From Candidatus Gottesmanbacteria bacterium RBG_16_52_11 (GTDB taxonomy: Bacteria > Patescibacteriota > Microgenomatia > UBA10105 > UBA927), in NCBI GenBank assembly GCA_001779095.1, contig MFJD01000004.1, positions 173,031 through 237,030 of the forward strand: a stretch of 64,000 nt of DNA, read 5' to 3'. Shown here piece by piece: positions 1 to 64,000 of the stretch. Each line of letters starts with the position of its first letter. Positions within the stretch are counted from its first letter, which is position 1. The notes below the pieces were generated by a model, which was given only the letters and a program-made list of their open reading frames with translations, was not told the DNA's origin and ran no database searches. Both the position numbers and the translations under genes were made by a program.

Positions 1-1799
1 CCGGTACCGGTGAATTGCCGGCAGCAGCAGCCGGTATCACTTTTGCCCTGTCGGGTTACTTTTCGGCACGGATCTGGTCCGGGCACGTCGATACGATAGC
101 AGCTCAGTCCTATATGCCCTGGGTCGTTGGAGCCATGTTTCTGTTATGGCAAAAACCGTCAGTCAGACGGCTGGCAGCCGCCTCCCTGGCACTGGCTGTC
201 CAGATATATGCCGGTTACCAGACCATGGCCATGTACACGCTGGAGATAGTGGCGCTGGCGGTTATGCTTTTTTCGCTATACCGGAAAAGTCTCCGGCCGC
301 TGGTCCTGACGGCGGCAGCCGTAATCGGAGGATTGGGATTTGCGGCACTTCAAATGATTCCGAACTGGGAGTTTTTCGGTCGGAGTATCCGGACCTTCCC
401 GATGCCATACGAGTACCTCAGCCGGGGATCCCTGGTATGGGGCAGCCTGATCCAGCTTCTGTATCCGTTCCACTGGGGTGACCAGTACAGTTTCCGGGGT
501 CCGCCGCCCAATTACGGCGAGCAGGCGATGTATGTGGGTGTAGTGGGGATAGTTCTGGCAGTTGCCGCCCTTATCATATATCTACCCAAATTTTTTGAGT
601 TTCCCGGTGCTCGGAAAAAGGATGAAAACATTATCTACGTCGCAATATTTGCCGCCGCAGCGGTTATTTCGGTCTGGCTGGCTCTTGGTCCCAATGCTCC
701 GTACGACCTGAACCGGTTTCTCTGGGAATACGTACCCCTGTACCGCGGCATCCGGCATCCTTCACGGCATCTCATCCAGTTTGTCCTGGCGGCCAGCGTT
801 CTGACCGGAGTGGGTCTTTCAAGGGTTAAGCATAGGTTCCTGCAGCTCATGCTGACCGCACTGCTGATTGCTGATATGGGTATATTTGCCAGGCATTTCC
901 TGGAACTGAAGCCCGCTCCCGAAACCCGCCATGACCGTTTACTGGTTGCCGGTTTGACAGGGGGAGGCGGTCCGTACCGGCTATTGCAGAATTTCGGTAC
1001 CTGGGTGCCGCCGCGTGACGCATTGGATTTCGATGCCGCTGTGGTATACGGAATCTTTTCCGCTACCGGATACGATCCTTCGATACTCCGCAACTACTAT
1101 GAATTTGCCGATGCAGTCAACGGTAATCCGGGGACCGGTATCCTTGAGCACAATGTTCAGATTCCATACCTCAATACCGCGTCGCCCTATATCGGTTTTT
1201 TAAATATCCGGTATATTCTGGTGCCGATCGGTTACGATCCGGTCGGCGGCAGTCCGGACCGGTATTCACTGATAGCCGAAAATCCCCAGGAAGGGTACCG
1301 CCTGTACGAAAACCGCAGCGTTAGCCCCAGGTTTTTCGCGGTGAAAACCGTCACTATACTTCCGGCAAGGAGTGATGTGGCCGCCGCCGTCAGATCGAAT
1401 ACCGGTGACATAAGTGAGACGGTGTATGCCGCGTCCGGTGATGTTTCGAATGACGCCGCAACGCAGCCATCCGACTGTAAATCCGGGAGTGACGTCCGGA
1501 TCGTCCTGTCGGAGTATACCGTCAACCGGATTACCCTGAAAACCCAGTCCGACTGCAATGCGGTCCTTGCCAGTTCCGAGGTCATGTATCCGGGGTGGAC
1601 TGCCAGTATCGACGGCCGGCCGGCAAAATTATTCGAATCAAACCTGGCGTTCCGGACACTCATTCTGCCCCGGGGTACGCACACGGTAGAAATGCGGTTC
1701 GTACCCAGGACCGTAGCGTTCGGTCTCTCCATAACGTTCGGAACGGCCCTGTTGTTCGCATTCATACTGCGGACAGATGCTTTCCGGAAAGGTGTGTGA
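1..1799 (+). CDS. YfhO-like polytopic membrane glycosyltransferase (GT-C fold), 5'-truncated by window edge
   Basis: ORF 15..1799 aligns to the middle and C-terminus of three full-length paralogs in this window (the SGYF..ASYLPW block). It carries the shared C-terminal motif SSEVMYPGW.A.IDGR.A.L...NLAFRT...P.G.HTV.M.F. The N-terminus is absent because the ORF runs off the window start. Confidence 0.7.
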   Translation, partial: GTGELPAAAAGITFALSGYFSARIWSGHVDTIAAQSYMPWVVGAMFLLWQKPSVRRLAAASLALAVQIYAGYQTMAMYTLEIVALAVMLFSLYRKSLRPLVLTAAAVIGGLGFAALQMIPNWEFFGRSIRTFPMPYEYLSRGSLVWGSLIQLLYPFHWGDQYSFRGPPPNYGEQAMYVGVVGIVLAVAALIIYLPKFFEFPGARKKDENIIYVAIFAAAAVISVWLALGPNAPYDLNRFLWEYVPLYRGIRHPSRHLIQFVLAASVLTGVGLSRVKHRFLQLMLTALLIADMGIFARHFLELKPAPETRHDRLLVAGLTGGGGPYRLLQNFGTWVPPRDALDFDAAVVYGIFSATGYDPSILRNYYEFADAVNGNPGTGILEHNVQIPYLNTASPYIGFLNIRYILVPIGYDPVGGSPDRYSLIAENPQEGYRLYENRSVSPRFFAVKTVTILPARSDVAAAVRSNTGDISETVYAASGDVSNDAATQPSDCKSGSDVRIVLSEYTVNRITLKTQSDCNAVLASSEVMYPGWTASIDGRPAKLFESNLAFRTLILPRGTHTVEMRFVPRTVAFGLSITFGTALLFAFILRTDAFRKGV

Positions 1800-1803
1800 C
1801 TTT

Positions 1804-3990
1804 ATGAATAAAATCCGGATCCCGGAGCGGATGATACAACTGTCCCCACCGGTTTTGTATCTCATAGTTTTAATAGTTTTACTGGGTAAGGCACTGTTTC
1901 TGCCGCCGGACTTCTATCTGTTCGGATGGGATACGCTGGATATCCAGTACTTCACCAGGGAGTTTTTCCATCAGAGCCTGGCCGGCGGCACCATACCCTG
2001 GTGGGATCCGTACCGTTTCGCCGGCAACCCCTTTGCTGCCGCTGCCGACGGGCCGGTATTCTTTTATCCGCCGACCATTCTATTTGTATTCCTGCCCGTA
2101 GCCCGGGCATTGACCTGGTTTTACCTGATCCATATTTTTTCGGCCATGACCGGGACGTACCTGCTTCTCAGACGCTGGTTCAGACCGGTGCCGGCATGGG
2201 CCGGCGGGATAGTGTTCGGGCTGAGCGGTTACTTCTTCCCGCGGATTCTGGCCGGCACGGCCGGAAACCTGGCATCCGCGTCCTACCTGCCGTGGGTATT
2301 TGCCGCATTTGTGACGCTCAGTGAACCGCGGCAGGGCCGAAGCCGGGGAAAGCAAGTCGCAATCGCCGGACTGGTTTTCGGTCTGCAGCTTCTGGCCGGA
2401 GACCAGAGGATGGCAGTGTTCACGTTCATAGCCTGTCTGATCGCAGTCGTCTTTGCCGCTATCCGGCAGAAACACATAAGACCCGTAATCGGCGCGGTTC
2501 TGGCGGTTCTGACCGGCGTTGGTATCGCCGCCGTCCAGCTGGTCCCTCAGGTTCAGTACATGCAGCTTAGCCAGCGGACGGAACTGCCTTCCTACGAAAC
2601 CGCCAGTGACGGGGCATTGTCGCCGGAACGAATCGGCGAACTCCTGTTTCCGTTTACAAATTCGTACTCAATCAATAATGCAGCGTACCCGCCCTATGCC
2701 GAAAGTCCGTTCTACACGGGTATCCTGCCGCTCGTGTTGGCAGTTGCCGGACTGACCCTGACGCTCCTGACTTCATTAGCAGCAATTTTCCGCCGTCAGC
2801 CGGCAGGGAAGTCAGCGTATCCGGCGCTCCTGTTCGGAACAGTTGCCGCAGTTGCACTGTGGATTGCCATGGCACCGCATGCACCGGTCGACATATTCCG
2901 GATTCTCTGGAAACATATCCCGTTATTTTCCTTTGTCCGACTGCCGGTACGGTTTCTGCTTCTGTTTGCCCTCGGCATATCGGGACTGACCGCCCTGGCT
3001 TTGACCCAACTTGGCAAACGCGTTCTGCAAATTTTCGCCGCCGTATTCATTCTGGCGGAGCTGGTACCGTTTGCCGCAAGATGGCTCCTGCCCCAGCCGG
3101 TCCCACCGTCCCAGCATGACAGTGAACTGGTGTCGGTTCTGACCGGTGACCCGACGCTTAACCGGATCCACCTGAATTACTTCTACGTCGACCGGCTGGG
3201 GCAAAGCATTGATATGAATGCGCCGGTTGTGTACCGCCGGTTCGGGACAAACGGTTATTCACCCCTGATTCTTAAAAACTACTATGATTTCTACGTGGCA
3301 TCGCTTATCTATTATGACGCCCGATACCTGATCGGCATGAATCAGCTGCCGCCTATCACCGTGCTTTCGGGGAAAGCGCTTGATTTCCTAAACGTCAAGT
3401 ACTTATATAACAACCGGTCGTACGCAATCGGTGCCGATCCGACTTCATACCTGACCCGGATAGACAATCCCAATAAATGGTTTACCCTGTACGAAAACAG
3501 AAATGTTCTGCCGAGATTTTATCTGGCACCGGCGGCAAAGCGGATGCCGGACAGGGACGGAATATTTCAGGCAATCCGCCACAGAACCGAAGATTACACC
3601 AAGACCATACTGGTGACGGAGCCACTGGCCGGAAACTCCGATTATTACGCTGCAGACTGCCTTAAGGGTGAGATCGGACAGGTTACAGTCCTGTCGTACG
3701 GCCTGAACCGGGTAGAACTCCTGACGGACGCGCCGTGCGATGCCTACCTGGCAAGTTCGGAAGTCATGTATCCCGGATGGGCGGCCGAAATTGACGGCCG
3801 GCGGGCACCGCTTCTGACCGGAAACCTGGCTTTCCGGACAGTATTCGTCCCGGAAGGGAAGCACACGTTGGTGATGAAGTTCGTGCCGGTGAGTTTTCTG
3901 ACCGGAGGGGGTATTTCCATAGGAACAGTACTTATCTGGTTTCTAATTCTGCGACGAAACAAATTTCAGGCAATCCGGAATCGGGTATAA
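1804..3990 (+). CDS. YfhO-like polytopic membrane glycosyltransferase (GT-C fold)
   Basis: 737-aa ORF (track start 1777). An ATG at 1804 follows an AGGTG RBS-like site and lies 5 nt after the upstream stop. The N-terminal LFGWDTLDIQYF..FPWWDPY motif and C-terminal SSEVMYPGWAAEIDGRRAPL..GKHTLVMKF motif are shared with the 8336, 17904 and 15..1799 paralogs. Many predicted TM segments. Confidence 0.75.
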   Translation: MNKIRIPERMIQLSPPVLYLIVLIVLLGKALFLPPDFYLFGWDTLDIQYFTREFFHQSLAGGTIPWWDPYRFAGNPFAAAADGPVFFYPPTILFVFLPVARALTWFYLIHIFSAMTGTYLLLRRWFRPVPAWAGGIVFGLSGYFFPRILAGTAGNLASASYLPWVFAAFVTLSEPRQGRSRGKQVAIAGLVFGLQLLAGDQRMAVFTFIACLIAVVFAAIRQKHIRPVIGAVLAVLTGVGIAAVQLVPQVQYMQLSQRTELPSYETASDGALSPERIGELLFPFTNSYSINNAAYPPYAESPFYTGILPLVLAVAGLTLTLLTSLAAIFRRQPAGKSAYPALLFGTVAAVALWIAMAPHAPVDIFRILWKHIPLFSFVRLPVRFLLLFALGISGLTALALTQLGKRVLQIFAAVFILAELVPFAARWLLPQPVPPSQHDSELVSVLTGDPTLNRIHLNYFYVDRLGQSIDMNAPVVYRRFGTNGYSPLILKNYYDFYVASLIYYDARYLIGMNQLPPITVLSGKALDFLNVKYLYNNRSYAIGADPTSYLTRIDNPNKWFTLYENRNVLPRFYLAPAAKRMPDRDGIFQAIRHRTEDYTKTILVTEPLAGNSDYYAADCLKGEIGQVTVLSYGLNRVELLTDAPCDAYLASSEVMYPGWAAEIDGRRAPLLTGNLAFRTVFVPEGKHTLVMKFVPVSFLTGGGISIGTVLIWFLILRRNKFQAIRNRV

Positions 3991-4039
3991 TCCTAGATGT
4001 CGGCTTTCCGGGTTGATTTAGTAGTTTCACCATACTGAT

Positions 4040-5092
4040 TTGAAAAATAAAACTCCCATTACCACCGCAACCGATGATACAGCTGGAAAAAACCGTGACG
4101 AAACCAGGCAGCGGTTTACCAGGATTGCCCGGTGTCCCTCCTGCCGCAAAGGCAAATTGCTCTGGAACAGCCGGGTCGTGCGATGCGTCACCTGCTCCGC
4201 CTGGTATCCCATCACTGACGGAGTCCTGCAGTTAGTCCCGCTTACATCTGCATATACCGAAGACAGGAATTCTTTCCGGGAAAAGGTCGGGAAACGCTAC
4301 CGGTTAAAAGTCGACCGTAAAACCGTCAGTCCGGAGTCACCTCAGGAAGTGCAGAGACGGCATTTTGACAGATATGCGACCGACATTGATCAGTCATACA
4401 ACATCTACGAAACGATGGTTTTCTGGAGAGTGATCGACCGGAGTATATTTGACGGATGGATGAAGATTATTCCTAAGAATGCAGTTATTCTGGATGTGGG
4501 CTGTGCCCAGGGAAGAAGCGCCAAACCGTTTGTCGAAAATAAATATACCGTTATCGGTTTTGATATCGCCAAAAAGATGATTGAGGCCGGTAACAGCCGT
4601 TTCAAAGATCTGGCCAAACCGCCGCTTCTGTTTGTCGGCGACGCTACCACCATACCGGTGGCTGATGGCTGTGCTGATGTTGTCGTCCTGTACGGCGTAC
4701 TGCATCATCTGCCTCATCCCCGGCTGATTGCCAAAGAAATTGCCAGAGTACTCAAGCCCAAAGGAATATTTCTATCGTTAGAAAACAACCGGACACCTCT
4801 GCGATTTCTTTTTGACGTACTGCAGCGGCTGATGTGTCTATGGGATGAGAAGGCAGGTGAATCACCGACGATGTCAGCTGCCGATGTATCCGGTTGGTTT
4901 GCGGAAGCGGATATGACCGTGAGAACCCGTACCCATGTTTTCCTGCCGCCGCACTTGATCAACATACTGCCCGTTCCGGTAGGGTACCGGATAACTGCCT
5001 GGACCGATGCGGCAGCCTCAAGAATTCCCCTGATACGGGAGTGGGGAGGATTAATTGAAATTATCGGTACAAAAACCAACCAGATCAAATGA
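4040..5092 (+). CDS. Trm112-like zinc-ribbon domain fused to class I SAM-dependent methyltransferase
   Basis: N-terminal CPSC..17 aa..CVTCSAWYPITDGVLQL matches the Trm112/zinc-ribbon pattern. Downstream VILDVGCAQGRS (motif I, GxGxG) and DVVVLYGVLHHL (motif II/III) are typical of Rossmann-fold methyltransferases. Confidence 0.7.
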   Translation: MKNKTPITTATDDTAGKNRDETRQRFTRIARCPSCRKGKLLWNSRVVRCVTCSAWYPITDGVLQLVPLTSAYTEDRNSFREKVGKRYRLKVDRKTVSPESPQEVQRRHFDRYATDIDQSYNIYETMVFWRVIDRSIFDGWMKIIPKNAVILDVGCAQGRSAKPFVENKYTVIGFDIAKKMIEAGNSRFKDLAKPPLLFVGDATTIPVADGCADVVVLYGVLHHLPHPRLIAKEIARVLKPKGIFLSLENNRTPLRFLFDVLQRLMCLWDEKAGESPTMSAADVSGWFAEADMTVRTRTHVFLPPHLINILPVPVGYRITAWTDAAASRIPLIREWGGLIEIIGTKTNQIK

Positions 5093-6189
5093 TTAAAAAA
5101 ACTATCAGGGATCTGATCATCATTTCCGCAGTCTTTGCTATCGCAACGGAAATTCTTTTCGGGTACTTATCATCTGTAAATAAAATGGACTCCGTCTACC
5201 GGAACTGGGACGGACCGGGATATATCCTGGTTGCCAAAACCCTGTATGATCCCAATCTGATAAACCGGATTAATCCTTTTCCTTTTACACCGAAGTACTG
5301 GACTCTGACATATCCGCTGTACCCGGTTTTCATCCGGTTGTTTTCCTTTATCGGATATCCTCAGTCCATGATTTTAGTCAGTACAATATTTACGCTCCTG
5401 TTTATAATTGCGTTTTACTTTCTTCTGCGGAAACTTAACCCGCAGGCCAACGCTCTTGTCGTATGCCTACTACTAATTTTCTATCCGCCCAGATGGTTCA
5501 TCGTCAGCCATGTGGGGAGTTCGGAACCGCTGTTCCTGTTTCTGGAAGTAATGTTTCTGATTTTCTTCATGAAGAAGCAGTTCTTCCTGTCAGCAATTTG
5601 CGCCGGACTGGCGGCAGTGACCAAAGCTAACGGATTGTTTTTGCTTGCCGCAGTATCTATTTACGGCTTTCTGGAGATTTTCATCTGGCACACAAAATCT
5701 TTGGCTTCAGGTGTACGCCAGTATCTGCCGTTTCTGCTGGTGCCGGTTTTTCCGGCAGCCCTATATACGCTGTACTATTTCCGGTTCGGGGACTTTTTCA
5801 GCTATTCCCACTCGATGTCACAATATTATTACTTCATCTGGGGACATTTCCTGGGTATGTTCACCCATATTCCGGCAGGAGATTATGAAGTATGGAAAGA
5901 AGGCCTGGTATACACTTTCCTGATTTACCTGATTGCGATACATATTCTGGTACAGAAAAAGCAGTACCTAGTGGCAATAATCGGAGGTATTTACTACTTG
6001 GGAATAATGCAGATTACATTCACGGATATCAGCCGGTATTTCCTGCCGCTTCTGCCGATGGCATTTCTGGCTTATGCAAACGGTTTATCGAAAAAGCCGG
6101 TATATCTGGCGATGCTGCTTTGTGTCCCGCTGGTTTACCTTTACGCCATCGGATATATCAACTTTAATGTAGCTGAGGCAATACCGTAA
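5089..6189 (+). CDS. polytopic integral membrane protein, possible GT-C-type glycosyltransferase
   Basis: 366 aa, 8 or more hydrophobic segments. An early loop reads SVYRNWDGPGYILVAKTLYDP, and the start codon overlaps the upstream stop by 4 nt (operonic). The family could not be assigned from sequence alone. Confidence 0.4.
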   Translation: MIKKTIRDLIIISAVFAIATEILFGYLSSVNKMDSVYRNWDGPGYILVAKTLYDPNLINRINPFPFTPKYWTLTYPLYPVFIRLFSFIGYPQSMILVSTIFTLLFIIAFYFLLRKLNPQANALVVCLLLIFYPPRWFIVSHVGSSEPLFLFLEVMFLIFFMKKQFFLSAICAGLAAVTKANGLFLLAAVSIYGFLEIFIWHTKSLASGVRQYLPFLLVPVFPAALYTLYYFRFGDFFSYSHSMSQYYYFIWGHFLGMFTHIPAGDYEVWKEGLVYTFLIYLIAIHILVQKKQYLVAIIGGIYYLGIMQITFTDISRYFLPLLPMAFLAYANGLSKKPVYLAMLLCVPLVYLYAIGYINFNVAEAIP

Positions 6190-6211
6190 AGTCGGGTTCC
6201 ATAAACACGCG

Positions 6212-8185
6212 TCATTCAGCAATCCTTAGTTCGTAGACTTCGAGAAGGCCGAGTGTTTCCACGTAACTTAAGTCCTGACGGAGAAGACTGAAAAGTCGTG
6301 CAACCCGGCCGTTGTGCTGGAATCTGTCAGCGTCAACAAAAAGATGCCTGGCCGGCGACTTATGCACCGCGTCTATGAACGGATCGGGAGATTCCTCCGT
6401 CAGGTAGCAGGCCAGACAGCTGTGGCCGAGGGAATTCCGTGTTTTCAGAAGTATCAGGTACCAGGTATCCCAGACTGAAAGTATGGCAAACCGGCTGGCG
6501 GCGATATCGCTCCCATAGGATTTCCGGATGGAGTCGGCAGTCGGACCGAAGTAGGTAAATTCGTTTTCCGCCGGGCCGGTAATGAAACGCAGAGTAGTGA
6601 CCGGATTGGCATACTCCAGATTGGCAGTGCCCTGTTTGTATAAATAAGTTCCGGGTAAAGCCAAAAGTGCCGCCGCAACCAGAATAAACATTGCCAATGC
6701 CGGTTTAGGACCGGACCTTAATCCGTCCAGGGCTGTTTTCAGAAGATAAAAGGCACAGACTAAGAAGGGCAGGCTCAGGGCATGCAGGCCATTGAGGTGG
6801 CTGGAACCGGTGAAGTAGAGGAAATTGGCAAGTCCGGCAGCGGCTGTGAATAAGACTGTTTTTTCAACCGGAGACAGATGCCCTGTCTTCCGCATCCGGT
6901 AGATAAGATACCCTGTGGCCCCGGCCGGAACCAGAATCATGATCCAGGGATAGGGTGACTGCGGGAACGGCAGGGCAAATGAACTGGCGAAATACAGGCC
7001 GATGAATGCATAGTGTCTGATCCACATCGGCCAGACACCGGAAACCAGAAAACCGGCGAGGGATATAAGTAATGCTGTCCCGAAAGCGCAGGCCAAAACA
7101 GGAATAACCCGGGAGAGCGTATTTTTCAGGGATTCAGCTAAAGTCCGGCCGGAATGGCTGATCCACAGGTAGGCCGTGTAGGCAATCAACGTATACAGAC
7201 CGAAATCAAGCGTCCAAAGAAGCGCTACCGCAATCACTCCAGTTGTTAAATGGCGGGTTTTCAGCGGACCGGATTTGGGGAAACGGTTTTCGAGATAAAT
7301 CAGAATTGCCACCGGCAGCCAGATGCCCATGCGCCAGAATGACTGCTGGGGAAACTCGTAGGGGGCCCCGATTTTAACCAAGTGGTTGGCAAAAATGGCA
7401 TATACAGTCGACACGGACGCCCAGCGCCAGTCGCGCAGCAGTAGCTGAAACAGTACATACAGAAGGACAAATCCCGAAAACTGGATACCGGCGAACACCA
7501 GGTGCAGATTGGTAACGGTTAAGGGGATGAAACGGAATATCGTACTTAAGGTAACGACGGATAAAAAACCGTACCAGGAACGCGACTGAAGAAGCGGCTG
7601 GCCCTCTAAGAGGTCATGGACCGGACCGGCGTAATGGGTGTAGTCATAGAAGTTAAGCTTATTTATGCCGGTAGTCAGCCAGAAGATCAGAAGCACTGAT
7701 CCGCCGTGGAGCAAAATTTTAAATGTCCGGTTCAGGCGGAGGCGGGGAACCAGCAAAAGTAGTATTGCCGCGGCAATGATGACCGCGAACAGGTACTCAC
7801 CCGGTGTAACGTAGTTGTTGCCGGCAAATATGCCCATGTCAAACAGAGCCGGTGCAAACGATGCTGTAGGCTGGAGAGTAACGAAAAAGTACCTGATCCA
7901 AAGGATAACTGCCAAAAGGGCTGCAACAATGATGCCGTAGAGGGCAAAAATCCCGGATTTTGTTTCCGGGTGACCGGATGTTCCGGCGGGCAGGCGAAGA
8001 AGTACGGCCGGCAGAATCAGGGTGAAAATGCCCAGGCCGAACAGGTAAAGAAACGATTCGATCTCCCGCATCCCGGGCGCCAGAGCCTGATGGACAGCCG
8101 GTTCCAGCCGGGAAATAACGGCGATCAGTCCCGCTGAAACGGCGAGGGAAACGGCAATAAATCCGGGTGCGTTTATCCGAAACAT
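6212..8185 (-). CDS. large polytopic membrane protein (possible glycan polymerase / GT-C-like), unknown family
   Basis: 657-aa ORF, highly hydrophobic throughout with 12 or more predicted TM segments and a C-terminal soluble tail. No diagnostic motif was recognised. Confidence 0.4.
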   Translation of the reverse strand: MFRINAPGFIAVSLAVSAGLIAVISRLEPAVHQALAPGMREIESFLYLFGLGIFTLILPAVLLRLPAGTSGHPETKSGIFALYGIIVAALLAVILWIRYFFVTLQPTASFAPALFDMGIFAGNNYVTPGEYLFAVIIAAAILLLLVPRLRLNRTFKILLHGGSVLLIFWLTTGINKLNFYDYTHYAGPVHDLLEGQPLLQSRSWYGFLSVVTLSTIFRFIPLTVTNLHLVFAGIQFSGFVLLYVLFQLLLRDWRWASVSTVYAIFANHLVKIGAPYEFPQQSFWRMGIWLPVAILIYLENRFPKSGPLKTRHLTTGVIAVALLWTLDFGLYTLIAYTAYLWISHSGRTLAESLKNTLSRVIPVLACAFGTALLISLAGFLVSGVWPMWIRHYAFIGLYFASSFALPFPQSPYPWIMILVPAGATGYLIYRMRKTGHLSPVEKTVLFTAAAGLANFLYFTGSSHLNGLHALSLPFLVCAFYLLKTALDGLRSGPKPALAMFILVAAALLALPGTYLYKQGTANLEYANPVTTLRFITGPAENEFTYFGPTADSIRKSYGSDIAASRFAILSVWDTWYLILLKTRNSLGHSCLACYLTEESPDPFIDAVHKSPARHLFVDADRFQHNGRVARLFSLLRQDLSYVETLGLLEVYELRIAE

Positions 8186-8335
8186 ACGATTGCGGGGTAA
8201 AAGCCAGGTCCGGCCAATAACCCAATGTACCAGTCAATGGCGGAATTTACAATTTGCCGGAAAAGTCCGGTATCCTTCGGGTACAGCATTTGACGGTTAT
8301 TTGGTAGTATTGACAGTGACAACTGAATTGCGACT

Positions 8336-10480
8336 ATGTCCGCCCGGCTGAAAAAACTGATCATCCCCATGCTGCCGTATCTGTTTTTGTTTGTTGTGGC
8401 TCTGGTTATTTTCCATCCGGCATTAAACCTCAAGCCGGGAACATACCTGTTCGGATGGGACACGATGGATCAGGAATACTTCATCAAATCATTCTTCGGC
8501 GAAAACATCCGGCGCGGGGTTTTCCCGTGGTGGAATCCGTACGCGATGGGCGGGTATCCGTTCGCGTCAACCATCGACGCGGATACTTTTTATCCTCCGG
8601 TTTACCTGTTTGCGCTGCTGCCCGTGACGCAGGCGATTTCGTGGTATTACTTCATACACCTCCTTTTGGGATTAGCCGGCATGTACATCCTCTGCCGGAG
8701 ATGGTTTTCCGTCATACCGGCGCTTTTGGCAGCAGTCACTTTCATGTTTTCCGGACTATTTACCAGAATTCTGGCCGGGAGCTTCAGCATCGTCCCGTAT
8801 GCATACCTGCCGTGGTTAATGTTCCTGTTCCTCAGATCAGTTGCGGCAAATTCCCGGCGTGCGGTCTTGCGGGCTGCTGCCGCAACCGGAATTATCGGGG
8901 CGCTCCAGGTCACCGGCAGCAATCCCATCACGGTAATCTATAGCCATCTGGCGCTGATATTTGCAACCGCAGTGCTTTCGGTTTCCCGCAGAAGTCTCCG
9001 TCCGGTCCTCATCTATATATCTACCGCAGCGCTGATCGTCGGCCTGTCGGCTGTCACCACCGTGCCGATGCTTGAGGGGATATTAAATTCAGTCAGAAGC
9101 AACCTGACCTATGAATGGGCAGCGTCAGGGACGCTCCGATTTGCTGACCTCAGGCAGATGTTCCTACCCGTATTGTGGTCGTACCGGCCGGATATGAATG
9201 ATTATATGCCGTTTATCGAAAGTCCCTGGTACATCGGCATCCTGCCGCTTGTCCTTGCCGTGTCCGGACTTTTTTATGGGGTTGTTGCCGTCCTGAATTC
9301 CCTGCGCCACCGGGGGAAACGCAATACCGGTCCGGCCGTTATCATTTTCGGGATTCTGGCAGTTTTCGGGTTCTGGATGGCGTTGGGAAACCAGGCACCA
9401 TATGACTTATTCGGTCTTCTCTGGCGGTCCGTGCCGCTGTTCAGATTTATCAGGGTACCGATCAAGATTATGGTACTTTTCGTCTTCGGGATGGCAGGTT
9501 TGGCGGCATATGCAACCGAGTTGATAAGAAACCGGATTATCCGGACAGCAATTCTTTTCATAACCGTAATTGAATTAACCATATTTGCCCGGCAGTACGT
9601 CATTATTGCACTGGTTCCGGAAACCAGACACGATCAGGAGCTGGTAGCGACGCTGAAAAGCTCACAGGGGGATTACCGGATCCATCCCAATTACGTCAAA
9701 AGTTACCGCCTGGGGTATAGCTGGGACCTTAACGCCGCCAGCACCTACCGCTTTTTCTCAACCAGCGGCAATACCACATCGATTCCGGCTAACTATAACG
9801 ACTTATTCTATGCCCTGTTCCCGGGAACCGATCCGCTTTTCAGCGCCACCATGAATCAGATGCCCTGGGTGGGGTTGGATTCAGCCGGGATGGACATCCT
9901 GAATGTCAGATACATCCTGGTGCCGCGGGAAACTGAACTGGCGGAGCCCCATTATTCGCTGGTAATCGACAATCCGTCCCGGTGGTTCAGGCTGTATCGT
10001 AATAACCGGGCCTACCCCAGGTTCCGGCTTCTCAGCCGGGCTGCCGTCTACCCTGACCGGGCGGCTATGCGCCGGGCAATCGAAACCGGAAACGCCGATT
10101 TATCAGATGCCGTTTACCTGACCGAACGGGACGCCGGTGCATTGGGGACAGTTGCGGACTGTCCGTCCGCCAGTCCGGGAACAGTTTCTGTCGATGACTA
10201 TGACATATCCCGCATCAGGCTCAAAGCCGATGCGGTGTGTGATACTTACCTGACGACCGGTGAAACCATGTATCCGGGATGGTTGGCGGCAGTCGACGGA
10301 AAACGGGTGCCTATGGTTGAAGGCAATCTGGCACTGCGGACCCTGAAGATACCGCAGGGCGTTCATACGGTGGATATGTGGTACGATCCGCGTATTTACC
10401 GGATTGGGGGAGCAGTCAGCCTGGTGACCCTGATTGTCCTGGTTTTACTAAACCGAAAGCTTGGTTTTAAAGGAAATTAA
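8336..10480 (+). CDS. YfhO-like polytopic membrane glycosyltransferase (GT-C fold)
   Basis: 714 aa. N-terminal YLFGWDTMDQEYF..FPWWNPY and C-terminal GETMYPGWLAAVDGKRVPM..NLALRTLKIPQGVHTVDMWY motifs are paralogous to the 1804 and 17904 genes. Confidence 0.75.
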   Translation: MSARLKKLIIPMLPYLFLFVVALVIFHPALNLKPGTYLFGWDTMDQEYFIKSFFGENIRRGVFPWWNPYAMGGYPFASTIDADTFYPPVYLFALLPVTQAISWYYFIHLLLGLAGMYILCRRWFSVIPALLAAVTFMFSGLFTRILAGSFSIVPYAYLPWLMFLFLRSVAANSRRAVLRAAAATGIIGALQVTGSNPITVIYSHLALIFATAVLSVSRRSLRPVLIYISTAALIVGLSAVTTVPMLEGILNSVRSNLTYEWAASGTLRFADLRQMFLPVLWSYRPDMNDYMPFIESPWYIGILPLVLAVSGLFYGVVAVLNSLRHRGKRNTGPAVIIFGILAVFGFWMALGNQAPYDLFGLLWRSVPLFRFIRVPIKIMVLFVFGMAGLAAYATELIRNRIIRTAILFITVIELTIFARQYVIIALVPETRHDQELVATLKSSQGDYRIHPNYVKSYRLGYSWDLNAASTYRFFSTSGNTTSIPANYNDLFYALFPGTDPLFSATMNQMPWVGLDSAGMDILNVRYILVPRETELAEPHYSLVIDNPSRWFRLYRNNRAYPRFRLLSRAAVYPDRAAMRRAIETGNADLSDAVYLTERDAGALGTVADCPSASPGTVSVDDYDISRIRLKADAVCDTYLTTGETMYPGWLAAVDGKRVPMVEGNLALRTLKIPQGVHTVDMWYDPRIYRIGGAVSLVTLIVLVLLNRKLGFKGN

Positions 10481-10513
10481 AACGTATACCGTATACCGAA
10501 TACTTCTTCAGTT

Positions 10514-10523
10514 TGTGTATAAT
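10514..10523 (+). promoter_or_regulatory. sigma70-type extended -10 box (TGTGTATAAT) placed for a leaderless transcript of the GT2 gene
   Basis: TGTG-TATAAT lies 7 nt upstream of the ATG at 10530, with no room for an RBS. This is an inference from the consensus only. Confidence 0.35.
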
Positions 10524-10529
10524 CCTTCC

Positions 10530-11258
10530 ATGACGGAATTATCGGTGATTTTTCCCGTCCATAATGAGGCAGAGGGGATCGAGTCGTTTCTGGCCGATGC
10601 CCTGTCCACAATCAGGAAGTTAAATGTTTCCTTCGAGATTATCTGCGTGGAAAACGGTTCGACAGACGGCAGTTTGGCAATTCTTAAAAGTATTTCCAAA
10701 AAGATTAAAGACATCCGTGTCATCCGGTCCCCGAAGGGCTGGGGGAATGCGGTACGCGCGGGCATTGCTCAAGCCCGGGGAAAGCTGACCGTCTACATGG
10801 TCTCCGATTACCAGGTGGATCCCAAATACATCGCCCATATATATCATGCCTACCGTAACAGTCAGCTGGACGGGAGCGGATACCGGCTGGTAAAAGTCCG
10901 GCGGACAAACAGGGAGAATACCACCAGACTGGTGAATTCCCGGACGTATAACCTGCTGGCGTCCTTAATGTTCGGAGTGCCCAGCCGGGACATAAATGCC
11001 ACTCCGAAAGTGGCGGAAACCGCGCTTCTCAGGCGCCTGAACCTGACTTCGGATAACATCGCCATAGACCTCGAGCTGCTGCTCAAGCTGCAGTCAGAGG
11101 GGCTGGCGTGGCAGGAAATTCCTGTTCCTTCGATGCGCCGATCCAGCGGCCGGTCGACCACAAACATGAAAGCCGTATGGGAAATGATCAGCCATATGAT
11201 CGGATTCCGTTACGGAATTATCCGCAAACGCACGCCTTCAGTCACCGCCGGGAAATAA
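10530..11258 (+). CDS. GT2 family glycosyltransferase, polyprenyl-phosphate sugar synthase-like (DPM1/GtrB/CsbB type)
   Basis: Starts MTELSVIFPVHNEAEGI (the GT-A N-terminal signature) and has VENGSTDGS as the DxD-equivalent. It is about 240 aa and soluble. It follows a YfhO-like gene, matching the CsbB-YfhO pairing. The ORF-track start at 10461 is less plausible. Confidence 0.75.
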   Translation: MTELSVIFPVHNEAEGIESFLADALSTIRKLNVSFEIICVENGSTDGSLAILKSISKKIKDIRVIRSPKGWGNAVRAGIAQARGKLTVYMVSDYQVDPKYIAHIYHAYRNSQLDGSGYRLVKVRRTNRENTTRLVNSRTYNLLASLMFGVPSRDINATPKVAETALLRRLNLTSDNIAIDLELLLKLQSEGLAWQEIPVPSMRRSSGRSTTNMKAVWEMISHMIGFRYGIIRKRTPSVTAGK

Positions 11259-11296
11259 TATAAATAATCGGAGCGGGATTTGCTCCAACACCATTG

Positions 11297-12790
11297 ATGC
11301 TTATCGATCATTTTGTTACGATTCTGCCTATGCCCGGTGAAACTGTCCGGTATCGTGCGGTTGAGGATCGGCATGCCGTAGAACGGTACATGACGATGAA
11401 GTCAATCGGCCGGGATTTATTCGCCGACAGTCATGTCGTTCAAACAGGCCGGGTAAACAGCACCGATATTGACCTGGCATACCGCTTTATCGCAGATTCA
11501 GCCAGGGAAACCGATTCCGAAGTCTCCGCGTCCTTCTGGTGTCATCTCTTAATTACCCCCGAATTCATTAAATCACTGTCAGAGGAAGCAAACGCCCATG
11601 GAATTTCGGTCGATACGGATGCGATGGTATTTGCCGGAGTACTCCATGACGCCGCCAGGCTGGCATACCCGTCGGCGTACGCCCGGAACGATCTGATCCT
11701 GGACCGGATGCTCAAGGATTTCGGTATCCCCAAATCCGTCATTGATGTCCTGCCCTCATTCATCGAGCGGCTGGAAATTGCCAGCGCCATGGATTTCAGC
11801 GAGGAACAGCTGCGGGGTGACACCGGTCTGAAACACCATCAAAGCGTACTTCTGAATGCGTACCTGAGGAGTCTGACACCGGAGCAGATTATTTTCAACG
11901 TCGCCGATAATCTGTCGAAAAGGAACCATGTCGGCGTCCTGACAATGAATGATCTCAGGACGTACCTTCTGTACCTTGACGGCACGGTGTATAACGGCGA
12001 AAGCGTCTGGCCTTCAGTCAAAAATGCTTTAGCCAAACGCCGGGAGCACGCTTTGTTTCAGTGGCATCTGGTGCGCAGGTCCGTTGACTGGCTGTCTGAG
12101 AACGGCATACCGCTTGATCCGATAAGGGAAAACCTGAAGGATTACGGGGCCCGGCTGGTAGTTGCCGTCAGGCACGGAGAGGTGGAAAATCCCAGAGGCA
12201 TTGTCTACAACCGCGACAGTGTCATGGATCCGGCGGATATTGTCCGTTTAAGCGACGAGGGGCGGATGCAGATCCGGGGATTAGGGGAAAGGCTGTCCGC
12301 CCGCCGGTTCAGGTTTACCGGAATGCTGGTCAGCCCGAACACCAGAACCCTGGAGTCTGCCGGGGAATTAAGCCGTGTTTCCGGAATCACACCGGATACG
12401 GACGACAGGCTGGATGACACGTATGCACCGAATGTCTACCTGTCGGGCATGTCAATGGACCAGTTTCAGGAGGAGTTCAAAGGTGATATCTATGACGTAT
12501 CAGTATGGGGTGCTACTCACGAAAGACCGGAAACGATAGCTGCCAGAATATCCGACGTTGTACGTGATATGCGGGACAGCCTGTCTGCCGGAGAAGCGGG
12601 GATGGTCGTCACGCACGGAGATCCGCTGGCCTGGTTTCTGAATCAGGAGGAAACCGGACAGCTGCCGGCACCGCAAACGCTGAGGAACTCGCGATACCCG
12701 CCGAAAGGGAGCGCTGTCGTATTCGTATACGGACCGGACGACAGTTTGTTTACCAGCTATTTCATACACGGGACCGGGAAGAAGTATTGA
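11297..12790 (+). CDS. fusion protein: N-terminal HD-like domain (tentative) + C-terminal histidine phosphatase (PGM-like, RHG motif)
   Basis: The C-terminal third has VAVRHGEVENPRG (RHGE catalytic motif) and a second VTHGDPLAW histidine motif. The N-terminal half has H..HD-like residues (FWCHLL...VLHDAARL), which is a weak call. Confidence 0.5.
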   Translation: MLIDHFVTILPMPGETVRYRAVEDRHAVERYMTMKSIGRDLFADSHVVQTGRVNSTDIDLAYRFIADSARETDSEVSASFWCHLLITPEFIKSLSEEANAHGISVDTDAMVFAGVLHDAARLAYPSAYARNDLILDRMLKDFGIPKSVIDVLPSFIERLEIASAMDFSEEQLRGDTGLKHHQSVLLNAYLRSLTPEQIIFNVADNLSKRNHVGVLTMNDLRTYLLYLDGTVYNGESVWPSVKNALAKRREHALFQWHLVRRSVDWLSENGIPLDPIRENLKDYGARLVVAVRHGEVENPRGIVYNRDSVMDPADIVRLSDEGRMQIRGLGERLSARRFRFTGMLVSPNTRTLESAGELSRVSGITPDTDDRLDDTYAPNVYLSGMSMDQFQEEFKGDIYDVSVWGATHERPETIAARISDVVRDMRDSLSAGEAGMVVTHGDPLAWFLNQEETGQLPAPQTLRNSRYPPKGSAVVFVYGPDDSLFTSYFIHGTGKKY

Positions 12791-13428
12791 ATTATTTCTT
12801 TGCTTACCGCAAAGGAAACACCACTTTCTTTGCATATCCCGCGAAAGTGGTCAAAGAAACGACACCCCGGGTGAAGATTTTCCGATTGATCTAACCTCAC
12901 TCCGGCTGAGACAGAACCCGCAATCATACCTACAGGTTATCCGTCAAAAATATCCACAGGTCAGGAAAGTCTCATTCCTGACCTGTCAGCCTCCGTTCGA
13001 AAAGATCCATACCGGAAAATCTTCAACGGGGGAATATACCCAGATACCTATATACTTATATACCTATGTCCTGATGAATACTCCCGGCGGGGTTAATACA
13101 TAAATACGTAAATACCTAGATACCTATATATACTTATATACCTAATTCCGCGGAATACTCCCGGCGGGGATTATATCTAGATACCTAAATACTTATATAT
13201 ACTTCCCACCGGTTAGTCAGCCTGCGCTCGGTAAGTCCATTCCGGAAAATCATCAACGGTGTTTGATTGCGCAAGGCCAGGCCTTGCGAAGCTAACGGCG
13301 GGGTTAATACTTAAATACCCATATACCTAGATACCTAAATACTTATATACTTCTCTCTGACCAGCAAGAGGTGTTTATGGTATGATTGATCGATCTAACG
13401 GTCTAACTGAGTCAAGGAGGGAGAGTTT
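12791..13428. repeat. 638-bp repeat-dense, structure-rich intergenic region (repeat family A), homologous to 56316-56625
   Basis: Contents in order:
- hairpins ctttgc-ttacc-gcaaag (12797-12813) and tttctttg..caaagaaa (12825-12859);
- a conserved block gacaccccgggtgaagattttccg...ctcactccggctgagacaga;
- an 11-bp perfect inverted repeat caggtcaggaa/ttcctgacctg (12957-12985);
- two copies of the motif CAGCCTCCGTTCG...GGAAAATCTTCAACGGGG (about 12987 and 13218);
- three copies of CCCGGCGGGGTTAATA followed by ATACCTA/ATACTTA microrepeats;
- a 19-bp perfect palindrome CGCAAGGCCAGGCCTTGCG (13270-13288);
- AGGAGG RBS at 13415. Confidence 0.7.
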
Positions 13429-14352
13429 ATGCCGAAAAAGTTCAAACTGGTGATGATATCCGCGATGTACGAGAACGGCGGCAACACCCTGCAGCGGCAC
13501 CTCGACGGCCATCCGGAGCTTTACGTATACCCCTTTGAATCCCAGCCGGGTACATTCATGGTTCAGGACTTCCTGACCAGCCTGTTTCCCCAGAAGTACC
13601 GCTGGCCGGAGTTCGGCATCAGCGGCGACACCGGCCGGGACTACGAGATGATCATCGATGAGGAATTTAAGGTCCGCGTCAATACACCCCACGTATCCAA
13701 GTTCCGTCATGTATCGGACCTGGGGTGCACTAATGCCGACCGGAAAAAGGTATTCCTGCGGCTGATGAAAGGGAAAGCCCGAACCCGGGCGAACCTGATG
13801 GAGGCCTTTTACCGTTCGACATTCGAAGCCTGGAAAACACGGAAAAACAGCGGCAGGGAAATAGTTTATGTCGGTTACAGCCCGATCATCGGCGTCGACA
13901 GCGACAAGATCATCGCCGATTTCCCGGATTCCATTATCCTTCATATCGTCCGCAATCCCTATGCCGCATATGCCGAAACCAAAAGGCGGCCGGTGCCGTA
14001 TACGCTCTCAAGGTATACCCGGACCTGGAACATCATGCAGCTGGCGGCCCTGAATTTCGCCGGGCAATACCCTAAGAACGTAGTGGTGGTCCGGTTTGAG
14101 GATATGGTGGCGGATAAGGTCGGGTTTTTCCGGAAACTCAGTAAAACACTGGGTATCAGGTATTCCGACACCATGACGTATCCGTCCTGGAACGGGAAAA
14201 AACTTGACCATCAGTACCCGTGGGGAACGATCGAGATTCCGACGGAAAAAGCTAACCGGGAAACGACAAACGAACTAAACAGATCCGAACGCGAGCTGAT
14301 CAGTTCCCAGTCGGGCGTAATCAATAAGGCCTTAGGATACGACAAGTTATAA
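13429..14352 (+). CDS. sulfotransferase-like protein (tentative)
   Basis: 307 aa. A strong RBS (AGGAGGGAGAGTTT) sits upstream. ILHIVRNPYAAYAET resembles the sulfotransferase 3'-PAPS-binding motif (R[ND]PxDxxxS), and a Gly-rich N-terminal loop (SAMYENGGNT) stands in for the 5'-PSB motif. The call is not certain. Confidence 0.45.
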   Translation: MPKKFKLVMISAMYENGGNTLQRHLDGHPELYVYPFESQPGTFMVQDFLTSLFPQKYRWPEFGISGDTGRDYEMIIDEEFKVRVNTPHVSKFRHVSDLGCTNADRKKVFLRLMKGKARTRANLMEAFYRSTFEAWKTRKNSGREIVYVGYSPIIGVDSDKIIADFPDSIILHIVRNPYAAYAETKRRPVPYTLSRYTRTWNIMQLAALNFAGQYPKNVVVVRFEDMVADKVGFFRKLSKTLGIRYSDTMTYPSWNGKKLDHQYPWGTIEIPTEKANRETTNELNRSERELISSQSGVINKALGYDKL

Positions 14353-14358
14353 ATCCGC

Positions 14359-15468
14359 GTGATCCTGAGGCGTAGCGACCTTGTGACAGGAAAATCGGTT
14401 GTGAAAAAACTTCTGCCTAATCCCGATGAACTGCGGAAATACCGACAATGGCAGCGGGGAGTGTTTTTTTCCAAAGCAGACCTTATTCAAAGTCAAAAGT
14501 CAAAGATCAAAAGTCAAAATTACAGCTTAAAAGTCAAAAGTTTACAGAAAGTTGTTAAATATCACCTCAATTCAGAAATCACCCATCTTGAGAAACTTCC
14601 GCGGGCAACGCTGCACGATGTATTCCGGGTGAAAACCCCCGGGGGAAATTATATTGTCAGGACCAGGGCAGAAGAAATCAGGGCGTTTGAGTTTTACCTC
14701 GATGAACTGGCTTTCAAAGAAATGGCAAAACTCGGCGTGCGGTCCTGCGGGGTTGCTGCCGTCGATGTCTCCCGGACTTTGGTACCGTTTGACTATGAAA
14801 TCCTGACGGAGGCTGCCGGGTCATTGATCCACGACAGAGTCAGGATAGGTCGGATACGGCCGGAGGTATTCCGCGGGTTCGGCAGGGTCGTGGCTGTGAT
14901 TCATAATGTCAAAACCCGGAAATACGGTCCGTTTGACATGGAAAAACTGATATCCGGCGGTATCGCTGAAGGTATCTGGCTAACCTGGACAGATTACCTG
15001 CTGGTGAATCTGGATGAGCACGTCCAGACCTGCTTAGAGGCCGGAATATTAACCGACGCCGATGCAATGACGGTCCGCGAAATACTGCCCCGAATCCTTT
15101 TCAGTCTGCCGCCGGTGCCGCCGACCCTACTTCACGGGGATTTAGCCAACCACAACGCTTTCACCGACGGCAAAAGCATCACTGCGCTTGTCGACTGGGA
15201 GGATGCCGTCAGCGGTGATCCGGTGTACGATATCGCCTATTACGGCACGGGATGCTTCGGCCATGATGACTGGCTGAAGGAATTTATTGAAGGATACGTG
15301 GAAAATGCAGCACTACCTGCCGATTTTGAGCGGCGTTATGCCGGGTATTATATCCGGATTGCCCTGGCCAAAGCGGTAGGCCGCCTGAAGCATGGGAAAA
15401 AAGGACGGGGACTGCCCGACAGCGCAAAGCGGATTCAGGAGGGCGTCCGGGCACTCAAATCTGTTTGA
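14359..15468 (+). CDS. APH/choline-kinase-like phosphotransferase (protein-kinase-like fold)
   Basis: LLHGDLANHNAF (catalytic loop HGD...N) and VDWEDAVSGDPVYDIAY (the D[FW]E...D motif) are characteristic. The start is uncertain: the track start is a GTG, and the first about 60 codons contain a TCAAAAG heptamer tandem repeat. Confidence 0.6.
   Translation: MILRRSDLVTGKSVVKKLLPNPDELRKYRQWQRGVFFSKADLIQSQKSKIKSQNYSLKVKSLQKVVKYHLNSEITHLEKLPRATLHDVFRVKTPGGNYIVRTRAEEIRAFEFYLDELAFKEMAKLGVRSCGVAAVDVSRTLVPFDYEILTEAAGSLIHDRVRIGRIRPEVFRGFGRVVAVIHNVKTRKYGPFDMEKLISGGIAEGIWLTWTDYLLVNLDEHVQTCLEAGILTDADAMTVREILPRILFSLPPVPPTLLHGDLANHNAFTDGKSITALVDWEDAVSGDPVYDIAYYGTGCFGHDDWLKEFIEGYVENAALPADFERRYAGYYIRIALAKAVGRLKHGKKGRGLPDSAKRIQEGVRALKSV
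14486..14540. repeat. heptanucleotide tandem repeat (TCAAAAG)n, 5 contiguous copies plus 1 nearby
   Basis: Copies read ttcaaag tcaaaag tcaaaga tcaaaag tcaaaat ... tcaaaag, lying inside the 5' region of the kinase ORF. A 14-mer ATCAAAAGTCAAAA is shared with the 51821-51848 repeat. Confidence 0.7.
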
Positions 15469-15511
15469 TCAGGCTGACAGGTAATCGTGGCTTCTAGCGG
15501 CAGGGCGTATT

Positions 15512-16864
15512 TTATCTGACCGGATTAGCCGGGAGGTAGATCAGAAAGTTCCTTTGACAGCTCATTTGCTGCTCATCTTCACAGTTAGCTGTAGCTACGA
15601 ATAAGCCGTCAGTCCCAATGGACCATGCCTTAGGCAGGGCGGTAACCGAAAAGGATTTCACCGATCCGAGTGCATACTTCCGTCTTTCAAAGTATCCGGC
15701 GGTATTACTATCGGGGGTGAGTTTAGGATCTACTGCGCGGGCAACGGCTTGCAGCAGGTTAGCATCAGCAGGTACCGGAATTGTTTTTGCCGTTTCCAGT
15801 AAAACCTGCAGATCATAATCGGAGTCAATATTTGTAAGAGTCAGATCCGAAGCACCCAGTGCCAGTATTCTACGGCTCAGTATGATTTCGCGATTGGGGA
15901 TAAGCACGGCGGATGGCTTTCTTCCCGGAGCATCTGCGACAAGTTTCCGGAGCTGCCCTGCGGCCTGGGATACCCCTCCGATGAGTACTCTGAAATCTAC
16001 GGATAAACACCCGGATTTAAGGTAATCCAACCGGTCGTTAATTAATTTCAACCGTACCCCGGCGTCCGATTCAGGAGAGCTCAGATCAGTATCAGTAGCG
16101 CCTATGTTGGCTTGACCGTCAACAGCCGGTTCCGGAATTCCAGGTTCAACCGGAGCGGGCAGAAATTCTGAAAAATCAGGCTGTATGCCACCCACACCGA
16201 ACAATTGCCCCATTTCCTCTTCCGTTACTGACGGAGGCGGTTCAGGCATTACATCAGCAATATCAGGGGCAATTATCGGGAAGTAATTATCCGGTCTGCC
16301 GCCCCCTATTGCGGAATCAGGGTGCTCTACCCAATTATCCGGCTGGAATAAGGCCAGGTAACCAGAGTTCAGACCCGGATTACGCGGTTGGGGATCGTAC
16401 AGGAGATGAAGCCTGATTCGGGTAACCTGCTCTTTGGAATATTTGCTTTTCTGCATCCGTTTCCGGTCAGTCCAGACCCATAATGTTTGCTGTTGGTTCG
16501 TAAATACAAGTTCAGGATTAGCCTGGTAATCCGGGTAACTACGATGCAGGAGTTTACCGATTCTGGTATATGCATCCTGACGGAGACCATCATTATCAAT
16601 TTTGACTAAATTCAGAAGACCCAGGATCCTGTTTAATGGGAGTTCATTAGTTGAGGTTGTCCGCTCAGTAAAGGCACCATATACATATATCGGCGCGTCA
16701 GGAGTCCGGTCCGCCGCATCTTCGGCCAGCCTGGTAATTCCGTTTAAAACACTGATTAAGTCATACTCACCTACCGGAGATGTTCCATTCTGTGATCCAG
16801 CCCACAAGTCAACCACATCCGACCGAAAATAATTTAACGGGTGGTATTCTACACTTGTATTCAT
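15512..16864 (-). CDS. hypothetical protein (450 aa), no recognisable domain
   Basis: Long ORF with a Pro/Glu-rich central linker (PEPPPSVTEEE, PAPVEPGIPEPA). Its 3' end is convergent with the kinase gene, and an AT-rich divergent promoter region lies at 16865-16947. Confidence 0.5.
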   Translation of the reverse strand: MNTSVEYHPLNYFRSDVVDLWAGSQNGTSPVGEYDLISVLNGITRLAEDAADRTPDAPIYVYGAFTERTTSTNELPLNRILGLLNLVKIDNDGLRQDAYTRIGKLLHRSYPDYQANPELVFTNQQQTLWVWTDRKRMQKSKYSKEQVTRIRLHLLYDPQPRNPGLNSGYLALFQPDNWVEHPDSAIGGGRPDNYFPIIAPDIADVMPEPPPSVTEEEMGQLFGVGGIQPDFSEFLPAPVEPGIPEPAVDGQANIGATDTDLSSPESDAGVRLKLINDRLDYLKSGCLSVDFRVLIGGVSQAAGQLRKLVADAPGRKPSAVLIPNREIILSRRILALGASDLTLTNIDSDYDLQVLLETAKTIPVPADANLLQAVARAVDPKLTPDSNTAGYFERRKYALGSVKSFSVTALPKAWSIGTDGLFVATANCEDEQQMSCQRNFLIYLPANPVR

Positions 16865-16947
16865 AATGACCTATAATTATACAATTTGTATTAAAATTAA
16901 TCAAATATTAAGACCTGTAGCGTAATTAGTACTTATTATTCTGTGGT

Positions 16948-17907
16948 ATGATTGTCTCCAGCACTGCCGGGTTTATGAAACAGACTGCCGTAGTAACCGG
17001 GGCATCGGGATTTGTCGGCTCCAATATCGTCAGGAGACTACTGACTGACGGTTACCGGGTACACGCACTGGTCCGTAAAGGCGGCGATCCCTGGCGGCTC
17101 GTCGGCCTTCGAAACAAACTGGTATTGCATGAGGGCGTGCTTGACAGTAAATCCAGGCTGACTGCGCTTATGCACAAAGTGCGGCCGCAGGCGGTTTTCC
17201 ACCTGGCAACATACGGATCCTACCCAACGCAGATTGACCTAAGCCGCGTCATCAGGGTAAATGTCAACGGAACCGCTAATCTCCTTGAAAGCACGCTCCG
17301 CGTGCCGTATACGCGGCTGATTGTCGCCGGCAGCTCTTCGGAATACGGGAAAAAGGACGTCCCGATGCGTGAGGATGACGCTGTCGATCCAAACAACATG
17401 TATGCGGCAGCTAAGACGGCAGCCACCACACTGGCCCGGACATTCGCCCGGGTTTACCGTAAACCGGTTACGATATTCCGGCTATTCAGCGTCTACGGGC
17501 CCGGTGAGGAAAAGGGGAGGCTGGTGCGCTCCGTCATCGAATCGGCACTGGCGGGTGAGCCGGTCAGGCTAGCCAGCGGCAGGGAAGCCCGGGACCTGAT
17601 ATATACGGCGGATATTGCCGACGCTTTCGTATATACGGCCGGTCTGAAGCGGCAGATACCTGACGGGGAAATTTTCAACATCGGAACCGGTGTCCAGACT
17701 ACCATCCGGGAACTGGCGCAGAAAGTCATCCGGTTAACCGGCAGCAAATCGGAAATCAAACTGAACGCTTATGCCGGCCGGTTGTGGGACGCCTACACCT
17801 GGAAAGCCGATACGGCCAAAACCCGCAGTGAAATCGGCTGGACTGCCACAACCGGCCTGACCGACGGACTGAAAAAAACCATAGACTGGTACCGTAGCCG
17901 GGTATGA
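16948..17907 (+). CDS. NAD-dependent sugar epimerase/dehydratase (SDR family)
   Basis: AVVTGASGFVGSNIVRRL is the Rossmann GxxGxxG, and YAAAK is the SDR YxxxK catalytic motif. An alternative ATG lies at 16975 (MKQTAVVTG). ATTATTCTG sits immediately upstream (16934-16942). Confidence 0.8.
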   Translation: MIVSSTAGFMKQTAVVTGASGFVGSNIVRRLLTDGYRVHALVRKGGDPWRLVGLRNKLVLHEGVLDSKSRLTALMHKVRPQAVFHLATYGSYPTQIDLSRVIRVNVNGTANLLESTLRVPYTRLIVAGSSSEYGKKDVPMREDDAVDPNNMYAAAKTAATTLARTFARVYRKPVTIFRLFSVYGPGEEKGRLVRSVIESALAGEPVRLASGREARDLIYTADIADAFVYTAGLKRQIPDGEIFNIGTGVQTTIRELAQKVIRLTGSKSEIKLNAYAGRLWDAYTWKADTAKTRSEIGWTATTGLTDGLKKTIDWYRSRV

Positions 17908-20069
17908 AACGAACCGTATCAGCGGTTTTCCTGTTTGCCATCCTGTCTGCAATACTTCTCTGGCCGGCACTGGCGGCGCCGGACGGGATGATGCTTGCGG
18001 GTTATGACCTCCGGAGGTACTTCTATTTCATATACCGCTTCTGGAACGAAGCGATCGGAAGGAGGGAATTCCCGTGGTGGAACCCATATCTTTTCAACGG
18101 AATCCCGTTTGCCGCCAATCCGAAATCCGGCGTCTGGTATCCGCTTAACTGGATACTGGCAGCCGGTCCGGTGCCCCGGGCATTTGCAATCTATATTTGG
18201 TTTCACCTTGTTATTGCGATGACCGGGATGTACCGGCTGTTAAAGCTGAACCTGAAGACTTCCGGACTTCCGGCAGCAGCGGGGGGCGTGCTTTTCGGAT
18301 TGTCGGGATTCTTCGGGGCGAAGATATTCATCGGCGGGCTGGATATGATCGCCGCGGCAAGTTACATACCCTGGGTATTCGGTGCCTGGTGGCCTTTTCT
18401 TACCGGAACCGGCAGTATCAGGCGCCGGCAGCTGATGTATCCGGTGATTGTCACAGTAGTCCAGTTTGTCAGCGGATACCAGACGATATCGCTTTTTACC
18501 TGGATGTCGCTGGTACTGGCGTCATTGGTAGTTGCCGCAGCCAGAAGAACCGTCAAACCGTTAATCAGGATAGTACTCGGTCTGGCTGCTACTGCGGGAT
18601 TTTTGGGATTCACCCTGCTGCCTAACCGGGAATACCTCATATTAAGTCTGCGCAGCCGGGACATGTCATATGAAAGGTCGGCTCAGGGAGCCCTCACGCC
18701 GGAGCTTCTGGCGGAGCTGGTCCGGCCGGATGCTTTCGGCGGACCGGCGGGGAACACCGGACCGATGCAGTTTTTCTGGGAACGGGCGGGATACATCGGT
18801 GTAATCGGTCTGGTTTTGGCGGTTACGACGTTCTTAATTACCTTACTTCCAGCGCGTCTTGTCGGATCAGTCAGGTTATTCAGGGAATCAGGCAACCGAT
18901 TGCCGGTTCTGATTTTTTCCCTGACTGCGGTACTGGCGGTATGGATCAGCCTCGGGCCGAATGCACCGGTTGACATGTTCGAGGTTTTCTACCGGATTAA
19001 TCCCGTCTACCGGGGCATCCGGATACCGGCAAGGCACATGGTGCTGTTTACTTTTTCCGCCAGTGCCCTTGCCGGGCTTCTGCTGTCGCGGATCCGCCGG
19101 AAGGGAATTGTGCTTTGTATTCTGATATTGGCAACATTGGAACTGCTGCCGGCAGGCCGGAAATACGTGGAGCTTGCTCCGACACCAGCGGCGAAAGCCG
19201 ACCGCGAACTGGTTAGCTTACTGGTAAGCGATCCGGGAGTAAACCGGCTGATGGTTAATTATCCGCACGTATCCTACCCGACTGACAGTCTGGACACGAA
19301 CCAGGTATTGGAATTCCAAATCCGCTCGACCAACGGATATGAAACCGGGCAGCTCCGGGCAATTTACGAACTGGCGGAAATATTAAACGGCAATCCGGTG
19401 ACCGGTAATGAGTCGGACGCCCAGGTGCCGGTAATCGAACGGCCGGACCTGCCGTTCAGCAATGTTCTGGGCGGGACTTATGTTCTCGTTGATGCGTCCG
19501 ACGATCCGGTTACCCGAAGCGGAGTATCCGGGTATATTCCGCTGACAGACAGGACAGACCGTCCCTACCGGCTATACCGCAACCCCGCCGCGGCTCCCCG
19601 GCATTATCTGGTTACGGAATCCGACAATGTGCAGAGCTCAGAGGTATTTACAGCCGCGGTCAGGGATCCTGCGTTCAGTCTGGGCGACAAAGTAATTGGC
19701 TACCCCGATGCCTTACCACCCCTTGAAACAACCGGCTTCTGCAATCCATACGGCCGGGTAGAGACGTTATCATCAACGCTGAACAGCGTGACCGTGGCAG
19801 TTGACACCGGTTGTCCGGCTTATCTGGTTTCCACGGAGACGATGTATCCGGGATGGCGGGCATGGATTGACGGAACGGAAATTCCGGTATATTCGGCAAA
19901 CGGCGCTTTCCGGACTATCATCATCCCCCCGGGCAGCAGTATTGTCCGGTTTGAATTCTTCCCGCGAAGCTTCGTAGGCGGATCGATGCTGACGGTACTT
20001 ACGCTGGTAGTGCTTATACTGTTGCCGGGGAATACGGGTAATTTGCGAACCGTCCGGAACCGGTTATAA
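17904..20069 (+). CDS. YfhO-like polytopic membrane glycosyltransferase (GT-C fold)
   Basis: 721 aa with FPWWNPYLFNGIPFAA and C-terminal TETMYPGWRAWIDGTEIPV..NGAFRTIIIPPGSSIVRFEF motifs. A 4-nt start/stop overlap with the upstream epimerase indicates an operon. Confidence 0.75.
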   Translation: MKRTVSAVFLFAILSAILLWPALAAPDGMMLAGYDLRRYFYFIYRFWNEAIGRREFPWWNPYLFNGIPFAANPKSGVWYPLNWILAAGPVPRAFAIYIWFHLVIAMTGMYRLLKLNLKTSGLPAAAGGVLFGLSGFFGAKIFIGGLDMIAAASYIPWVFGAWWPFLTGTGSIRRRQLMYPVIVTVVQFVSGYQTISLFTWMSLVLASLVVAAARRTVKPLIRIVLGLAATAGFLGFTLLPNREYLILSLRSRDMSYERSAQGALTPELLAELVRPDAFGGPAGNTGPMQFFWERAGYIGVIGLVLAVTTFLITLLPARLVGSVRLFRESGNRLPVLIFSLTAVLAVWISLGPNAPVDMFEVFYRINPVYRGIRIPARHMVLFTFSASALAGLLLSRIRRKGIVLCILILATLELLPAGRKYVELAPTPAAKADRELVSLLVSDPGVNRLMVNYPHVSYPTDSLDTNQVLEFQIRSTNGYETGQLRAIYELAEILNGNPVTGNESDAQVPVIERPDLPFSNVLGGTYVLVDASDDPVTRSGVSGYIPLTDRTDRPYRLYRNPAAAPRHYLVTESDNVQSSEVFTAAVRDPAFSLGDKVIGYPDALPPLETTGFCNPYGRVETLSSTLNSVTVAVDTGCPAYLVSTETMYPGWRAWIDGTEIPVYSANGAFRTIIIPPGSSIVRFEFFPRSFVGGSMLTVLTLVVLILLPGNTGNLRTVRNRL

Positions 20070-20077
20070 TCTCTATC

Positions 20078-20986
20078 ATGGCAGTCAGTCTTAATAGGCC
20101 ACCTCAGCTGAACTCCGGACAGCTCCGGGAAAAAGCCCGCGAAGTCGCACTATCGGTACTCGACATATCATACCGCAACCGGATAGGCCACGTCGGATCG
20201 GCGCTGTCGATTTCGGACATACTGACTGCACTTTACTTTACCCGGTTGCGGATCAACCGGAAGACACTTGACCATCCCGAGCGCGACCGCTTCATCCTGT
20301 CGAAAGGCCACGCCGCCGCGGCGCTTTACGCCGCTCTTTACCATCGGGGAATACTGGATAAACGGGAGTTTGATTCGTTCGGGTGTGACGGGGGCTTATG
20401 CGAACATCCGGAAATTAAGGATCCCGGTGTGGAAATGACAGCCGGCAGCCTGGGACACGGGCTGGCGTTCGGAGCGGGAATCGCCCTGGGACTCCGGAAG
20501 AAGTATGCAGTATCCGGTATCCGGTATACAGTATCAAATCCAAAAAATATTCGGAATACTGAATACCGAACACGGAATACTTTCCCTCATGTCTTCGTGC
20601 TGATCTCGGACGGGGAATGCGGGGAAGGATCGGTATGGGAAGCGGCGTTATTCGCCTCCCGGATGGGTCTTGACAACCTGACGGCAATCCTTGACTACAA
20701 CGGCTGGCAGTGTTTCGGGCGCGTCAAAGACATTACGCCGTTGGAGCCGGTCGGGGATAAATGGCGGTCATTCGGATGGGACGCTGTCGAGGTTAACGGG
20801 CATGATACGACAGCACTGGCCGGTGTTTTCCGGAGCCCCAACCTGTCAGGGAAACCCCGGATAATTATCGCCCGGACCGTATCGGGCAAAGGCGTACCGG
20901 CCATCGAAAACCAGCTGATCGGCCACTATAAAGTTTTCACCGAAGCGGAGTACCTTACCGGGCGTCAGGAATTACTCAGCCACTGA
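20078..20986 (+). CDS. transketolase, N-terminal (ThDP/PP-domain) subunit of a split enzyme
   Basis: Carries DRFILSKGHAAAALYA and GSLGHGL..ISDGECGEGSVWEAA..A (the GDG ThDP-binding region). About 300 aa with no Pyr or C-terminal domains, which is typical of tktA-N split genes. It contains an unusual insertion of about 24 aa (nt about 20504-20590) compared with the paralog at 50943. Confidence 0.8.
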   Translation: MAVSLNRPPQLNSGQLREKAREVALSVLDISYRNRIGHVGSALSISDILTALYFTRLRINRKTLDHPERDRFILSKGHAAAALYAALYHRGILDKREFDSFGCDGGLCEHPEIKDPGVEMTAGSLGHGLAFGAGIALGLRKKYAVSGIRYTVSNPKNIRNTEYRTRNTFPHVFVLISDGECGEGSVWEAALFASRMGLDNLTAILDYNGWQCFGRVKDITPLEPVGDKWRSFGWDAVEVNGHDTTALAGVFRSPNLSGKPRIIIARTVSGKGVPAIENQLIGHYKVFTEAEYLTGRQELLSH

Positions 20987-23233
20987 TTTCAGGCGGCGCG
21001 TCCGGACTGAAAATGCAAGCAATCCAAGAATTCCCAGAACTGCTTCGGTCAGATATATCAGCGGACTGTAGACGCTCCGGACAAACGGCCGGTATTCAAG
21101 GTGCACGGTATGCATTCCCGGGTTGATCTGCACAGCCGATGCGGCAATGTTTGCCCGGATCAAAGGCCTGCTGACACCATCAACCCGGATTTGCCATAAC
21201 GGATCGTACAAAAGTTTGAAGAAAAGGTATCCCCTGTCGGGAGCAGAAATCTCCAGACGGTGACCGTTATAACCCCACTTAAGCCAGCGGTAGGAAAAGC
21301 CATCGGTTTTTGCTTCCGTATTGTAAATATCAGGCGGATCGGCGGGCAACGGTTCCGAAACCAGTATGGCACCCCGCTTAAGCGGTTCCGAAAACAGATC
21401 AACCGTGACAGCCGGGTCGGCTATACCGGCGCTTTTGACAGTTTCAGTGACAAACTCGACCGGTGGACCGGCGGTAGTGCGGTTATAAAACCATCCGGGT
21501 AACTGCCTGATAGTACCCAGCTGAACGTTTTCCAAATATATTGAATTGTCCGGCCAGATGTAGTTAAGAAGCGGCAGGTTGGCGATAATGGCTCCGGCAA
21601 ATCCCTGCTCCGGGTCGGTTTTCCAGGATTGGGAGAGAATTTGTTTCTGACTATCAACCAGCGGAGTAAAGCCGGCGTTAACCAGGTACTGGCCTTCGGT
21701 AAATGCCCGGTCCCGGTTTTCGATATCGCGATAGTAGCGGACCCCGTCAATCCCCACGGCAGCAATCAGAAGCGTGATGACGGCAATCCCGCGGGTGCGG
21801 TAACGGAGAAACAGTAGCGCCACGGTGCCGGCTTGAGCTAAGACCGCGAAAGTCAGAACTTCCGGTACGCGGGGGACAGTTCTCAGAAGCGGTGATGAAG
21901 TAATGATGCTTAATAAAGTGATTAAGACCGTACCGGATACTACGGTCAGCCACTTAACTGCCTGCCGGGAAGAATTCATGACTTGACCGCGGAGAAACCG
22001 GGAGATAAATGAACCGGCCAGAAGCAGCAGTACCAGCTGCAGACTCCAGGTGTTGTACTGGCTGATCTGGCGGATACGGTCGGTAAACGGCGTAATCCGG
22101 ATAAGCACGGCTGTCAGCGGGGTTCCGGCACAGATTGCAGACATAGCGACCACGACGGTCAACAGTGCCAATTCCCGCCTTTTCCAGCCGACGAGGAAGG
22201 ACAGTAATATCCCGGGCAGTACCAAAAGTCCCAGGTACCTGGTCGCGTGGACCACATTGGCTGACGGATTAATGATTTCCGATACGTGAGGGAAAGGATT
22301 AACGAGTCCGGCGTAGAACCTGCGGATATCCGGTGCATCTTCCAGAATCTGTGATTCCGAATTGCGGACCTCTCCGAGACTCGTCCGGATATACTTATCA
22401 GACTGTTCACGGACAATCGTGGCGTATACCACCAGCCAGAAAAGTATGATACCAGCGACCGTAAGCGTCATGACCGTACCCGGAAATGATTTTTTCCTGA
22501 AGTAAGTAAGGAATGCCCCGGCAATTTTCCGGAAGTAAAAGACCCCGGCAACCAGTATTAGAACACCCCAGAACCAGAGGTTATTGACGGTCCAGTAGTT
22601 AAATGTCGCGCCCTGGTAAAGGATGCCCAGGAGAAACAGATAAAAATTTCCCGTGGTGGGCTTTTTCACGAATGACACGGAAGACCAGAGAAGGAGGAAT
22701 ACGGCAATGGTCTCGGAATAGGAAAACCAGGAATTCAGCCAAGCAGCCATGCTGGTGAAGAAGTAGGTAGCGGCTAACATTACGGTCGTTAAGCGGTGGC
22801 GGAACAGGGTCATAACCAGGGCGGTAAAAAACACCAGTGACAGAAAGGGGTACAGCAGATACTGAAGTACCAGATACTGGAAATATTCGGCAACGGGATA
22901 CCCAAGCAGTGTCAGGAACCGTACAATCTGCGACCAGATATGCACAATCGGGGAGGAGGCCAGGGGTGAAGGCGGCATGATGAATGACTGGAAATACAGG
23001 GCAAAGCCGTCGGGAGCAGCCGGGCTCCAGTATGCCGGTTCACCGGATAATTCAAGCGAATGGATAGTCGGTCCGAAGTATGCCAGTCCGCCGGACATGT
23101 CGTGGCCGGGGATCTGTTTCAGTTCGAAGAATGCCCGGTCATAGGCCAGAAATCTGAGAAGGATCAGGCCGGCAGACAGTAGTATGACAAAAAGGGTGTC
23201 GTTCCCCTGGATTTTCCTCATCACCGGCCGCAT
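20972..23233 (-). CDS. divergent YfhO-like / GT-C polytopic membrane protein
   Basis: 753 aa, highly hydrophobic. The C-terminus YDPLWQIRVDGVSRPLIRANIAASAVQINPGMHTVHLEYRPF reproduces the Y-P/D-x-W..[IV]DG..(7)AN.A..(5)P.G.HTV motif of the four plus-strand YfhO-like genes, but the N-terminal region is not alignable with them. Confidence 0.55.
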   Translation of the reverse strand: MRPVMRKIQGNDTLFVILLSAGLILLRFLAYDRAFFELKQIPGHDMSGGLAYFGPTIHSLELSGEPAYWSPAAPDGFALYFQSFIMPPSPLASSPIVHIWSQIVRFLTLLGYPVAEYFQYLVLQYLLYPFLSLVFFTALVMTLFRHRLTTVMLAATYFFTSMAAWLNSWFSYSETIAVFLLLWSSVSFVKKPTTGNFYLFLLGILYQGATFNYWTVNNLWFWGVLILVAGVFYFRKIAGAFLTYFRKKSFPGTVMTLTVAGIILFWLVVYATIVREQSDKYIRTSLGEVRNSESQILEDAPDIRRFYAGLVNPFPHVSEIINPSANVVHATRYLGLLVLPGILLSFLVGWKRRELALLTVVVAMSAICAGTPLTAVLIRITPFTDRIRQISQYNTWSLQLVLLLLAGSFISRFLRGQVMNSSRQAVKWLTVVSGTVLITLLSIITSSPLLRTVPRVPEVLTFAVLAQAGTVALLFLRYRTRGIAVITLLIAAVGIDGVRYYRDIENRDRAFTEGQYLVNAGFTPLVDSQKQILSQSWKTDPEQGFAGAIIANLPLLNYIWPDNSIYLENVQLGTIRQLPGWFYNRTTAGPPVEFVTETVKSAGIADPAVTVDLFSEPLKRGAILVSEPLPADPPDIYNTEAKTDGFSYRWLKWGYNGHRLEISAPDRGYLFFKLLYDPLWQIRVDGVSRPLIRANIAASAVQINPGMHTVHLEYRPFVRSVYSPLIYLTEAVLGILGLLAFSVRTRRLKSVAE

Positions 23234-23315
23234 GCGCCTATCATAGCACGGGAGGCGGGCCGGTCTTGCACAAGCCGCCGGCTATGGGCGATAATACGTG
23301 CTTGTCATACCTGTT

Positions 23316-24248
23316 ATGAGAGCAGCATTTATCAGGGCGTTGTCCCGTGCGGCGGAGAAGGATTCCCGGATCATGCTGATAACCGGTGATTTGGGATACC
23401 GATATCTCGAGCCATTCGCCGAAAAGTTTCCCGACCGATACCTCAATATCGGGGTTGCGGAAGCCAATCTGGTAACGGTAGCCGCAGGACTGGCGACTAC
23501 CGGTTTCATACCGTTTGTGTATTCAATTGCCACGTTCGCCAGCATGCGGGCATTCGAACAGATCCGCAATGATGTCAGCCTCCAGAATCTGAATGTGAAA
23601 ATTGTCGGCATCGGGGCCGGATTTGCCTATACCAAAGCCGGACCGACCCACCATTCGGTGGAGGATATTGCGCTGATACGGACACTGCCGAATATAACGG
23701 TAATCGCGCCGGTTGATACCAACCAGGCGTACAGCGCGACAATTGCGGCAGCCAAACACCGCGGTCCGGTGTATCTTCGGCTCGGCAGGAATCCGGAAAG
23801 CGGGGTATTTGCCAAACCACCGCCTTTCACCATAGGCAAAGGGACGGTTATTTCCGGCGGAAAGGATATGGCAATCCTGGCAACCGGCACCACTGTGGGA
23901 CTAGCCCATGAAATAGCCGGAAAGATATCCGGAGTGGTAAAATCACCGACCATTGCCGTTTTCCCCTCCATAGTTCCGTTGGATCATGCGCTACTGCGAA
24001 CACTGGTGCGCGGGCACAGAATTTGGGTGACGGTGGAAGAGCACCGCCAGAGCGGCGGATTCGGTACGGCCGTCGGCGAGTGGTTGCTGACTCAGACAGG
24101 CAAAATTCCGCGTCTGGTCAAAGCCGGTGCCCGGGATGCACATTCCCAATTGTCTGCTGAACATAAGGAACTGATGAAGGAAGCGGGCTTAACCACCGGT
24201 GATGTTGCCAGGCGGATACGAGCTACTTTGCGGAGTCAGAGAAGGTAA
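23316..24248 (+). CDS. transketolase, C-terminal (Pyr + C-domain) subunit of a split enzyme
   Basis: Begins MRAAFIRAL (typical of tktB-type subunits). Carries FNIGVAEANLV, FASMRAFEQIRNDV and GPTHHSVEDIALIRTLPN. The track start at 23298 is a GTG, and the ATG at 23316 is preferred. Confidence 0.8.
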   Translation: MRAAFIRALSRAAEKDSRIMLITGDLGYRYLEPFAEKFPDRYLNIGVAEANLVTVAAGLATTGFIPFVYSIATFASMRAFEQIRNDVSLQNLNVKIVGIGAGFAYTKAGPTHHSVEDIALIRTLPNITVIAPVDTNQAYSATIAAAKHRGPVYLRLGRNPESGVFAKPPPFTIGKGTVISGGKDMAILATGTTVGLAHEIAGKISGVVKSPTIAVFPSIVPLDHALLRTLVRGHRIWVTVEEHRQSGGFGTAVGEWLLTQTGKIPRLVKAGARDAHSQLSAEHKELMKEAGLTTGDVARRIRATLRSQRR

Positions 24249-24262
24249 AGGGATTTTAGAGT

Positions 24263-24299
24263 ATTCAGTATGCAGTTTACGGTACAAAGCATACTGAAT
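24263..24299. terminator. bidirectional terminator-like hairpin between convergent genes
   Basis: An 11-bp stem ATTCAGTATGC / GCATACTGAAT with a 15-nt loop lies in the convergent gap between the 3' ends at 24248 (+) and 24364 (-). A second palindrome ACACTCG-A-CGAGTGT sits at about 24338-24352, and a T-run gatttttcc follows. Confidence 0.4.
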
Positions 24300-24363
24300 T
24301 CGTTCACCGTTGACTGATTTTTCCGGAGGTGTCTACCTGGTACACTCGACGAGTGTGCAATTA

Positions 24364-24651
24364 TTACGCGCTTAAGACGGTGGTCAGGCCGGCGCGGATG
24401 GCATCGGTGGCGTGGTGAGTGCGGTCACGGTCTTCGTCTTTGGCATCCTTGTCGATATTATCGAGTTCGGTCATGACTTTGTCATTAAACTCCGTCTGTA
24501 TCTCCGCCTGCTTGGCATCGAATTCATCAATGATCGACTCAAGCTCTTTAAGATCGGAAAGCGTAAGAGCATCAAGTGAAGCCAGAATTTCCACTTTGTC
24601 ATCATCTTCAAAAAGCCCGGTATTTTTTATTTTCTGCTTCAGTTCATCCAT
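24364..24651 (-). CDS. small acidic coiled-coil protein (95 aa), unknown function
   Basis: Rich in D/E/K (EDDDKVEIL, DKDAKDEDRDR). It lies immediately downstream of, and is co-oriented with, the 24655-25431 gene. Confidence 0.45.
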   Translation of the reverse strand: MDELKQKIKNTGLFEDDDKVEILASLDALTLSDLKELESIIDEFDAKQAEIQTEFNDKVMTELDNIDKDAKDEDRDRTHHATDAIRAGLTTVLSA

Positions 24652-24654
24652 AGT

Positions 24655-25431
24655 TTAAAGTTGCTGGAATCCGGCGACCATATTTCTAAACCCGGATACG
24701 ACAACCGGATTAACCAGCCGGAGCGGATTAATCTGCCTGTCCACCGATCCCCTCGGAAGCTTCATCCGCGCGTTATATTCGTCAACTGATTCATCGATTC
24801 TGTGTTTAATCCAACTTTTCTTACTAACCGGTTTCTCCGGGAGGAAGGTATCCAGCCGGGTCCGTTGGTTTCTGCCGAAGATTTCAAATAAGCTGGAAAT
24901 CATGAAGTCGGACTTTTTGGCGTGGGGCATGGTCCGTTCGAAATGATTAATGAGTGCGTTATAGCCAAGTCCGACGGCAACATCCTGCGCCAGATTGCTG
25001 AAATCTTTGTTCGGAGTGTACCTCAGTTTGAGTCTTTCCATCACCAGACCGATACCGACGCCGACTGCAGTCTGTTTGGCACCGGCCACGAACTGATCAT
25101 TCTGTTTGAGTGCGCCTAATTTCTCGCCTGCCCTCTGCCGCAGGTCAGCCAGTTTAGACTTGGCATCATTAGTAATTGATATGAAGGAGTCCCGGAACCG
25201 CTTCTGATTGGGTGTCTCAGGCAAATCAGGCGCCTCCTGTTGAGTCACGGTTTCCGACTTCACAGGTGCTTCCGCAGGCGGGAGAACCTCGGATTGTGCA
25301 GGTGATTCCGGTATAGCAGCCGGAGTTTCCGGTGTTTCGGCCCTCTGTTCGAGCTGCTGGATGGGTGTTTCGCCGGTATTTTCCGCCATAGATCTTATTT
25401 CCAGAGTGTCAGAAAACGGCGGAGTTGTCAA
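24655..25431 (-). CDS. hypothetical protein with Pro/Glu/Thr-rich N-terminal low-complexity region (258 aa)
   Basis: The N-terminal 90 aa are ETPETPAAIPESPAQSEVLPPAEAPVKSETVTQQEAPDLPETP. The C-terminal 160 aa look globular with no recognised motif. Confidence 0.45.
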   Translation of the reverse strand: MTTPPFSDTLEIRSMAENTGETPIQQLEQRAETPETPAAIPESPAQSEVLPPAEAPVKSETVTQQEAPDLPETPNQKRFRDSFISITNDAKSKLADLRQRAGEKLGALKQNDQFVAGAKQTAVGVGIGLVMERLKLRYTPNKDFSNLAQDVAVGLGYNALINHFERTMPHAKKSDFMISSLFEIFGRNQRTRLDTFLPEKPVSKKSWIKHRIDESVDEYNARMKLPRGSVDRQINPLRLVNPVVVSGFRNMVAGFQQL

Positions 25432-25469
25432 CCTGTCAGCCTGCCTGTGATATATTGGAGCGGTCAGGT

Positions 25470-26729
25470 ATGAGACTCCGTATTAATTCCATTCTATCCG
25501 GCCGGTACCTGTTTATCCTCCTGTTGGTTATGGGATTAATCTACCGGATAATCTTCGCGTCACTATCTGATTCCGGACTGTTCTGGGACATGGAGAGGTA
25601 CCACGGATTTGCCGTCGATATCCTATCGGGGAGATGGGCCGCCGACTGCTGCAACAAGAACGTCGGGTACGGCGCCTTCCTGGCCGGAATCTACGCAGTT
25701 TTCGGTCTGAACAACCTGACTGCGGTCAGACTCATTCAGGTGGCAGCCGATCTGGCAGTATCGGTATTTGTCTATCTGACTGCCGGGCGGCTGTTCGGAA
25801 GAAGGGAAGCCATGATAGCTTTCATCATCTACCTGACTAATCCCGTCACGTCATCCTATACGGGACTTCGGCTTCCGGAAAGCTTGTCTCTACTGGTGCT
25901 GTCACTTCTCGGATATATCTTTACTCTGCCGGGTTTCAAAACTAAGCCGGGATTATGGATCAGTACGGGATTGCTCCTTGGGGTATTTCTTTTCATACGG
26001 CAGAGTTTTTACCTCTTTGTCCTGGCATTTATGGCATTGGGTGCGTTTCTGTTTTTCCGCAGACTGAAACGGATTGCCTTCCTGGCGGCCGCCCTGGGGG
26101 GATTTTTCGCTGTATCCTGGTATACCCTGGCCGCCAATTATGCTGTGTTTAACAAAATCAGCCTGGTAGCTCCATACCATGCCTCGTACAGCAATATGTA
26201 CTACCAGTTTTACCAGCCGGGTCGCTGGCCGGAACTGACCCGATTCATGCCCCAGGTGGATCCCAGACTGACAGCCATTGTTCTTGAATATTATGCCACC
26301 CCCGATACACAGAAGGACGGTTACGAACGGAAATACAAACGGCTGTTCCTGGAACGGTTAAAAACCGATTGGCCGTTATACCTCCGCATCTGGGCGAGAA
26401 ATGCATATCTTCTTTGGGATAAGGAATACCTTTTTACTTATACCGATCGGTTCTACCCGGCTGACCGGTGGCCGGTCCGGATATATAATACGGCTTTTCT
26501 GGCCCTGTTTTTCGGTGGTTTGGTAAAGTATGCATTACATAATAGGAAGCGGGTAATGAATGACCCGCTGTTGGTATTCGTACTGATGCTTATGGGTTAT
26601 ATAACATTTACTTTCAGCCTGGTATCCAATGAGAGCCGGCATACTGTGGTATGTTATGCGTATGCCGCAATCTGGGCCGGTTACACACTGGCAAAATTAA
26701 TTCCTGAAAAAGCCCAAATTCAGACATAA
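25470..26729 (+). CDS. GT39/PMT_2 family (ArnT/dolichyl-phosphate-mannose-protein mannosyltransferase-like) GT-C glycosyltransferase
   Basis: First periplasmic loop reads DSGLFWDMERYHGFAVDILSGRW (the DE..Y..A..I..G.W signature of PMT_2/ArnT-like enzymes). Twelve or more TM segments. The ATG at 25470 is preferred over the TTG track start at 25425. Confidence 0.65.
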   Translation: MRLRINSILSGRYLFILLLVMGLIYRIIFASLSDSGLFWDMERYHGFAVDILSGRWAADCCNKNVGYGAFLAGIYAVFGLNNLTAVRLIQVAADLAVSVFVYLTAGRLFGRREAMIAFIIYLTNPVTSSYTGLRLPESLSLLVLSLLGYIFTLPGFKTKPGLWISTGLLLGVFLFIRQSFYLFVLAFMALGAFLFFRRLKRIAFLAAALGGFFAVSWYTLAANYAVFNKISLVAPYHASYSNMYYQFYQPGRWPELTRFMPQVDPRLTAIVLEYYATPDTQKDGYERKYKRLFLERLKTDWPLYLRIWARNAYLLWDKEYLFTYTDRFYPADRWPVRIYNTAFLALFFGGLVKYALHNRKRVMNDPLLVFVLMLMGYITFTFSLVSNESRHTVVCYAYAAIWAGYTLAKLIPEKAQIQT

Positions 26730-26731
26730 CC

Positions 26732-27721
26732 ATGTATACACTGGTGACCGGGGGTGCCGGATTTATAGGGAGTCATCTAACCGAGCGGTTGCTCCGGGAC
26801 GGACACACCGTCACGGTACTGGATAACTATTCCACCGGCCGGAAAGAGAACCTGGCACAACTGGCGAATTTCAAAAATCTGAAGGTTGTTGAAACGGATA
26901 TCTCCCGCGGTATAGTACCGATTGAAAAATATTTCCGGGAAGTTGACTGGGTGTTCCACCTGGCGGCACTGGCTGACATCGTCCCGTCAATCGTCAATCC
27001 GGTGGGATATTTCCGGGCGAATGTCGACGGCACCATGCATGTGCTTGAAGCCTGCCGGAAGCATAAAGTGAAACGGATTATCTATGCCGCTTCCTCGTCC
27101 TGTTACGGAATCGCGGACATAATTCCCACTCCGGAAACCGCCCCGATCCGTCCCCAGTACCCTTATGCGCTGACTAAATACCTGGGGGAGTGTGCGGTCC
27201 TTCACTGGGGCAAGGTCTACAAACTTCCGGTGGTGTCCCTGCGGATGTTTAACGTTTACGGGCCCCGCTCCAGAACCGGCGGTACATACGGGGCGGTTTT
27301 CGGCACTTTCCTAGCCCAGAAACTGGCCGGCAAACCCTTTACCATCGTGGGTGACGGTACCCAGACCCGGGATTTTACGTATGTAACCGATGTAGTTGAC
27401 GCGTTTCTGGCTGCGGCAAAATCCGACAACCAAAATGAAATCTTCAACGTCGGCAGCGACCACACCTACAGTGTCAACCGGCTGGTAAAACTGCTGGGCG
27501 GTCCCAGAGTCCGGATTCCCAAGCGGCCGGGCGAACCGGATGTGACCTATGCCGATATCTCAAAAATCAAGCGGATGCTGGGATGGAAACCGCAAGTCAG
27601 TTTCGAAACCGGAGTAGGGGAGATTCTCAAACACATAGACTACTGGAGGAAGGCGCCGGTCTGGACGCCGGATTCAATCGAGAAAGCCACCCGGGACTGG
27701 TTCAGGTATCTGGGTAAATAA
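26732..27721 (+). CDS. NAD-dependent sugar epimerase/dehydratase (UDP-sugar 4-epimerase/UXS-like)
   Basis: LVTGGAGFIGSHLTERL, YALTK (YxxxK) and NVYGPR motifs identify the family. 329 aa. Confidence 0.8.
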   Translation: MYTLVTGGAGFIGSHLTERLLRDGHTVTVLDNYSTGRKENLAQLANFKNLKVVETDISRGIVPIEKYFREVDWVFHLAALADIVPSIVNPVGYFRANVDGTMHVLEACRKHKVKRIIYAASSSCYGIADIIPTPETAPIRPQYPYALTKYLGECAVLHWGKVYKLPVVSLRMFNVYGPRSRTGGTYGAVFGTFLAQKLAGKPFTIVGDGTQTRDFTYVTDVVDAFLAAAKSDNQNEIFNVGSDHTYSVNRLVKLLGGPRVRIPKRPGEPDVTYADISKIKRMLGWKPQVSFETGVGEILKHIDYWRKAPVWTPDSIEKATRDWFRYLGK

Positions 27722-27761
27722 CTCGCCTTTCCGGCTGTTGTGCTCATCCTGAATCCGCCCT

Positions 27762-29159
27762 ATGATGGTTCCTATGGCATTTCAAGTGCTTCGTAACAAG
27801 TCCGGATTTATACCGTGGATCTTGATATTGGCCGTCATCGCCATATCATTTTGGCAGACCATCGCTAACCAGTGGTGGTACTGGGAATCATCCAAATACC
27901 TGGCTTTCTATCTGGGACTGGCGACACCGCTTGCGAAAATATTCGATTTCCGGGGAAATGATGCCTTACCGGCAGGGCAATACCGGATTCGGGACCTGGG
28001 TAACGTACTTAACTGGCTGGATGCGCAGTTGTTAGTACTCGGTTTGAAAGCCGGAATTCCCGCGCTGGTTTCCTATACATATTACGCGGCACTTCTGGCA
28101 ATTGCAGTCATCCAGATGTATTTTTCCCGGTTAAATTTCGGACGGCCGGCCAGATGGGTGGCAGCCGCATCGACATTACTTTTCCTGACGGCACCGGCAC
28201 CGTTTCTGACCGGGTCTTACGGCCGGACGAATAAAATCATCGTAGCCCTGCTTTTCATACTGGTATTCTGGATGGCTGTCGGATTTATCCGCCGGGTGAA
28301 AAGCAGCACCCTGACCCCGGTCTGGCTTTTCCTGCTCCTTTTGGCTGCGGCGCTAACCGACGAAACCGGCTTGGTCTTTCTTTTTGCCCTGGCAGTGATC
28401 GCCGGACTGTCGTCGATGAATCAGGGTTCCAGGCGGATTTTCAGAATTGTGCTATCTGCCGGCCTGGCTATCTTTGCGGTGTTTATATACCGTTATGCCT
28501 TAAGTCCGGCAATTGTATACCGGATTACCAGCATCCGGCCGCACCTCTGGGACGTAAAAACCGCCAATATCATGCAGCCGGAACTCCTGATCGGGGGACT
28601 TAGGATGTTCCTGACATACGTCGGCATGCAGTTCGGAAACACCGGCATATGGGGAGGCCTGGCGGCATTAACCGGCGGATTAGTCCTGGTAATTGCGGCT
28701 CAGTCCGGGCACGGACCGGTGACCGGTATTGTCAGACGGCTCTTCTGGCCCCTGATATACGTATTTGTCGCAGGACTATGCATTATGAGCCTGATACTAA
28801 TGTCCGCGACCCTGCCCGGTATCCTGTCACCGATGTCAGCCCTGATGACGTATCCGATTCCCTTTAATGCACTCTTTGCCTGCGGTGCCTGCCTGATCGG
28901 ATGTGCCGCTACCGCTACGAAGCCGGCGGCGCGGAAGCTTCTGGTCCTGACCCTTCTGGTGATGTCGGGATTTAATGTTTTGTCATTACCGTCCCACACA
29001 TCCCAGGTAAATAAGCTGCCCTGGGAGCGCAAAGACGCCAGGGAAATAATAATACCGGTTCTGGCACCGGGACCGTTTAATTTAAACACCTATCCGTTTA
29101 CCCATTATGAAGCGGCAGACGCGGTGATCAGCATCCGGGCCCGGATGGGGAAAAAATAA
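27762..29159 (+). CDS. polytopic integral membrane protein, unknown family (possible GT-C)
   Basis: 465 aa with about 12 hydrophobic segments and no recognisable catalytic motif. Confidence 0.45.
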   Translation: MMVPMAFQVLRNKSGFIPWILILAVIAISFWQTIANQWWYWESSKYLAFYLGLATPLAKIFDFRGNDALPAGQYRIRDLGNVLNWLDAQLLVLGLKAGIPALVSYTYYAALLAIAVIQMYFSRLNFGRPARWVAAASTLLFLTAPAPFLTGSYGRTNKIIVALLFILVFWMAVGFIRRVKSSTLTPVWLFLLLLAAALTDETGLVFLFALAVIAGLSSMNQGSRRIFRIVLSAGLAIFAVFIYRYALSPAIVYRITSIRPHLWDVKTANIMQPELLIGGLRMFLTYVGMQFGNTGIWGGLAALTGGLVLVIAAQSGHGPVTGIVRRLFWPLIYVFVAGLCIMSLILMSATLPGILSPMSALMTYPIPFNALFACGACLIGCAATATKPAARKLLVLTLLVMSGFNVLSLPSHTSQVNKLPWERKDAREIIIPVLAPGPFNLNTYPFTHYEAADAVISIRARMGKK

Positions 29160-29209
29160 TCCGGAAGTTGCCGGAAGCGCCGCAATAATGTATCTTGTGA
29201 AGAATTAAT

Positions 29210-30181
29210 ATGCGTTCCTTCTGGGAAGGAAAAAAAGTTGCCGTTACCGGGGGTACCGGATTTATCGGCAGCCATCTCGTCGAAGAACTTGTAAAGCAGG
29301 GCGCGCGGGTGACGGTGCCCACGTCTTCCGGAAATACCGGAAATCTCGGGCGTGTCATCAATCAGGTACGGATAGTCCGGGCGGACCTGACCGATCACAA
29401 ATCAGCCCGGAGAGTCTTCAGGGGTCTGGATATCGTGTTGCATCTGGCGGCAAAAGTTGCCGGCATCCTTTATAACAGCACCCATGGTGCGGAAATGTTC
29501 CGGACCAATGCGGCGCTTAACCAGACCGTTATTGACGCTGCTGCCGCAAGCGGGATAAAGCGGATGCTGGTCACTTCCAGCGCCTGCGTCTATGCCCGGT
29601 ATACTCCGCAGCCGATGCGGGAGGAATCCGGCATGGTTGATGAGCCGGAACCGACCAACGGTGGGTACGGTTGGTCCAAGCGGTTCGCGGAAGTCACCGC
29701 CGGATTATATGCCGGGCAGTTCGGCCTGGAGGTTGCCATTGCCCGTCCGTTTAACGCATACGGACCCCGGGACAACTTTGATCCGGCCATGTCCCATGTG
29801 ATTCCGGGTCTGATCACCCGGATCTATTCGGGAGAAAATCCGCTTAAAGTATGGGGATCGGGGAAGCAGACCCGGTCTTTTATATACGTCGATGATCTGG
29901 TGCGGGGGATGATGGATATCACCGAAAAATATGCGGTAGCCGATCCCGTCAACCTGGGCAGCGGTGAGGAAGTGACAATCGCACGTCTGGCCCGGATGCT
30001 GGTGAAACTGTCAGGAAAGAAGACGAAGATTATATTTGACACTTCCAAGCCCGACGGACAACCCCGGCGGCTATGCGACGTTATGTATGCGCGGAATAAG
30101 TTCGGTTTCGTAACGCGGGTAACACTCGAAGCCGGACTGGGTAAAATGCTTTTATGGTACGAACGTCACTTATCATCCTGA
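29210..30181 (+). CDS. NAD-dependent sugar epimerase/dehydratase/reductase
   Basis: VAVTGGTGFIGSHLVEEL, YGWSK (YxxxK) and NAYGPRD motifs identify the family. 323 aa. Confidence 0.8.
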   Translation: MRSFWEGKKVAVTGGTGFIGSHLVEELVKQGARVTVPTSSGNTGNLGRVINQVRIVRADLTDHKSARRVFRGLDIVLHLAAKVAGILYNSTHGAEMFRTNAALNQTVIDAAAASGIKRMLVTSSACVYARYTPQPMREESGMVDEPEPTNGGYGWSKRFAEVTAGLYAGQFGLEVAIARPFNAYGPRDNFDPAMSHVIPGLITRIYSGENPLKVWGSGKQTRSFIYVDDLVRGMMDITEKYAVADPVNLGSGEEVTIARLARMLVKLSGKKTKIIFDTSKPDGQPRRLCDVMYARNKFGFVTRVTLEAGLGKMLLWYERHLSS

Positions 30182-30843
30182 CCCGCAACGAAGTCAGCGG
30201 AATGAAGGCCATGCTGTCGCGGATTCCCTTTACCACCGTTGACGAGTACTTCCTGGTTGATTACCGCTCGACCGACGGGACGGTGGAGCTGGCCCGAAAA
30301 CATAAAATACCCGTCGTCGCCCAAAGGCATCCCGGCCGGGCGGAAGCATTCCGGATTGCGGCCGATAATGCCCGGGGGAATTATCTGATATTCTTCAGTC
30401 CTGACGGTAATGAAGATCCTTCAGACATTCCCAAGATAATCAGATTACTCAAGAAGGGGAATGACCTGGTGATTGCCAGCCGTTTCCTGCCGGGCAGCCG
30501 CAATGAGGAGGACGGGCAGACATTCAAATGGCGGGCTTGGGCAAATATGGGTTTTACCTTGCTGGCCAACCTTCTTTTCAACCGGGGCAGACCGTATGTT
30601 ACCGACTCGATCAACGGATACCGCGGTATCACAAAATCCGCGTTCGGAAAACTCGGGCTGGATGCCCAGGGTTTTGCCGTCGAATTCCAGATGACGATAC
30701 GGGCGATGAAGGCGGAACTGGCAATTACCGAATTCCCCACACTCGAAGGCCCGAGGATCGGGGGCCAAAGCACGTCTTACGCAGTACCCACGGGGCTGAA
30801 GTTTGTATATTATTTTCTCCGGGAAATATTTATCGGAGTCTGA
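30154..30843 (+). CDS. GT2 family glycosyltransferase (polyprenyl-phosphate sugar synthase-like)
   Basis: Begins MVRTSLIILTRNEVSG. Carries DYRSTDGT (the first acidic motif) and FFSPDGNEDPSDI (DxD-like). It overlaps the upstream epimerase by 28 nt. Confidence 0.7.
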   Translation: MVRTSLIILTRNEVSGMKAMLSRIPFTTVDEYFLVDYRSTDGTVELARKHKIPVVAQRHPGRAEAFRIAADNARGNYLIFFSPDGNEDPSDIPKIIRLLKKGNDLVIASRFLPGSRNEEDGQTFKWRAWANMGFTLLANLLFNRGRPYVTDSINGYRGITKSAFGKLGLDAQGFAVEFQMTIRAMKAELAITEFPTLEGPRIGGQSTSYAVPTGLKFVYYFLREIFIGV

Positions 30844-30850
30844 TTGTCCG

Positions 30851-32368
30851 TCAGGAACCGGCGTTAATATTTTCCCCGGTACGCAGGAGTTTCAAACCTG
30901 CCGGATTAGCGTATAGCCAGAAGTTGTCGTTTTTTCCCCAGAAGTACACCGCCGGTGAATGGTGGATCAGGGTAAATCCTTCGGGATCGTTTTCCGGAAG
31001 CGGAAAATCCAACAGAAGAAGGAAAGGGCGGGATTTGGGAAATGCATTTTTTGCCAGACTTACAGCTACATCGGGCGGAAGTGCATCATTTATCCGTTTA
31101 TGTCGTGCATCGATAACGTTGAACGAACCGGCCCGTTGATACTCCGGATACCAGAATTGCCTGTCATTAAAATAGACCAGCACATCTATGGTCATATAAG
31201 CGTGATATGCGGCAATATCCCAGTTTTCAATTCTGTTCCGTTTAATAAAAGCAGCCATGTCTTTTCCGCCGGAAAACGGATAACGGTAATCATTCACATA
31301 CGAAAATCCCGTGTAAATCCAGGAGATACCCAGGAGGCAACTGAAAACAAAAAGGAATATATTCCAGGATATTCTACGGATCAAATCGCGGTGCTGATGT
31401 TTGCCGGTCATCCAAAGGAAAAATATTATGGATATTAACGTGAGACCATGATGCCGGTTGTATCCGGAATACACATAAACATTGATGTAATAAAAGTAAC
31501 CCCAGGTAACCAGCGCCATCAATGTCAGAGGAATATTGTGTATGAGAATTGGGATAAGAGTGGCCAAACAAATGACAGTTCCAATCCTGATTATTTGGGA
31601 AAAGTAAGGCAACTGAATAATGTCCGGTTTGTCAATCGGGAGTGAAGGGACGATGGATTGACGGAGTACTTTCGTAAACTGGGAAGATATGTCCTGTGGT
31701 TTTGCCCAATTCACCAGCTCGGGATTCGGGGTCAGAAGCGCGGCAGTGAATACACCCTGCGCAACCATCAGCGTCAGCACTGTAAAACGGGCGACATTGA
31801 ATTTCCCATACCGGTACATCTCAAATCCGTAAAGGACCGTCAGAAATCCCGCCGGAACCAAAGAGAAAATATTTGCCTGATACAGGAGTACGATCAGCAT
31901 TCCGTATAAAACGGGTTTATCGAACCGTCTGGGGTAGATGGCGGCGACTGATAACAGAAGTGCCCAGGTCAGGACATAATTGCGCTGAACGACAGCGTAC
32001 TCATATGCCAGGAGATACGAAAAAATAAGCAGGATCTTCACTGGCAGGGGAATATTCTTATTGACAAACAGCAGGAGCCAGATAGCGAATATCGCGATGC
32101 CCGCATGGATAATGCCCATGGTTTCAAACGGCAGACCGGCTTTGGCAAACGGAGACAGGATAACAAACCAGGTAATCGGCACGCCTTCATTGGGAACATT
32201 GGCGACCATTTCCGGAATCGATGCTTCCCTGGCCCACCTCCAGGGATGGGCTTCATCCCGCCAGGGCTCATGATGGGATATGCCGAAAAGTACCAATAAG
32301 GAATAAATGGCAAAAATGATAAAGAGTACAGCATTATTCTTCGGTATATATGGCCGCTTCATGTCCAT
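30851..32368 (-). CDS. 'HEPWRDEAHPW'-family polytopic membrane protein, paralog 1 (putative GT-C glycosyltransferase)
   Basis: 505 aa. The first loop is GISHHEPWRDEAHPWRWAREAS, which has a DE catalytic-loop-like motif as in GT-C enzymes. About 11 TM segments and a C-terminal soluble domain of about 150 aa (YPFSGGKDMAAFIKRN..FWYPEY). Paralogous to the 33513 and 35191 genes. Confidence 0.5.
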   Translation of the reverse strand: MDMKRPYIPKNNAVLFIIFAIYSLLVLFGISHHEPWRDEAHPWRWAREASIPEMVANVPNEGVPITWFVILSPFAKAGLPFETMGIIHAGIAIFAIWLLLFVNKNIPLPVKILLIFSYLLAYEYAVVQRNYVLTWALLLSVAAIYPRRFDKPVLYGMLIVLLYQANIFSLVPAGFLTVLYGFEMYRYGKFNVARFTVLTLMVAQGVFTAALLTPNPELVNWAKPQDISSQFTKVLRQSIVPSLPIDKPDIIQLPYFSQIIRIGTVICLATLIPILIHNIPLTLMALVTWGYFYYINVYVYSGYNRHHGLTLISIIFFLWMTGKHQHRDLIRRISWNIFLFVFSCLLGISWIYTGFSYVNDYRYPFSGGKDMAAFIKRNRIENWDIAAYHAYMTIDVLVYFNDRQFWYPEYQRAGSFNVIDARHKRINDALPPDVAVSLAKNAFPKSRPFLLLLDFPLPENDPEGFTLIHHSPAVYFWGKNDNFWLYANPAGLKLLRTGENINAGS

Positions 32369-32937
32369 GATTTGTGGTAAAGCCGGTTCAGAATAATTAC
32401 AGCATAACCGTTGAAATAGAGGGGGAGTGAGTTTTTTTTTATCATATAAGATTTATCCGATCCGGCAATAATTCCCGAAACGAGCATCCGGTTGATTCTT
32501 TTTCGGATAATCGTATCGGTATTATATGTTTTTAAAATCTGGGCAGCAGTTATTCCCTTGTATCCAGCATTGGCAATGACAGCCAATAGTCTGATTCGGA
32601 TGGCAGATTCAAGAAGTGCTCCGAAGACGACCAGCACATAGACTCCGATAATTAACGTGTAAAGAATCAGAGCACCGATAAGTATTATCAGCTGAGCAAA
32701 TAACGGATAATAGGCCGCAATCGTTATATATCGGAAGAAAGGGAAGTAGATCAGAATCGAAATAACTGACGAGGCGACATACAACATAATAGGCCATATG
32801 TATATTTTTTCCGGCGGCAAAAACCTGACTATTACCAGGTGAATAACATAGAAAATCGAGGAAAACGCCAAGGCGTTTAATACTATCAGCATATCTAGAG
32901 ATAAGTACATATCGGGTATCATCCGCTTGACCTCCAA
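32359..32937 (-). CDS. small membrane protein with C-terminal winged-helix-like domain (type B, 192 aa)
   Basis: Four or five N-terminal TM helices, then GITAAQILKTYNTDTIIRKRINRMLVSGIIAGSDKSYMIKKN (helix-turn-helix plus wing pattern). AT-rich. Paired with the 32919-33443 gene, and homologous in architecture to the 40152-40742 gene. Confidence 0.5.
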   Translation of the reverse strand: MEVKRMIPDMYLSLDMLIVLNALAFSSIFYVIHLVIVRFLPPEKIYIWPIMLYVASSVISILIYFPFFRYITIAAYYPLFAQLIILIGALILYTLIIGVYVLVVFGALLESAIRIRLLAVIANAGYKGITAAQILKTYNTDTIIRKRINRMLVSGIIAGSDKSYMIKKNSLPLYFNGYAVIILNRLYHKSWT

Positions 32938-33443
32938 CCGATGATTCTGCGATAGATTTCAATTAGGATATACAGGAATTTGCCTTTGGTCGAAACAAAA
33001 TAAGCATCTGATTTCCGGCCAACAAAACCCATGTGTATCAGGTCGTTGATCCGGTTAGTCACGAGTTCGGTATCTGAGAACAATTTTTTCAGTTCCTTTT
33101 CAGTAGCCCGTCCGCGCTTTACCAGGTAAAGATATATTTTTGCCGACGGGCTGTAATCGCCGTATACGGCGCTGCCGGAATAAAGGATATAAATGACAGA
33201 TATCACAACGTATATGACAGTAGCCGTCAGCGGTAACGGATACATCAGCAACGCCGCCCAACCTGAGTGACCCAAACGGGGTAAAGTATTAAGTACCATC
33301 CAGTTCAGTAGACCACCTGATATAAAAAACAGAAAAATACTCCGAGGCAGATAAATCCGGCCGGAAGCTGCTGCGTTGTGGATTAGGATATGTGCCCCGG
33401 CCACCAGGAGAAATATGGTGATACTTACAAAAATATCCAGCAT
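32919..33443 (-). CDS. small membrane protein with C-terminal winged-helix (MarR/ArsR-like) domain (type A, 174 aa)
   Basis: Three N-terminal TM helices, then SAKIYLYLVKRGRATEKELKKLFSDTELVTNRINDLIHMGFVGRKSDAYFVSTKGKFLY, a typical wHTH. Counterpart of the 39652-40155 gene. Confidence 0.55.
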   Translation of the reverse strand: MLDIFVSITIFLLVAGAHILIHNAAASGRIYLPRSIFLFFISGGLLNWMVLNTLPRLGHSGWAALLMYPLPLTATVIYVVISVIYILYSGSAVYGDYSPSAKIYLYLVKRGRATEKELKKLFSDTELVTNRINDLIHMGFVGRKSDAYFVSTKGKFLYILIEIYRRIIGWRSSG

Positions 33444-33512
33444 ATTCTGAAAATATTCGTTACTCTAACAGTGTATATGAACCACTATCCAATATGTTCC
33501 GAGGCAGTCAGT

Positions 33513-34982
33513 TCATAAGGCAATACCGCGGCCGTATAACCATAAATTTTCCGTTTCGTTCGACCAGAAGTATGTAGCACCCGATGTATGAAGCAGCGAA
33601 TATCCTGCGGATTCCTCATCCGGGAGGGGAAATGACAGAAGCAGTAATACCGGTTTTCCTGGCGGAAAAGCGCGGTCTATCCGTCGGAAGGCATCATACG
33701 TCGAGAGACTGAAAAATAGTGCGTGATACCGATTATCACTGGTATTATAGTATCCCTTCGCACCGAATTCGGGGTACCAAAACTGTTTGTTATTCAGGTA
33801 CGGCAGAACGGCCAGCCCGTGGGATGCAATATAAGCCACAGTATCATATTTATCCAGGTTATTCTGTTTCAGGTAGGTAGCCATATCCCGGGCACCGGAA
33901 GAAGCATAAGTATAGTCAGCACTGTATATATACTTCGTATACCCGAGGGAAACAGTAAATAATACTGCCAGACTGACGAGTAAAACACTACGAACAGCTT
34001 GTCTCACCGGGGTCAACGGCTTCTGGTCGATTCCGCCTAACCAGAAAAAAACAACAAGATATATCAGCAGCAGTCCGTGGTGCCGGATTGATCCTTTATG
34101 GACGTACAGATTAACATACAACCACCAGGAGACGGTAGAAACGCACAGGATAAAAATATGCGTATTCCTCCAGAGAAAAAGCAGAATACCAGGGATCAGT
34201 AGTGCAGTCAGAATAGTAATAATAGTATTAATTTCCGGGGATAGGAAAGGTGCTGCAGGGTGCTGGGGAAATGAAGGAACAATTGCGTTACGGATGATAA
34301 CCGGCAGCTCAAGTAATGGATTGTCGGGAGGGTAATTAATAATCCGAGCAGCACCGTTTCGGAGAGTCAGAAACGTAAAAGCGGCGCTGACCGATAAAAC
34401 CGCAACAGATAGGATAGTCCCTGGTGCCAGTAATTTTTTCCGTAAGATGTCAAAAACAAATAACATCATGAACACCCCTGCAGGAAGTATACTGAATGAG
34501 TTCGTCTGAAACAGCAAAGAGATAAGCAAACTGTAAAGGATGGGTTTAGTAAGCCTCTTATCATACAGGGCTGCGATGGCAAATGTGAGTAAAACAGTCA
34601 GTACATAATTTCTTGATATAACCGAGTATTCATATGCCATATAGTAGGTAAACGGGAATAGGATTTTCAGAAGCATCGGTAATTTCGCGAATCGGAGTAA
34701 TATGTAGACTGCGGTTATGGCAAGTCCCGCATGGATAAATGACATTGTCAGGTAAGGAAAGCCGGCAGGCGCGAAAGGCTTGAGGATCAAAAACCAAAGT
34801 ATCGGCGTGCCTTCATTCCGGATATCTTCTGAAACAATAATACCAAGCGGAGTCTCCCGGGCTTTCATCCAAGGATGTGCCTCGTCCCTCCAGGGTTCAT
34901 GGTACAGAACTCCGAAGATGATGAGGCTGGCGTATATAAACCAAATTGCCACGTACGGCAGAGTCTTCCGCGGAAATGACAT
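33513..34982 (-). CDS. 'HEPWRDEAHPW'-family polytopic membrane protein, paralog 2
   Basis: 489 aa with GVLYHEPWRDEAHPWMKARETP. Same architecture as the 30851 and 35191 genes. Confidence 0.5.
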   Translation of the reverse strand: MSFPRKTLPYVAIWFIYASLIIFGVLYHEPWRDEAHPWMKARETPLGIIVSEDIRNEGTPILWFLILKPFAPAGFPYLTMSFIHAGLAITAVYILLRFAKLPMLLKILFPFTYYMAYEYSVISRNYVLTVLLTFAIAALYDKRLTKPILYSLLISLLFQTNSFSILPAGVFMMLFVFDILRKKLLAPGTILSVAVLSVSAAFTFLTLRNGAARIINYPPDNPLLELPVIIRNAIVPSFPQHPAAPFLSPEINTIITILTALLIPGILLFLWRNTHIFILCVSTVSWWLYVNLYVHKGSIRHHGLLLIYLVVFFWLGGIDQKPLTPVRQAVRSVLLVSLAVLFTVSLGYTKYIYSADYTYASSGARDMATYLKQNNLDKYDTVAYIASHGLAVLPYLNNKQFWYPEFGAKGYYNTSDNRYHALFFSLSTYDAFRRIDRAFPPGKPVLLLLSFPLPDEESAGYSLLHTSGATYFWSNETENLWLYGRGIAL

Positions 34983-35190
34983 ACCTGTGCCAGTATATAG
35001 AGAATCGAATCAGCGGGAAAGTGACTGTCTCCATTCACAAATGCTACTATCCGCTGACAGTGCATGACCGATAGTGTCAACGGCTTCAACTAATTCTGCT
35101 CCATTCCCACGGGTATTGAGTTTATCTACTGTCTGATCGGGGAGGTTTTGTCAGAACCTGAAAGGGCACGTAACACGTCGGAAGACTCCG

Positions 35191-36678
35191 TCAATTCACA
35201 TCCCCATAGGAATACAAAAAGAATTCCTCGGGCCAACTGGACCATATATAAGAGCCGCGGGATTCATACAGCAGCTCGTACCCATCGTAACCTCCCGGGA
35301 AAGTGTATTCGATCGGTGAGGACAGAAGGAGCAAATGGGGCTTCGTACCGAAAGTTGCTTTTATCCTAACCAATGCATCGGCGGGTTTGAGCACATCCGC
35401 CGGTTTATGATACCGGACGTCGAATAAATTATAATATCCGGTTTTCCCGTATTCCGGATACCAGAACTGTTTATCCTTAAAATACGGTAATACGGCAATT
35501 CCGTGGGAACTGCGGTATGCAACTATATCCATATGCAGGAGATTACGAGTCACAATGAATTCCGCCGTATTTTTTGATCCTGAAAAATTGGAAGTATAGT
35601 CCTGGCTATAGAGATAAGCGGTATACGCCCATGAAATAACAAGGAGTATCGAGAGAGAAGTGAAGAAAATGGCTTTCACACCCGATTCAAATTTTGATTT
35701 CCCTGCCTGTACTGTTTCCGAAAACCACCATAAGAAAATAATATAGACCTGAAACAGACCATGGTGTCTGGTATTTCCCGTATGGATAAATGCATTAATA
35801 AGGAGAAGCCATCCAAGACTTGCTGCTGTGATGAGGAGAGCTGACCCGTTCCGTAATACTTTCACAAAAAGAGCAATGAAAAGTATTGCCGTAATAATTG
35901 ATATGGCACCGTCCATTGATTGCACATCAAGGTTCAGGGGACGGTAATGGTCAAACGAGGGGATGAACGCGTTTCGGAGTATAACTGGTATTTGTTCCAG
36001 AGGATATTTGGGTATATCCGGATTTATTGAATATGCCGGGTCGGGTATTAGCATGAAGAATGTAATCAAGGCACTGGCGAACATTATGGATAAAGCTGCC
36101 AGGCGTTGCGGTGATAGTAAACGGCTTCTCATTAATTGAAAGCCGTTAAGTACCATTAATACACCTGCGGGTACGATACTGTAGAGATTCGTCTGGAACA
36201 GGAGGGCAACCAGTGTTGCATAGCGCAGGGGTCTATCGAACCGTAGGGCATGCAAAGAAGCAATGGCGAACAGAAGCACAACTGTAAGTACGTAATTCCT
36301 GGCAATAATTGAGTACTCATACGCGAAAAAATAGGAAAAAAGCATCAATACCTTGACCACCGAGGGAAATTTACCGTACTTCAGGAGCAAAAAAGCAAAC
36401 GTAATCGCGATGACACCATGGAGAAAATTCATCGTCTGATACGGAAATCCGAATTTGGCAAACGGCACCAGCATCATAAACCAGAGAACCGGAGTGCCTT
36501 CGTATTTGGCGTTATCGATGATAGTTGGAATGGAATCCTGACGTGCCATCATCCAGGCATGTGCCTCGTCCCTCCAGGGTTCATGATGAAATACTCCGAA
36601 GAGTATCAGCGCAATGTAAAGCAGAAAAACAATAGTTAATAACGTTTGTTTGCGGATCAGAACCGGTATAAGCCTCAT
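35191..36678 (-). CDS. 'HEPWRDEAHPW'-family polytopic membrane protein, paralog 3
   Basis: 495 aa with GVFHHEPWRDEAHAWMMARQDS and a C-terminal FWYPEYGKTGYYN block shared with paralogs 1 and 2. Confidence 0.5.
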   Translation of the reverse strand: MRLIPVLIRKQTLLTIVFLLYIALILFGVFHHEPWRDEAHAWMMARQDSIPTIIDNAKYEGTPVLWFMMLVPFAKFGFPYQTMNFLHGVIAITFAFLLLKYGKFPSVVKVLMLFSYFFAYEYSIIARNYVLTVVLLFAIASLHALRFDRPLRYATLVALLFQTNLYSIVPAGVLMVLNGFQLMRSRLLSPQRLAALSIMFASALITFFMLIPDPAYSINPDIPKYPLEQIPVILRNAFIPSFDHYRPLNLDVQSMDGAISIITAILFIALFVKVLRNGSALLITAASLGWLLLINAFIHTGNTRHHGLFQVYIIFLWWFSETVQAGKSKFESGVKAIFFTSLSILLVISWAYTAYLYSQDYTSNFSGSKNTAEFIVTRNLLHMDIVAYRSSHGIAVLPYFKDKQFWYPEYGKTGYYNLFDVRYHKPADVLKPADALVRIKATFGTKPHLLLLSSPIEYTFPGGYDGYELLYESRGSYIWSSWPEEFFLYSYGDVN

Positions 36679-36774
36679 GGTACTTCCGGTATGGAAACTT
36701 CGATTTCCCTTAAAGTCATGATTATACTAACATATAGGATTATGACAGAGAGGAATTGAATTCCATATATACTT

Positions 36775-37518
36775 ATGCGTCTTTATAAAGAGGAAAAACA
36801 CGAAGTCATATATCAGACCCAGGTTAATGATCCGTTTTTTAATTACGTAACGGAACTCATGTTTTCCCGGATGACCGGGCCAGGCCGCCTGCTGGATATG
36901 GGTTGCGGCAGCGGACGTAACATCATATTGGCTGCACAAAGGGGATTTGAGGGAGTCGGAATAGATATCAACAGTAAGTCACTTGAGGTTGCCGGGGAAT
37001 ATGCCAAAAGGATGGGCGTTGATAAGAAGACCAGGTTTATCAGGGCAGACCTGAGAAACCTGACATTGCTGGGATTAGGCAAGTTTGATTACGTGATGAT
37101 GCAGGAAGTGATCGAGCATGTCGAGGATTATCAGGCGCTGATCGATCTGTCATACCGGTTGCTTAAGAAAGGCGGCAGACTACTGTTAAGTACGCCGAAC
37201 GATCCGTCTCAGTGGAACCTGCTGGATGAGTATGCTGAACATGTGCGTCGCTTCAGACCGGTGGAGATACGTAGTGCGCTGAAGGAATTTTCCAGGATAG
37301 AAATATTTACTGTTGGGTTTCCCATACAGAGACTGACGATAACCATCTATGATCTGATGCTGAGAATCCTAAAGCGCCAGCATAAAGCCAAACTGTTCCG
37401 CCGCAACGACTTATTCCACGCGTTGTATTTCACTATAGGCGCTGCAGTCATGAATTTCGACGGACTATTTAACGGAATTCACATGGGAACTACTATAGTG
37501 GCGGGTGCGGAGAAGTGA
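36775..37518 (+). CDS. class I SAM-dependent methyltransferase
   Basis: LLDMGCGSGRN (motif I), DYVMMQEVIEHV and LLLSTPN motifs identify the family. Confidence 0.7.
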   Translation: MRLYKEEKHEVIYQTQVNDPFFNYVTELMFSRMTGPGRLLDMGCGSGRNIILAAQRGFEGVGIDINSKSLEVAGEYAKRMGVDKKTRFIRADLRNLTLLGLGKFDYVMMQEVIEHVEDYQALIDLSYRLLKKGGRLLLSTPNDPSQWNLLDEYAEHVRRFRPVEIRSALKEFSRIEIFTVGFPIQRLTITIYDLMLRILKRQHKAKLFRRNDLFHALYFTIGAAVMNFDGLFNGIHMGTTIVAGAEK

Positions 37519-37577
37519 ATCCCGTAAAATACTAATGGTATACTCGATAATTATCGTCCGGTAATAATTTTATTAGA

Positions 37578-38282
37578 ATGACCAGAAATCCCGGCGTCAG
37601 TATTGTCGTCATGGCGTATAACGAGGAACAGAACCTCGGTCCTACTATCGACGGGATCATGCGGGAAGTCCCCAAGGCAACCCGGAATTATGAAATCATA
37701 ATCGTCGAAGACGGCAGCACCGACGGGACGCTTGCAGTGGCAAAACAATATGCCCGGAGAAACCGTCGCATCAGGATAGTCCGGCACCGGATAAATTTCG
37801 GATTCGGAACTTCGTTTAAGGACGGTGTTGCCGCCGCGGAAAAAAAATACGTAATCGGTTTCCCCGGTGATAACGACACGTCACCGGTGTCCCTGAGACA
37901 GATTATCGGGCGCGCAAATGACCGGACAGTCGTTATTTCCTATCCAATCGACTGGAAACAGCGTTCCCTGGCGCGGCACATTATTTCCAGAAGCGTCGTG
38001 ATCCTGTTTAACCTCCTGTTTGGGATGCGACTCCGGTATTATACCGGACAGTTCCTGTGCCGGACTGGCGAACTGCAGAGGATGAATTTAAAGTCCAAAG
38101 GATTTGCCGTATACGCCGAAGCCAAAGTCCGGTTCCGGTATATGGGGATGAAATTTGAAGAAATACCGTTTGAGCATATCGGCCGGAAATTCGGTACCAC
38201 CAAAGCGATATCGTTCAGAAGCCTCTTAGAGACTCTGGAAACGATCGGAATACTCTTAACCGATATTTTTTTCAGAAAGTAA
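37578..38282 (+). CDS. GT2 family glycosyltransferase (DPM1/GtrB-like), paralog of 41787-42539
   Basis: VSIVVMAYNEEQNLGPTIDGIMREVP..IIVEDGSTDGT. About 60% identical to the 41787 gene product. Confidence 0.75.
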   Translation: MTRNPGVSIVVMAYNEEQNLGPTIDGIMREVPKATRNYEIIIVEDGSTDGTLAVAKQYARRNRRIRIVRHRINFGFGTSFKDGVAAAEKKYVIGFPGDNDTSPVSLRQIIGRANDRTVVISYPIDWKQRSLARHIISRSVVILFNLLFGMRLRYYTGQFLCRTGELQRMNLKSKGFAVYAEAKVRFRYMGMKFEEIPFEHIGRKFGTTKAISFRSLLETLETIGILLTDIFFRK

Positions 38283-38373
38283 TTCCTTAATTATTCGAAC
38301 AGACAGATGTGGGATTTCCCGGTAAGAATAGATTATTTTTACTTTAAAGTAGTATAGCTGTTTTTGAGTTGGT

Positions 38374-39579
38374 ATGAAATTATTGCGGACGCTTTTACTA
38401 ACAACAAAAGCTTATGATCCACTGTTGGCTTTACGTGGTTATTCAATTATTCTGATTGTCTGGTGGCACGTCTATTCATATTACCCAGTATATGCTTTTC
38501 ATAATGCCAGCCCTAACTACTGGTTACTATCATCAAGCCCATATGTAGGAGTCTGGACGTTTTTTATACTTTCGGGCTACTTAATCGGAAAGGGTTTTTT
38601 TGCCGGAAGATATACATTATCACCCCGAAATCTAATCCGTTTTTATATACATCGGTTAATGAAGATTGCGCCTTTATACTACCTGACAATAATATATATC
38701 TATTTTGTTCATATAATTCCCTATGGATATACCGAAACCAAACTTGCTCCATTTTTTTTCTTTAATGCAGCCAATCTGATTAATGACAGGTATTTGGGAT
38801 ATCTCTGGTTTGTATCGGTAGTGATTCAGCTTTATATCCTGTCTCCGCTAATCTATCTTGTGAACCGTATGATCCGGTTATTTCGAGTACCTGTATACGT
38901 ACCGTGGTTAATCATATTGGTATATTTTTTACTAATTCCGTTCACCTTTTCCATGCCATATTTACTTCAGAACAGGATGTATTATGATATCACTTTCTAT
39001 TCTTCCGTAGCAGTTAATTTAAGCTTCTTTCTTATCGGATTTTTCATAAATATACTATTTACGAATAAAAACAGTAGTGAGCAACAGGAAAGAATTACAG
39101 GTCGCCCGGCAGTAAAAAAAGTGATGGAAATAGGAGCCAACGTAAGTCTCGTGATACTATATATTATTTCCTCTTATGTTACCGAAAAATTTCTAATCGA
39201 TTATAATTCTAATCTTTTTAATATTATGTTCATTTTGCCTATTTTAACCGTAAGCATAGTCATATATTTCATAGTCACATCAGAGGGTGAAAACCATAAG
39301 AGAAACCGACACAGACAGATACAAGCTAATCACCGGACAATAAATATATTTGAAAAAGTCGGTCAATATTCCTATGGAGTATATTTGATTCACTACCTGG
39401 TTATTTATAGGCTTAAGTATAATTGCCATGCCAACTGTACAATTGCGGATTTACTTTATAAGCAATTACTAGTGTTCGGATGGAGCATGATCATAACAGT
39501 TATTATATACACGATTGCTGGAACTCTGAGAAAACGGATAATCCGAATCAAGCTGAATCCGTTTAAGTATTTACTGTGA
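38374..39579 (+). CDS. acyltransferase family 3 (membrane O-acyltransferase, OafA/WecH-like)
   Basis: LRGYSIILIVWWHV is the acyltransferase-3 N-terminal signature (RG..ILLVV..H). About 10 TM segments. The gene is strongly AT-rich compared with its flanks. Confidence 0.65.
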   Translation: MKLLRTLLLTTKAYDPLLALRGYSIILIVWWHVYSYYPVYAFHNASPNYWLLSSSPYVGVWTFFILSGYLIGKGFFAGRYTLSPRNLIRFYIHRLMKIAPLYYLTIIYIYFVHIIPYGYTETKLAPFFFFNAANLINDRYLGYLWFVSVVIQLYILSPLIYLVNRMIRLFRVPVYVPWLIILVYFLLIPFTFSMPYLLQNRMYYDITFYSSVAVNLSFFLIGFFINILFTNKNSSEQQERITGRPAVKKVMEIGANVSLVILYIISSYVTEKFLIDYNSNLFNIMFILPILTVSIVIYFIVTSEGENHKRNRHRQIQANHRTINIFEKVGQYSYGVYLIHYLVIYRLKYNCHANCTIADLLYKQLLVFGWSMIITVIIYTIAGTLRKRIIRIKLNPFKYLL

Positions 39580-39651
39580 AAATAAGGGAAAGGATCGTGT
39601 TCGCAATAAATTAATAAGACACTGCGGAGCGTTATTCCGCTGCCAGCATAT

Positions 39652-40155
39652 ATGATTAGCGTACTTGCCAGCATCCTACTGTTTATTGCAACTCTAGTGA
39701 TTCATATTATGGTCAGGCGTCCCAATGCCCGGAGTATCGGAATCGGAAAGGTGGTAGCGGATTTTGCGGTTGCCTGTATCCTAGCGGCAGTGGCAATTGT
39801 GGCACTTGGGGAATGGTTCAGGGACATCACGCCACCGCTGCCGCTGACCGGAATTGCGATATACGGATTTGCGGCTTTTTCGTATGTGTCTTTTTCCGCT
39901 AGCCCGTTTCTGGGGGATGAAAGCCCTTCGTCCGTAATCGTACTTTTGGCGAGGGAGAAGGGCAGTATGACGCTTGACGATGTATTATCCGAATTCCCGG
40001 ACCGGTCGATTGTCGACAAGCGGATTGCGGATCTGATCAGTACCGGCTGGATAAAAAGGACCCGGAAGGGACTGGTGGCAACCGGGACAGGCCGGATTAT
40101 CGCTGCAGCGTTTGGTACATACCGGCGGTTACTGGGATTAGGGGAGACGGGATGA
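39652..40155 (+). CDS. small membrane protein with C-terminal winged-helix domain (type A, 167 aa)
   Basis: Three TM helices, then SVIVLLAREKGSMTLDDVLSEFPDRSIVDKRIADLISTGWIKRTRKGLVATGTGRII (wHTH). A 4-nt overlap with the next gene. Confidence 0.55.
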   Translation: MISVLASILLFIATLVIHIMVRRPNARSIGIGKVVADFAVACILAAVAIVALGEWFRDITPPLPLTGIAIYGFAAFSYVSFSASPFLGDESPSSVIVLLAREKGSMTLDDVLSEFPDRSIVDKRIADLISTGWIKRTRKGLVATGTGRIIAAAFGTYRRLLGLGETG

Positions 40156-40742
40156 ATATTGACCGGCTGATAATAATCCAGGCGATAACCAGCTCAGCCG
40201 CAATGATGGCGCTGCAGACGTTCGTAATGTCCGGGAAATACAAACAGGCAATCCTCAGGAGCCTTATGGCTGCATTCGGATACGCCACAATTTGCCATTA
40301 CCTGATATCCGCGGCAGTTCTAGCGTATTTACTAAACAGCGGACCGGTGCCGGATTTGTTACCGCTTTATGCTTATCCGGTAATATCATTCATTCTCTTC
40401 GGACTGGTCTGTTTTTCCGTTGTCCTGACGGTTTTCGGCCTCACAGTTACGTCACTCCGGATCCATATCCTGACCGAAATAGCTGATGCAGGAGAACCCG
40501 GAATCGCAGAGACTGCACTTGAGAAGAAATATTCCAAGCGGGAAGTCATGGTTGTGCGGCTGATCCGGCTGACCGAATCCGGCGAACTTGTGAATCGGGG
40601 CCGGCGGTATTTCCCGGTTTACCACCGCTCCTACTTTCTGCTGCATACATTTATCCTGATGTTATACAATCGGCTGTATAATCTGCCCGGGTATGCCCGG
40701 TATTGGAAGAGCGTGGGAGCGAAGTTATTGACGGGAAAATAA
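40152..40742 (+). CDS. small membrane protein with C-terminal winged-helix-like domain (type B, 196 aa)
   Basis: Four TM helices, then IAETALEKKYSKREVMVVRLIRLTESGELVNRGRRYFPV. Counterpart of the 32359-32937 gene. Confidence 0.5.
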   Translation: MNIDRLIIIQAITSSAAMMALQTFVMSGKYKQAILRSLMAAFGYATICHYLISAAVLAYLLNSGPVPDLLPLYAYPVISFILFGLVCFSVVLTVFGLTVTSLRIHILTEIADAGEPGIAETALEKKYSKREVMVVRLIRLTESGELVNRGRRYFPVYHRSYFLLHTFILMLYNRLYNLPGYARYWKSVGAKLLTGK

Positions 40743-40800
40743 TTATTCTGATTATTCTAATTAACCTAATTATTCTAAGCATCCCACAATTTATTTACCG
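40742..40800 (+). promoter_or_regulatory. ATTATTCTAA motif array (3 copies) immediately upstream of epimerase gene
   Basis: attattctgATTATTCTAAttaacctaATTATTCTAAgc...tttattt lies 7 nt before the ATG at 40807. Related arrays occur at 42521-42567 and 46453-46500, with single copies at 16934 and 38291. Confidence 0.45.
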
Positions 40801-40806
40801 GATTTT

Positions 40807-41790
40807 ATGAACGTACTGGTTACCGGCGCGGGGGGTTTCATCGGCAGTCACATGGTGGATCACTTACTGGAAAAGGGCCACAGTGTTACCGGCTTGGATA
40901 TATTTTCCCGGGGTAAGGAAGAGCATCTACCGTCGAAACAGTATGGAAACCTGCTCCGGCTGATCCAGGCAGACGTGTCTGACCGCACGGCGCTACGGGA
41001 GAAATATTTCCGGGGCGTCGACTGGGTGTTTCACTTCGCCGGCCGCTCCAGTAACGTCAAGTCGCTCGAGAATCCGCCGGAGTACCATGCCGTCAATGCC
41101 ACCGGTACGCTGAACATGCTGATTGCTGCCCATAAGGCTAAGGTGAAACGGTTCGTCTACGCGGCATCGTATTCGTGTTACGGCCAGCCACGAAAGTTTC
41201 CTACCCCGGAAACGGCGCTACTCAAGCCGGAATTCCCGTATGCCCTGACTAAGCTGGCAGGCGAACGCTATACACTGCACTGGCATCGGGCATTCGGATT
41301 GCCGACGATATCCCTGAGGATGACCAGCGTTTATGGGCCGAAAATCCGGACCGGTGGGAACTTCGGGCCAGTAGTCTCACTTTTTGTCGGGCAGAAAACG
41401 GACAGGAAGCCGTTTACAGTAGCCGGTGACGGCAGCCAGAGCCGGGATTTCGTGTATATCGATGACGTGGTTGAAGCGTTTCTGGCTGCTGCCCGGTCGG
41501 ATGTTGCCGGGGAAGTATTTAACGTCGGCAGCGGCCGGTCAGTCAGCCTCAATCGACTGGTGGAACTGCTAGGCGGTCCGGTGACATATGTCTCCAGAAG
41601 GCCGGGAGAAGTCAATAAAACTCTGGCGGATATAAAGAAAATTAAAAAATATTTGGGGTGGACTCCAAAGGTACGTTTTAACCACGGAATCAGAAGGGTG
41701 CTTGAAAGTGCAGGACAAACGGTGAAGCCCGGATTTAATGTCAGAACAATCCGTCCGTCAACAAACAGGCGGAAAGGCGGACACGTATGA
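40807..41790 (+). CDS. NAD-dependent sugar epimerase/dehydratase
   Basis: LVTGAGGFIGSHMVDHL, YALTK and SVYGPK motifs identify the family. About 55% identical to the 26732 gene product. Confidence 0.8.
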   Translation: MNVLVTGAGGFIGSHMVDHLLEKGHSVTGLDIFSRGKEEHLPSKQYGNLLRLIQADVSDRTALREKYFRGVDWVFHFAGRSSNVKSLENPPEYHAVNATGTLNMLIAAHKAKVKRFVYAASYSCYGQPRKFPTPETALLKPEFPYALTKLAGERYTLHWHRAFGLPTISLRMTSVYGPKIRTGGNFGPVVSLFVGQKTDRKPFTVAGDGSQSRDFVYIDDVVEAFLAAARSDVAGEVFNVGSGRSVSLNRLVELLGGPVTYVSRRPGEVNKTLADIKKIKKYLGWTPKVRFNHGIRRVLESAGQTVKPGFNVRTIRPSTNRRKGGHV

Positions 41791-42539
41791 AGAAGGTTAG
41801 TAAATTGAGCAGGGCGAAGACAGGAAAAACCGGTACCGGTATCATCGTGATGGCATACAACGAAGAAAAGAATCTGGGTCCGGCCCTGGACGGTCTGTTG
41901 CGGGAAGTCCCCAAAGTTACCGATGACTTCGAGATACTGGTCATAGACGACGGATCGGATGACTCAACCGGCAATGTTGCCGATAAGTACGGCCGGAAAA
42001 GCCGGCATATCCGGGTGGTCCACCACCGGGAAAACCGGGGATTCGGCCGTTCTTTCCGCAGTGGTGTCAGCCTGACCCGGAAGCGGTACGTGGTGGGATT
42101 CCCCGGTGATAACGATACATCACCCGCATCCCTGGCGCAGCTAGTCAGGCGGGCAAACGACCGCACGGTCGTGACCTGTTATCCGACGGACCTCAGTAAC
42201 CGTTCGGCATTCCGCCATCTGATATCCAAGTCGTTCGTGGTGCTGATGAACGCTGTTTTCAGAATGAACCTGAAATACTTCAACGGGTCATTCATATACC
42301 TCACCGAAGCGGTTAAAAACCTGAATCTTAAGTCAGACGGATTTGCCATATACGCCGAAGCCAAAGTCCGGCTGCGGCATCTGGGATATCCTTTTGAGGA
42401 AATTCCGTTCATTTATACGGGCAGAAAGCACGGTACGTCCAAAGCAGTAACCGGCAAAAGCGTCCGGGAGACTCTGGAAACGATCATTACTTTAGTGAAG
42501 GATATATATCTTAAAAAAAGAATAAATTATTCTAATTAA
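41787..42539 (+). CDS. GT2 family glycosyltransferase (DPM1/GtrB-like)
   Basis: GIIVMAYNEEKNLGPALDGLLREVP..LVIDDGSDDST. The C-terminal 6 codons (RINYSN) are encoded by the ATTATTCTAATTAA repeat motif. Confidence 0.75.
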   Translation: MKKVSKLSRAKTGKTGTGIIVMAYNEEKNLGPALDGLLREVPKVTDDFEILVIDDGSDDSTGNVADKYGRKSRHIRVVHHRENRGFGRSFRSGVSLTRKRYVVGFPGDNDTSPASLAQLVRRANDRTVVTCYPTDLSNRSAFRHLISKSFVVLMNAVFRMNLKYFNGSFIYLTEAVKNLNLKSDGFAIYAEAKVRLRHLGYPFEEIPFIYTGRKHGTSKAVTGKSVRETLETIITLVKDIYLKKRINYSN

Positions 42540-42567
42540 CCTAATTGACCTGATTATTCTAAAAAAG
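42521..42567 (+). promoter_or_regulatory. ATTATTCTAA motif array (2 copies) upstream of epimerase gene
   Basis: aataaATTATTCTAAttaacctaattgacctgATTATTCTAAaaaag lies 4-19 nt before the ATG(s) at 42572/42587. Confidence 0.4.
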
Positions 42568-42571
42568 AAGT

Positions 42572-43600
42572 ATGGCTAAAATAAATATGAAAAGGACAGT
42601 GCTGGTAACCGGAGCCGGAGGCTTTATCGGCAGCCATCTGGTCGACAGGCTATACGCCGACGGACATGATGTGACCGGTATCGGTAACTTTGCCGGGGGT
42701 TCCGATGAGCATCTGGCAGGTAAAACCGACCGGTCACGGATCAGATTCATTGAGGCCGATATCACTGACAGCCGGCAGCTGAAGGCTGAATATTTCCACG
42801 GTACCGACTGGGTATTTCATTTGGCAGCGCGTTCGGGGAATGCCAAGTCTTTGGCAGAACCTTTTGCATTCCATGAAACCAATGTCAGCGGAACGGTCAA
42901 TGTACTCGAAGCCGCGCGCAAAGCAAACGTAAAAAAGCTTATTTACGCTGCGTCATCCACCTGCTACGGCAATGCCCGGTGCCCGACGCCGGAAACGGCA
43001 CCGGTTGCACCCGTGTCACCCTACGGACTGACGAAGTTCCTGGGTGAGGAGTACGTCATGCACTGGGGCCAGGTTTTCCGGCTGCCGGTCGTCAGCCTCC
43101 GGCTTTACTACGTTTACGGACCGAAAATCAGGCCCGGCGGTTCATACGGAGCATTAGTAACCATGTTTCTTAACCAGCTCCTGACTGAAGGACATGTGAC
43201 CCTCAGCGGCGACGGAAGTCAGAAACGTGACTTTACGTACGTCGCCGATGCCGTTGACGCCCTGGTAACCGCTGCGCGGTCTTCCATATTCGGGGAAATT
43301 TTCAACGCCGGCAGCGGTCAAGTTTCGGACCTGAAAAAACTTGCCGGTCTGTTAGGCGGCAGGATAGTGCATGCCAAGCCGCTGTCCGGTGAAATAATGT
43401 CAGCCTACCCGGATCTCCATAAAATCAGGAGAATCCTGAAATGGAAACCAAAGACTGATATCATAACCGGAATTGCAATGGTTCTGGCCAGCCGGGATAT
43501 GTGGGAGAAAAATCCCGGTAACGCGCCGGACCGGATGCGTGACAATCTTAAAAATCGTCAGAGGAACAGCAGGATCAGAAGATTAAAAATTAATGTATGA
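42572..43600 (+). CDS. NAD-dependent sugar epimerase/dehydratase
   Basis: LVTGAGGFIGSHLVDRL, YGLTK and YVYGPK motifs identify the family. An alternative ATG at 42587 would begin MKRTVLVTG. Confidence 0.8.
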   Translation: MAKINMKRTVLVTGAGGFIGSHLVDRLYADGHDVTGIGNFAGGSDEHLAGKTDRSRIRFIEADITDSRQLKAEYFHGTDWVFHLAARSGNAKSLAEPFAFHETNVSGTVNVLEAARKANVKKLIYAASSTCYGNARCPTPETAPVAPVSPYGLTKFLGEEYVMHWGQVFRLPVVSLRLYYVYGPKIRPGGSYGALVTMFLNQLLTEGHVTLSGDGSQKRDFTYVADAVDALVTAARSSIFGEIFNAGSGQVSDLKKLAGLLGGRIVHAKPLSGEIMSAYPDLHKIRRILKWKPKTDIITGIAMVLASRDMWEKNPGNAPDRMRDNLKNRQRNSRIRRLKINV

Positions 43601-44307
43601 AAAAATCTAAGAAAACCGTCGATGCGGGCAGGTATAACCGGGATAAAGAACTCTTATCGTCCCATTACAGCCAATATTACCGGGATTATCCGGACGGGGT
43701 CACCCTGCCGCCGGAAATTGCCGAACTGGTCGACAAAAACATGATCCGGCTCTTAATCCGCCTGGCCCGTTACAAGTTCGTCGCCCGGATTGTCAAACCG
43801 TCGGATACGGTACTGGATGTGGGTTGCGGCCTGGGATTGGGAGACATCTTCCTCGGACAGCATGCCGGACACGTCACCGGTATCGATATCAGGGAGCATG
43901 AAATTGCCGAAGCCCGGTCCGTAAACCGGCGTGATAATGTAACTTTCAAGGTAATAGATCTTTACAATCTACCCCGGAACCGGAAGTTCGACGTGGTCAT
44001 TGCCCTGGACGTAATCGAGCATATGGCAGTTGAAGACGGCCGGAAACTCCTGAAAGCCATGGCAACGCACCTGAAACCTGACGGCATGGCCGTCATCGGA
44101 ACCCCGAGCATCTATTCATATCCGTATCAGGGACACTTGAGCCAGGCCGGGCATATCAAATGTTACGATCAGAAGGAGCTGACGGACCTGATGGAATCCG
44201 TGTTCGGCCGGACGGTCGCGTTATCGATGAACGACGAGGTAGTGCATACGGGACACCCCAAAATGAGCTGGTATTATTTCGTCCTGGCATTTAACCCGAA
44301 AAAGTAA
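43597..44307 (+). CDS. class I SAM-dependent methyltransferase
   Basis: VLDVGCGLGLG (motif I) and DVVIALDVIEHM motifs identify the family. 4-nt overlap with the upstream gene. Confidence 0.7.
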   Translation: MKKSKKTVDAGRYNRDKELLSSHYSQYYRDYPDGVTLPPEIAELVDKNMIRLLIRLARYKFVARIVKPSDTVLDVGCGLGLGDIFLGQHAGHVTGIDIREHEIAEARSVNRRDNVTFKVIDLYNLPRNRKFDVVIALDVIEHMAVEDGRKLLKAMATHLKPDGMAVIGTPSIYSYPYQGHLSQAGHIKCYDQKELTDLMESVFGRTVALSMNDEVVHTGHPKMSWYYFVLAFNPKK

Positions 44308-44320
44308 AGAAATTACGGTT

Positions 44321-44845
44321 ATGCTAAAAAAATACCCGTCCGCTAAAAGCACGACGTTTTATTTCAACGAAAGCATTATCACCATTGACACCGGTCTGAT
44401 CAGAAGGCTGAAGGATTCATCCCGGAAGGACAAGTTAGGCAGGGCGCGGGTATGCCTCCATTCCGGACCGGATGCAGCGGTACAGGAAATGATCATCGCC
44501 ATGGACCGGAAAACGTATGTCAGGCCGCACCGGCACCACACGAAAACCGAGTCCACACATATTATCGAGGGAGAACTGCTGATAATACTTTTTGACGATA
44601 CCGGTAAACCGGTCCGGCGGATCAGTTTGCGGGCTGGAAAAACGGGGCAACCGTTTGCCTGCCGCATACCGCAGATGACCTGGCATACCCAGATACCTCA
44701 GACCCAAACCGCCGTGATCCACGAAATCATCAGCGGTCCTTTCAGTTCCGGCAGTTCAGATTTTGCTACCTGGGCACCGGAGGAGGGGGATACGGAAGCC
44801 TCAGACCGGTACATCAGAAAAATTAACCGCATAGCCCGCAGATAG
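44321..44845 (+). CDS. cupin-fold protein, WbuC-like (sugar-pathway associated)
   Basis: 174 aa. RVCLHSG...VRPHRHH.TESTHIIEGELLI is a cupin metal-binding His cluster arranged as in the WbuC family. The call is tentative. Confidence 0.45.
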   Translation: MLKKYPSAKSTTFYFNESIITIDTGLIRRLKDSSRKDKLGRARVCLHSGPDAAVQEMIIAMDRKTYVRPHRHHTKTESTHIIEGELLIILFDDTGKPVRRISLRAGKTGQPFACRIPQMTWHTQIPQTQTAVIHEIISGPFSSGSSDFATWAPEEGDTEASDRYIRKINRIARR

Positions 44846-44898
44846 ATTGGTTTTCTTTCCTTGAATCCCGTAAGAAAGATGATATTATCATTGCGAAG

Positions 44899-46440
44899 AT
44901 GGAAGGGCAGTTATCCAAAATAAAACGCGTCTCAAGTCTGGCAAAGATTACCGCCAGACTGAAGAAAGACGGCAAAAGAATAGTTCTGTGCCACGGGGTT
45001 TTTGACCTCGTACATCCGGGTCATGTCAGGCATTTCGCCTCCGCCCGTAACCACGGTGACGTGCTGATCGTCACCATCACCGCCGATAAGTTCGTCAACA
45101 AAGGGCCCGGCAGGCCGATATTCCGTCAGGAGCTGCGGGCCGAAGTGCTGGCTGCGATTGCCTTCATTGACTACATAGCGATAGTTAACTCCGGTTCGGC
45201 TGTTGACGCTATCCGGAAAATCCGGCCGGATTATTACGTAAAAGGGCCTGATTACCGCAACCGTAAGCCGACACCGTCGGTACCCCGGAAGCTGGGCGAA
45301 GAGGAGAAGGCGGTGCTGTCAGTCGGCGGACAGCTGATATTTACCGATGATGCGGTCATCTACAGCTCGTCCAAAATCATCAGCGATTACCTGGAGGTGT
45401 ATCCTCCCCGGACTAAACGGTTCCTGACGGAAATGAAACGGAAATACACGTCGGAAAAACTGATTGCCGACCTGACAAAACTGAAAAAACTCAAAATTCT
45501 AGTAATCGGGGATGCCATTATCGACCAGTACCATTACTGCCTGCCGATGGGAAAATCATCCAAGGAACCGGTAATGGTGCACCGGTATGTGGCGGACGAG
45601 TCCTACATGGGCGGAGTCCTGGCGACTGTCAACCACCTGTCATCCCTTTCCCGAAACCTGACGCTCCTGACAGTACTCGGGAAGAAAAATTCATTCAGGT
45701 CGTTTATCACCCGTCGTCTGCGTCCCCAGGTCAAGCCGGTCTTTCTTTACCAGTCCAAAGACCCCACCATCATTAAACGCAGGTTCCTCGACTTGAATAA
45801 CCGGCAGAAATTGTTCCAGATCAGCTACCTGCATGAGGATTTCGTGCTGCCGGAGCAAACGGAAAAATTAATCCTGGGGTACCTGAAAAAAGAACTGCCG
45901 AAGTTCGACCTGGTGGTGGTCAACGATTACGGCCACGGCATGATGACACCCAAGACCATCCGCCATATCTGCCGGCACGCCAGATATATCGCATTAAACG
46001 TCCAGACCAACAGCGCTAATTTCGGATTCAATGTCGTCACTAAATACCCGCGGGCTGACTTCGTTTGCATCGATAACCAGGAAATCCGGCTGGCGACCCA
46101 GGACCGTTTCAGCGACCTGACACTGTTGATCCGCTCGATCCAGCGGAAACTGAAATGTTCGTTCATGATCGTCACCAAGGGACCATACGGCGCAGTCGGT
46201 TATTCCCAGCAGGCGGGATTCGTCGAGGTGCCGGCGCTAACCGACCGGATCGTGGACCGGGTCGGAGCCGGGGACGCGCTGTTTGCCATTGCCTCACCCT
46301 GCGTTTACGCCGGCATGCCGCCGGACGTGGTGACTTTTATGGGTAACGTAGCCGGCGCTCTCAAAGTCCAGGTCATCGGCAACAAAAAGCAGATCGAGTT
46401 TGTGGACCTGGCAAAATATATCACCAGATTACTAAAATAA
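44899..46440 (+). CDS. bifunctional sugar-phosphate nucleotidyltransferase (cytidylyl/adenylyltransferase-like, HxGH) + pfkB-family sugar kinase; HldE-like with reversed domain order
   Basis: The N-terminal part (IVLCHGVFDLVHPGHVRHFASARNHGDVLIVTITAD) resembles TagD / RfaE domain II. The C-terminal 300 aa form a ribokinase-like domain with VDRVGAGDALFA (the DTxGAGD anion hole). Neighbouring genes fit a nucleotide-heptose pathway. Confidence 0.7.
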   Translation: MEGQLSKIKRVSSLAKITARLKKDGKRIVLCHGVFDLVHPGHVRHFASARNHGDVLIVTITADKFVNKGPGRPIFRQELRAEVLAAIAFIDYIAIVNSGSAVDAIRKIRPDYYVKGPDYRNRKPTPSVPRKLGEEEKAVLSVGGQLIFTDDAVIYSSSKIISDYLEVYPPRTKRFLTEMKRKYTSEKLIADLTKLKKLKILVIGDAIIDQYHYCLPMGKSSKEPVMVHRYVADESYMGGVLATVNHLSSLSRNLTLLTVLGKKNSFRSFITRRLRPQVKPVFLYQSKDPTIIKRRFLDLNNRQKLFQISYLHEDFVLPEQTEKLILGYLKKELPKFDLVVVNDYGHGMMTPKTIRHICRHARYIALNVQTNSANFGFNVVTKYPRADFVCIDNQEIRLATQDRFSDLTLLIRSIQRKLKCSFMIVTKGPYGAVGYSQQAGFVEVPALTDRIVDRVGAGDALFAIASPCVYAGMPPDVVTFMGNVAGALKVQVIGNKKQIEFVDLAKYITRLLK

Positions 46441-46452
46441 CCGGAAACAAAT

Positions 46453-46500
46453 CCAATTAATCTAATTGTTCTAAACAGGGAAATTATTCTAATTTAAATC
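46453..46500 (+). promoter_or_regulatory. ATTATTCTAA-related motif array upstream of epimerase gene
   Basis: atccaattaatctaattgttctaaacagggaaATTATTCTAAtttaaatc lies 10 nt before the ATG at 46510. Confidence 0.4.
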
Positions 46501-46509
46501 ATTAATGGG

Positions 46510-47565
46510 ATGACAGACTCAGGGAAAAAGGTATCAAGAGAGGGATCCATAAAGACGGTCCTGGTGACCGGCGGCGGAGGATATGTCGGGGCTGTATTGG
46601 TGCCGAAACTGCTGGCCGCAGGGTACCGGGTGAGAGTGCTTGACTGGTTTATTTACGGTGAAGACGTCTTTGGTAAATACGGTAAGGATCCGAAACTGAC
46701 TATACTCCGGGGAGACTTACGGGACCGGAAATCAGTGGAAAAAGCTCTGAAAGGCGCCGATGCCGTCATCCATCTGGCATGTATATCCAATGATCCCAGT
46801 TTCGAACTCGATCCGGCTCTTGGCAGGACAGTGAATTACGATGCGACCGCACTTCTCACCGACTTGTCCTGCGACGAAGGTGTAACGCGTTTCGTTTTTG
46901 CCTCCTCATCGAGCGTCTACGGGGTCAAAACCGAATCCGACGTCACCGAGGACCTGCCGCTTAAACCGCTCACCGATTACTCTAAATACAAGGCGCTCTC
47001 GGAGGAATACATATTAAAAAAAGGCAGCCGGGATTTTACCGTGCTGATCCTGCGGCCGGCTACGGTCTGCGGCTATTCCCCGCGGATGCGGCTGGATCTG
47101 ACCGTGAATATCCTGACCATCAATGCCCTGATTAACAACCGGATAACGGTATTCGGCGGCTCGCAGCTGCGGCCCAACATCCACATCGGCGACATGACCG
47201 ACCTCTACGTCAAAACCATGGAGTTCCCCGGGGAAAAAATTGCCGGAAAGATTTATAATGCCGGTTACGAGAACATGAAGGTATTGGATATTGCGCGCAT
47301 GGTCAAAAAAGTCCTGGGAAAAAGGGATATAGAAATATCCGTCAAACCGACGGACGACCTGCGGTCCTACCACATCAATTCGGACAAAATCAGGCGGGAG
47401 CTGGGATTTGCCCCCCGGCACACCATCCGGGAAGCCATATCCGATATTAAAAGCGCCTACGAATCGGGAAAGCTGCCGGACCCCACGACGGATATCAGAT
47501 ATGTAAACATCAAAACCATGAAAGCCCTGTCCGGAAAGCTTGCGGGTAAATCCGGGTATGCCTAA
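46510..47565 (+). CDS. NAD-dependent sugar-nucleotide epimerase (candidate heptose 6-epimerase role)
   Basis: VLVTGGGGYVGAVLVPKL and YSKYK (YxxxK) motifs identify the family. 351 aa. Located between the HldE-like and GmhA-like genes. Confidence 0.75.
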   Translation: MTDSGKKVSREGSIKTVLVTGGGGYVGAVLVPKLLAAGYRVRVLDWFIYGEDVFGKYGKDPKLTILRGDLRDRKSVEKALKGADAVIHLACISNDPSFELDPALGRTVNYDATALLTDLSCDEGVTRFVFASSSSVYGVKTESDVTEDLPLKPLTDYSKYKALSEEYILKKGSRDFTVLILRPATVCGYSPRMRLDLTVNILTINALINNRITVFGGSQLRPNIHIGDMTDLYVKTMEFPGEKIAGKIYNAGYENMKVLDIARMVKKVLGKRDIEISVKPTDDLRSYHINSDKIRRELGFAPRHTIREAISDIKSAYESGKLPDPTTDIRYVNIKTMKALSGKLAGKSGYA

Positions 47566-48238
47566 AACCAAAGCAGCCAATACGATATCCCCTGTCAACC
47601 AAATACTCGAAGATCATATCTCCTCCTACATCATGGAACTGATCCGCTGCCTGGTGATGCTGGATAAAATAAAGATAGGGGAGGCAGTCGGAATCCTGAC
47701 CCAGGCTTACCGGGACGGGAAAAAGGTCTTCATCATCGGTAACGGCGGCAGCGCTTCCAACGCTTCGCATATGTCCTGCGATCTGAGCAAAGGCACGCTG
47801 TCGCGGATTTACGATGACAGCGAACCCCGGTTCAAAGCCTATTCACTGACTGATAACGTCGCCATCATGACTGCATTCGGCAATGACCTGAGTTACGAGG
47901 ATATTTTCGTCCAGCAGCTGCGAAACCTGGTGGAAAGCGGGGACGTGGTTATAGCGCTGTCAGGCAGCGGGAACAGTCCGAACGTGATAAAAGCCGTCCT
48001 GTATGCCAGGAAGTGTCAGGCAAAAACAATCGGATTCTTAGGGTTTAAGACCGGGGGGAAACTGGCTGCCATCGTAGACTGCGCCGTCATTGCTGACAGC
48101 AACAAGTACGGCCAGTGTGAGGACATACAGCTGATACTGGACCATATCCTGACGTCCTGGCTGGCCATCGTGAAAGCAGAGCACGATAACGGGAATAAGG
48201 GGAGACGTAAAGCGGGAAGGCCCCGAAAGACGGGTTAA
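47540..48238 (+). CDS. gmhA: SIS-domain sedoheptulose-7-phosphate isomerase (GmhA-like)
   Basis: KKVFIIGNGGSASNASHMSCDL and VVIALSGSGNSPNVIKAV are the GmhA-type SIS motifs. The start is uncertain: in-frame Met codons lie at 47558 and 47633, and the track start overlaps the upstream gene by 26 nt. Confidence 0.7.
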   Translation: MRVNPGMPKTKAANTISPVNQILEDHISSYIMELIRCLVMLDKIKIGEAVGILTQAYRDGKKVFIIGNGGSASNASHMSCDLSKGTLSRIYDDSEPRFKAYSLTDNVAIMTAFGNDLSYEDIFVQQLRNLVESGDVVIALSGSGNSPNVIKAVLYARKCQAKTIGFLGFKTGGKLAAIVDCAVIADSNKYGQCEDIQLILDHILTSWLAIVKAEHDNGNKGRRKAGRPRKTG

Positions 48239-48239
48239 A

Positions 48240-49301
48240 CTAATTTACTTCAGGACGGCGGGCAAAGGCGGTGCCGGCCGGCGTGTCAGAATCCCCGTTG
48301 ATCCGGAAATTTTCCGGCTGTTTGGCGGAGTATCCGGACTCCAGAAGCGATTTGGCACCGAAGGCTTTCACCAGTGTTCCGGTCACCCTGCCTTCGGCAT
48401 CACTAACTGAGAAAGTATCACCCCGGTTGTTCCTGACCCCTTCCAGGTAAATATAGGTGTTGTTTTCGATATATTTAACAACTTCATTCCAGTTGTCAAA
48501 GACCCTGGCTGCTCCGGATTCCGTCAGTGTCTTTACCATCAGTTCAGTTGGCTTGTTTCCTTCTCCGACAACGGCAGGCACGGCAAAAACCGTTGCACCG
48601 GCTGCGACTGCAGCCTTAACTCCGGTCGGCGAGTCTTCGAAAACCAGAAGCCCTGAAGGGGAGATATTCATCTCTTTTGCCGCCAGCTGATAGACGTCCG
48701 GCGAAGGTTTGCCGTGTTTGACGTCATGCCTAAGAAGGACCGGATTACCGTACAGCATCTCCCGCAGTCCCGAACGGTCAATAATGATGCCGGCCTGGGT
48801 GCTCCTGGTCACCGAACAGATGGTGTACGGCACTCCGAGCTGGGAGACCATCTGGATCAGTCTGGCGGAACCTTCGCGCGGCCGGAAAACGGCCTCACTG
48901 AACATCCCGTCGAATATCGCATCCTTAAGTTCGATCATCTTCCCGACATTCCAGGCTTTGAGCAGATCTCCGGAACCGGGATTTTTCCGGGCAAGTTCAA
49001 GCAGTTGCTCCATAACCGCGGTATCGGGACCGCCGACAAATGACGGAACCTGCCGCATGATTTCGTCCACCGAATCGGGAAGAGTAATTCCCAAAGCTCC
49101 GGCTACTTCCCGGTGCGCCCGGTGATGAAGTGATTCAAGATCCACCAGGGTGCCTTCCAGGTCCAGTGCCACACCGGAGAATATTTTCAGCGTATCCTCG
49201 GCTTCTGGTTTAAGTATCAGGGCGCCATGCATATAATAAACTAGATTGTTAATTATAGGATTAAAGTTACCTTTCGTCAATTTCAGACTACCTAAGCTCA
49301 A
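48240..49301 (-). CDS. HAD-superfamily hydrolase (subfamily IA, phosphatase/beta-PGM-like) with about 100-aa C-terminal extension
   Basis: VALDLEGTLVD (motif I DxDGT), SVTRS (motif II), KPSPDVY (motif III) and FEDSPTGVKAAVAAG (motif IV). A candidate heptose-bisphosphate phosphatase by context. Confidence 0.65.
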   Translation of the reverse strand: MSLGSLKLTKGNFNPIINNLVYYMHGALILKPEAEDTLKIFSGVALDLEGTLVDLESLHHRAHREVAGALGITLPDSVDEIMRQVPSFVGGPDTAVMEQLLELARKNPGSGDLLKAWNVGKMIELKDAIFDGMFSEAVFRPREGSARLIQMVSQLGVPYTICSVTRSTQAGIIIDRSGLREMLYGNPVLLRHDVKHGKPSPDVYQLAAKEMNISPSGLLVFEDSPTGVKAAVAAGATVFAVPAVVGEGNKPTELMVKTLTESGAARVFDNWNEVVKYIENNTYIYLEGVRNNRGDTFSVSDAEGRVTGTLVKAFGAKSLLESGYSAKQPENFRINGDSDTPAGTAFARRPEVN

Positions 49302-49349
49302 AAATGGTAAAATTGACGGTCAGAGTAGTGTGGGTAGAAACCGGATATT

Positions 49350-49952
49350 ATGGAAACCGTCATCGGCATTGACCTTGATAATACGATAATCAGTTTTGAC
49401 CGCATTCTCCATGCCAGCGCATCGGAACTGGGGCTGGTCGGCCGGGGGATACCGGTCCGCAAGGATGCGGTGAAGCAGGCCATACTTGAGCGCCACGGAG
49501 ACCGGGTGTGGCACCATATCCAGAAAATTGCCTACGGCCTCAGGATGGAGGAAGCCCGACTTATCCGGGGAGCGGTGCCATTCATCAGCGAATGTCTCAG
49601 AAGTGGTATCAGGGTATATATAATCAGCCATAAAGCTGAATTAGTGGAGGTGAACGGAGTCAGAATTAATCTGAGGAATAAAGCTATGCAGTTTTTAAAG
49701 AAAAGGTTCATAATAGGGTCTGAAACTGATCGGCTTAATGAACAGAATATCTTTTTCGAGCCGACACGGGCCGACAAGCTGGCACGGATTGCCAAACTCA
49801 GGTGTACGCATTTCATCGATGACCTGGAAGATGTTTTTCGCGAAGACGGATTCCCGGAAACCGTCACAAAAATCCTGCTCGGCCATACGACTGATAGTTC
49901 CTGGATGACCTGTCCGACATGGGGAAAAGTAAGTCAATACTTTTTCGGGTGA
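49350..49952 (+). CDS. small HAD-like phosphatase (tentative)
   Basis: N-terminal IGIDLDNTII (DxDxT motif I) in a 200-aa protein. The other HAD motifs were not clearly resolved. Confidence 0.4.
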   Translation: METVIGIDLDNTIISFDRILHASASELGLVGRGIPVRKDAVKQAILERHGDRVWHHIQKIAYGLRMEEARLIRGAVPFISECLRSGIRVYIISHKAELVEVNGVRINLRNKAMQFLKKRFIIGSETDRLNEQNIFFEPTRADKLARIAKLRCTHFIDDLEDVFREDGFPETVTKILLGHTTDSSWMTCPTWGKVSQYFFG

Positions 49953-49956
49953 GCAA

Positions 49957-50946
49957 ATGAAGGCAGCATTAGAAGATATTGTGAGCAGGATATTGGGGAC
50001 AACCGGCTTATCCCTAAGACCGGGTCCGGCCGGATTCAACAGTACAATTTATATATCGGATACGGATTCCGGACGGTACCTGGTCAAGGTGTATAAGCGA
50101 AGACCCCGGGACCATCGGAACCGGCTGGAAACGGAATTCCGGAGCCTCAAGTACCTCTGGGCGCAGGGTTTGCGGCAAGTGCCGGAACCGGTGGGACGAA
50201 ACCAAAGCCGGGCAATCGGAATATACCGGCATATGACCGGAGTACGCCCAGAGACAAAAACAATCGCTGATTTCGATCAGGCAGTCCGGTTCCTGCGGCA
50301 GCTTAGGTCATTAAGCCGCAAGACCTCTTCTGAGAGGTTCAGCCGGGCCTCGGAAGCGTGTTTCTCGCTTTCCGAATACCTGGATGCGGTACGCCGACGG
50401 TATGCCCGACTGGTGCGGGTAGCCGATACCCGACTGCAGAAGTTTCTCAGGGACGGGTTTCTGCCGTATTTCCGGGAGACTGCCGATTATGCAGCCGGAG
50501 AATATGCCCGGGCCGGACTGACACGGTTTACCCGTCTGCCCCGTAAAGCCAGGACTTTAAGCCCTTCCGACTTCGGATTCCACAATGCGCTCAAAGATGA
50601 CCGGGGACGGATTATTTTCCTGGATTTTGAGTATTTCGGCTGGGATGATCCGGCCAAACTTATTTCGGATTTCCTGCTCCATCCGGCAATGGAACTGGCC
50701 CAGGTGGAGCAGCGCTATTTCTTCCATAAGGCATACCCCCTTTACAAAAATGCGGATCTCCGGGCCCGCCTGCCGTCTGTATACCGGATTTGCGCTCTGA
50801 AATGGTGTATGATCATGCTCAATGCGTTTCTCCGGAAGGAAGACGCCGGGGTCCAGAGCCGGCAACTGACTAAAGCCAAGTCAATGCTGTCACGGATTGC
50901 CGCGGAAGTCCGGACCGGAAATTTGCCCTTCAGCGGCGAATTATGA
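49957..50946 (+). CDS. APH/choline-kinase-like phosphotransferase
   Basis: GFHNALKDDRGRIIFLDFEYFGWDDPAKLISDF carries the catalytic loop and the D[FW]E..(6)D motif of the family. 4-nt overlap with the downstream gene. Confidence 0.6.
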   Translation: MKAALEDIVSRILGTTGLSLRPGPAGFNSTIYISDTDSGRYLVKVYKRRPRDHRNRLETEFRSLKYLWAQGLRQVPEPVGRNQSRAIGIYRHMTGVRPETKTIADFDQAVRFLRQLRSLSRKTSSERFSRASEACFSLSEYLDAVRRRYARLVRVADTRLQKFLRDGFLPYFRETADYAAGEYARAGLTRFTRLPRKARTLSPSDFGFHNALKDDRGRIIFLDFEYFGWDDPAKLISDFLLHPAMELAQVEQRYFFHKAYPLYKNADLRARLPSVYRICALKWCMIMLNAFLRKEDAGVQSRQLTKAKSMLSRIAAEVRTGNLPFSGEL

Positions 50947-51788
50947 GGAATAATTACCGTAAATCCATTCCGCTTGACCGGCGCTCGCTGGCGCTGCGGA
51001 AACTGATCCTGTCCGCATATACCTCAGCCCGGCGGGGACACCTGGGCAGTTATTTGTCGCTGGTTGAGATCCTCAGAGTGCTGTATGACTCGGTTCTCAG
51101 GTACGATCCGCGCAAACCCGACTGGCCCGGGCGTGACAGGTTTATCCTGAGCAAAGGCCATGGGTCAGTGGCCCTCTATGCCATACTTGCCGATAAGGGA
51201 TTTTTCTCTCCGGAACTGCTGCCTACATTCGTGAAATTTGACAGCATGTTCGGTCAGCATCCGGACAGCCGCAAAGTCCCGGGAGTCGAGGCTTGTACCG
51301 GATCGCTGGGGCATGGGTTGTCAGTCGGGGTGGGGATGGCGCTTTCTGCCCGAATCGACAAACAGAAGCACCGGGTCTTCGTAGTCATTAGTGACGCTGA
51401 GAGCCAGGAGGGTTCGGTCTGGGAAGCGGCGCTTTCCATTGCCAAGCATAACCTGACAAATCTGGTGGTAATTGTTGACTATAACCACATGCAGAGCTAC
51501 GGGCGGACGCGGGAAGTGCTTGATTTGGAGCCGCTGGCTGCCAAATGGAAAAGCTTCGGATTTGGCGTAGAACAGGTGAACGGGCATGACGTAAAAAAGC
51601 TCAGGCAGTCATTTCTGAAAGCAGTGAATAAACCCAGCCGGCCACAGGTAGTCATCTGCCATACGGTCAAGGGCAAGGGGATTGCGGGGATAGAAAATAA
51701 CGTGTCCTGGCACCACAAAACAAAACTCAGTGATGAGGATGTGGAAATGTTATACGCGAATCTAAGACAACGGGGGTCAGAGAATTAA
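50943..51788 (+). CDS. transketolase, N-terminal subunit (second copy)
   Basis: DRFILSKGHGSVALYA and GSLGHGLSVGVGMAL..VVISDAESQEGSVWEAAL identify the subunit. About 55% identical to the 20078 gene product and lacks its insertion. Confidence 0.8.
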   Translation: MRNNYRKSIPLDRRSLALRKLILSAYTSARRGHLGSYLSLVEILRVLYDSVLRYDPRKPDWPGRDRFILSKGHGSVALYAILADKGFFSPELLPTFVKFDSMFGQHPDSRKVPGVEACTGSLGHGLSVGVGMALSARIDKQKHRVFVVISDAESQEGSVWEAALSIAKHNLTNLVVIVDYNHMQSYGRTREVLDLEPLAAKWKSFGFGVEQVNGHDVKKLRQSFLKAVNKPSRPQVVICHTVKGKGIAGIENNVSWHHKTKLSDEDVEMLYANLRQRGSEN

Positions 51789-51820
51789 GCGCTGGTGAAA
51801 ATGTTTAGTATGCCGTTAAT

Positions 51821-51848
51821 TCAAAACTCAAAAATCAAAAGTCAAAAC
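51821..51848. repeat. heptanucleotide tandem repeat (TCAAAAN)4 in the transketolase N/C intergenic spacer
   Basis: tcaaaac tcaaaaa tcaaaag tcaaaac. Shares the 14-mer ATCAAAAGTCAAAA with the 14486-14540 repeat. Confidence 0.6.
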
Positions 51849-51934
51849 TACAACGTAAAATTCAAGACCGGAAAACGATAAAGAAATTTTCCATTGCATG
51901 CAGCTTAAATCATAATAACCGGAACCGTAATCAT

Positions 51935-52957
51935 ATGAGAAAGACCAGCCTGGAACAGGTTTATCTGTTAGCTAAAAAAGACAAACGGGTGGTATTCGTG
52001 GGATCGGACCTGGGACACGGGACACTCGATAAGTTCAAAGCCGAAATGCCGGACCGGTTCTTCATGGAAGGAGTGTCGGAGCAGCATCTTACGGGCATGC
52101 TGGCCGGAATGGCGTTATCGGGCAAAGTGCCGTACTTCAATACCATCGCCGTGTTTGCCTACCGGCGGTGCCTGGAGCAGGTGATACTCGACGTAGCCAT
52201 CCCGAACCTGCCGGTCAGGATCATCGCCTCGGGTGGCGGATTCGTCTACGTGCCGCTGGGACCGACCCACCTGGCGACAGATGACCTGGCGATACTCCGG
52301 ACCGTACCCAACATGACGGTTATCGCTCCGGCTGATGCAGCGGAGATGGCACGGCTGATGCCTCTGACACTCAACTGGCCCGGGCCGATATATATCAGGC
52401 TCGCCAAAGGCGGGGATCCCGTAGTCACCCCGGCCGACGTACCCTTCAGAATCGGCAAAGCCGTGCCGGTAGCTACCGGCTCGGACTTACTGATCATTAC
52501 CACCGGCATCACCCTGCAGTTTGCACTTGTTGCCCGGAAAATGCTGGCTGCTGAGGGGATTAAAGCCGGAGTTCTCCATGTCCCGACCGTCAAGCCGCTG
52601 GACCAAGACGGGATTCTGTCGCGGATCGCCAAAGTCCGGGGTGTAGTCACTATTGAGGAGGGAGTCCGGCTTGGGGGGTTGGGCAGCGCCATCGGGGAGC
52701 TGATGCTTGACGAGGGACTCGTGCGGCCGCTGACGCGGATCGGACTTCCGGACGAATTCACCCTCCACTACGGTACACAACTGGAGCAGTTGGCATATTA
52801 CGGCATATCCGGGGATGGGATAGTCCGGGCAGCCCGGAAGCTCCTGGGTGGTCGGGTCAGGACGCGGACGCTGGCTCACGCAGCGCGTCGTAAACTCTTA
52901 AGAGTCCGTCCTCAACCCTCAACACAGGTACAACGGGGTACAAGTCGTCGGGCGTAA
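51935..52957 (+). CDS. transketolase, C-terminal subunit (second copy)
   Basis: FFMEGVSEQHLTGMLAGMAL and GPTHLATDDLAILRTVPNM identify the subunit. The last 40 aa are a basic tail that overlaps the convergent gene at 52857-53657 by about 100 nt. Confidence 0.8.
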   Translation: MRKTSLEQVYLLAKKDKRVVFVGSDLGHGTLDKFKAEMPDRFFMEGVSEQHLTGMLAGMALSGKVPYFNTIAVFAYRRCLEQVILDVAIPNLPVRIIASGGGFVYVPLGPTHLATDDLAILRTVPNMTVIAPADAAEMARLMPLTLNWPGPIYIRLAKGGDPVVTPADVPFRIGKAVPVATGSDLLIITTGITLQFALVARKMLAAEGIKAGVLHVPTVKPLDQDGILSRIAKVRGVVTIEEGVRLGGLGSAIGELMLDEGLVRPLTRIGLPDEFTLHYGTQLEQLAYYGISGDGIVRAARKLLGGRVRTRTLAHAARRKLLRVRPQPSTQVQRGTSRRA

Positions 52958-53657
52958 AAATCAGGGCAAAGTCCTCGGGAGTGGTGGCGTCGGTAGGCGG
53001 ATACTGTATCCGGTAAAATTCCATGGATTTAGCAAATACCGCCGGCAGGTCAGGATCATTACCCAGCAGCAAATCCCTGACAGTCTCGGCGCAGAGCTGG
53101 TCCTCCATCAGGTTAGGATCTCCGGCAAATACCGGTTCCCGGCCGCCCGAGGGTACCAGTGTGATCCGTTCCGCCCTGCCGTGATTTGTAACCAGCCATT
53201 CCGACAGGGTCCGGAGATTGGAGTAATTGCCCACCACTATCGGACCGGCCCCCTTACTCCACAGCTCGCTTAAGGTGTAGGTACCGTTGTTGGTCAGAAT
53301 TACGACCGTCTTCCCACTAACGTCGGCAGCTGCCACTTCGGCCGGATGATTGGAACAGGTGAATTTCCCGGACAGGTCCGGATCAGGACTTTCGCCGAAG
53401 AGGGCGGCATCGGGAAACCGATTGAGGGCTGCGCGGACGGTGTCCCGGGTCACCACATAAAGTCTTTTCGCGCTGATAGCCAGGCGGTTGATGTTCTGGG
53501 AGGCAGAGATCACATCAAACATTACCGCCGGACCTGTCAGTTTTTCCGGCAGATCCCAGGGATAGGCAATGTCAATGGTGCCTTGGTACGTAAATTCTCC
53601 GGACTTGGGTGTTTCCTGGGCCAGCATATATGCCGCGGGAAAATTATGGTCAGTCAA
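52857..53657 (-). CDS. hypothetical protein (266 aa); weak resemblance to 2-phosphosulfolactate phosphatase (ComB) fold
   Basis: PAVMFDVISASQNI and VVILTNNGTY blocks are reminiscent of ComB-family motifs. This is low confidence. Confidence 0.3.
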   Translation of the reverse strand: MTDHNFPAAYMLAQETPKSGEFTYQGTIDIAYPWDLPEKLTGPAVMFDVISASQNINRLAISAKRLYVVTRDTVRAALNRFPDAALFGESPDPDLSGKFTCSNHPAEVAAADVSGKTVVILTNNGTYTLSELWSKGAGPIVVGNYSNLRTLSEWLVTNHGRAERITLVPSGGREPVFAGDPNLMEDQLCAETVRDLLLGNDPDLPAVFAKSMEFYRIQYPPTDATTPEDFALIFTPDDLYPVVPVLRVEDGLLRVYDALREPASAS

Positions 53658-54081
53658 GCGGCAGCTGCATCAGCTCACGCAGCTCGGCGACCGTATGATA
53701 TTCAACGAAAACCCGTTCCCGGCCGCTCTGGACGTGAGTCAGGACATTAAAACGCCGGTTATCAGGATCATACGCAGCATCGATCAATTCAATCCTGGTT
53801 CCGTCAGCGGTGACGTAAAAGGGAGTGATTGTTTCTGTTTGTCCGCCTGAATCGTCATTCTCCAGACGGTAGGTAAGTGGTTCGTGGACGTTGCCGTTAT
53901 CGCGGATAATCTGCCTTTCCAAGCCTTCCGCGACTCCGTACCAGGAATCCCCCGGATCTCCCCGGACGACAAAATTCGCTCCGTCAAATCCCAGATTACG
54001 CAGCAGTCCGGCCAGGCTTTCTTCAGGCATGATTTGCGCCTGAAGCTCCAGGTAACGGCGTCTATCGTCCTCAACAGCCAT
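53650..54081 (-). CDS. hypothetical protein (143 aa)
   Basis: ORF co-oriented with, and overlapping by 8 nt, the downstream 52857-53657 gene. No recognisable motif. Confidence 0.4.
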   Translation of the reverse strand: MAVEDDRRRYLELQAQIMPEESLAGLLRNLGFDGANFVVRGDPGDSWYGVAEGLERQIIRDNGNVHEPLTYRLENDDSGGQTETITPFYVTADGTRIELIDAAYDPDNRRFNVLTHVQSGRERVFVEYHTVAELRELMQLPLD

Positions 54082-54113
54082 AGGAGATTGTGCGGGCCAG
54101 GAAACTGATTATA

Positions 54114-55586
54114 TCACAGGATTCTTTTGACCGGCTGGTCGGGACCGGCAAAATCCCGGTCACCGGCCGGATGCTTCGCCGGTGCATCATATTCACCGAT
54201 AGACTCCAGTGGCAGATAAGAGACCATGGTGTGATCATACGCATATTTGGCATTCACATCGGGAATTTCCGGCATTTCTCCGTGCTGGTGGGCATAGATC
54301 AGCTGACGGGGGCGGTAACGGTGTATCAGAGATTTCAGATTATCGATCATCAGGACATCCTGCTTTCCCGGTTTTCTGCCCGGGGCGTGGCGCCGGTTAT
54401 CCAGATGGTGGTGGGCCAGCATGATTATTTCCAGACCCTCGGATCTGGCCTGACTGACCTCGTCAGCAATTAGCTCCAATCTGTCTTCCGGCACGTTTCC
54501 CAGATACTTGAGTTCGTTAAACGGTACCAGGATGTGGTAGGTCGCTTTAGAACGAAGTCCGCTGATTTCTTTGGTGCAGTTTATCCCCATACCCTCCAGA
54601 TATTTTTGGGTATCAAATACCCGGTCCAGGCCGTGGGAAATCGCGTCCTGACCGGCCGGCATGTCTTCGTTACCCTCGATCCAGACTATTTTGACGCCCC
54701 GACCTTTCAGTTTCAGAAGCGGCAGGGAAAGCTGTCTAGCACTTTCTTCGTACTGGTCCATATAGTTCTGGCGGATTTCTTTGGGCAGAGTCTTCACCCA
54801 GGTGCCGGAGTTAAGCCCGACTGCCGGGGGTTCCGCCACGGCCTGCCTGATCCAGGAAATATATGTTCCGAGTACCCCGTCGGGTGGAGTTTCATCCGTT
54901 ATAGCGGGTAAATCCGCAACCGGATATGCCTTCATCTGTTGCCGGGCTAGTGATAGAAGCGGTGTTAGGTCACCGGGATCGGTAAGCTTTGTCCCCCCCA
55001 TATCTTCGATGGCAAAACGCAGAAGCCGGATGGCTCCGGCGCGGATGGTGGGACTTTCGGTGCCGGCCGCACCGGCAGTGCTGCCAAGAATTTCCGCCGG
55101 CGAGATATCGGGATTTTGGGAGACGAGGAGATTCACCCGGTTCATCAGGTTGTCGTAGAAAAGCTTCTTCTGGCGGACCGTGCTCAGGTCTTTGGCGCCC
55201 GGCAAATCGCCGCCCAGAAATACCGTATCAGGCAGATCAGCTTCCCTGGCGTCGGCCAGTTCATTCAGGTGTGATAAAAGTTCCGGACTGCCGCCGTGGA
55301 TACAGCCGATGTAGAACATCCGGTCTTCGTACTTACGGCGGATTTCGGCAGCTTTTTCCGGGGAAAGCGACGCGCGGTATGATCCGATGACCAAAGACCG
55401 GTCAACATTGTTGTCCACGGCTGCCGATTCGATTTCCAATCGGAGCGCTGACGGGAAATGTGACCCGGTCGACCGGTCAAGTGCAGCCGCGTCATCCAGA
55501 CGGGTTTTCCGGCCGGGACTGATACCGGTTTCCTGGGATGGGGGAATATGCCATTCGTGCGCGCCAGGGACTATTTCGGCTGACAT
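54114..55586 (-). CDS. metallophosphoesterase (calcineurin-like)-related protein with atypical metal-ligand motifs
   Basis: Shows the ordered motif pattern FYIGCIHGG (I), FLGGDLPG (II), IEGNED (III, GNH[DE]-like), IMLAHHH (V) and YAHQHGE (VI, GHxH-like). Several canonical His/Asp ligands are substituted. Confidence 0.4.
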
Positions 55587-55652
55587 GGGGGAATTATACC
55601 ACGGCGCTTGACAGGCTATTAGCGTTGCCGTACCCTTCCCGGTAAAGGATTT

Positions 55653-56315
55653 ATGGGTAAGCTGCTTCGGATCATTACCCCACTACATAAACGGACAACC
55701 CGGGACTATATCGGCCGGATGACGGACAACAAGGTCGAGGCCATGGGAGTGGCCAAAAAGTACGGCCGGGATTACTGGGACGGGGACAGGCGGTACGGTT
55801 ACGGCGGATACCGCTACGACGGGAGATGGGAAAAAGTCGCCCGGAAACTGATCCGTACCTACAAACTGAAAAAGAATGCCAGGATTCTCGATGTCGGCTG
55901 CGGCAAGGCGTTCCTTCTCTATGAACTCAAGAAACTGCTGCCCCAATCCACTATCGTGGGCATGGATATTTCCCGCTGGGGGCTGTCACACGCTCCGAAG
56001 GAAATCCGGAAATACTTACGGGTCCACCGGGCAGAGGATACATACCCATTTAAGGACTGGGAGTTCGATCTGGTAATTTCCATCACTACGCTCCACAATC
56101 TGACCATCGACAAACTGGCTGCGGCATTGGGCGAAATCGAGCGGGTGGGAAAACACAAGTATATTGCGGTCGAGAGCTATAGGAACGACCCGGAGCAGTT
56201 CAATTTACAGTGCTGGGCGCTCACCTGCGCTGCCTTTTTCAGCAAAAGGGAATGGGTCTGGCTCTACCGGCATTTCGGGTATACCGGGGATTACGAGTTT
56301 ATTTATTTTGAGTAA
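55653..56315 (+). CDS. class I SAM-dependent methyltransferase
   Basis: [12 protein letters not shown] (motif I) and [12 protein letters not shown] motifs identify the family. Confidence 0.7.
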
Positions 56316-56625
56316 ACCCTTTTTTCGTTGCTTGCTCAAATAACATACTCGATTTCTTTGCTCGTCCAAAGAAATCGGGGAAAGAAAGGACGCCCCGGGT
56401 GAAATTTTTCCGGGATTTCTAATCCTCACTCTGGCTGGGACAGAGAGGATTTATCAGATCCGAATATACAGTTGGTATGGACTTCCCAAGTATTAGGTAT
56501 AGTACTGTGAACAACTAGCCAGCCTCCGTTCGGAAAGGAATCCGCTGAAAAATTCCAACGGGGATTATTATTAAAGGTATGATGTATAATCCTTCTCGGA
56601 AAATCTTCAACGGGGAAAATCTAGT
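56316..56625. repeat. 310-bp structured intergenic region (repeat family B), homologous to 12791-13030
   Basis: Contains hairpin atttctttg-ctcgtc-caaagaaat (56352-56375), where the stem is conserved and the loop differs from copy A. Also the conserved block gacgccccgggtgaaatttttccggg...ctcactctggctgggacaga, and two copies of the CAGCCTCCGTTCGG...CAACGGGG motif. The second copy carries the exact 18-mer GGAAAATCTTCAACGGGG found at about 13014, ending 10 nt before the ATG at 56626. Confidence 0.65.
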
Positions 56626-57660
56626 ATGAAAGCGGCAATCCTGACAGAACTAAAAAAACCGCTGGTGGTGGCGGATATCGATCTGCCGAAAACCCCGGAC
56701 TACGGACAGGTCCTGGTGAGGGTCAGGTATTCCGGCATCTGCGGGGCGCAGCTTAATGAAATCGACGGCGCCAAAGGTCCCGATAAGTTCCTGCCGCACC
56801 TGTTGGGGCATGAAGGCGGGGGAGTAGTGGAAAAAGTCGGGCAGGGTGTGACACAAGTTAAACGGGGCGACCATGTGGTGCTCCATTGGCGGCAGGGACG
56901 GGGCATCCAGTCCGCCACTCCGGTATACCGGTGGGGTAAGAAAAAGGTGAATGCCGGCTGGGTGACTACTTTCAACGAGTACGCCGTGGTATCGGAAAAC
57001 CGGGTGACGCCGATACCCAGAGATTACAGTCTGGAGTCAGCATCCCTTTACGGCTGCGCCATTACATCGGCATTCGGGGTGGTGCATAACGACGCCGGCC
57101 TGAAAAGCGGCGAGTCGATTATCATATACGGGGCCGGAGGAGTCGGATCGGCAATAATTCTGGCCGCCCGGGTAGCCGGCGCCAATCCGATAGTGGCGGT
57201 TGACATCCTGGATTCCAAACTCAATTTTGCCCGGACAATCGGGGCAACCCATACTTTAAACGGTTCAAAAACAGATATTGAAAAGGCGGTCCGACCGGTC
57301 GTTGGTGATGCCGGGGCTGATGTGACTGTCGACACTACCGGCATAGCCGGTATCCGGGAACTGGCTTACCGGAGCGCATCGCCGGCCGGCCGGACGGTGC
57401 TGGTGGGCGTACCGAGAAAGGGCGAAACCATGTCTATCGATTCATTCCCGCTGCATTTTGACAAAGTTCTGACCGGCAGCCACGGCGGCGACGCCGATCC
57501 GGCCTACGATATCCCCAGGCTGATCCGGCTGGAGAGAACCGGAGCATTCGATCCTGCTAAACTGATTACGAAAACATACCCCCTGGACAGGATAAATGAA
57601 GCAATTGCCGCAGTCAGAAACGGCAGCGTCATCCGGGCGGCAGTGAAAATGGATTTATAA
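56626..57660 (+). CDS. zinc-type medium-chain alcohol/sugar dehydrogenase (MDR family)
   Basis: GICGAQLNEIDG (the GHE/C zinc-ligand region), LLGHEGGGVVEKVG and GAGGVGSAIILAARVAG (NAD Rossmann fold). Confidence 0.8.
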   Translation: MKAAILTELKKPLVVADIDLPKTPDYGQVLVRVRYSGICGAQLNEIDGAKGPDKFLPHLLGHEGGGVVEKVGQGVTQVKRGDHVVLHWRQGRGIQSATPVYRWGKKKVNAGWVTTFNEYAVVSENRVTPIPRDYSLESASLYGCAITSAFGVVHNDAGLKSGESIIIYGAGGVGSAIILAARVAGANPIVAVDILDSKLNFARTIGATHTLNGSKTDIEKAVRPVVGDAGADVTVDTTGIAGIRELAYRSASPAGRTVLVGVPRKGETMSIDSFPLHFDKVLTGSHGGDADPAYDIPRLIRLERTGAFDPAKLITKTYPLDRINEAIAAVRNGSVIRAAVKMDL

Positions 57661-57694
57661 GTCCGCTGATATTCATCAGATCCCGGAGCATCAG

Positions 57695-58498
57695 ATGTTT
57701 AACAGTCAAAAGCTAAGACAGGCGGATTGTGTAATGTCAGGGAGATTACGCCATACGGCAAAAACCATCGACTGGGGGGATGAAGCTTCCTTCACCGGGC
57801 CGCAGCATTATTTCCGGGAAAGTTTGATAATCCGGACAATAAAGTCAGTTCTCCCTAAGGGAAATGTGCTGGATCTGGGGTGCGGCGGCGGCAGCCTGAT
57901 GGTACGGCTGGCCAGACAGGGATACCACGCATACGGAATTGATATGTCCCCCAAAGCGGTTGCCCGGGTGAAGGCAACGGTTGCGGGATATGCCTGGCGC
58001 AAAATGGTGCATGTCCGGACGGGCGATGCGACAAAAATCCCCTACCCCCCGGCCAGTATGGACGCGGTCGTAGCCGGTGAAACCCTGGAACATGTCATCC
58101 ATGACCGGGTAGCGGTCAGCGAAGCGTACCGGGTACTAAAACCGGGCGGCAGTTTCATCATTACGGTACCGGCAAATCCCCGTAAATTCGGTGAGATTGA
58201 CCGCCTGGCCGGTCATGTCAGACGGTATACCCGGAATGATCTGAGCTACATTCTGAAAAACGCCGGATTTACGGTCGAACGGATTTTTCAGTGGGGTTTT
58301 CCGCTGACGAACCTGTGGCAGACGTATCTGCTTCTGCCCCTGATCCGGTGGCGGATAAAGCAGGGGGATGCCGTACCTGCGCCTGTCTGGCCGGAGCCGG
58401 CACTACGACTACTGTCTCAGGTATTTTCCGTAGATCTTGTAATCCGCCGGGGCGATCGGGGAGACTGTCTGTTTGCCGTTGCCCGGAAAAATCCATAG
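57695..58498 (+). CDS. class I SAM-dependent methyltransferase
   Basis: VLDLGCGGGSL (motif I) and DAVVAGETLEHV motifs identify the family. Confidence 0.7.
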   Translation: MFNSQKLRQADCVMSGRLRHTAKTIDWGDEASFTGPQHYFRESLIIRTIKSVLPKGNVLDLGCGGGSLMVRLARQGYHAYGIDMSPKAVARVKATVAGYAWRKMVHVRTGDATKIPYPPASMDAVVAGETLEHVIHDRVAVSEAYRVLKPGGSFIITVPANPRKFGEIDRLAGHVRRYTRNDLSYILKNAGFTVERIFQWGFPLTNLWQTYLLLPLIRWRIKQGDAVPAPVWPEPALRLLSQVFSVDLVIRRGDRGDCLFAVARKNP

Positions 58499-58515
58499 TG
58501 TATGCTATACGTTGT

Positions 58516-59757
58516 ATGACGGGGAGACGGATATATATCCTGGCAGTGCTTCTGGCCGGGTTACTTCTCAGGTTGTGGCTGTCAGATCTGGCGCCGAAGA
58601 ATCTGGAATGGGACGCGTATTACTACTTTCAGGCGGGACGTGATATCGCAGCCGGGACAGCCCGGGCGAACTGCTGCAATATGGCTCCGGGCTACCCGCT
58701 GTTTCTGGCGGTCCATCAGATTATATTCGGTCCGGCGGCCCTCTCTGCAGTCCGAATCAGTCAGGCAGTTCTGGATCTTATCACAGCTGTCCTGGTCTAC
58801 GTGCTCGCCCGGCGTCTGTTCGGCGCGAAAGCAGCCATGCCAGCTTTCACAGTGGCAGCGCTGCAACCTCTGACGCCTTCATATACCGGACTGATCCTCA
58901 CGGAAACCCTGACGCTGACACTGGTCACTGGGGCGGCCTCAATCCTGACGGCCCGGAAATTCAGCCGGACACCGTATCTCTGGTTTGCGCTGGGTGCGGT
59001 ACTCGGGTATACGGCAATCGTGAAAATGTCCCTGTTTCAGTTTACTGCCGTCATGCTGGCTGTCATGGCATTATACTTCGTGATACGGAAAAAGTGGCTG
59101 TTCGTACCCGTTGCTTTGGGGGGGTTTGCCGCAGCGGTATCCTACTCGGTGTACCTTAATTTGCAGACATTCGGAATTGCCAGCATTGTCCCTCCGTACC
59201 GGACCCTGATCGGCCCGCTTTACATCTCATCTTCCATGGGCAGAAGCGGTGAAATGCAGGGAGAACCCTACACCGTGACACCCGAGTATACGGAGTATAT
59301 CGGGGAGTATTACCGGTTGTATAATTCCGATCCGGAAAAACTGGTCGCCCACGACCGCAGCTACCGGGAGAAACTGATTTCCAAGATAAAAAGCGAGCCC
59401 GGGTATTACGTCAGACAGTTGCTGCGCAATAATATCTGGATGTGGGACAAGTATCACCTGTTTATTTACCGCGACCCGTTTTATCCGGCTGACGCAATAT
59501 GGCTGCGGACCGGAAACCTGCTGATACTATCCCTGCATCTGGTCGGGCTTTTCAGTTTCGTGATTCCGGACCGGCGCCGGCTGAGGCATCCGCTGGTTTT
59601 ATGGTCGCTGGCAATGGGGGGTTATACGGCGCTTGCCTACCCGGTATTCAATAATGAAACCAGACTGTCATTGCCGTATTACCCCCTGGTATTCCTGTGG
59701 GCGGGATACGGAATATGGACAGTTACGCAAAAAATCCTTTTACGGAGGCAGTCGTGA
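58516..59757 (+). CDS. GT39/PMT_2 family GT-C glycosyltransferase (ArnT-like)
   Basis: LEWDAYYYFQAGRDIAAG (the DE/D.YY..A..I loop), TETLTL and about 11 TM segments. The ATG at 58516 (MTGRRIYILAVLLAG) is preferred, because the track start at 58291 overlaps the upstream methyltransferase. Confidence 0.65.
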   Translation: MTGRRIYILAVLLAGLLLRLWLSDLAPKNLEWDAYYYFQAGRDIAAGTARANCCNMAPGYPLFLAVHQIIFGPAALSAVRISQAVLDLITAVLVYVLARRLFGAKAAMPAFTVAALQPLTPSYTGLILTETLTLTLVTGAASILTARKFSRTPYLWFALGAVLGYTAIVKMSLFQFTAVMLAVMALYFVIRKKWLFVPVALGGFAAAVSYSVYLNLQTFGIASIVPPYRTLIGPLYISSSMGRSGEMQGEPYTVTPEYTEYIGEYYRLYNSDPEKLVAHDRSYREKLISKIKSEPGYYVRQLLRNNIWMWDKYHLFIYRDPFYPADAIWLRTGNLLILSLHLVGLFSFVIPDRRRLRHPLVLWSLAMGGYTALAYPVFNNETRLSLPYYPLVFLWAGYGIWTVTQKILLRRQS

Positions 59758-60533
59758 GTTTCCCGGTAAAGGTTGCCTCTGCAGAACGGACCGATCCGGA
59801 TAATCCGTCAGTTTACCCCGTGCTTCTTGAGCACCTGGCAGCTTACCGGTTTGCCGTGGCCTACGTCCGCGGCAAAAAGGTGCTGGAGCTGGGGTGCGGA
59901 ACCGGGTACGGAGCGCAGTTAATAGCCCGCAATGCCAGGCAGGTTACGGCAATTGATATAGACAGGGCAACCATAGAAACGTGTCAGGCCGCAAATACCA
60001 GACGAAACCTGAAATTCCTGACTTCCCCGGTGGAGACGTTTTCGGACGGGCGCAGGTATGACGTGGTGGTGTCTTTTCAGGTGATCGAGCATCTGAGGAA
60101 TCCGGCGAAGCTTCTTGAGACGGCCGGGAAGCATCTGACGAAGCCGGGAGTTCTGATACTGTCAACGCCGAACAAGACGACCCAGGGATACAACGAGAAT
60201 CCGTTTCACTTCCGGGAATTTACCGCGGGCGAGCTGGAGGAATTTCTGGGGAAACGTTTCCGGAAAACCGTACTCTTCGGAGTATACGGAAACCGGACGG
60301 TTGAAACCTACGAATCCGGGCGCAGGGAGAAAATCGGACGGATCTTCGCCCTGGATCCGCTGCGGATAAGGCGCGTCATTCCCCGGCCGGTGAGGCAGGT
60401 AATCTTCAATTACGCTGCCATGGCAGTCAAAGGCAGCATCGGACAGCCGCAACCGGGGCGGGGGAATTATATATACCGGGTGCTGTCCCGGACAATCGGG
60501 GCGATAGACCTGATTGCGGTTTCGGATACCTAA
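59715..60533 (+). CDS. class I SAM-dependent methyltransferase
   Basis: VLELGCGTGYGA (motif I) and DVVVSFQVIEHL motifs identify the family. The track start at 59697 is a GTG, and an ATG lies at 59715. Confidence 0.7.
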   Translation: MDSYAKNPFTEAVVSFPVKVASAERTDPDNPSVYPVLLEHLAAYRFAVAYVRGKKVLELGCGTGYGAQLIARNARQVTAIDIDRATIETCQAANTRRNLKFLTSPVETFSDGRRYDVVVSFQVIEHLRNPAKLLETAGKHLTKPGVLILSTPNKTTQGYNENPFHFREFTAGELEEFLGKRFRKTVLFGVYGNRTVETYESGRREKIGRIFALDPLRIRRVIPRPVRQVIFNYAAMAVKGSIGQPQPGRGNYIYRVLSRTIGAIDLIAVSDT

Positions 60534-61602
60534 TATGGACCGGCCTCACGTTGATATCCTGATTATCAGCTTCGACAACATATCGGATACCCGGGAATGC
60601 CTGGATTCGGTACTCCGGACTGTATACCCGGATTTCACGGTGCATGTGGTTGATAACGGGTCCGATAATGCCGGGTTCAGGCAGCTCAAACAGGAATTCC
60701 CTGATCCGCGGTTGCGCTTTACCAGAAACAGGGACAATCCCGGATTTGCAGTCACCAACAACCGGCTGCTGTCCCGGGTGGGCGGACCGTTGGCGGTGCT
60801 TCTGAATAACGATACGACGGTAGATCCGAAGTGGCTGACACATCTGGTGAGAAGGATGATGTCGGATACCATACTGATAGCCTGCCAGCCGAAAATCCGT
60901 TCCTACTACCACCGCAGTTACTTCGACTATGCCGGCGGCGGGGGAGGGTATATCGATGCTCTGGGATATCCGTATGTGCGCGGCCGGGTCGGATTTGTGC
61001 TGGAGAAGGACACCGGCCAGTACGATGATCCGGCCGGGATCCAGTGGGCCAGCGGTTCGGCCATGATGGTACGGATCCGTGACTTTGCCCGGGTGGGCAA
61101 ACTGGAAGAGACGTTTTTCATGTACCAGGAAGAGATCGACTGGTGCTGGCGGGCGCTGCGGCTGGGGTACCGGATCGGATTTACCCCGGAATCCGTGGTG
61201 TATCACAAAGGCGCCCAGGCGGCCAAGCATAATCTGGACCGGCGGACCTACCTGGTCCACCGGAATAACCTGCTGATGGTAGCCCGCAATGCTCCCGTGA
61301 CTGCGCTTATATGGATCATTCCCGTCCGGATAGTTCTGGATTTGGCCGCGGCGGCGTACTACCTGGGTAAGGGTCATGCGGGTTTTGTCGGATCGGTGGT
61401 GGCGGCGTATGCGGCATTCCTCCGCAGGCTGCCGGGTGTAATAGCCAGCCGGAAAAGTTCCGGCATAACGGAACGGAAAATCCGCTTCCGGCCGCTGAGC
61501 ATGTACTTGGCGTATTTTCTTCTCGGGCGAAGACGCTACAGCGAGCTGGTGGGGTTGCGGCAGCGGAACACGTCGCAGCTTATTGCCTATACCATATACT
61601 AA
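60514..61602 (+). CDS. GT2 family glycosyltransferase (larger, rhamnosyl/galactofuranosyl-transferase-like type)
   Basis: ILIISFDNISDTRECLDSVL..VVDNGSDN (the N-terminal GT-A and DxD-like motifs). 362 aa with a hydrophobic C-terminal tail. Confidence 0.7.
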   Translation: MRFRIPNMDRPHVDILIISFDNISDTRECLDSVLRTVYPDFTVHVVDNGSDNAGFRQLKQEFPDPRLRFTRNRDNPGFAVTNNRLLSRVGGPLAVLLNNDTTVDPKWLTHLVRRMMSDTILIACQPKIRSYYHRSYFDYAGGGGGYIDALGYPYVRGRVGFVLEKDTGQYDDPAGIQWASGSAMMVRIRDFARVGKLEETFFMYQEEIDWCWRALRLGYRIGFTPESVVYHKGAQAAKHNLDRRTYLVHRNNLLMVARNAPVTALIWIIPVRIVLDLAAAAYYLGKGHAGFVGSVVAAYAAFLRRLPGVIASRKSSGITERKIRFRPLSMYLAYFLLGRRRYSELVGLRQRNTSQLIAYTIY

Positions 61603-61634
61603 TCTAGAGCGCCTGGTATGGTAGATTTGGGTAT

Positions 61635-62879
61635 ATGAAAAGCAAATGGGAAACGGTTCTACTCACCGGACTTCTGACCGGCGGGGTAATATTTAAGTTC
61701 TGGTTTGCCCGGCTGAATCCCCAGCCGTTTATCTACGACCAGTGGCAGTATTTCAATTACGCCGTGCAGATGCTCCACAATGGTATCTGGGCGGATCCGT
61801 CCCGACTGTACGGTTTTCCGCTGCTTCTGGTTCCTCTGGTCCGGTTTTTCGGCGATGCCCGGATTCCGTTCACAGTGTGGAATGCGGTTGTGGATTCATT
61901 AACCGGACTGTTGGTCTTTGCCATAGCCAGGCGCACCATCGGGGGGACCGTGCCCTGGATAGCGCTGGTACTGTACCTGGTTAATCCCTTCACCGCCGGA
62001 TACGTCGGGGTGATGCTGACTGAGATGCCGGCAATCCTTTTCGTAACACTGCTTGGTTATCTGGTCGTAATTTCAAGCCGGACAAGGCAGCCGGCGGCAA
62101 TGCTTCTGACCGGACTGATTGCCGGATTCCTGCCGCAGATCCGGCCGGGATATGCGTACTTTTCGGCAGGAGTCCTCGTCTGGCTTCTTATTCATGTTGT
62201 CAGGTCCGTGAAGCGGTCGGGGCTGCCGGTAGCGCTGATCACGCTGGTGCTTTTTGCACTACCTTTTTTCTACAATATCGCAGCCAACCTGCGGATTTTC
62301 AATCAGTTCTCGGTCCAGTCGGTGGATGATGCGTTCTGGCGGGAAGCGTACCTGTCTGTTGTAGTTGACAAGGCACTGCCGACCGGGGATAACCGCCTCT
62401 GGCAGTGGCCGGCGGAAGCGCATCTGACCTGGGTCGAGTACTCATCTCCGACGACGCCGGAGGGGAGAGCCGCCATGGCGGATAAGTATAAGGACAAGGT
62501 TCTGTCCCATTTCCGGCAGGATCCGAAGGGGTTCATACTGTCGCATATCATCAGGATGAAGAATTCGTGGGAGAAGACGTATGTATATCCGTATGACGTA
62601 ATCCGGGAACTGCCCTACCGGAATCTGACGTACAACGGAAACGCCTTACTCCTGATTCTGGGATCCGGGGGTCTTATTGCCGGGCTTATACAATCACGCA
62701 AGCGCCGGGAAATCCGGCCGGCAGTCTGGTACAGCCTGGCTTTATTTGCCTACATGACCGTCACCCACGCCTTCACAACCGGCGAGGAGCGGTTTACTTT
62801 GCCGGCGTATCCGCTGGTGATACTGTGGACTGCTTACCTTATTCAGAAGTTATTTAAATCAGTCAGGTTACTTAGCTGA
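61635..62879 (+). CDS. GT39/PMT_2-like GT-C membrane glycosyltransferase
   Basis: IYDQWQYFNYAVQMLHNGIW first loop, LTEMPAILFV, and about 10 TM segments. Similar in architecture to the 25470 and 58516 genes. Confidence 0.6.
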   Translation: MKSKWETVLLTGLLTGGVIFKFWFARLNPQPFIYDQWQYFNYAVQMLHNGIWADPSRLYGFPLLLVPLVRFFGDARIPFTVWNAVVDSLTGLLVFAIARRTIGGTVPWIALVLYLVNPFTAGYVGVMLTEMPAILFVTLLGYLVVISSRTRQPAAMLLTGLIAGFLPQIRPGYAYFSAGVLVWLLIHVVRSVKRSGLPVALITLVLFALPFFYNIAANLRIFNQFSVQSVDDAFWREAYLSVVVDKALPTGDNRLWQWPAEAHLTWVEYSSPTTPEGRAAMADKYKDKVLSHFRQDPKGFILSHIIRMKNSWEKTYVYPYDVIRELPYRNLTYNGNALLLILGSGGLIAGLIQSRKRREIRPAVWYSLALFAYMTVTHAFTTGEERFTLPAYPLVILWTAYLIQKLFKSVRLLS

Positions 62880-64000
62880 AGGAGACGGGTTAACCCGGAA
62901 GATGACCGCTTCCGGGATGGCGGCGGCTTCATGGAAATTCTCGAGAATGTAGTCTTCTATGACGGTAAACTCCCGGAATGACGGGTCGACCGGCAAAGGT
63001 ATGAGGACGATCTCAACCTGTTTATTTTTCAGCTCCGAGATGACACGCATTTCGATATCCGGCGTATAGATACGGTTGAATCCGAACATTACCGGATAGT
63101 ACGTCGGCGGCTGCGAATCCCTGAGGTAGTAGTACTCCGGCTGGTTGCCGAAAACGTAGAACCGGCCGGCCGGAGGATTTGCCAAGTCCAACAGTCCCAG
63201 AACCCGCCCGGTGCGGGGATTTCGGAACTGGTCGGTCCGTTTCGGAAGCATGTCAAAATATTCGTGAGCGGTTTTGCGGTAGGTAACCAGCAGGAGCCCC
63301 AGTACCAGAACCGCGTAGAGAATCCGGTGGTGGCCTTTCGATTGCGAAATAACGGCGGCGACGAACAGGGAAAAGAAAGCTACTGCCGGAGGCATATGGA
63401 ATTCCTGGCAGCAGGGGACGAAACTCAAAAAAAGCGATACCGTAAGAAATCCCAGGAGAAGCCCCAGAGATCTGATTCTTTTACCGGCGGCAGCGACAGT
63501 CAGACCGGCAACCAATACTATAACCGAGGTAAACAATACGTCGCGGTAAAGCACGTTGGTGGGATGCAGCAGGGCAAACCTGCCCTGGGCCCGGTTAAAC
63601 AGAATCAGGTTATCGACAAACTCCTCTATCCCTCCGGCCAGATAGTAGTAGACAGCGGGCAATAACCAGCCGGCTGCGATGACGAAAAGATAGACTGTCC
63701 GACGGCGCAATATCATCACGGGAATAAGGAGTGCCGCGGCCGTCGGTTTGATAAAGGATGCCAGAAGTATCAGGATAGCGGTCGCGGTGTCAGTCCGTTT
63801 GCCGGGAATTCCGAGCATCAGGAGGTAGACGGTCAGGCAGAAGGCAGTAATGACGGTTTCATCCCAGAGATTGTTCAGATACATCTGATACCCCAGGAGG
63901 AGGTACAAAGCCGTACCGGCGGCAAATCCTGCTGCGCTGGAGGTTTTCCATAAGATTCTCAGCACCAGAAGCAGATTCAGGGTCAGAACCGACAGGTAGA
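62868..64000 (-). CDS. polytopic membrane protein, 5'-truncated by window edge (possible GT-C)
   Basis: The track start at 63965 is a GTG, and the reading frame stays open to the window end (64000), so the true N-terminus lies outside the window. Highly hydrophobic. The C-terminal soluble domain resembles those of the HEPW-family paralogs (..FWYP..-like). Confidence 0.45.
   Translation of the reverse strand, partial: YLSVLTLNLLLVLRILWKTSSAAGFAAGTALYLLLGYQMYLNNLWDETVITAFCLTVYLLMLGIPGKRTDTATAILILLASFIKPTAAALLIPVMILRRRTVYLFVIAAGWLLPAVYYYLAGGIEEFVDNLILFNRAQGRFALLHPTNVLYRDVLFTSVIVLVAGLTVAAAGKRIRSLGLLLGFLTVSLFLSFVPCCQEFHMPPAVAFFSLFVAAVISQSKGHHRILYAVLVLGLLLVTYRKTAHEYFDMLPKRTDQFRNPRTGRVLGLLDLANPPAGRFYVFGNQPEYYYLRDSQPPTYYPVMFGFNRIYTPDIEMRVISELKNKQVEIVLIPLPVDPSFREFTVIEDYILENFHEAAAIPEAVIFRVNPSPSAK

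What the first reader, a model, noticed from the sequence alone, without database searches (positions are those of the whole stretch)
44899..46440. HldE-like bifunctional enzyme with reversed domain order (nucleotidyltransferase N-terminal, kinase C-terminal)
Canonical bacterial HldE/RfaE has the pfkB kinase first and the HxGH nucleotidyltransferase second. Here the HxGH domain (FDLVHPGHVRHF...) occupies residues about 1-150 and the GAGD-anion-hole ribokinase-like domain occupies the C-terminal about 300 aa. This suggests an independent fusion event, or an archaeal-type or novel architecture with possibly different nucleotide specificity.
Basis: seen in the sequence. Interest (0 to 1): 0.55.

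Follow-up and report, generated by a model that had tools for sequence, protein, structure and literature searches.

The report
Reversed-order HldE-like sugar-activating enzyme
This gene encodes a two-part enzyme related to the bacterial ADP-heptose synthase HldE but with its halves in the opposite order; it belongs to a large, uncharacterised family that marks a conserved, horizontally spread gene cassette for making an unidentified activated sugar for cell-surface glycans.

Summary
ORF 44899-46440 (+, 513 aa) has a PF01467 nucleotidyltransferase at residues ~17-162 and a pfkB kinase at ~193-505, the reverse of HldE. Both halves match the HldE domain models best, and the kinase fold is closest to HldA, but all scores lie far below NCBI's equivalog cut-offs. 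Catalytic motifs (HxGH, GAGD) are intact; several motifs proposed to bind heptose-1-P and the nucleotide are replaced by family-specific ones. It is not a one-off: 1,322 cluster representatives reach E<=1e-30 and the best 150 share the order. Members occur in CPR, many bacterial phyla, archaeal MAGs and cultured Bradyrhizobium, Azospirillum, Paramagnetospirillum and Solidesulfovibrio. In per-domain trees the family forms its own clade beside canonical HldE (kinase half 200/200; NT half with its derived stand-alone NTs 159/200), suggesting one old origin and later horizontal spread. It sits in a recurring cassette: SDRs, a GmhA-like isomerase, a new HAD phosphatase, an APH-like kinase and a transketolase-like pair lacking sugar-phosphate-binding residues. 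Rare fusions to a GmhB-type phosphatase and a GmhA-like isomerase support a heptose-type relay. Sugar and nucleotide are undetermined. Verdict: new variant of a known kind, moderate interest.

The parts
44899..46440 (+). NT-kinase gene (513 aa), reversed-order HldE-like bifunctional enzyme
   Evidence: ORF; domains; 100% identical to a Ca. Gottesmanbacteria RBG_16_52_11 protein
44947..45384 (+). N-terminal nucleotidyltransferase domain (residues 17-162); HxGH at 45013-45024; C-terminal YSSS motif
   Evidence: rfaE_dom_II 105.8 bits; best PDB sequence match HldC 5x9q; motif frequencies
45385..45474 (+). Conserved helical linker (residues 163-192, YPPxTKxYL...)
   Evidence: Family alignment; AF2 helices 170-182 and 185-197
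45475..46413 (+). C-terminal pfkB kinase domain (residues 193-505); GAGD catalytic motif at 46264-46275
   Evidence: rfaE_dom_I 118.6 bits; top 7 Foldseek hits are all HldA; GAGD Asp present in 205/205 members
46510..47565 (+). Cassette SDR ('downstream type'), 52-58% identical across phyla
   Evidence: Pfam Epimerase; found immediately downstream of the NT-kinase in 29/49 loci; not HldD (TIGR02197 64.5 bits, cut-off 274.6)
47540..48238 (+). GmhA-like SIS isomerase (true start possibly the ATG at about 47633)
   Evidence: SIS_2; gmhA model 100.8 bits, cut-off 209; GmhA scaffold kept but E65D, Q172E, D169G; present in 33/49 loci
49350..49952 (+). About 200-aa HAD-superfamily protein, candidate sugar-phosphate phosphatase
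   Evidence: No Pfam or NCBIfam hit; all four HAD motifs invariant; weak PDB profile hits to HAD phosphatases; present in 23/49 loci
49957..50946 (+). APH-like small-molecule kinase
   Evidence: Pfam APH 42 bits; present in 24/49 loci and never without the transketolase-like pair
50943..51788 (+). Transketolase-like N-terminal (ThDP-binding) subunit
   Evidence: Transketolase_N 152 bits; cofactor and catalytic residues conserved
51935..52957 (+). Transketolase-like C-terminal subunit with a remodelled acceptor/phosphate pocket
   Evidence: E. coli TktA H461->G, D469->L (N in one), R520->K/T/A in all 16 cassette sequences aligned; the genuine split TK 6yaj keeps His and Asp
40807..41790 (+). 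Cassette SDR ('upstream type'), about 50% identical across phyla
   Evidence: directly upstream of the NT-kinase in 28/49 loci; in this window separated from it by four genes
42572..43600 (+). Third SDR epimerase/dehydratase-family gene
44321..44845 (+). WbuC-family cupin
   Evidence: TIGR04366 130 bits, above the cut-off of 42; present in 19/49 loci
55653..56315 (+). Cassette class-I SAM methyltransferase
   Evidence: 31/49 loci, 38-62% identity

Best explanation
The gene encodes an active bifunctional enzyme of the HldE type with its two halves swapped. The C-terminal pfkB domain phosphorylates the anomeric hydroxyl of a heptose-type sugar phosphate, which a GmhA-like SIS isomerase makes from a ketose phosphate. 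A HAD phosphatase removes the distal phosphate. The N-terminal HxGH domain then couples the sugar-1-phosphate to an NTP to give an NDP-sugar. This NDP-sugar is the entry point of a conserved, horizontally mobile cassette (SDRs, a transketolase-like ThDP enzyme, methyltransferase, cupin, often radical-SAM enzymes and aminotransferases). The cassette tailors it into an unidentified sugar for a surface glycan. Shown: architecture, intact catalytic motifs, closest relatives, family size and spread, cassette linkage, the fusions. Inferred: the substrates, the reaction order, the nucleotide used and the fate of the product.
For: Both halves match the HldE domain models far better than any other curated family: 118.6 vs <=25 bits for the kinase and 105.8 vs 40 bits for the NT. 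The seven best Foldseek hits for the AF2 model (pLDDT 85) are all HldA, about 6 orders of magnitude ahead of other ribokinase-family members. HxGH is intact in 201/205 members and the GAGD Asp in 205/205. A GmhA-like SIS gene lies in 33/49 well-flanked loci, within 2.5 kb in 27. Fusions: P0177 = NT + kinase + GmhA-like SIS. P0122 = GmhB-type HAD-IIIA + NT + kinase (143 bits to the heptose-1,7-bisphosphate phosphatase model; above the TIGR01656 cut-off). Where the fused NT has lost HxGH (L027, L061), an intact stand-alone NT derived from the family sits directly upstream, so both activities are required together. The window and 22 other well-flanked loci encode a HAD protein with all four phosphatase motifs. 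Contexts are glycan islands with GT2/GT4, PMT_2 and pse genes.
Against: All three HldE models score far below their equivalog cut-offs (161/521, 118.6/345, 105.8/181.5). Motifs proposed (by docking; PMC7993394) to bind heptose-1-P are changed to family-specific residues: TNG->CHG, NSD->TxD, ExTP->xxSA, KGG->KGP. The nucleotide motif (F/L)XXGXSTT is not present. The partner SIS has E65D and Q172E at catalytic/metal positions. A GmhB-type phosphatase is near the gene in only 6 of 88 loci, and none is in this window. No GT9 heptosyltransferase is in any locus, and no SDR reaches the HldD cut-off. 12 of 49 loci have the transketolase-like pair but no SIS gene within reach. No biochemical data exist for any member, as far as the searchable literature shows.
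Confidence: 0.6

Rival explanations
1. Same chemistry, different sugar. The transketolase-like pair, the APH-like kinase and the new HAD protein form an upstream module that builds and phosphorylates an unusual ketose, for example a deoxy or longer-chain one. The variant SIS isomerises it, and the NT-kinase activates the resulting non-standard aldose. [quoted passage not shown]
For: HAD-like, APH, TK-N and TK-C form a contiguous block in 23/49 loci, and APH never occurs without the TK pair (24 vs 0). The TK-like enzyme keeps its ThDP and catalytic residues but lacks the His/Asp/Arg that bind sugar phosphate and the acceptor C2-OH, unlike the genuine split TK 6yaj. SIS, kinase and NT all carry systematic family-specific active-site changes and sub-threshold scores. 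No GT9 or HldD is present.
Against: Some loci have the NT-kinase with SIS but no TK (6/49), or with neither (4/49), so the enzyme can work without that module. In some loci an E1-alpha-like subunit replaces TK-N, which fits a tailoring two-carbon transfer onto a keto-sugar better than precursor supply. The GmhB-type fusion points to a standard heptose bisphosphate intermediate.
Confidence: 0.2
2. Phosphatase-independent salvage-type activation. The kinase phosphorylates the anomeric position of a free, non-phosphorylated sugar, and the NT uses that same phosphate directly, as E. coli HldE does with mannose and as FKP-type fucokinase/pyrophosphorylases do.
For: [quoted passage not shown] A GmhB-type phosphatase is rare near the gene. 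16/49 well-flanked loci have no SIS gene nearby.
Against: A HAD phosphatase and a SIS isomerase are fused to family members. SIS is adjacent in most loci. A dedicated HAD protein is in about half of the cassettes.
Confidence: 0.1
3. The NT half is a cytidylyltransferase acting on a terminal (non-anomeric) phosphate, as in TagD, ECT or the CDP-6-fructose/CDP-glucitol route. It would make a CDP-alditol or CDP-ketose that the adjacent SDR then reduces.
For: By pairwise sequence comparison the NT half is almost as close to human ethanolamine-phosphate cytidylyltransferase (56.5 bits) as to HldC (58.3 bits). A highly conserved SDR directly follows the gene in 29/49 loci. A precedent exists for CDP-6-D-fructose followed by an SDR reductase (PMC10918830).
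Against: Profile scores clearly favour rfaE_dom_II (105.8) over g3p_cytidyltrns (40). In the NT tree the family groups with HldE/HldC and away from TagD/ECT in 164/200 bootstraps. The C. jejuni enzyme belongs to a different family, PF01128. The fused kinase is HldA-like, i.e. an anomeric kinase.
Confidence: 0.05
4. One half is catalytically dead, so the protein works as a mono-functional enzyme or a scaffold.
For: Four of 205 members have lost the HxGH histidines.
Against: The window protein has every catalytic motif, and 201/205 members keep HxGH and 205/205 keep GAGD. Where HxGH is lost, a replacement NT gene is adjacent, which shows selection for the activity.
Confidence: 0.03

Closest known systems
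[quoted passage not shown]
   Same: It has the same two domain families. Both are the best-matching curated models. It has the same catalytic motifs, HxGH and GAGD. It shares the association with a GmhA-like isomerase and a HAD phosphatase.
   Different: The domain order is reversed. Identity is about 21% in the kinase half and about 34% in the NT half. Scores are far below the equivalog cut-offs. Different residues occupy the proposed sugar- and nucleotide-binding motifs. There is a conserved helical linker of about 30 residues and a 9-residue insertion after KGPDY. No GT9 or HldD partners are present.
Separate HldA (kinase) and HldC (nucleotidyltransferase) of Burkholderia (PDB 4e84, 5x9q)
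   Same: They are the closest solved structures or sequences for each half.
   Different: They are encoded as two proteins. HldC has TNG/NSD/ExTP/KGG/FEHDRSTT, where this family has CHG/TxD/xxSA/KGP/D..(F/Y)SSS (PMC7993394).
The three published types of heptose nucleotidyltransferase-containing enzymes: NT alone, kinase/NT, isomerase/kinase/NT (Tang et al. 2024, as summarised in PMC11573728 and PMC11461863)
   Same: It uses the same four-activity relay logic. Fused tri-domain relatives also exist in this family (P0122, P0177).
   Different: The NT-to-kinase order, and the tri-domain orders HAD-NT-kinase and NT-kinase-SIS, are not among the types listed in those summaries. The hallmark (F/L)XXGXSTT motif is absent. 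The primary paper could not be read.
Higher-carbon and branched NDP-sugar pathways that combine a C-C bond-forming enzyme with GmhA/kinase/phosphatase/NT-type steps. Examples recalled from my own knowledge and not checked here: the lincomycin octose pathway LmbR/N/P/K/O, and ThDP-dependent two-carbon branching by YerE or AviB1/AviB2.
   Same: A ThDP-dependent enzyme pair (TK-like, or E1-alpha-like plus TK-C) sits in one cassette with isomerase, kinase, phosphatase and NT functions and sugar-tailoring SDRs.
   Different: No sequence-level membership was tested. The enzyme families differ (pfkB + PF01467 here). The product is unknown.

Membership tests
HldE equivalog (NCBIfam NF008454; domain models TIGR02198 and TIGR02199) | Score at or above the curated equivalog cut-offs | tested here: not met
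   NF008454 161.1 vs 521; TIGR02198 118.6 vs 345; TIGR02199 105.8 vs 181.5
HldE equivalog | Domain order: kinase N-terminal, nucleotidyltransferase C-terminal | tested here: not met
   NT at 17-162 and kinase at 193-505. E. coli, Azospirillum, Streptomyces, Roseibium and Gemmobacter HldE are kinase-first: their N- and C-terminal parts align as kinase and NT
HldE equivalog | Catalytic motifs of both halves (HxGH and the C-terminal S-x-x motif; GAGD catalytic Asp and anion hole) | tested here: met
   HPGH at 39-42, YSSS at 155-158, GAGD at 456-459; conserved in 201/205 and 205/205 members
HldE equivalog | Heptose-1-P and nucleotide-binding motifs of HldC-type enzymes: TNG, NSD, ExTP, KGG, (F/L)XXGXSTT | tested here: not met
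   CHG, TxD, xxSA, KGP and D-x-(I/V)-x-(F/Y)-SSS instead, each conserved within the family. The motif roles come from docking in PMC7993394 and from PMC11573728
HldE equivalog | Kinase fold closest to heptose-7-P kinase | tested here: met
   Foldseek top 7 hits are all HldA, E about 7e-20, target TM 0.76-0.81
HldE equivalog | Works with GmhA isomerase and GmhB phosphatase | tested here: inconclusive
   GmhA-like SIS is in 33/49 loci and fused in P0177, but has E65D/Q172E and sub-threshold scores. GmhB-type HAD is fused in P0122 but is near the gene in only 6/88 loci and absent from this window, where a different HAD protein is present
HldE equivalog | Product consumed by GT9 heptosyltransferases and epimerised by HldD | tested here: not met
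   No WaaC/WaaF/GT9 homologue in 88 loci or the 64-kb window. The window's SDRs score 64-109 bits against the HldD model, cut-off 274.6. These genes could lie elsewhere in the genomes
HldE equivalog | Enzymatic conversion of heptose-7-P to the 1,7-bisphosphate, and of heptose-1-P plus ATP to ADP-heptose | not testable with these tools
   Requires biochemistry
Ribokinase/pfkB superfamily and PF01467 cytidylyltransferase-like superfamily | Pfam gathering thresholds | tested here: met
   PF00294 46.5 bits (cut-off 25.8); PF01467 52.4 bits (cut-off 21)
Glycerol-3-phosphate cytidylyltransferase (TagD, TIGR01518) | Equivalog score and phylogenetic placement | tested here: not met
   40 bits vs cut-off 165.4. 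TagD and ECT are separated from the family plus HldE/HldC in 164/200 bootstraps
Transketolase (for the cassette partner 50943-52957) | ThDP/catalytic residues plus sugar-phosphate and acceptor-binding residues (E. coli TktA R358, S385, H461, D469, R520) | tested here: not met
   Cofactor and catalytic residues are kept. H461->G, D469->L (N in one), R520->K/T/A and S385 is variable in all 16 cassette sequences aligned. R358 and H261 fall in the unaligned junction between the subunits. The genuine split TK 6yaj keeps H and D

The most novel reading that the evidence does not exclude
The reversed-order NT-kinase is the signature enzyme of a widespread, horizontally mobile pathway that makes a so far undescribed nucleotide-activated sugar. 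It would start with HldE-like activation of a heptose-type (or TK-derived) sugar. ThDP-dependent two-carbon transfer by a transketolase-like enzyme that no longer binds sugar phosphates would follow, plus SDR, methyl and radical-SAM tailoring. The result would be a higher-carbon or branched sugar on the surfaces of CPR bacteria, many other phyla and some archaea, possibly carried on a nucleotide other than ADP.
Probability: 0.35. Interest if true: 0.75.

Novelty: new variant of a known kind. Interest (0 to 1): 0.5.

Why it matters
ADP-, CDP- and UDP-heptoses are building blocks of bacterial glycans and potent agonists of the vertebrate innate immune sensor ALPK1. Current descriptions recognise three enzyme architectures for making them. 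A fourth, large family with reversed order and altered substrate motifs, present from CPR bacteria to rhizobia, would widen the set of organisms that may make such sugars. It also marks a conserved cassette, including an unusual transketolase-like enzyme, whose product is unknown. Cultured carriers exist (Azospirillum oryzae KACC 14407, Solidesulfovibrio carbinolicus DSM 3852, Paramagnetospirillum caucaseum SO-1, several Bradyrhizobium strains), so the question can be tested directly. On the practical side, databases now name these proteins inconsistently ('hypothetical', 'PfkB family carbohydrate kinase', 'rfaE bifunctional protein', 'cytidyltransferase'), and a dedicated family model would fix that.

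Tried and rejected
1. Ordinary transketolase supplying sedoheptulose-7-P. This is weakened because the cassette enzyme lacks the His/Asp/Arg substrate residues that E. coli TktA and the genuine split TK 6yaj keep.

2. The second TK-C gene in the window (23298-24248) as an internal housekeeping control. It failed, because it is also non-canonical and has no N-terminal-half partner.

3. Link to bradyrhizose biosynthesis in Bradyrhizobium. The only relevant paper describes a different cluster and mentions no kinase or transketolase, so the lead was dropped.

4. The C. jejuni CDP-6-fructose/CDP-glucitol enzyme as a relative. It belongs to a different NT family, PF01128, so it serves only as a conceptual rival.

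5. My greedy ORF caller mis-called antisense shadow ORFs in high-GC loci ('cluster 16'). I replaced it with tblastn censuses.

6. The first tree script timed out. The second gave NaN distances and an artefactual caterpillar-shaped kinase tree. Only one search is used.

7. Profile searches of the HAD-like and APH-like partners against the PDB gave only weak superfamily-level hits.

8. The primary Tang et al. 2024 paper could not be read, so whether it lists any reversed-order proteins is unknown.

9. Four literature searches found no description of the architecture.
Full report
**Observation**

The window contains an ORF at exactly 44899..46440 (+, 513 aa, ATG start).
- Pfam places a cytidylyltransferase-like domain (PF01467) at residues 31-161 and a pfkB kinase domain (PF00294) at 199-494.
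- NCBIfam places rfaE_dom_II (heptose-1-phosphate adenylyltransferase) at 17-162 (105.8 bits) and rfaE_dom_I (heptose-7-phosphate kinase) at 193-505 (118.6 bits).
- E. coli HldE, fetched as a reference, is annotated as a fused heptose-7-phosphate kinase/heptose-1-phosphate adenylyltransferase. Its kinase is N-terminal and its NT C-terminal (sequence).

The protein is 100% identical to a deposited 'hypothetical protein' of Candidatus Gottesmanbacteria bacterium RBG_16_52_11, a CPR/Patescibacteria genome.

**Relation to HldE**

Both halves are more similar to the HldE domains than to any other curated family.
- The next-best kinase models score 25 bits or less, and the TagD model scores 40 bits.
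- The closest solved proteins by sequence are Burkholderia HldC (5x9q) and HldA (4e84).
- An AlphaFold2 model (pLDDT 85.3, pTM 0.75) finds HldA as its seven best PDB matches. These have E about 7e-20 and target TM 0.76-0.81, against about 3e-14 for the next ribokinase-family members.

All three HldE models nevertheless score far below NCBI's equivalog cut-offs: 161/521, 118.6/345 and 105.8/181.5.

I aligned 205 family members with a permuted E. coli HldE.
- The catalytic cores are intact. HxGH is present in 201/205 members, the GAGD Asp in 205/205, and the GG, TxGxxG and GN elements are kept.
- The motifs proposed to contact heptose-1-phosphate in HldC (TNG, NSD, ExTP, KGG; from docking in PMC7993394) are replaced by family-specific residues: CHG (93/98/100%), TxD, xxSA and KGP.
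- The hallmark nucleotide motif (F/L)XXGXSTT (PMC11573728) reads D-x-(I/V)-x-(F/Y)-S-S-S.
- The kinase half has DxGHG for DYAKG and N-(S/A)-(A/G)-N for DPKG.

So this works like an HldE but is not a member of the HldE equivalog family.

**Size, spread and origin of the family**

- In a library of 1.84 billion representatives at 50% identity, 1,322 proteins reach E<=1e-30. The best 150 are all collinear with the query (identity 33-62%). Most are full-length single-stretch matches; the rest are truncated or match in two pieces.
- A scan of one genome per species returned 80 full-length loci. They come from Omnitrophota, Planctomycetota, Elusimicrobia, Chloroflexota, Verrucomicrobiota, Desulfobacterota, Nitrospirales, Bdellovibrionota and Saccharibacteria. 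A few archaeal MAGs and cultured Alphaproteobacteria are included: several Bradyrhizobium species, Paramagnetospirillum caucaseum and Terasakiella.
- Annotated plasmid copies exist in Azospirillum oryzae KACC 14407 and Solidesulfovibrio carbinolicus DSM 3852, named only 'PfkB family carbohydrate kinase'.

I built neighbour-joining trees with bootstrap, using five canonical K-to-N HldE proteins, HldA/HldC and outgroups (the earlier one search had a numerical artefact and is discarded).
- Kinase half: the family forms one clade in 200/200 replicates. Together with HldE/HldA it separates from RbsK/PfkB in 166/200.
- NT half: canonical HldE/HldC form a clade in 198/200. The family plus stand-alone NTs forms another in 159/200, and non-outgroup sequences separate from TagD/ECT in 164/200.
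- Archaeal, CPR and proteobacterial members are interleaved.

This fits a single old origin of the reversed architecture, followed by horizontal spread. It cannot distinguish a de novo fusion from a permutation of an HldE ancestor. The trees are simple distance trees with few canonical sequences.

**Genomic context**

The gene is the most constant element of a recurring cassette. In 49 loci with at least 6 kb on both sides, translated searches gave the counts below.

| Neighbour family | Loci (of 49) |
|---|---|
| SDR epimerase/dehydratase-family genes | 42 |
| Transketolase C-terminal-half gene | 39 |
| Transketolase N-terminal-half gene | 33 |
| GmhA-like SIS | 33 |
| About 220-aa methyltransferase | 31 |
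| APH-like kinase | 24 |
| About 200-aa protein with no family assignment | 23 |
| WbuC cupin | 19 |
| E. coli-type GmhB | 4 |

- The order is conserved from this CPR genome to Bradyrhizobium, Paramagnetospirillum, Terasakiella, Planctomycetales, Nitrospirales and Dehalococcoidia. It runs SDR, NT-kinase, SDR, HAD-like, APH, TK-N, TK-C, then methyltransferase and cupin.
- Linkage is tight. One SDR type is immediately downstream in 29/49 loci and another immediately upstream in 28/49. SIS lies within 2.5 kb in 27/49. The HAD-like/APH/TK-N/TK-C genes form one block in 23/49, and APH never occurs without the TK pair.
- Surrounding genes are glycosyltransferases (GT2, GT4), PMT_2-type enzymes, aminotransferases, radical-SAM enzymes and, in S. 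carbinolicus, a pseudaminic-acid-type island.

**The partners are also non-standard**

- SIS protein. It keeps the GmhA scaffold (GNGGS, H61, D94, S119/S121/S124, H180). It has E65D in 50/51, Q172E in 43/51 and mostly D169G. It scores 100.8 against a cut-off of 209.
- About 200-aa protein. It has all four HAD phosphatase motifs as invariant columns, so a phosphatase candidate exists although it is not GmhB.
- Transketolase-like pair. It keeps every ThDP and catalytic residue examined. The E. coli TktA positions H461, D469 and R520 have become G, L (N in one sequence) and K/T/A in all 16 cassette sequences aligned, and S385 is variable. The characterised split transketolase of Carboxydothermus (6yaj) retains the His and Asp. 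In some loci an E1-alpha-like subunit replaces TK-N. I infer that this enzyme is not an ordinary sedoheptulose-7-phosphate-forming transketolase. More likely it transfers a two-carbon unit to a non-phosphorylated acceptor such as an oxidised NDP-sugar. This step is inference.
- Classical ADP-heptose partners. No GT9 heptosyltransferase is present in any of 88 loci or in the window. None of the window's SDRs approaches the HldD cut-off.

**Evidence on mechanism**

Two rare fusion proteins tie the family to the other activities of the heptose relay.
- P0177 is NT + kinase + GmhA-like SIS.
- P0122 is a GmhB-type HAD-IIIA phosphatase + NT + kinase. Its HAD domain scores 143 bits to the heptose-1,7-bisphosphate 7-phosphatase model and is above the TIGR01656 cut-off.

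In loci L027 and L061 the fused NT domain has lost HxGH (HPGI; L061 has also lost CHG). In both, an intact stand-alone NT about 160 aa long lies directly upstream. That NT nests inside the family in the tree. This shows that NT activity is selected for together with the kinase.

The most likely mechanism is therefore the HldE relay in a new arrangement:
1. A GmhA-like isomerase makes an aldose phosphate.
2. The C-terminal kinase phosphorylates the anomeric position.
3. A HAD phosphatase removes the distal phosphate.
4. The N-terminal domain forms the NDP-sugar, which the cassette then tailors.

I put this at about 0.6. Which sugar and which nucleotide are used is not determined.

**Rivals**

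- (a) Same chemistry on an unusual sugar built by the TK-like/APH/HAD module: about 0.2.
- (b) Phosphatase-independent activation of a free sugar, as E. coli HldE does with mannose (PMC10948575): about 0.1.
- (c) Cytidylyl transfer to a terminal phosphate, as in TagD/ECT or the CDP-6-fructose route (PMC10918830; a different NT family): about 0.05.
- (d) A dead domain: about 0.03.

**Comparison with what is known, and novelty**

The accessible summaries of Tang et al. 2024 list three enzyme types: NT alone, kinase/NT and isomerase/kinase/NT. The NT-to-kinase order is not among them. The primary paper could not be read, and four literature searches found no description of this family. Databases already hold thousands of members under inconsistent automatic names, so the architecture has been seen but not characterised.

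I rate it a new variant of a known kind. Interest is moderate (0.5). The swap itself is a modest curiosity. The altered substrate motifs, the wide phylogenetic spread including CPR bacteria that lack LPS (my own knowledge), and the conserved cassette with a remodelled transketolase make it a good, directly testable target for finding a new activated sugar.

Noticed in passing
window 50943-51788 and 51935-52957: Split transketolase-like enzyme that keeps its ThDP and catalytic residues. At the E. coli TktA positions H461, D469 and R520 it has G, L and K, unlike the genuine split transketolase 6yaj. It is conserved in the cassette across phyla, and its substrate is unknown.
   Followed up: partly
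window 23298-24248: A second transketolase C-terminal-half paralogue, also non-canonical (His->G, Asp->A in 'GIGAGFAYTKAGPTHH'). It has no N-terminal-half gene next to it and sits beside a 753-aa protein with no Pfam match.
   Followed up: partly
window 49350-49952 and 49957-50946: A pair of genes with no specific family assignment: an about 200-aa protein with all four HAD phosphatase motifs, and an APH-like kinase. They are adjacent in 22/49 related loci, and the kinase never occurs without the transketolase-like pair.
   Followed up: partly
window 47540-48238: GmhA-like SIS isomerase with systematic changes at catalytic/metal positions (E65D, Q172E, D169G), shared by about 50 cassette homologues. 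The listed TTG start overlaps the preceding SDR gene, so the real start may be the ATG near 47633.
   Followed up: partly
L027:10004-12027 and L061:806-2808: NT-kinase genes whose NT domain has lost the HxGH histidines (HPGI). Each is preceded by a stand-alone 160-aa NT paralogue with intact motifs, a natural case of domain decay with replacement.
   Followed up: yes
proteins P0122 (699 aa) and P0177 (764 aa): Tri-domain relatives: GmhB-type HAD + NT + kinase, and NT + kinase + GmhA-like SIS. These domain orders are not among the architectures listed in the published summaries.
   Followed up: partly
L001:8883-9959: A 358-aa protein directly upstream of the NT-kinase has a PF01467 domain, and its C-terminal part gives a weak match to a GmhB-type HAD (23% identity, E 1.7e-5). 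It may be an NT + phosphatase fusion.
   Followed up: no
window about 30851-39579: Low-GC stretch (0.39-0.46 against about 0.52 elsewhere). It holds five consecutive minus-strand ORFs (30851-36678) with no Pfam match, followed by a methyltransferase, a GT2 and an acyltransferase-3 gene. This may be a laterally acquired, variable part of the glycan island.
   Followed up: no
window 25425-26729, 58291-59757, 61635-62879: Three PMT_2-type (GT-C, ArnT/PMT-like) membrane glycosyltransferase genes flank the cassette, together with further SDRs, GT2s and at least six methyltransferases. The whole 25-64 kb region looks like one surface-glycosylation island.
   Followed up: no
window 48240-49301 (minus strand): Beta-phosphoglucomutase-like HAD-IA hydrolase with a C-terminal extension of about 100 residues, inserted on the opposite strand inside the cassette. 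It was found in none of the other 86 related loci searched.
   Followed up: no
L095:3826-4308 (P. aeruginosa plasmid NZ_CP147627.1): Stand-alone 160-aa NT, 44% identical to the NT half of the window protein. It lies in a different sugar-type cluster (aminotransferases, GNAT, SDR, GH65, MFS) with no pfkB kinase, and branches at the base of the family in the first distance tree.
   Followed up: partly
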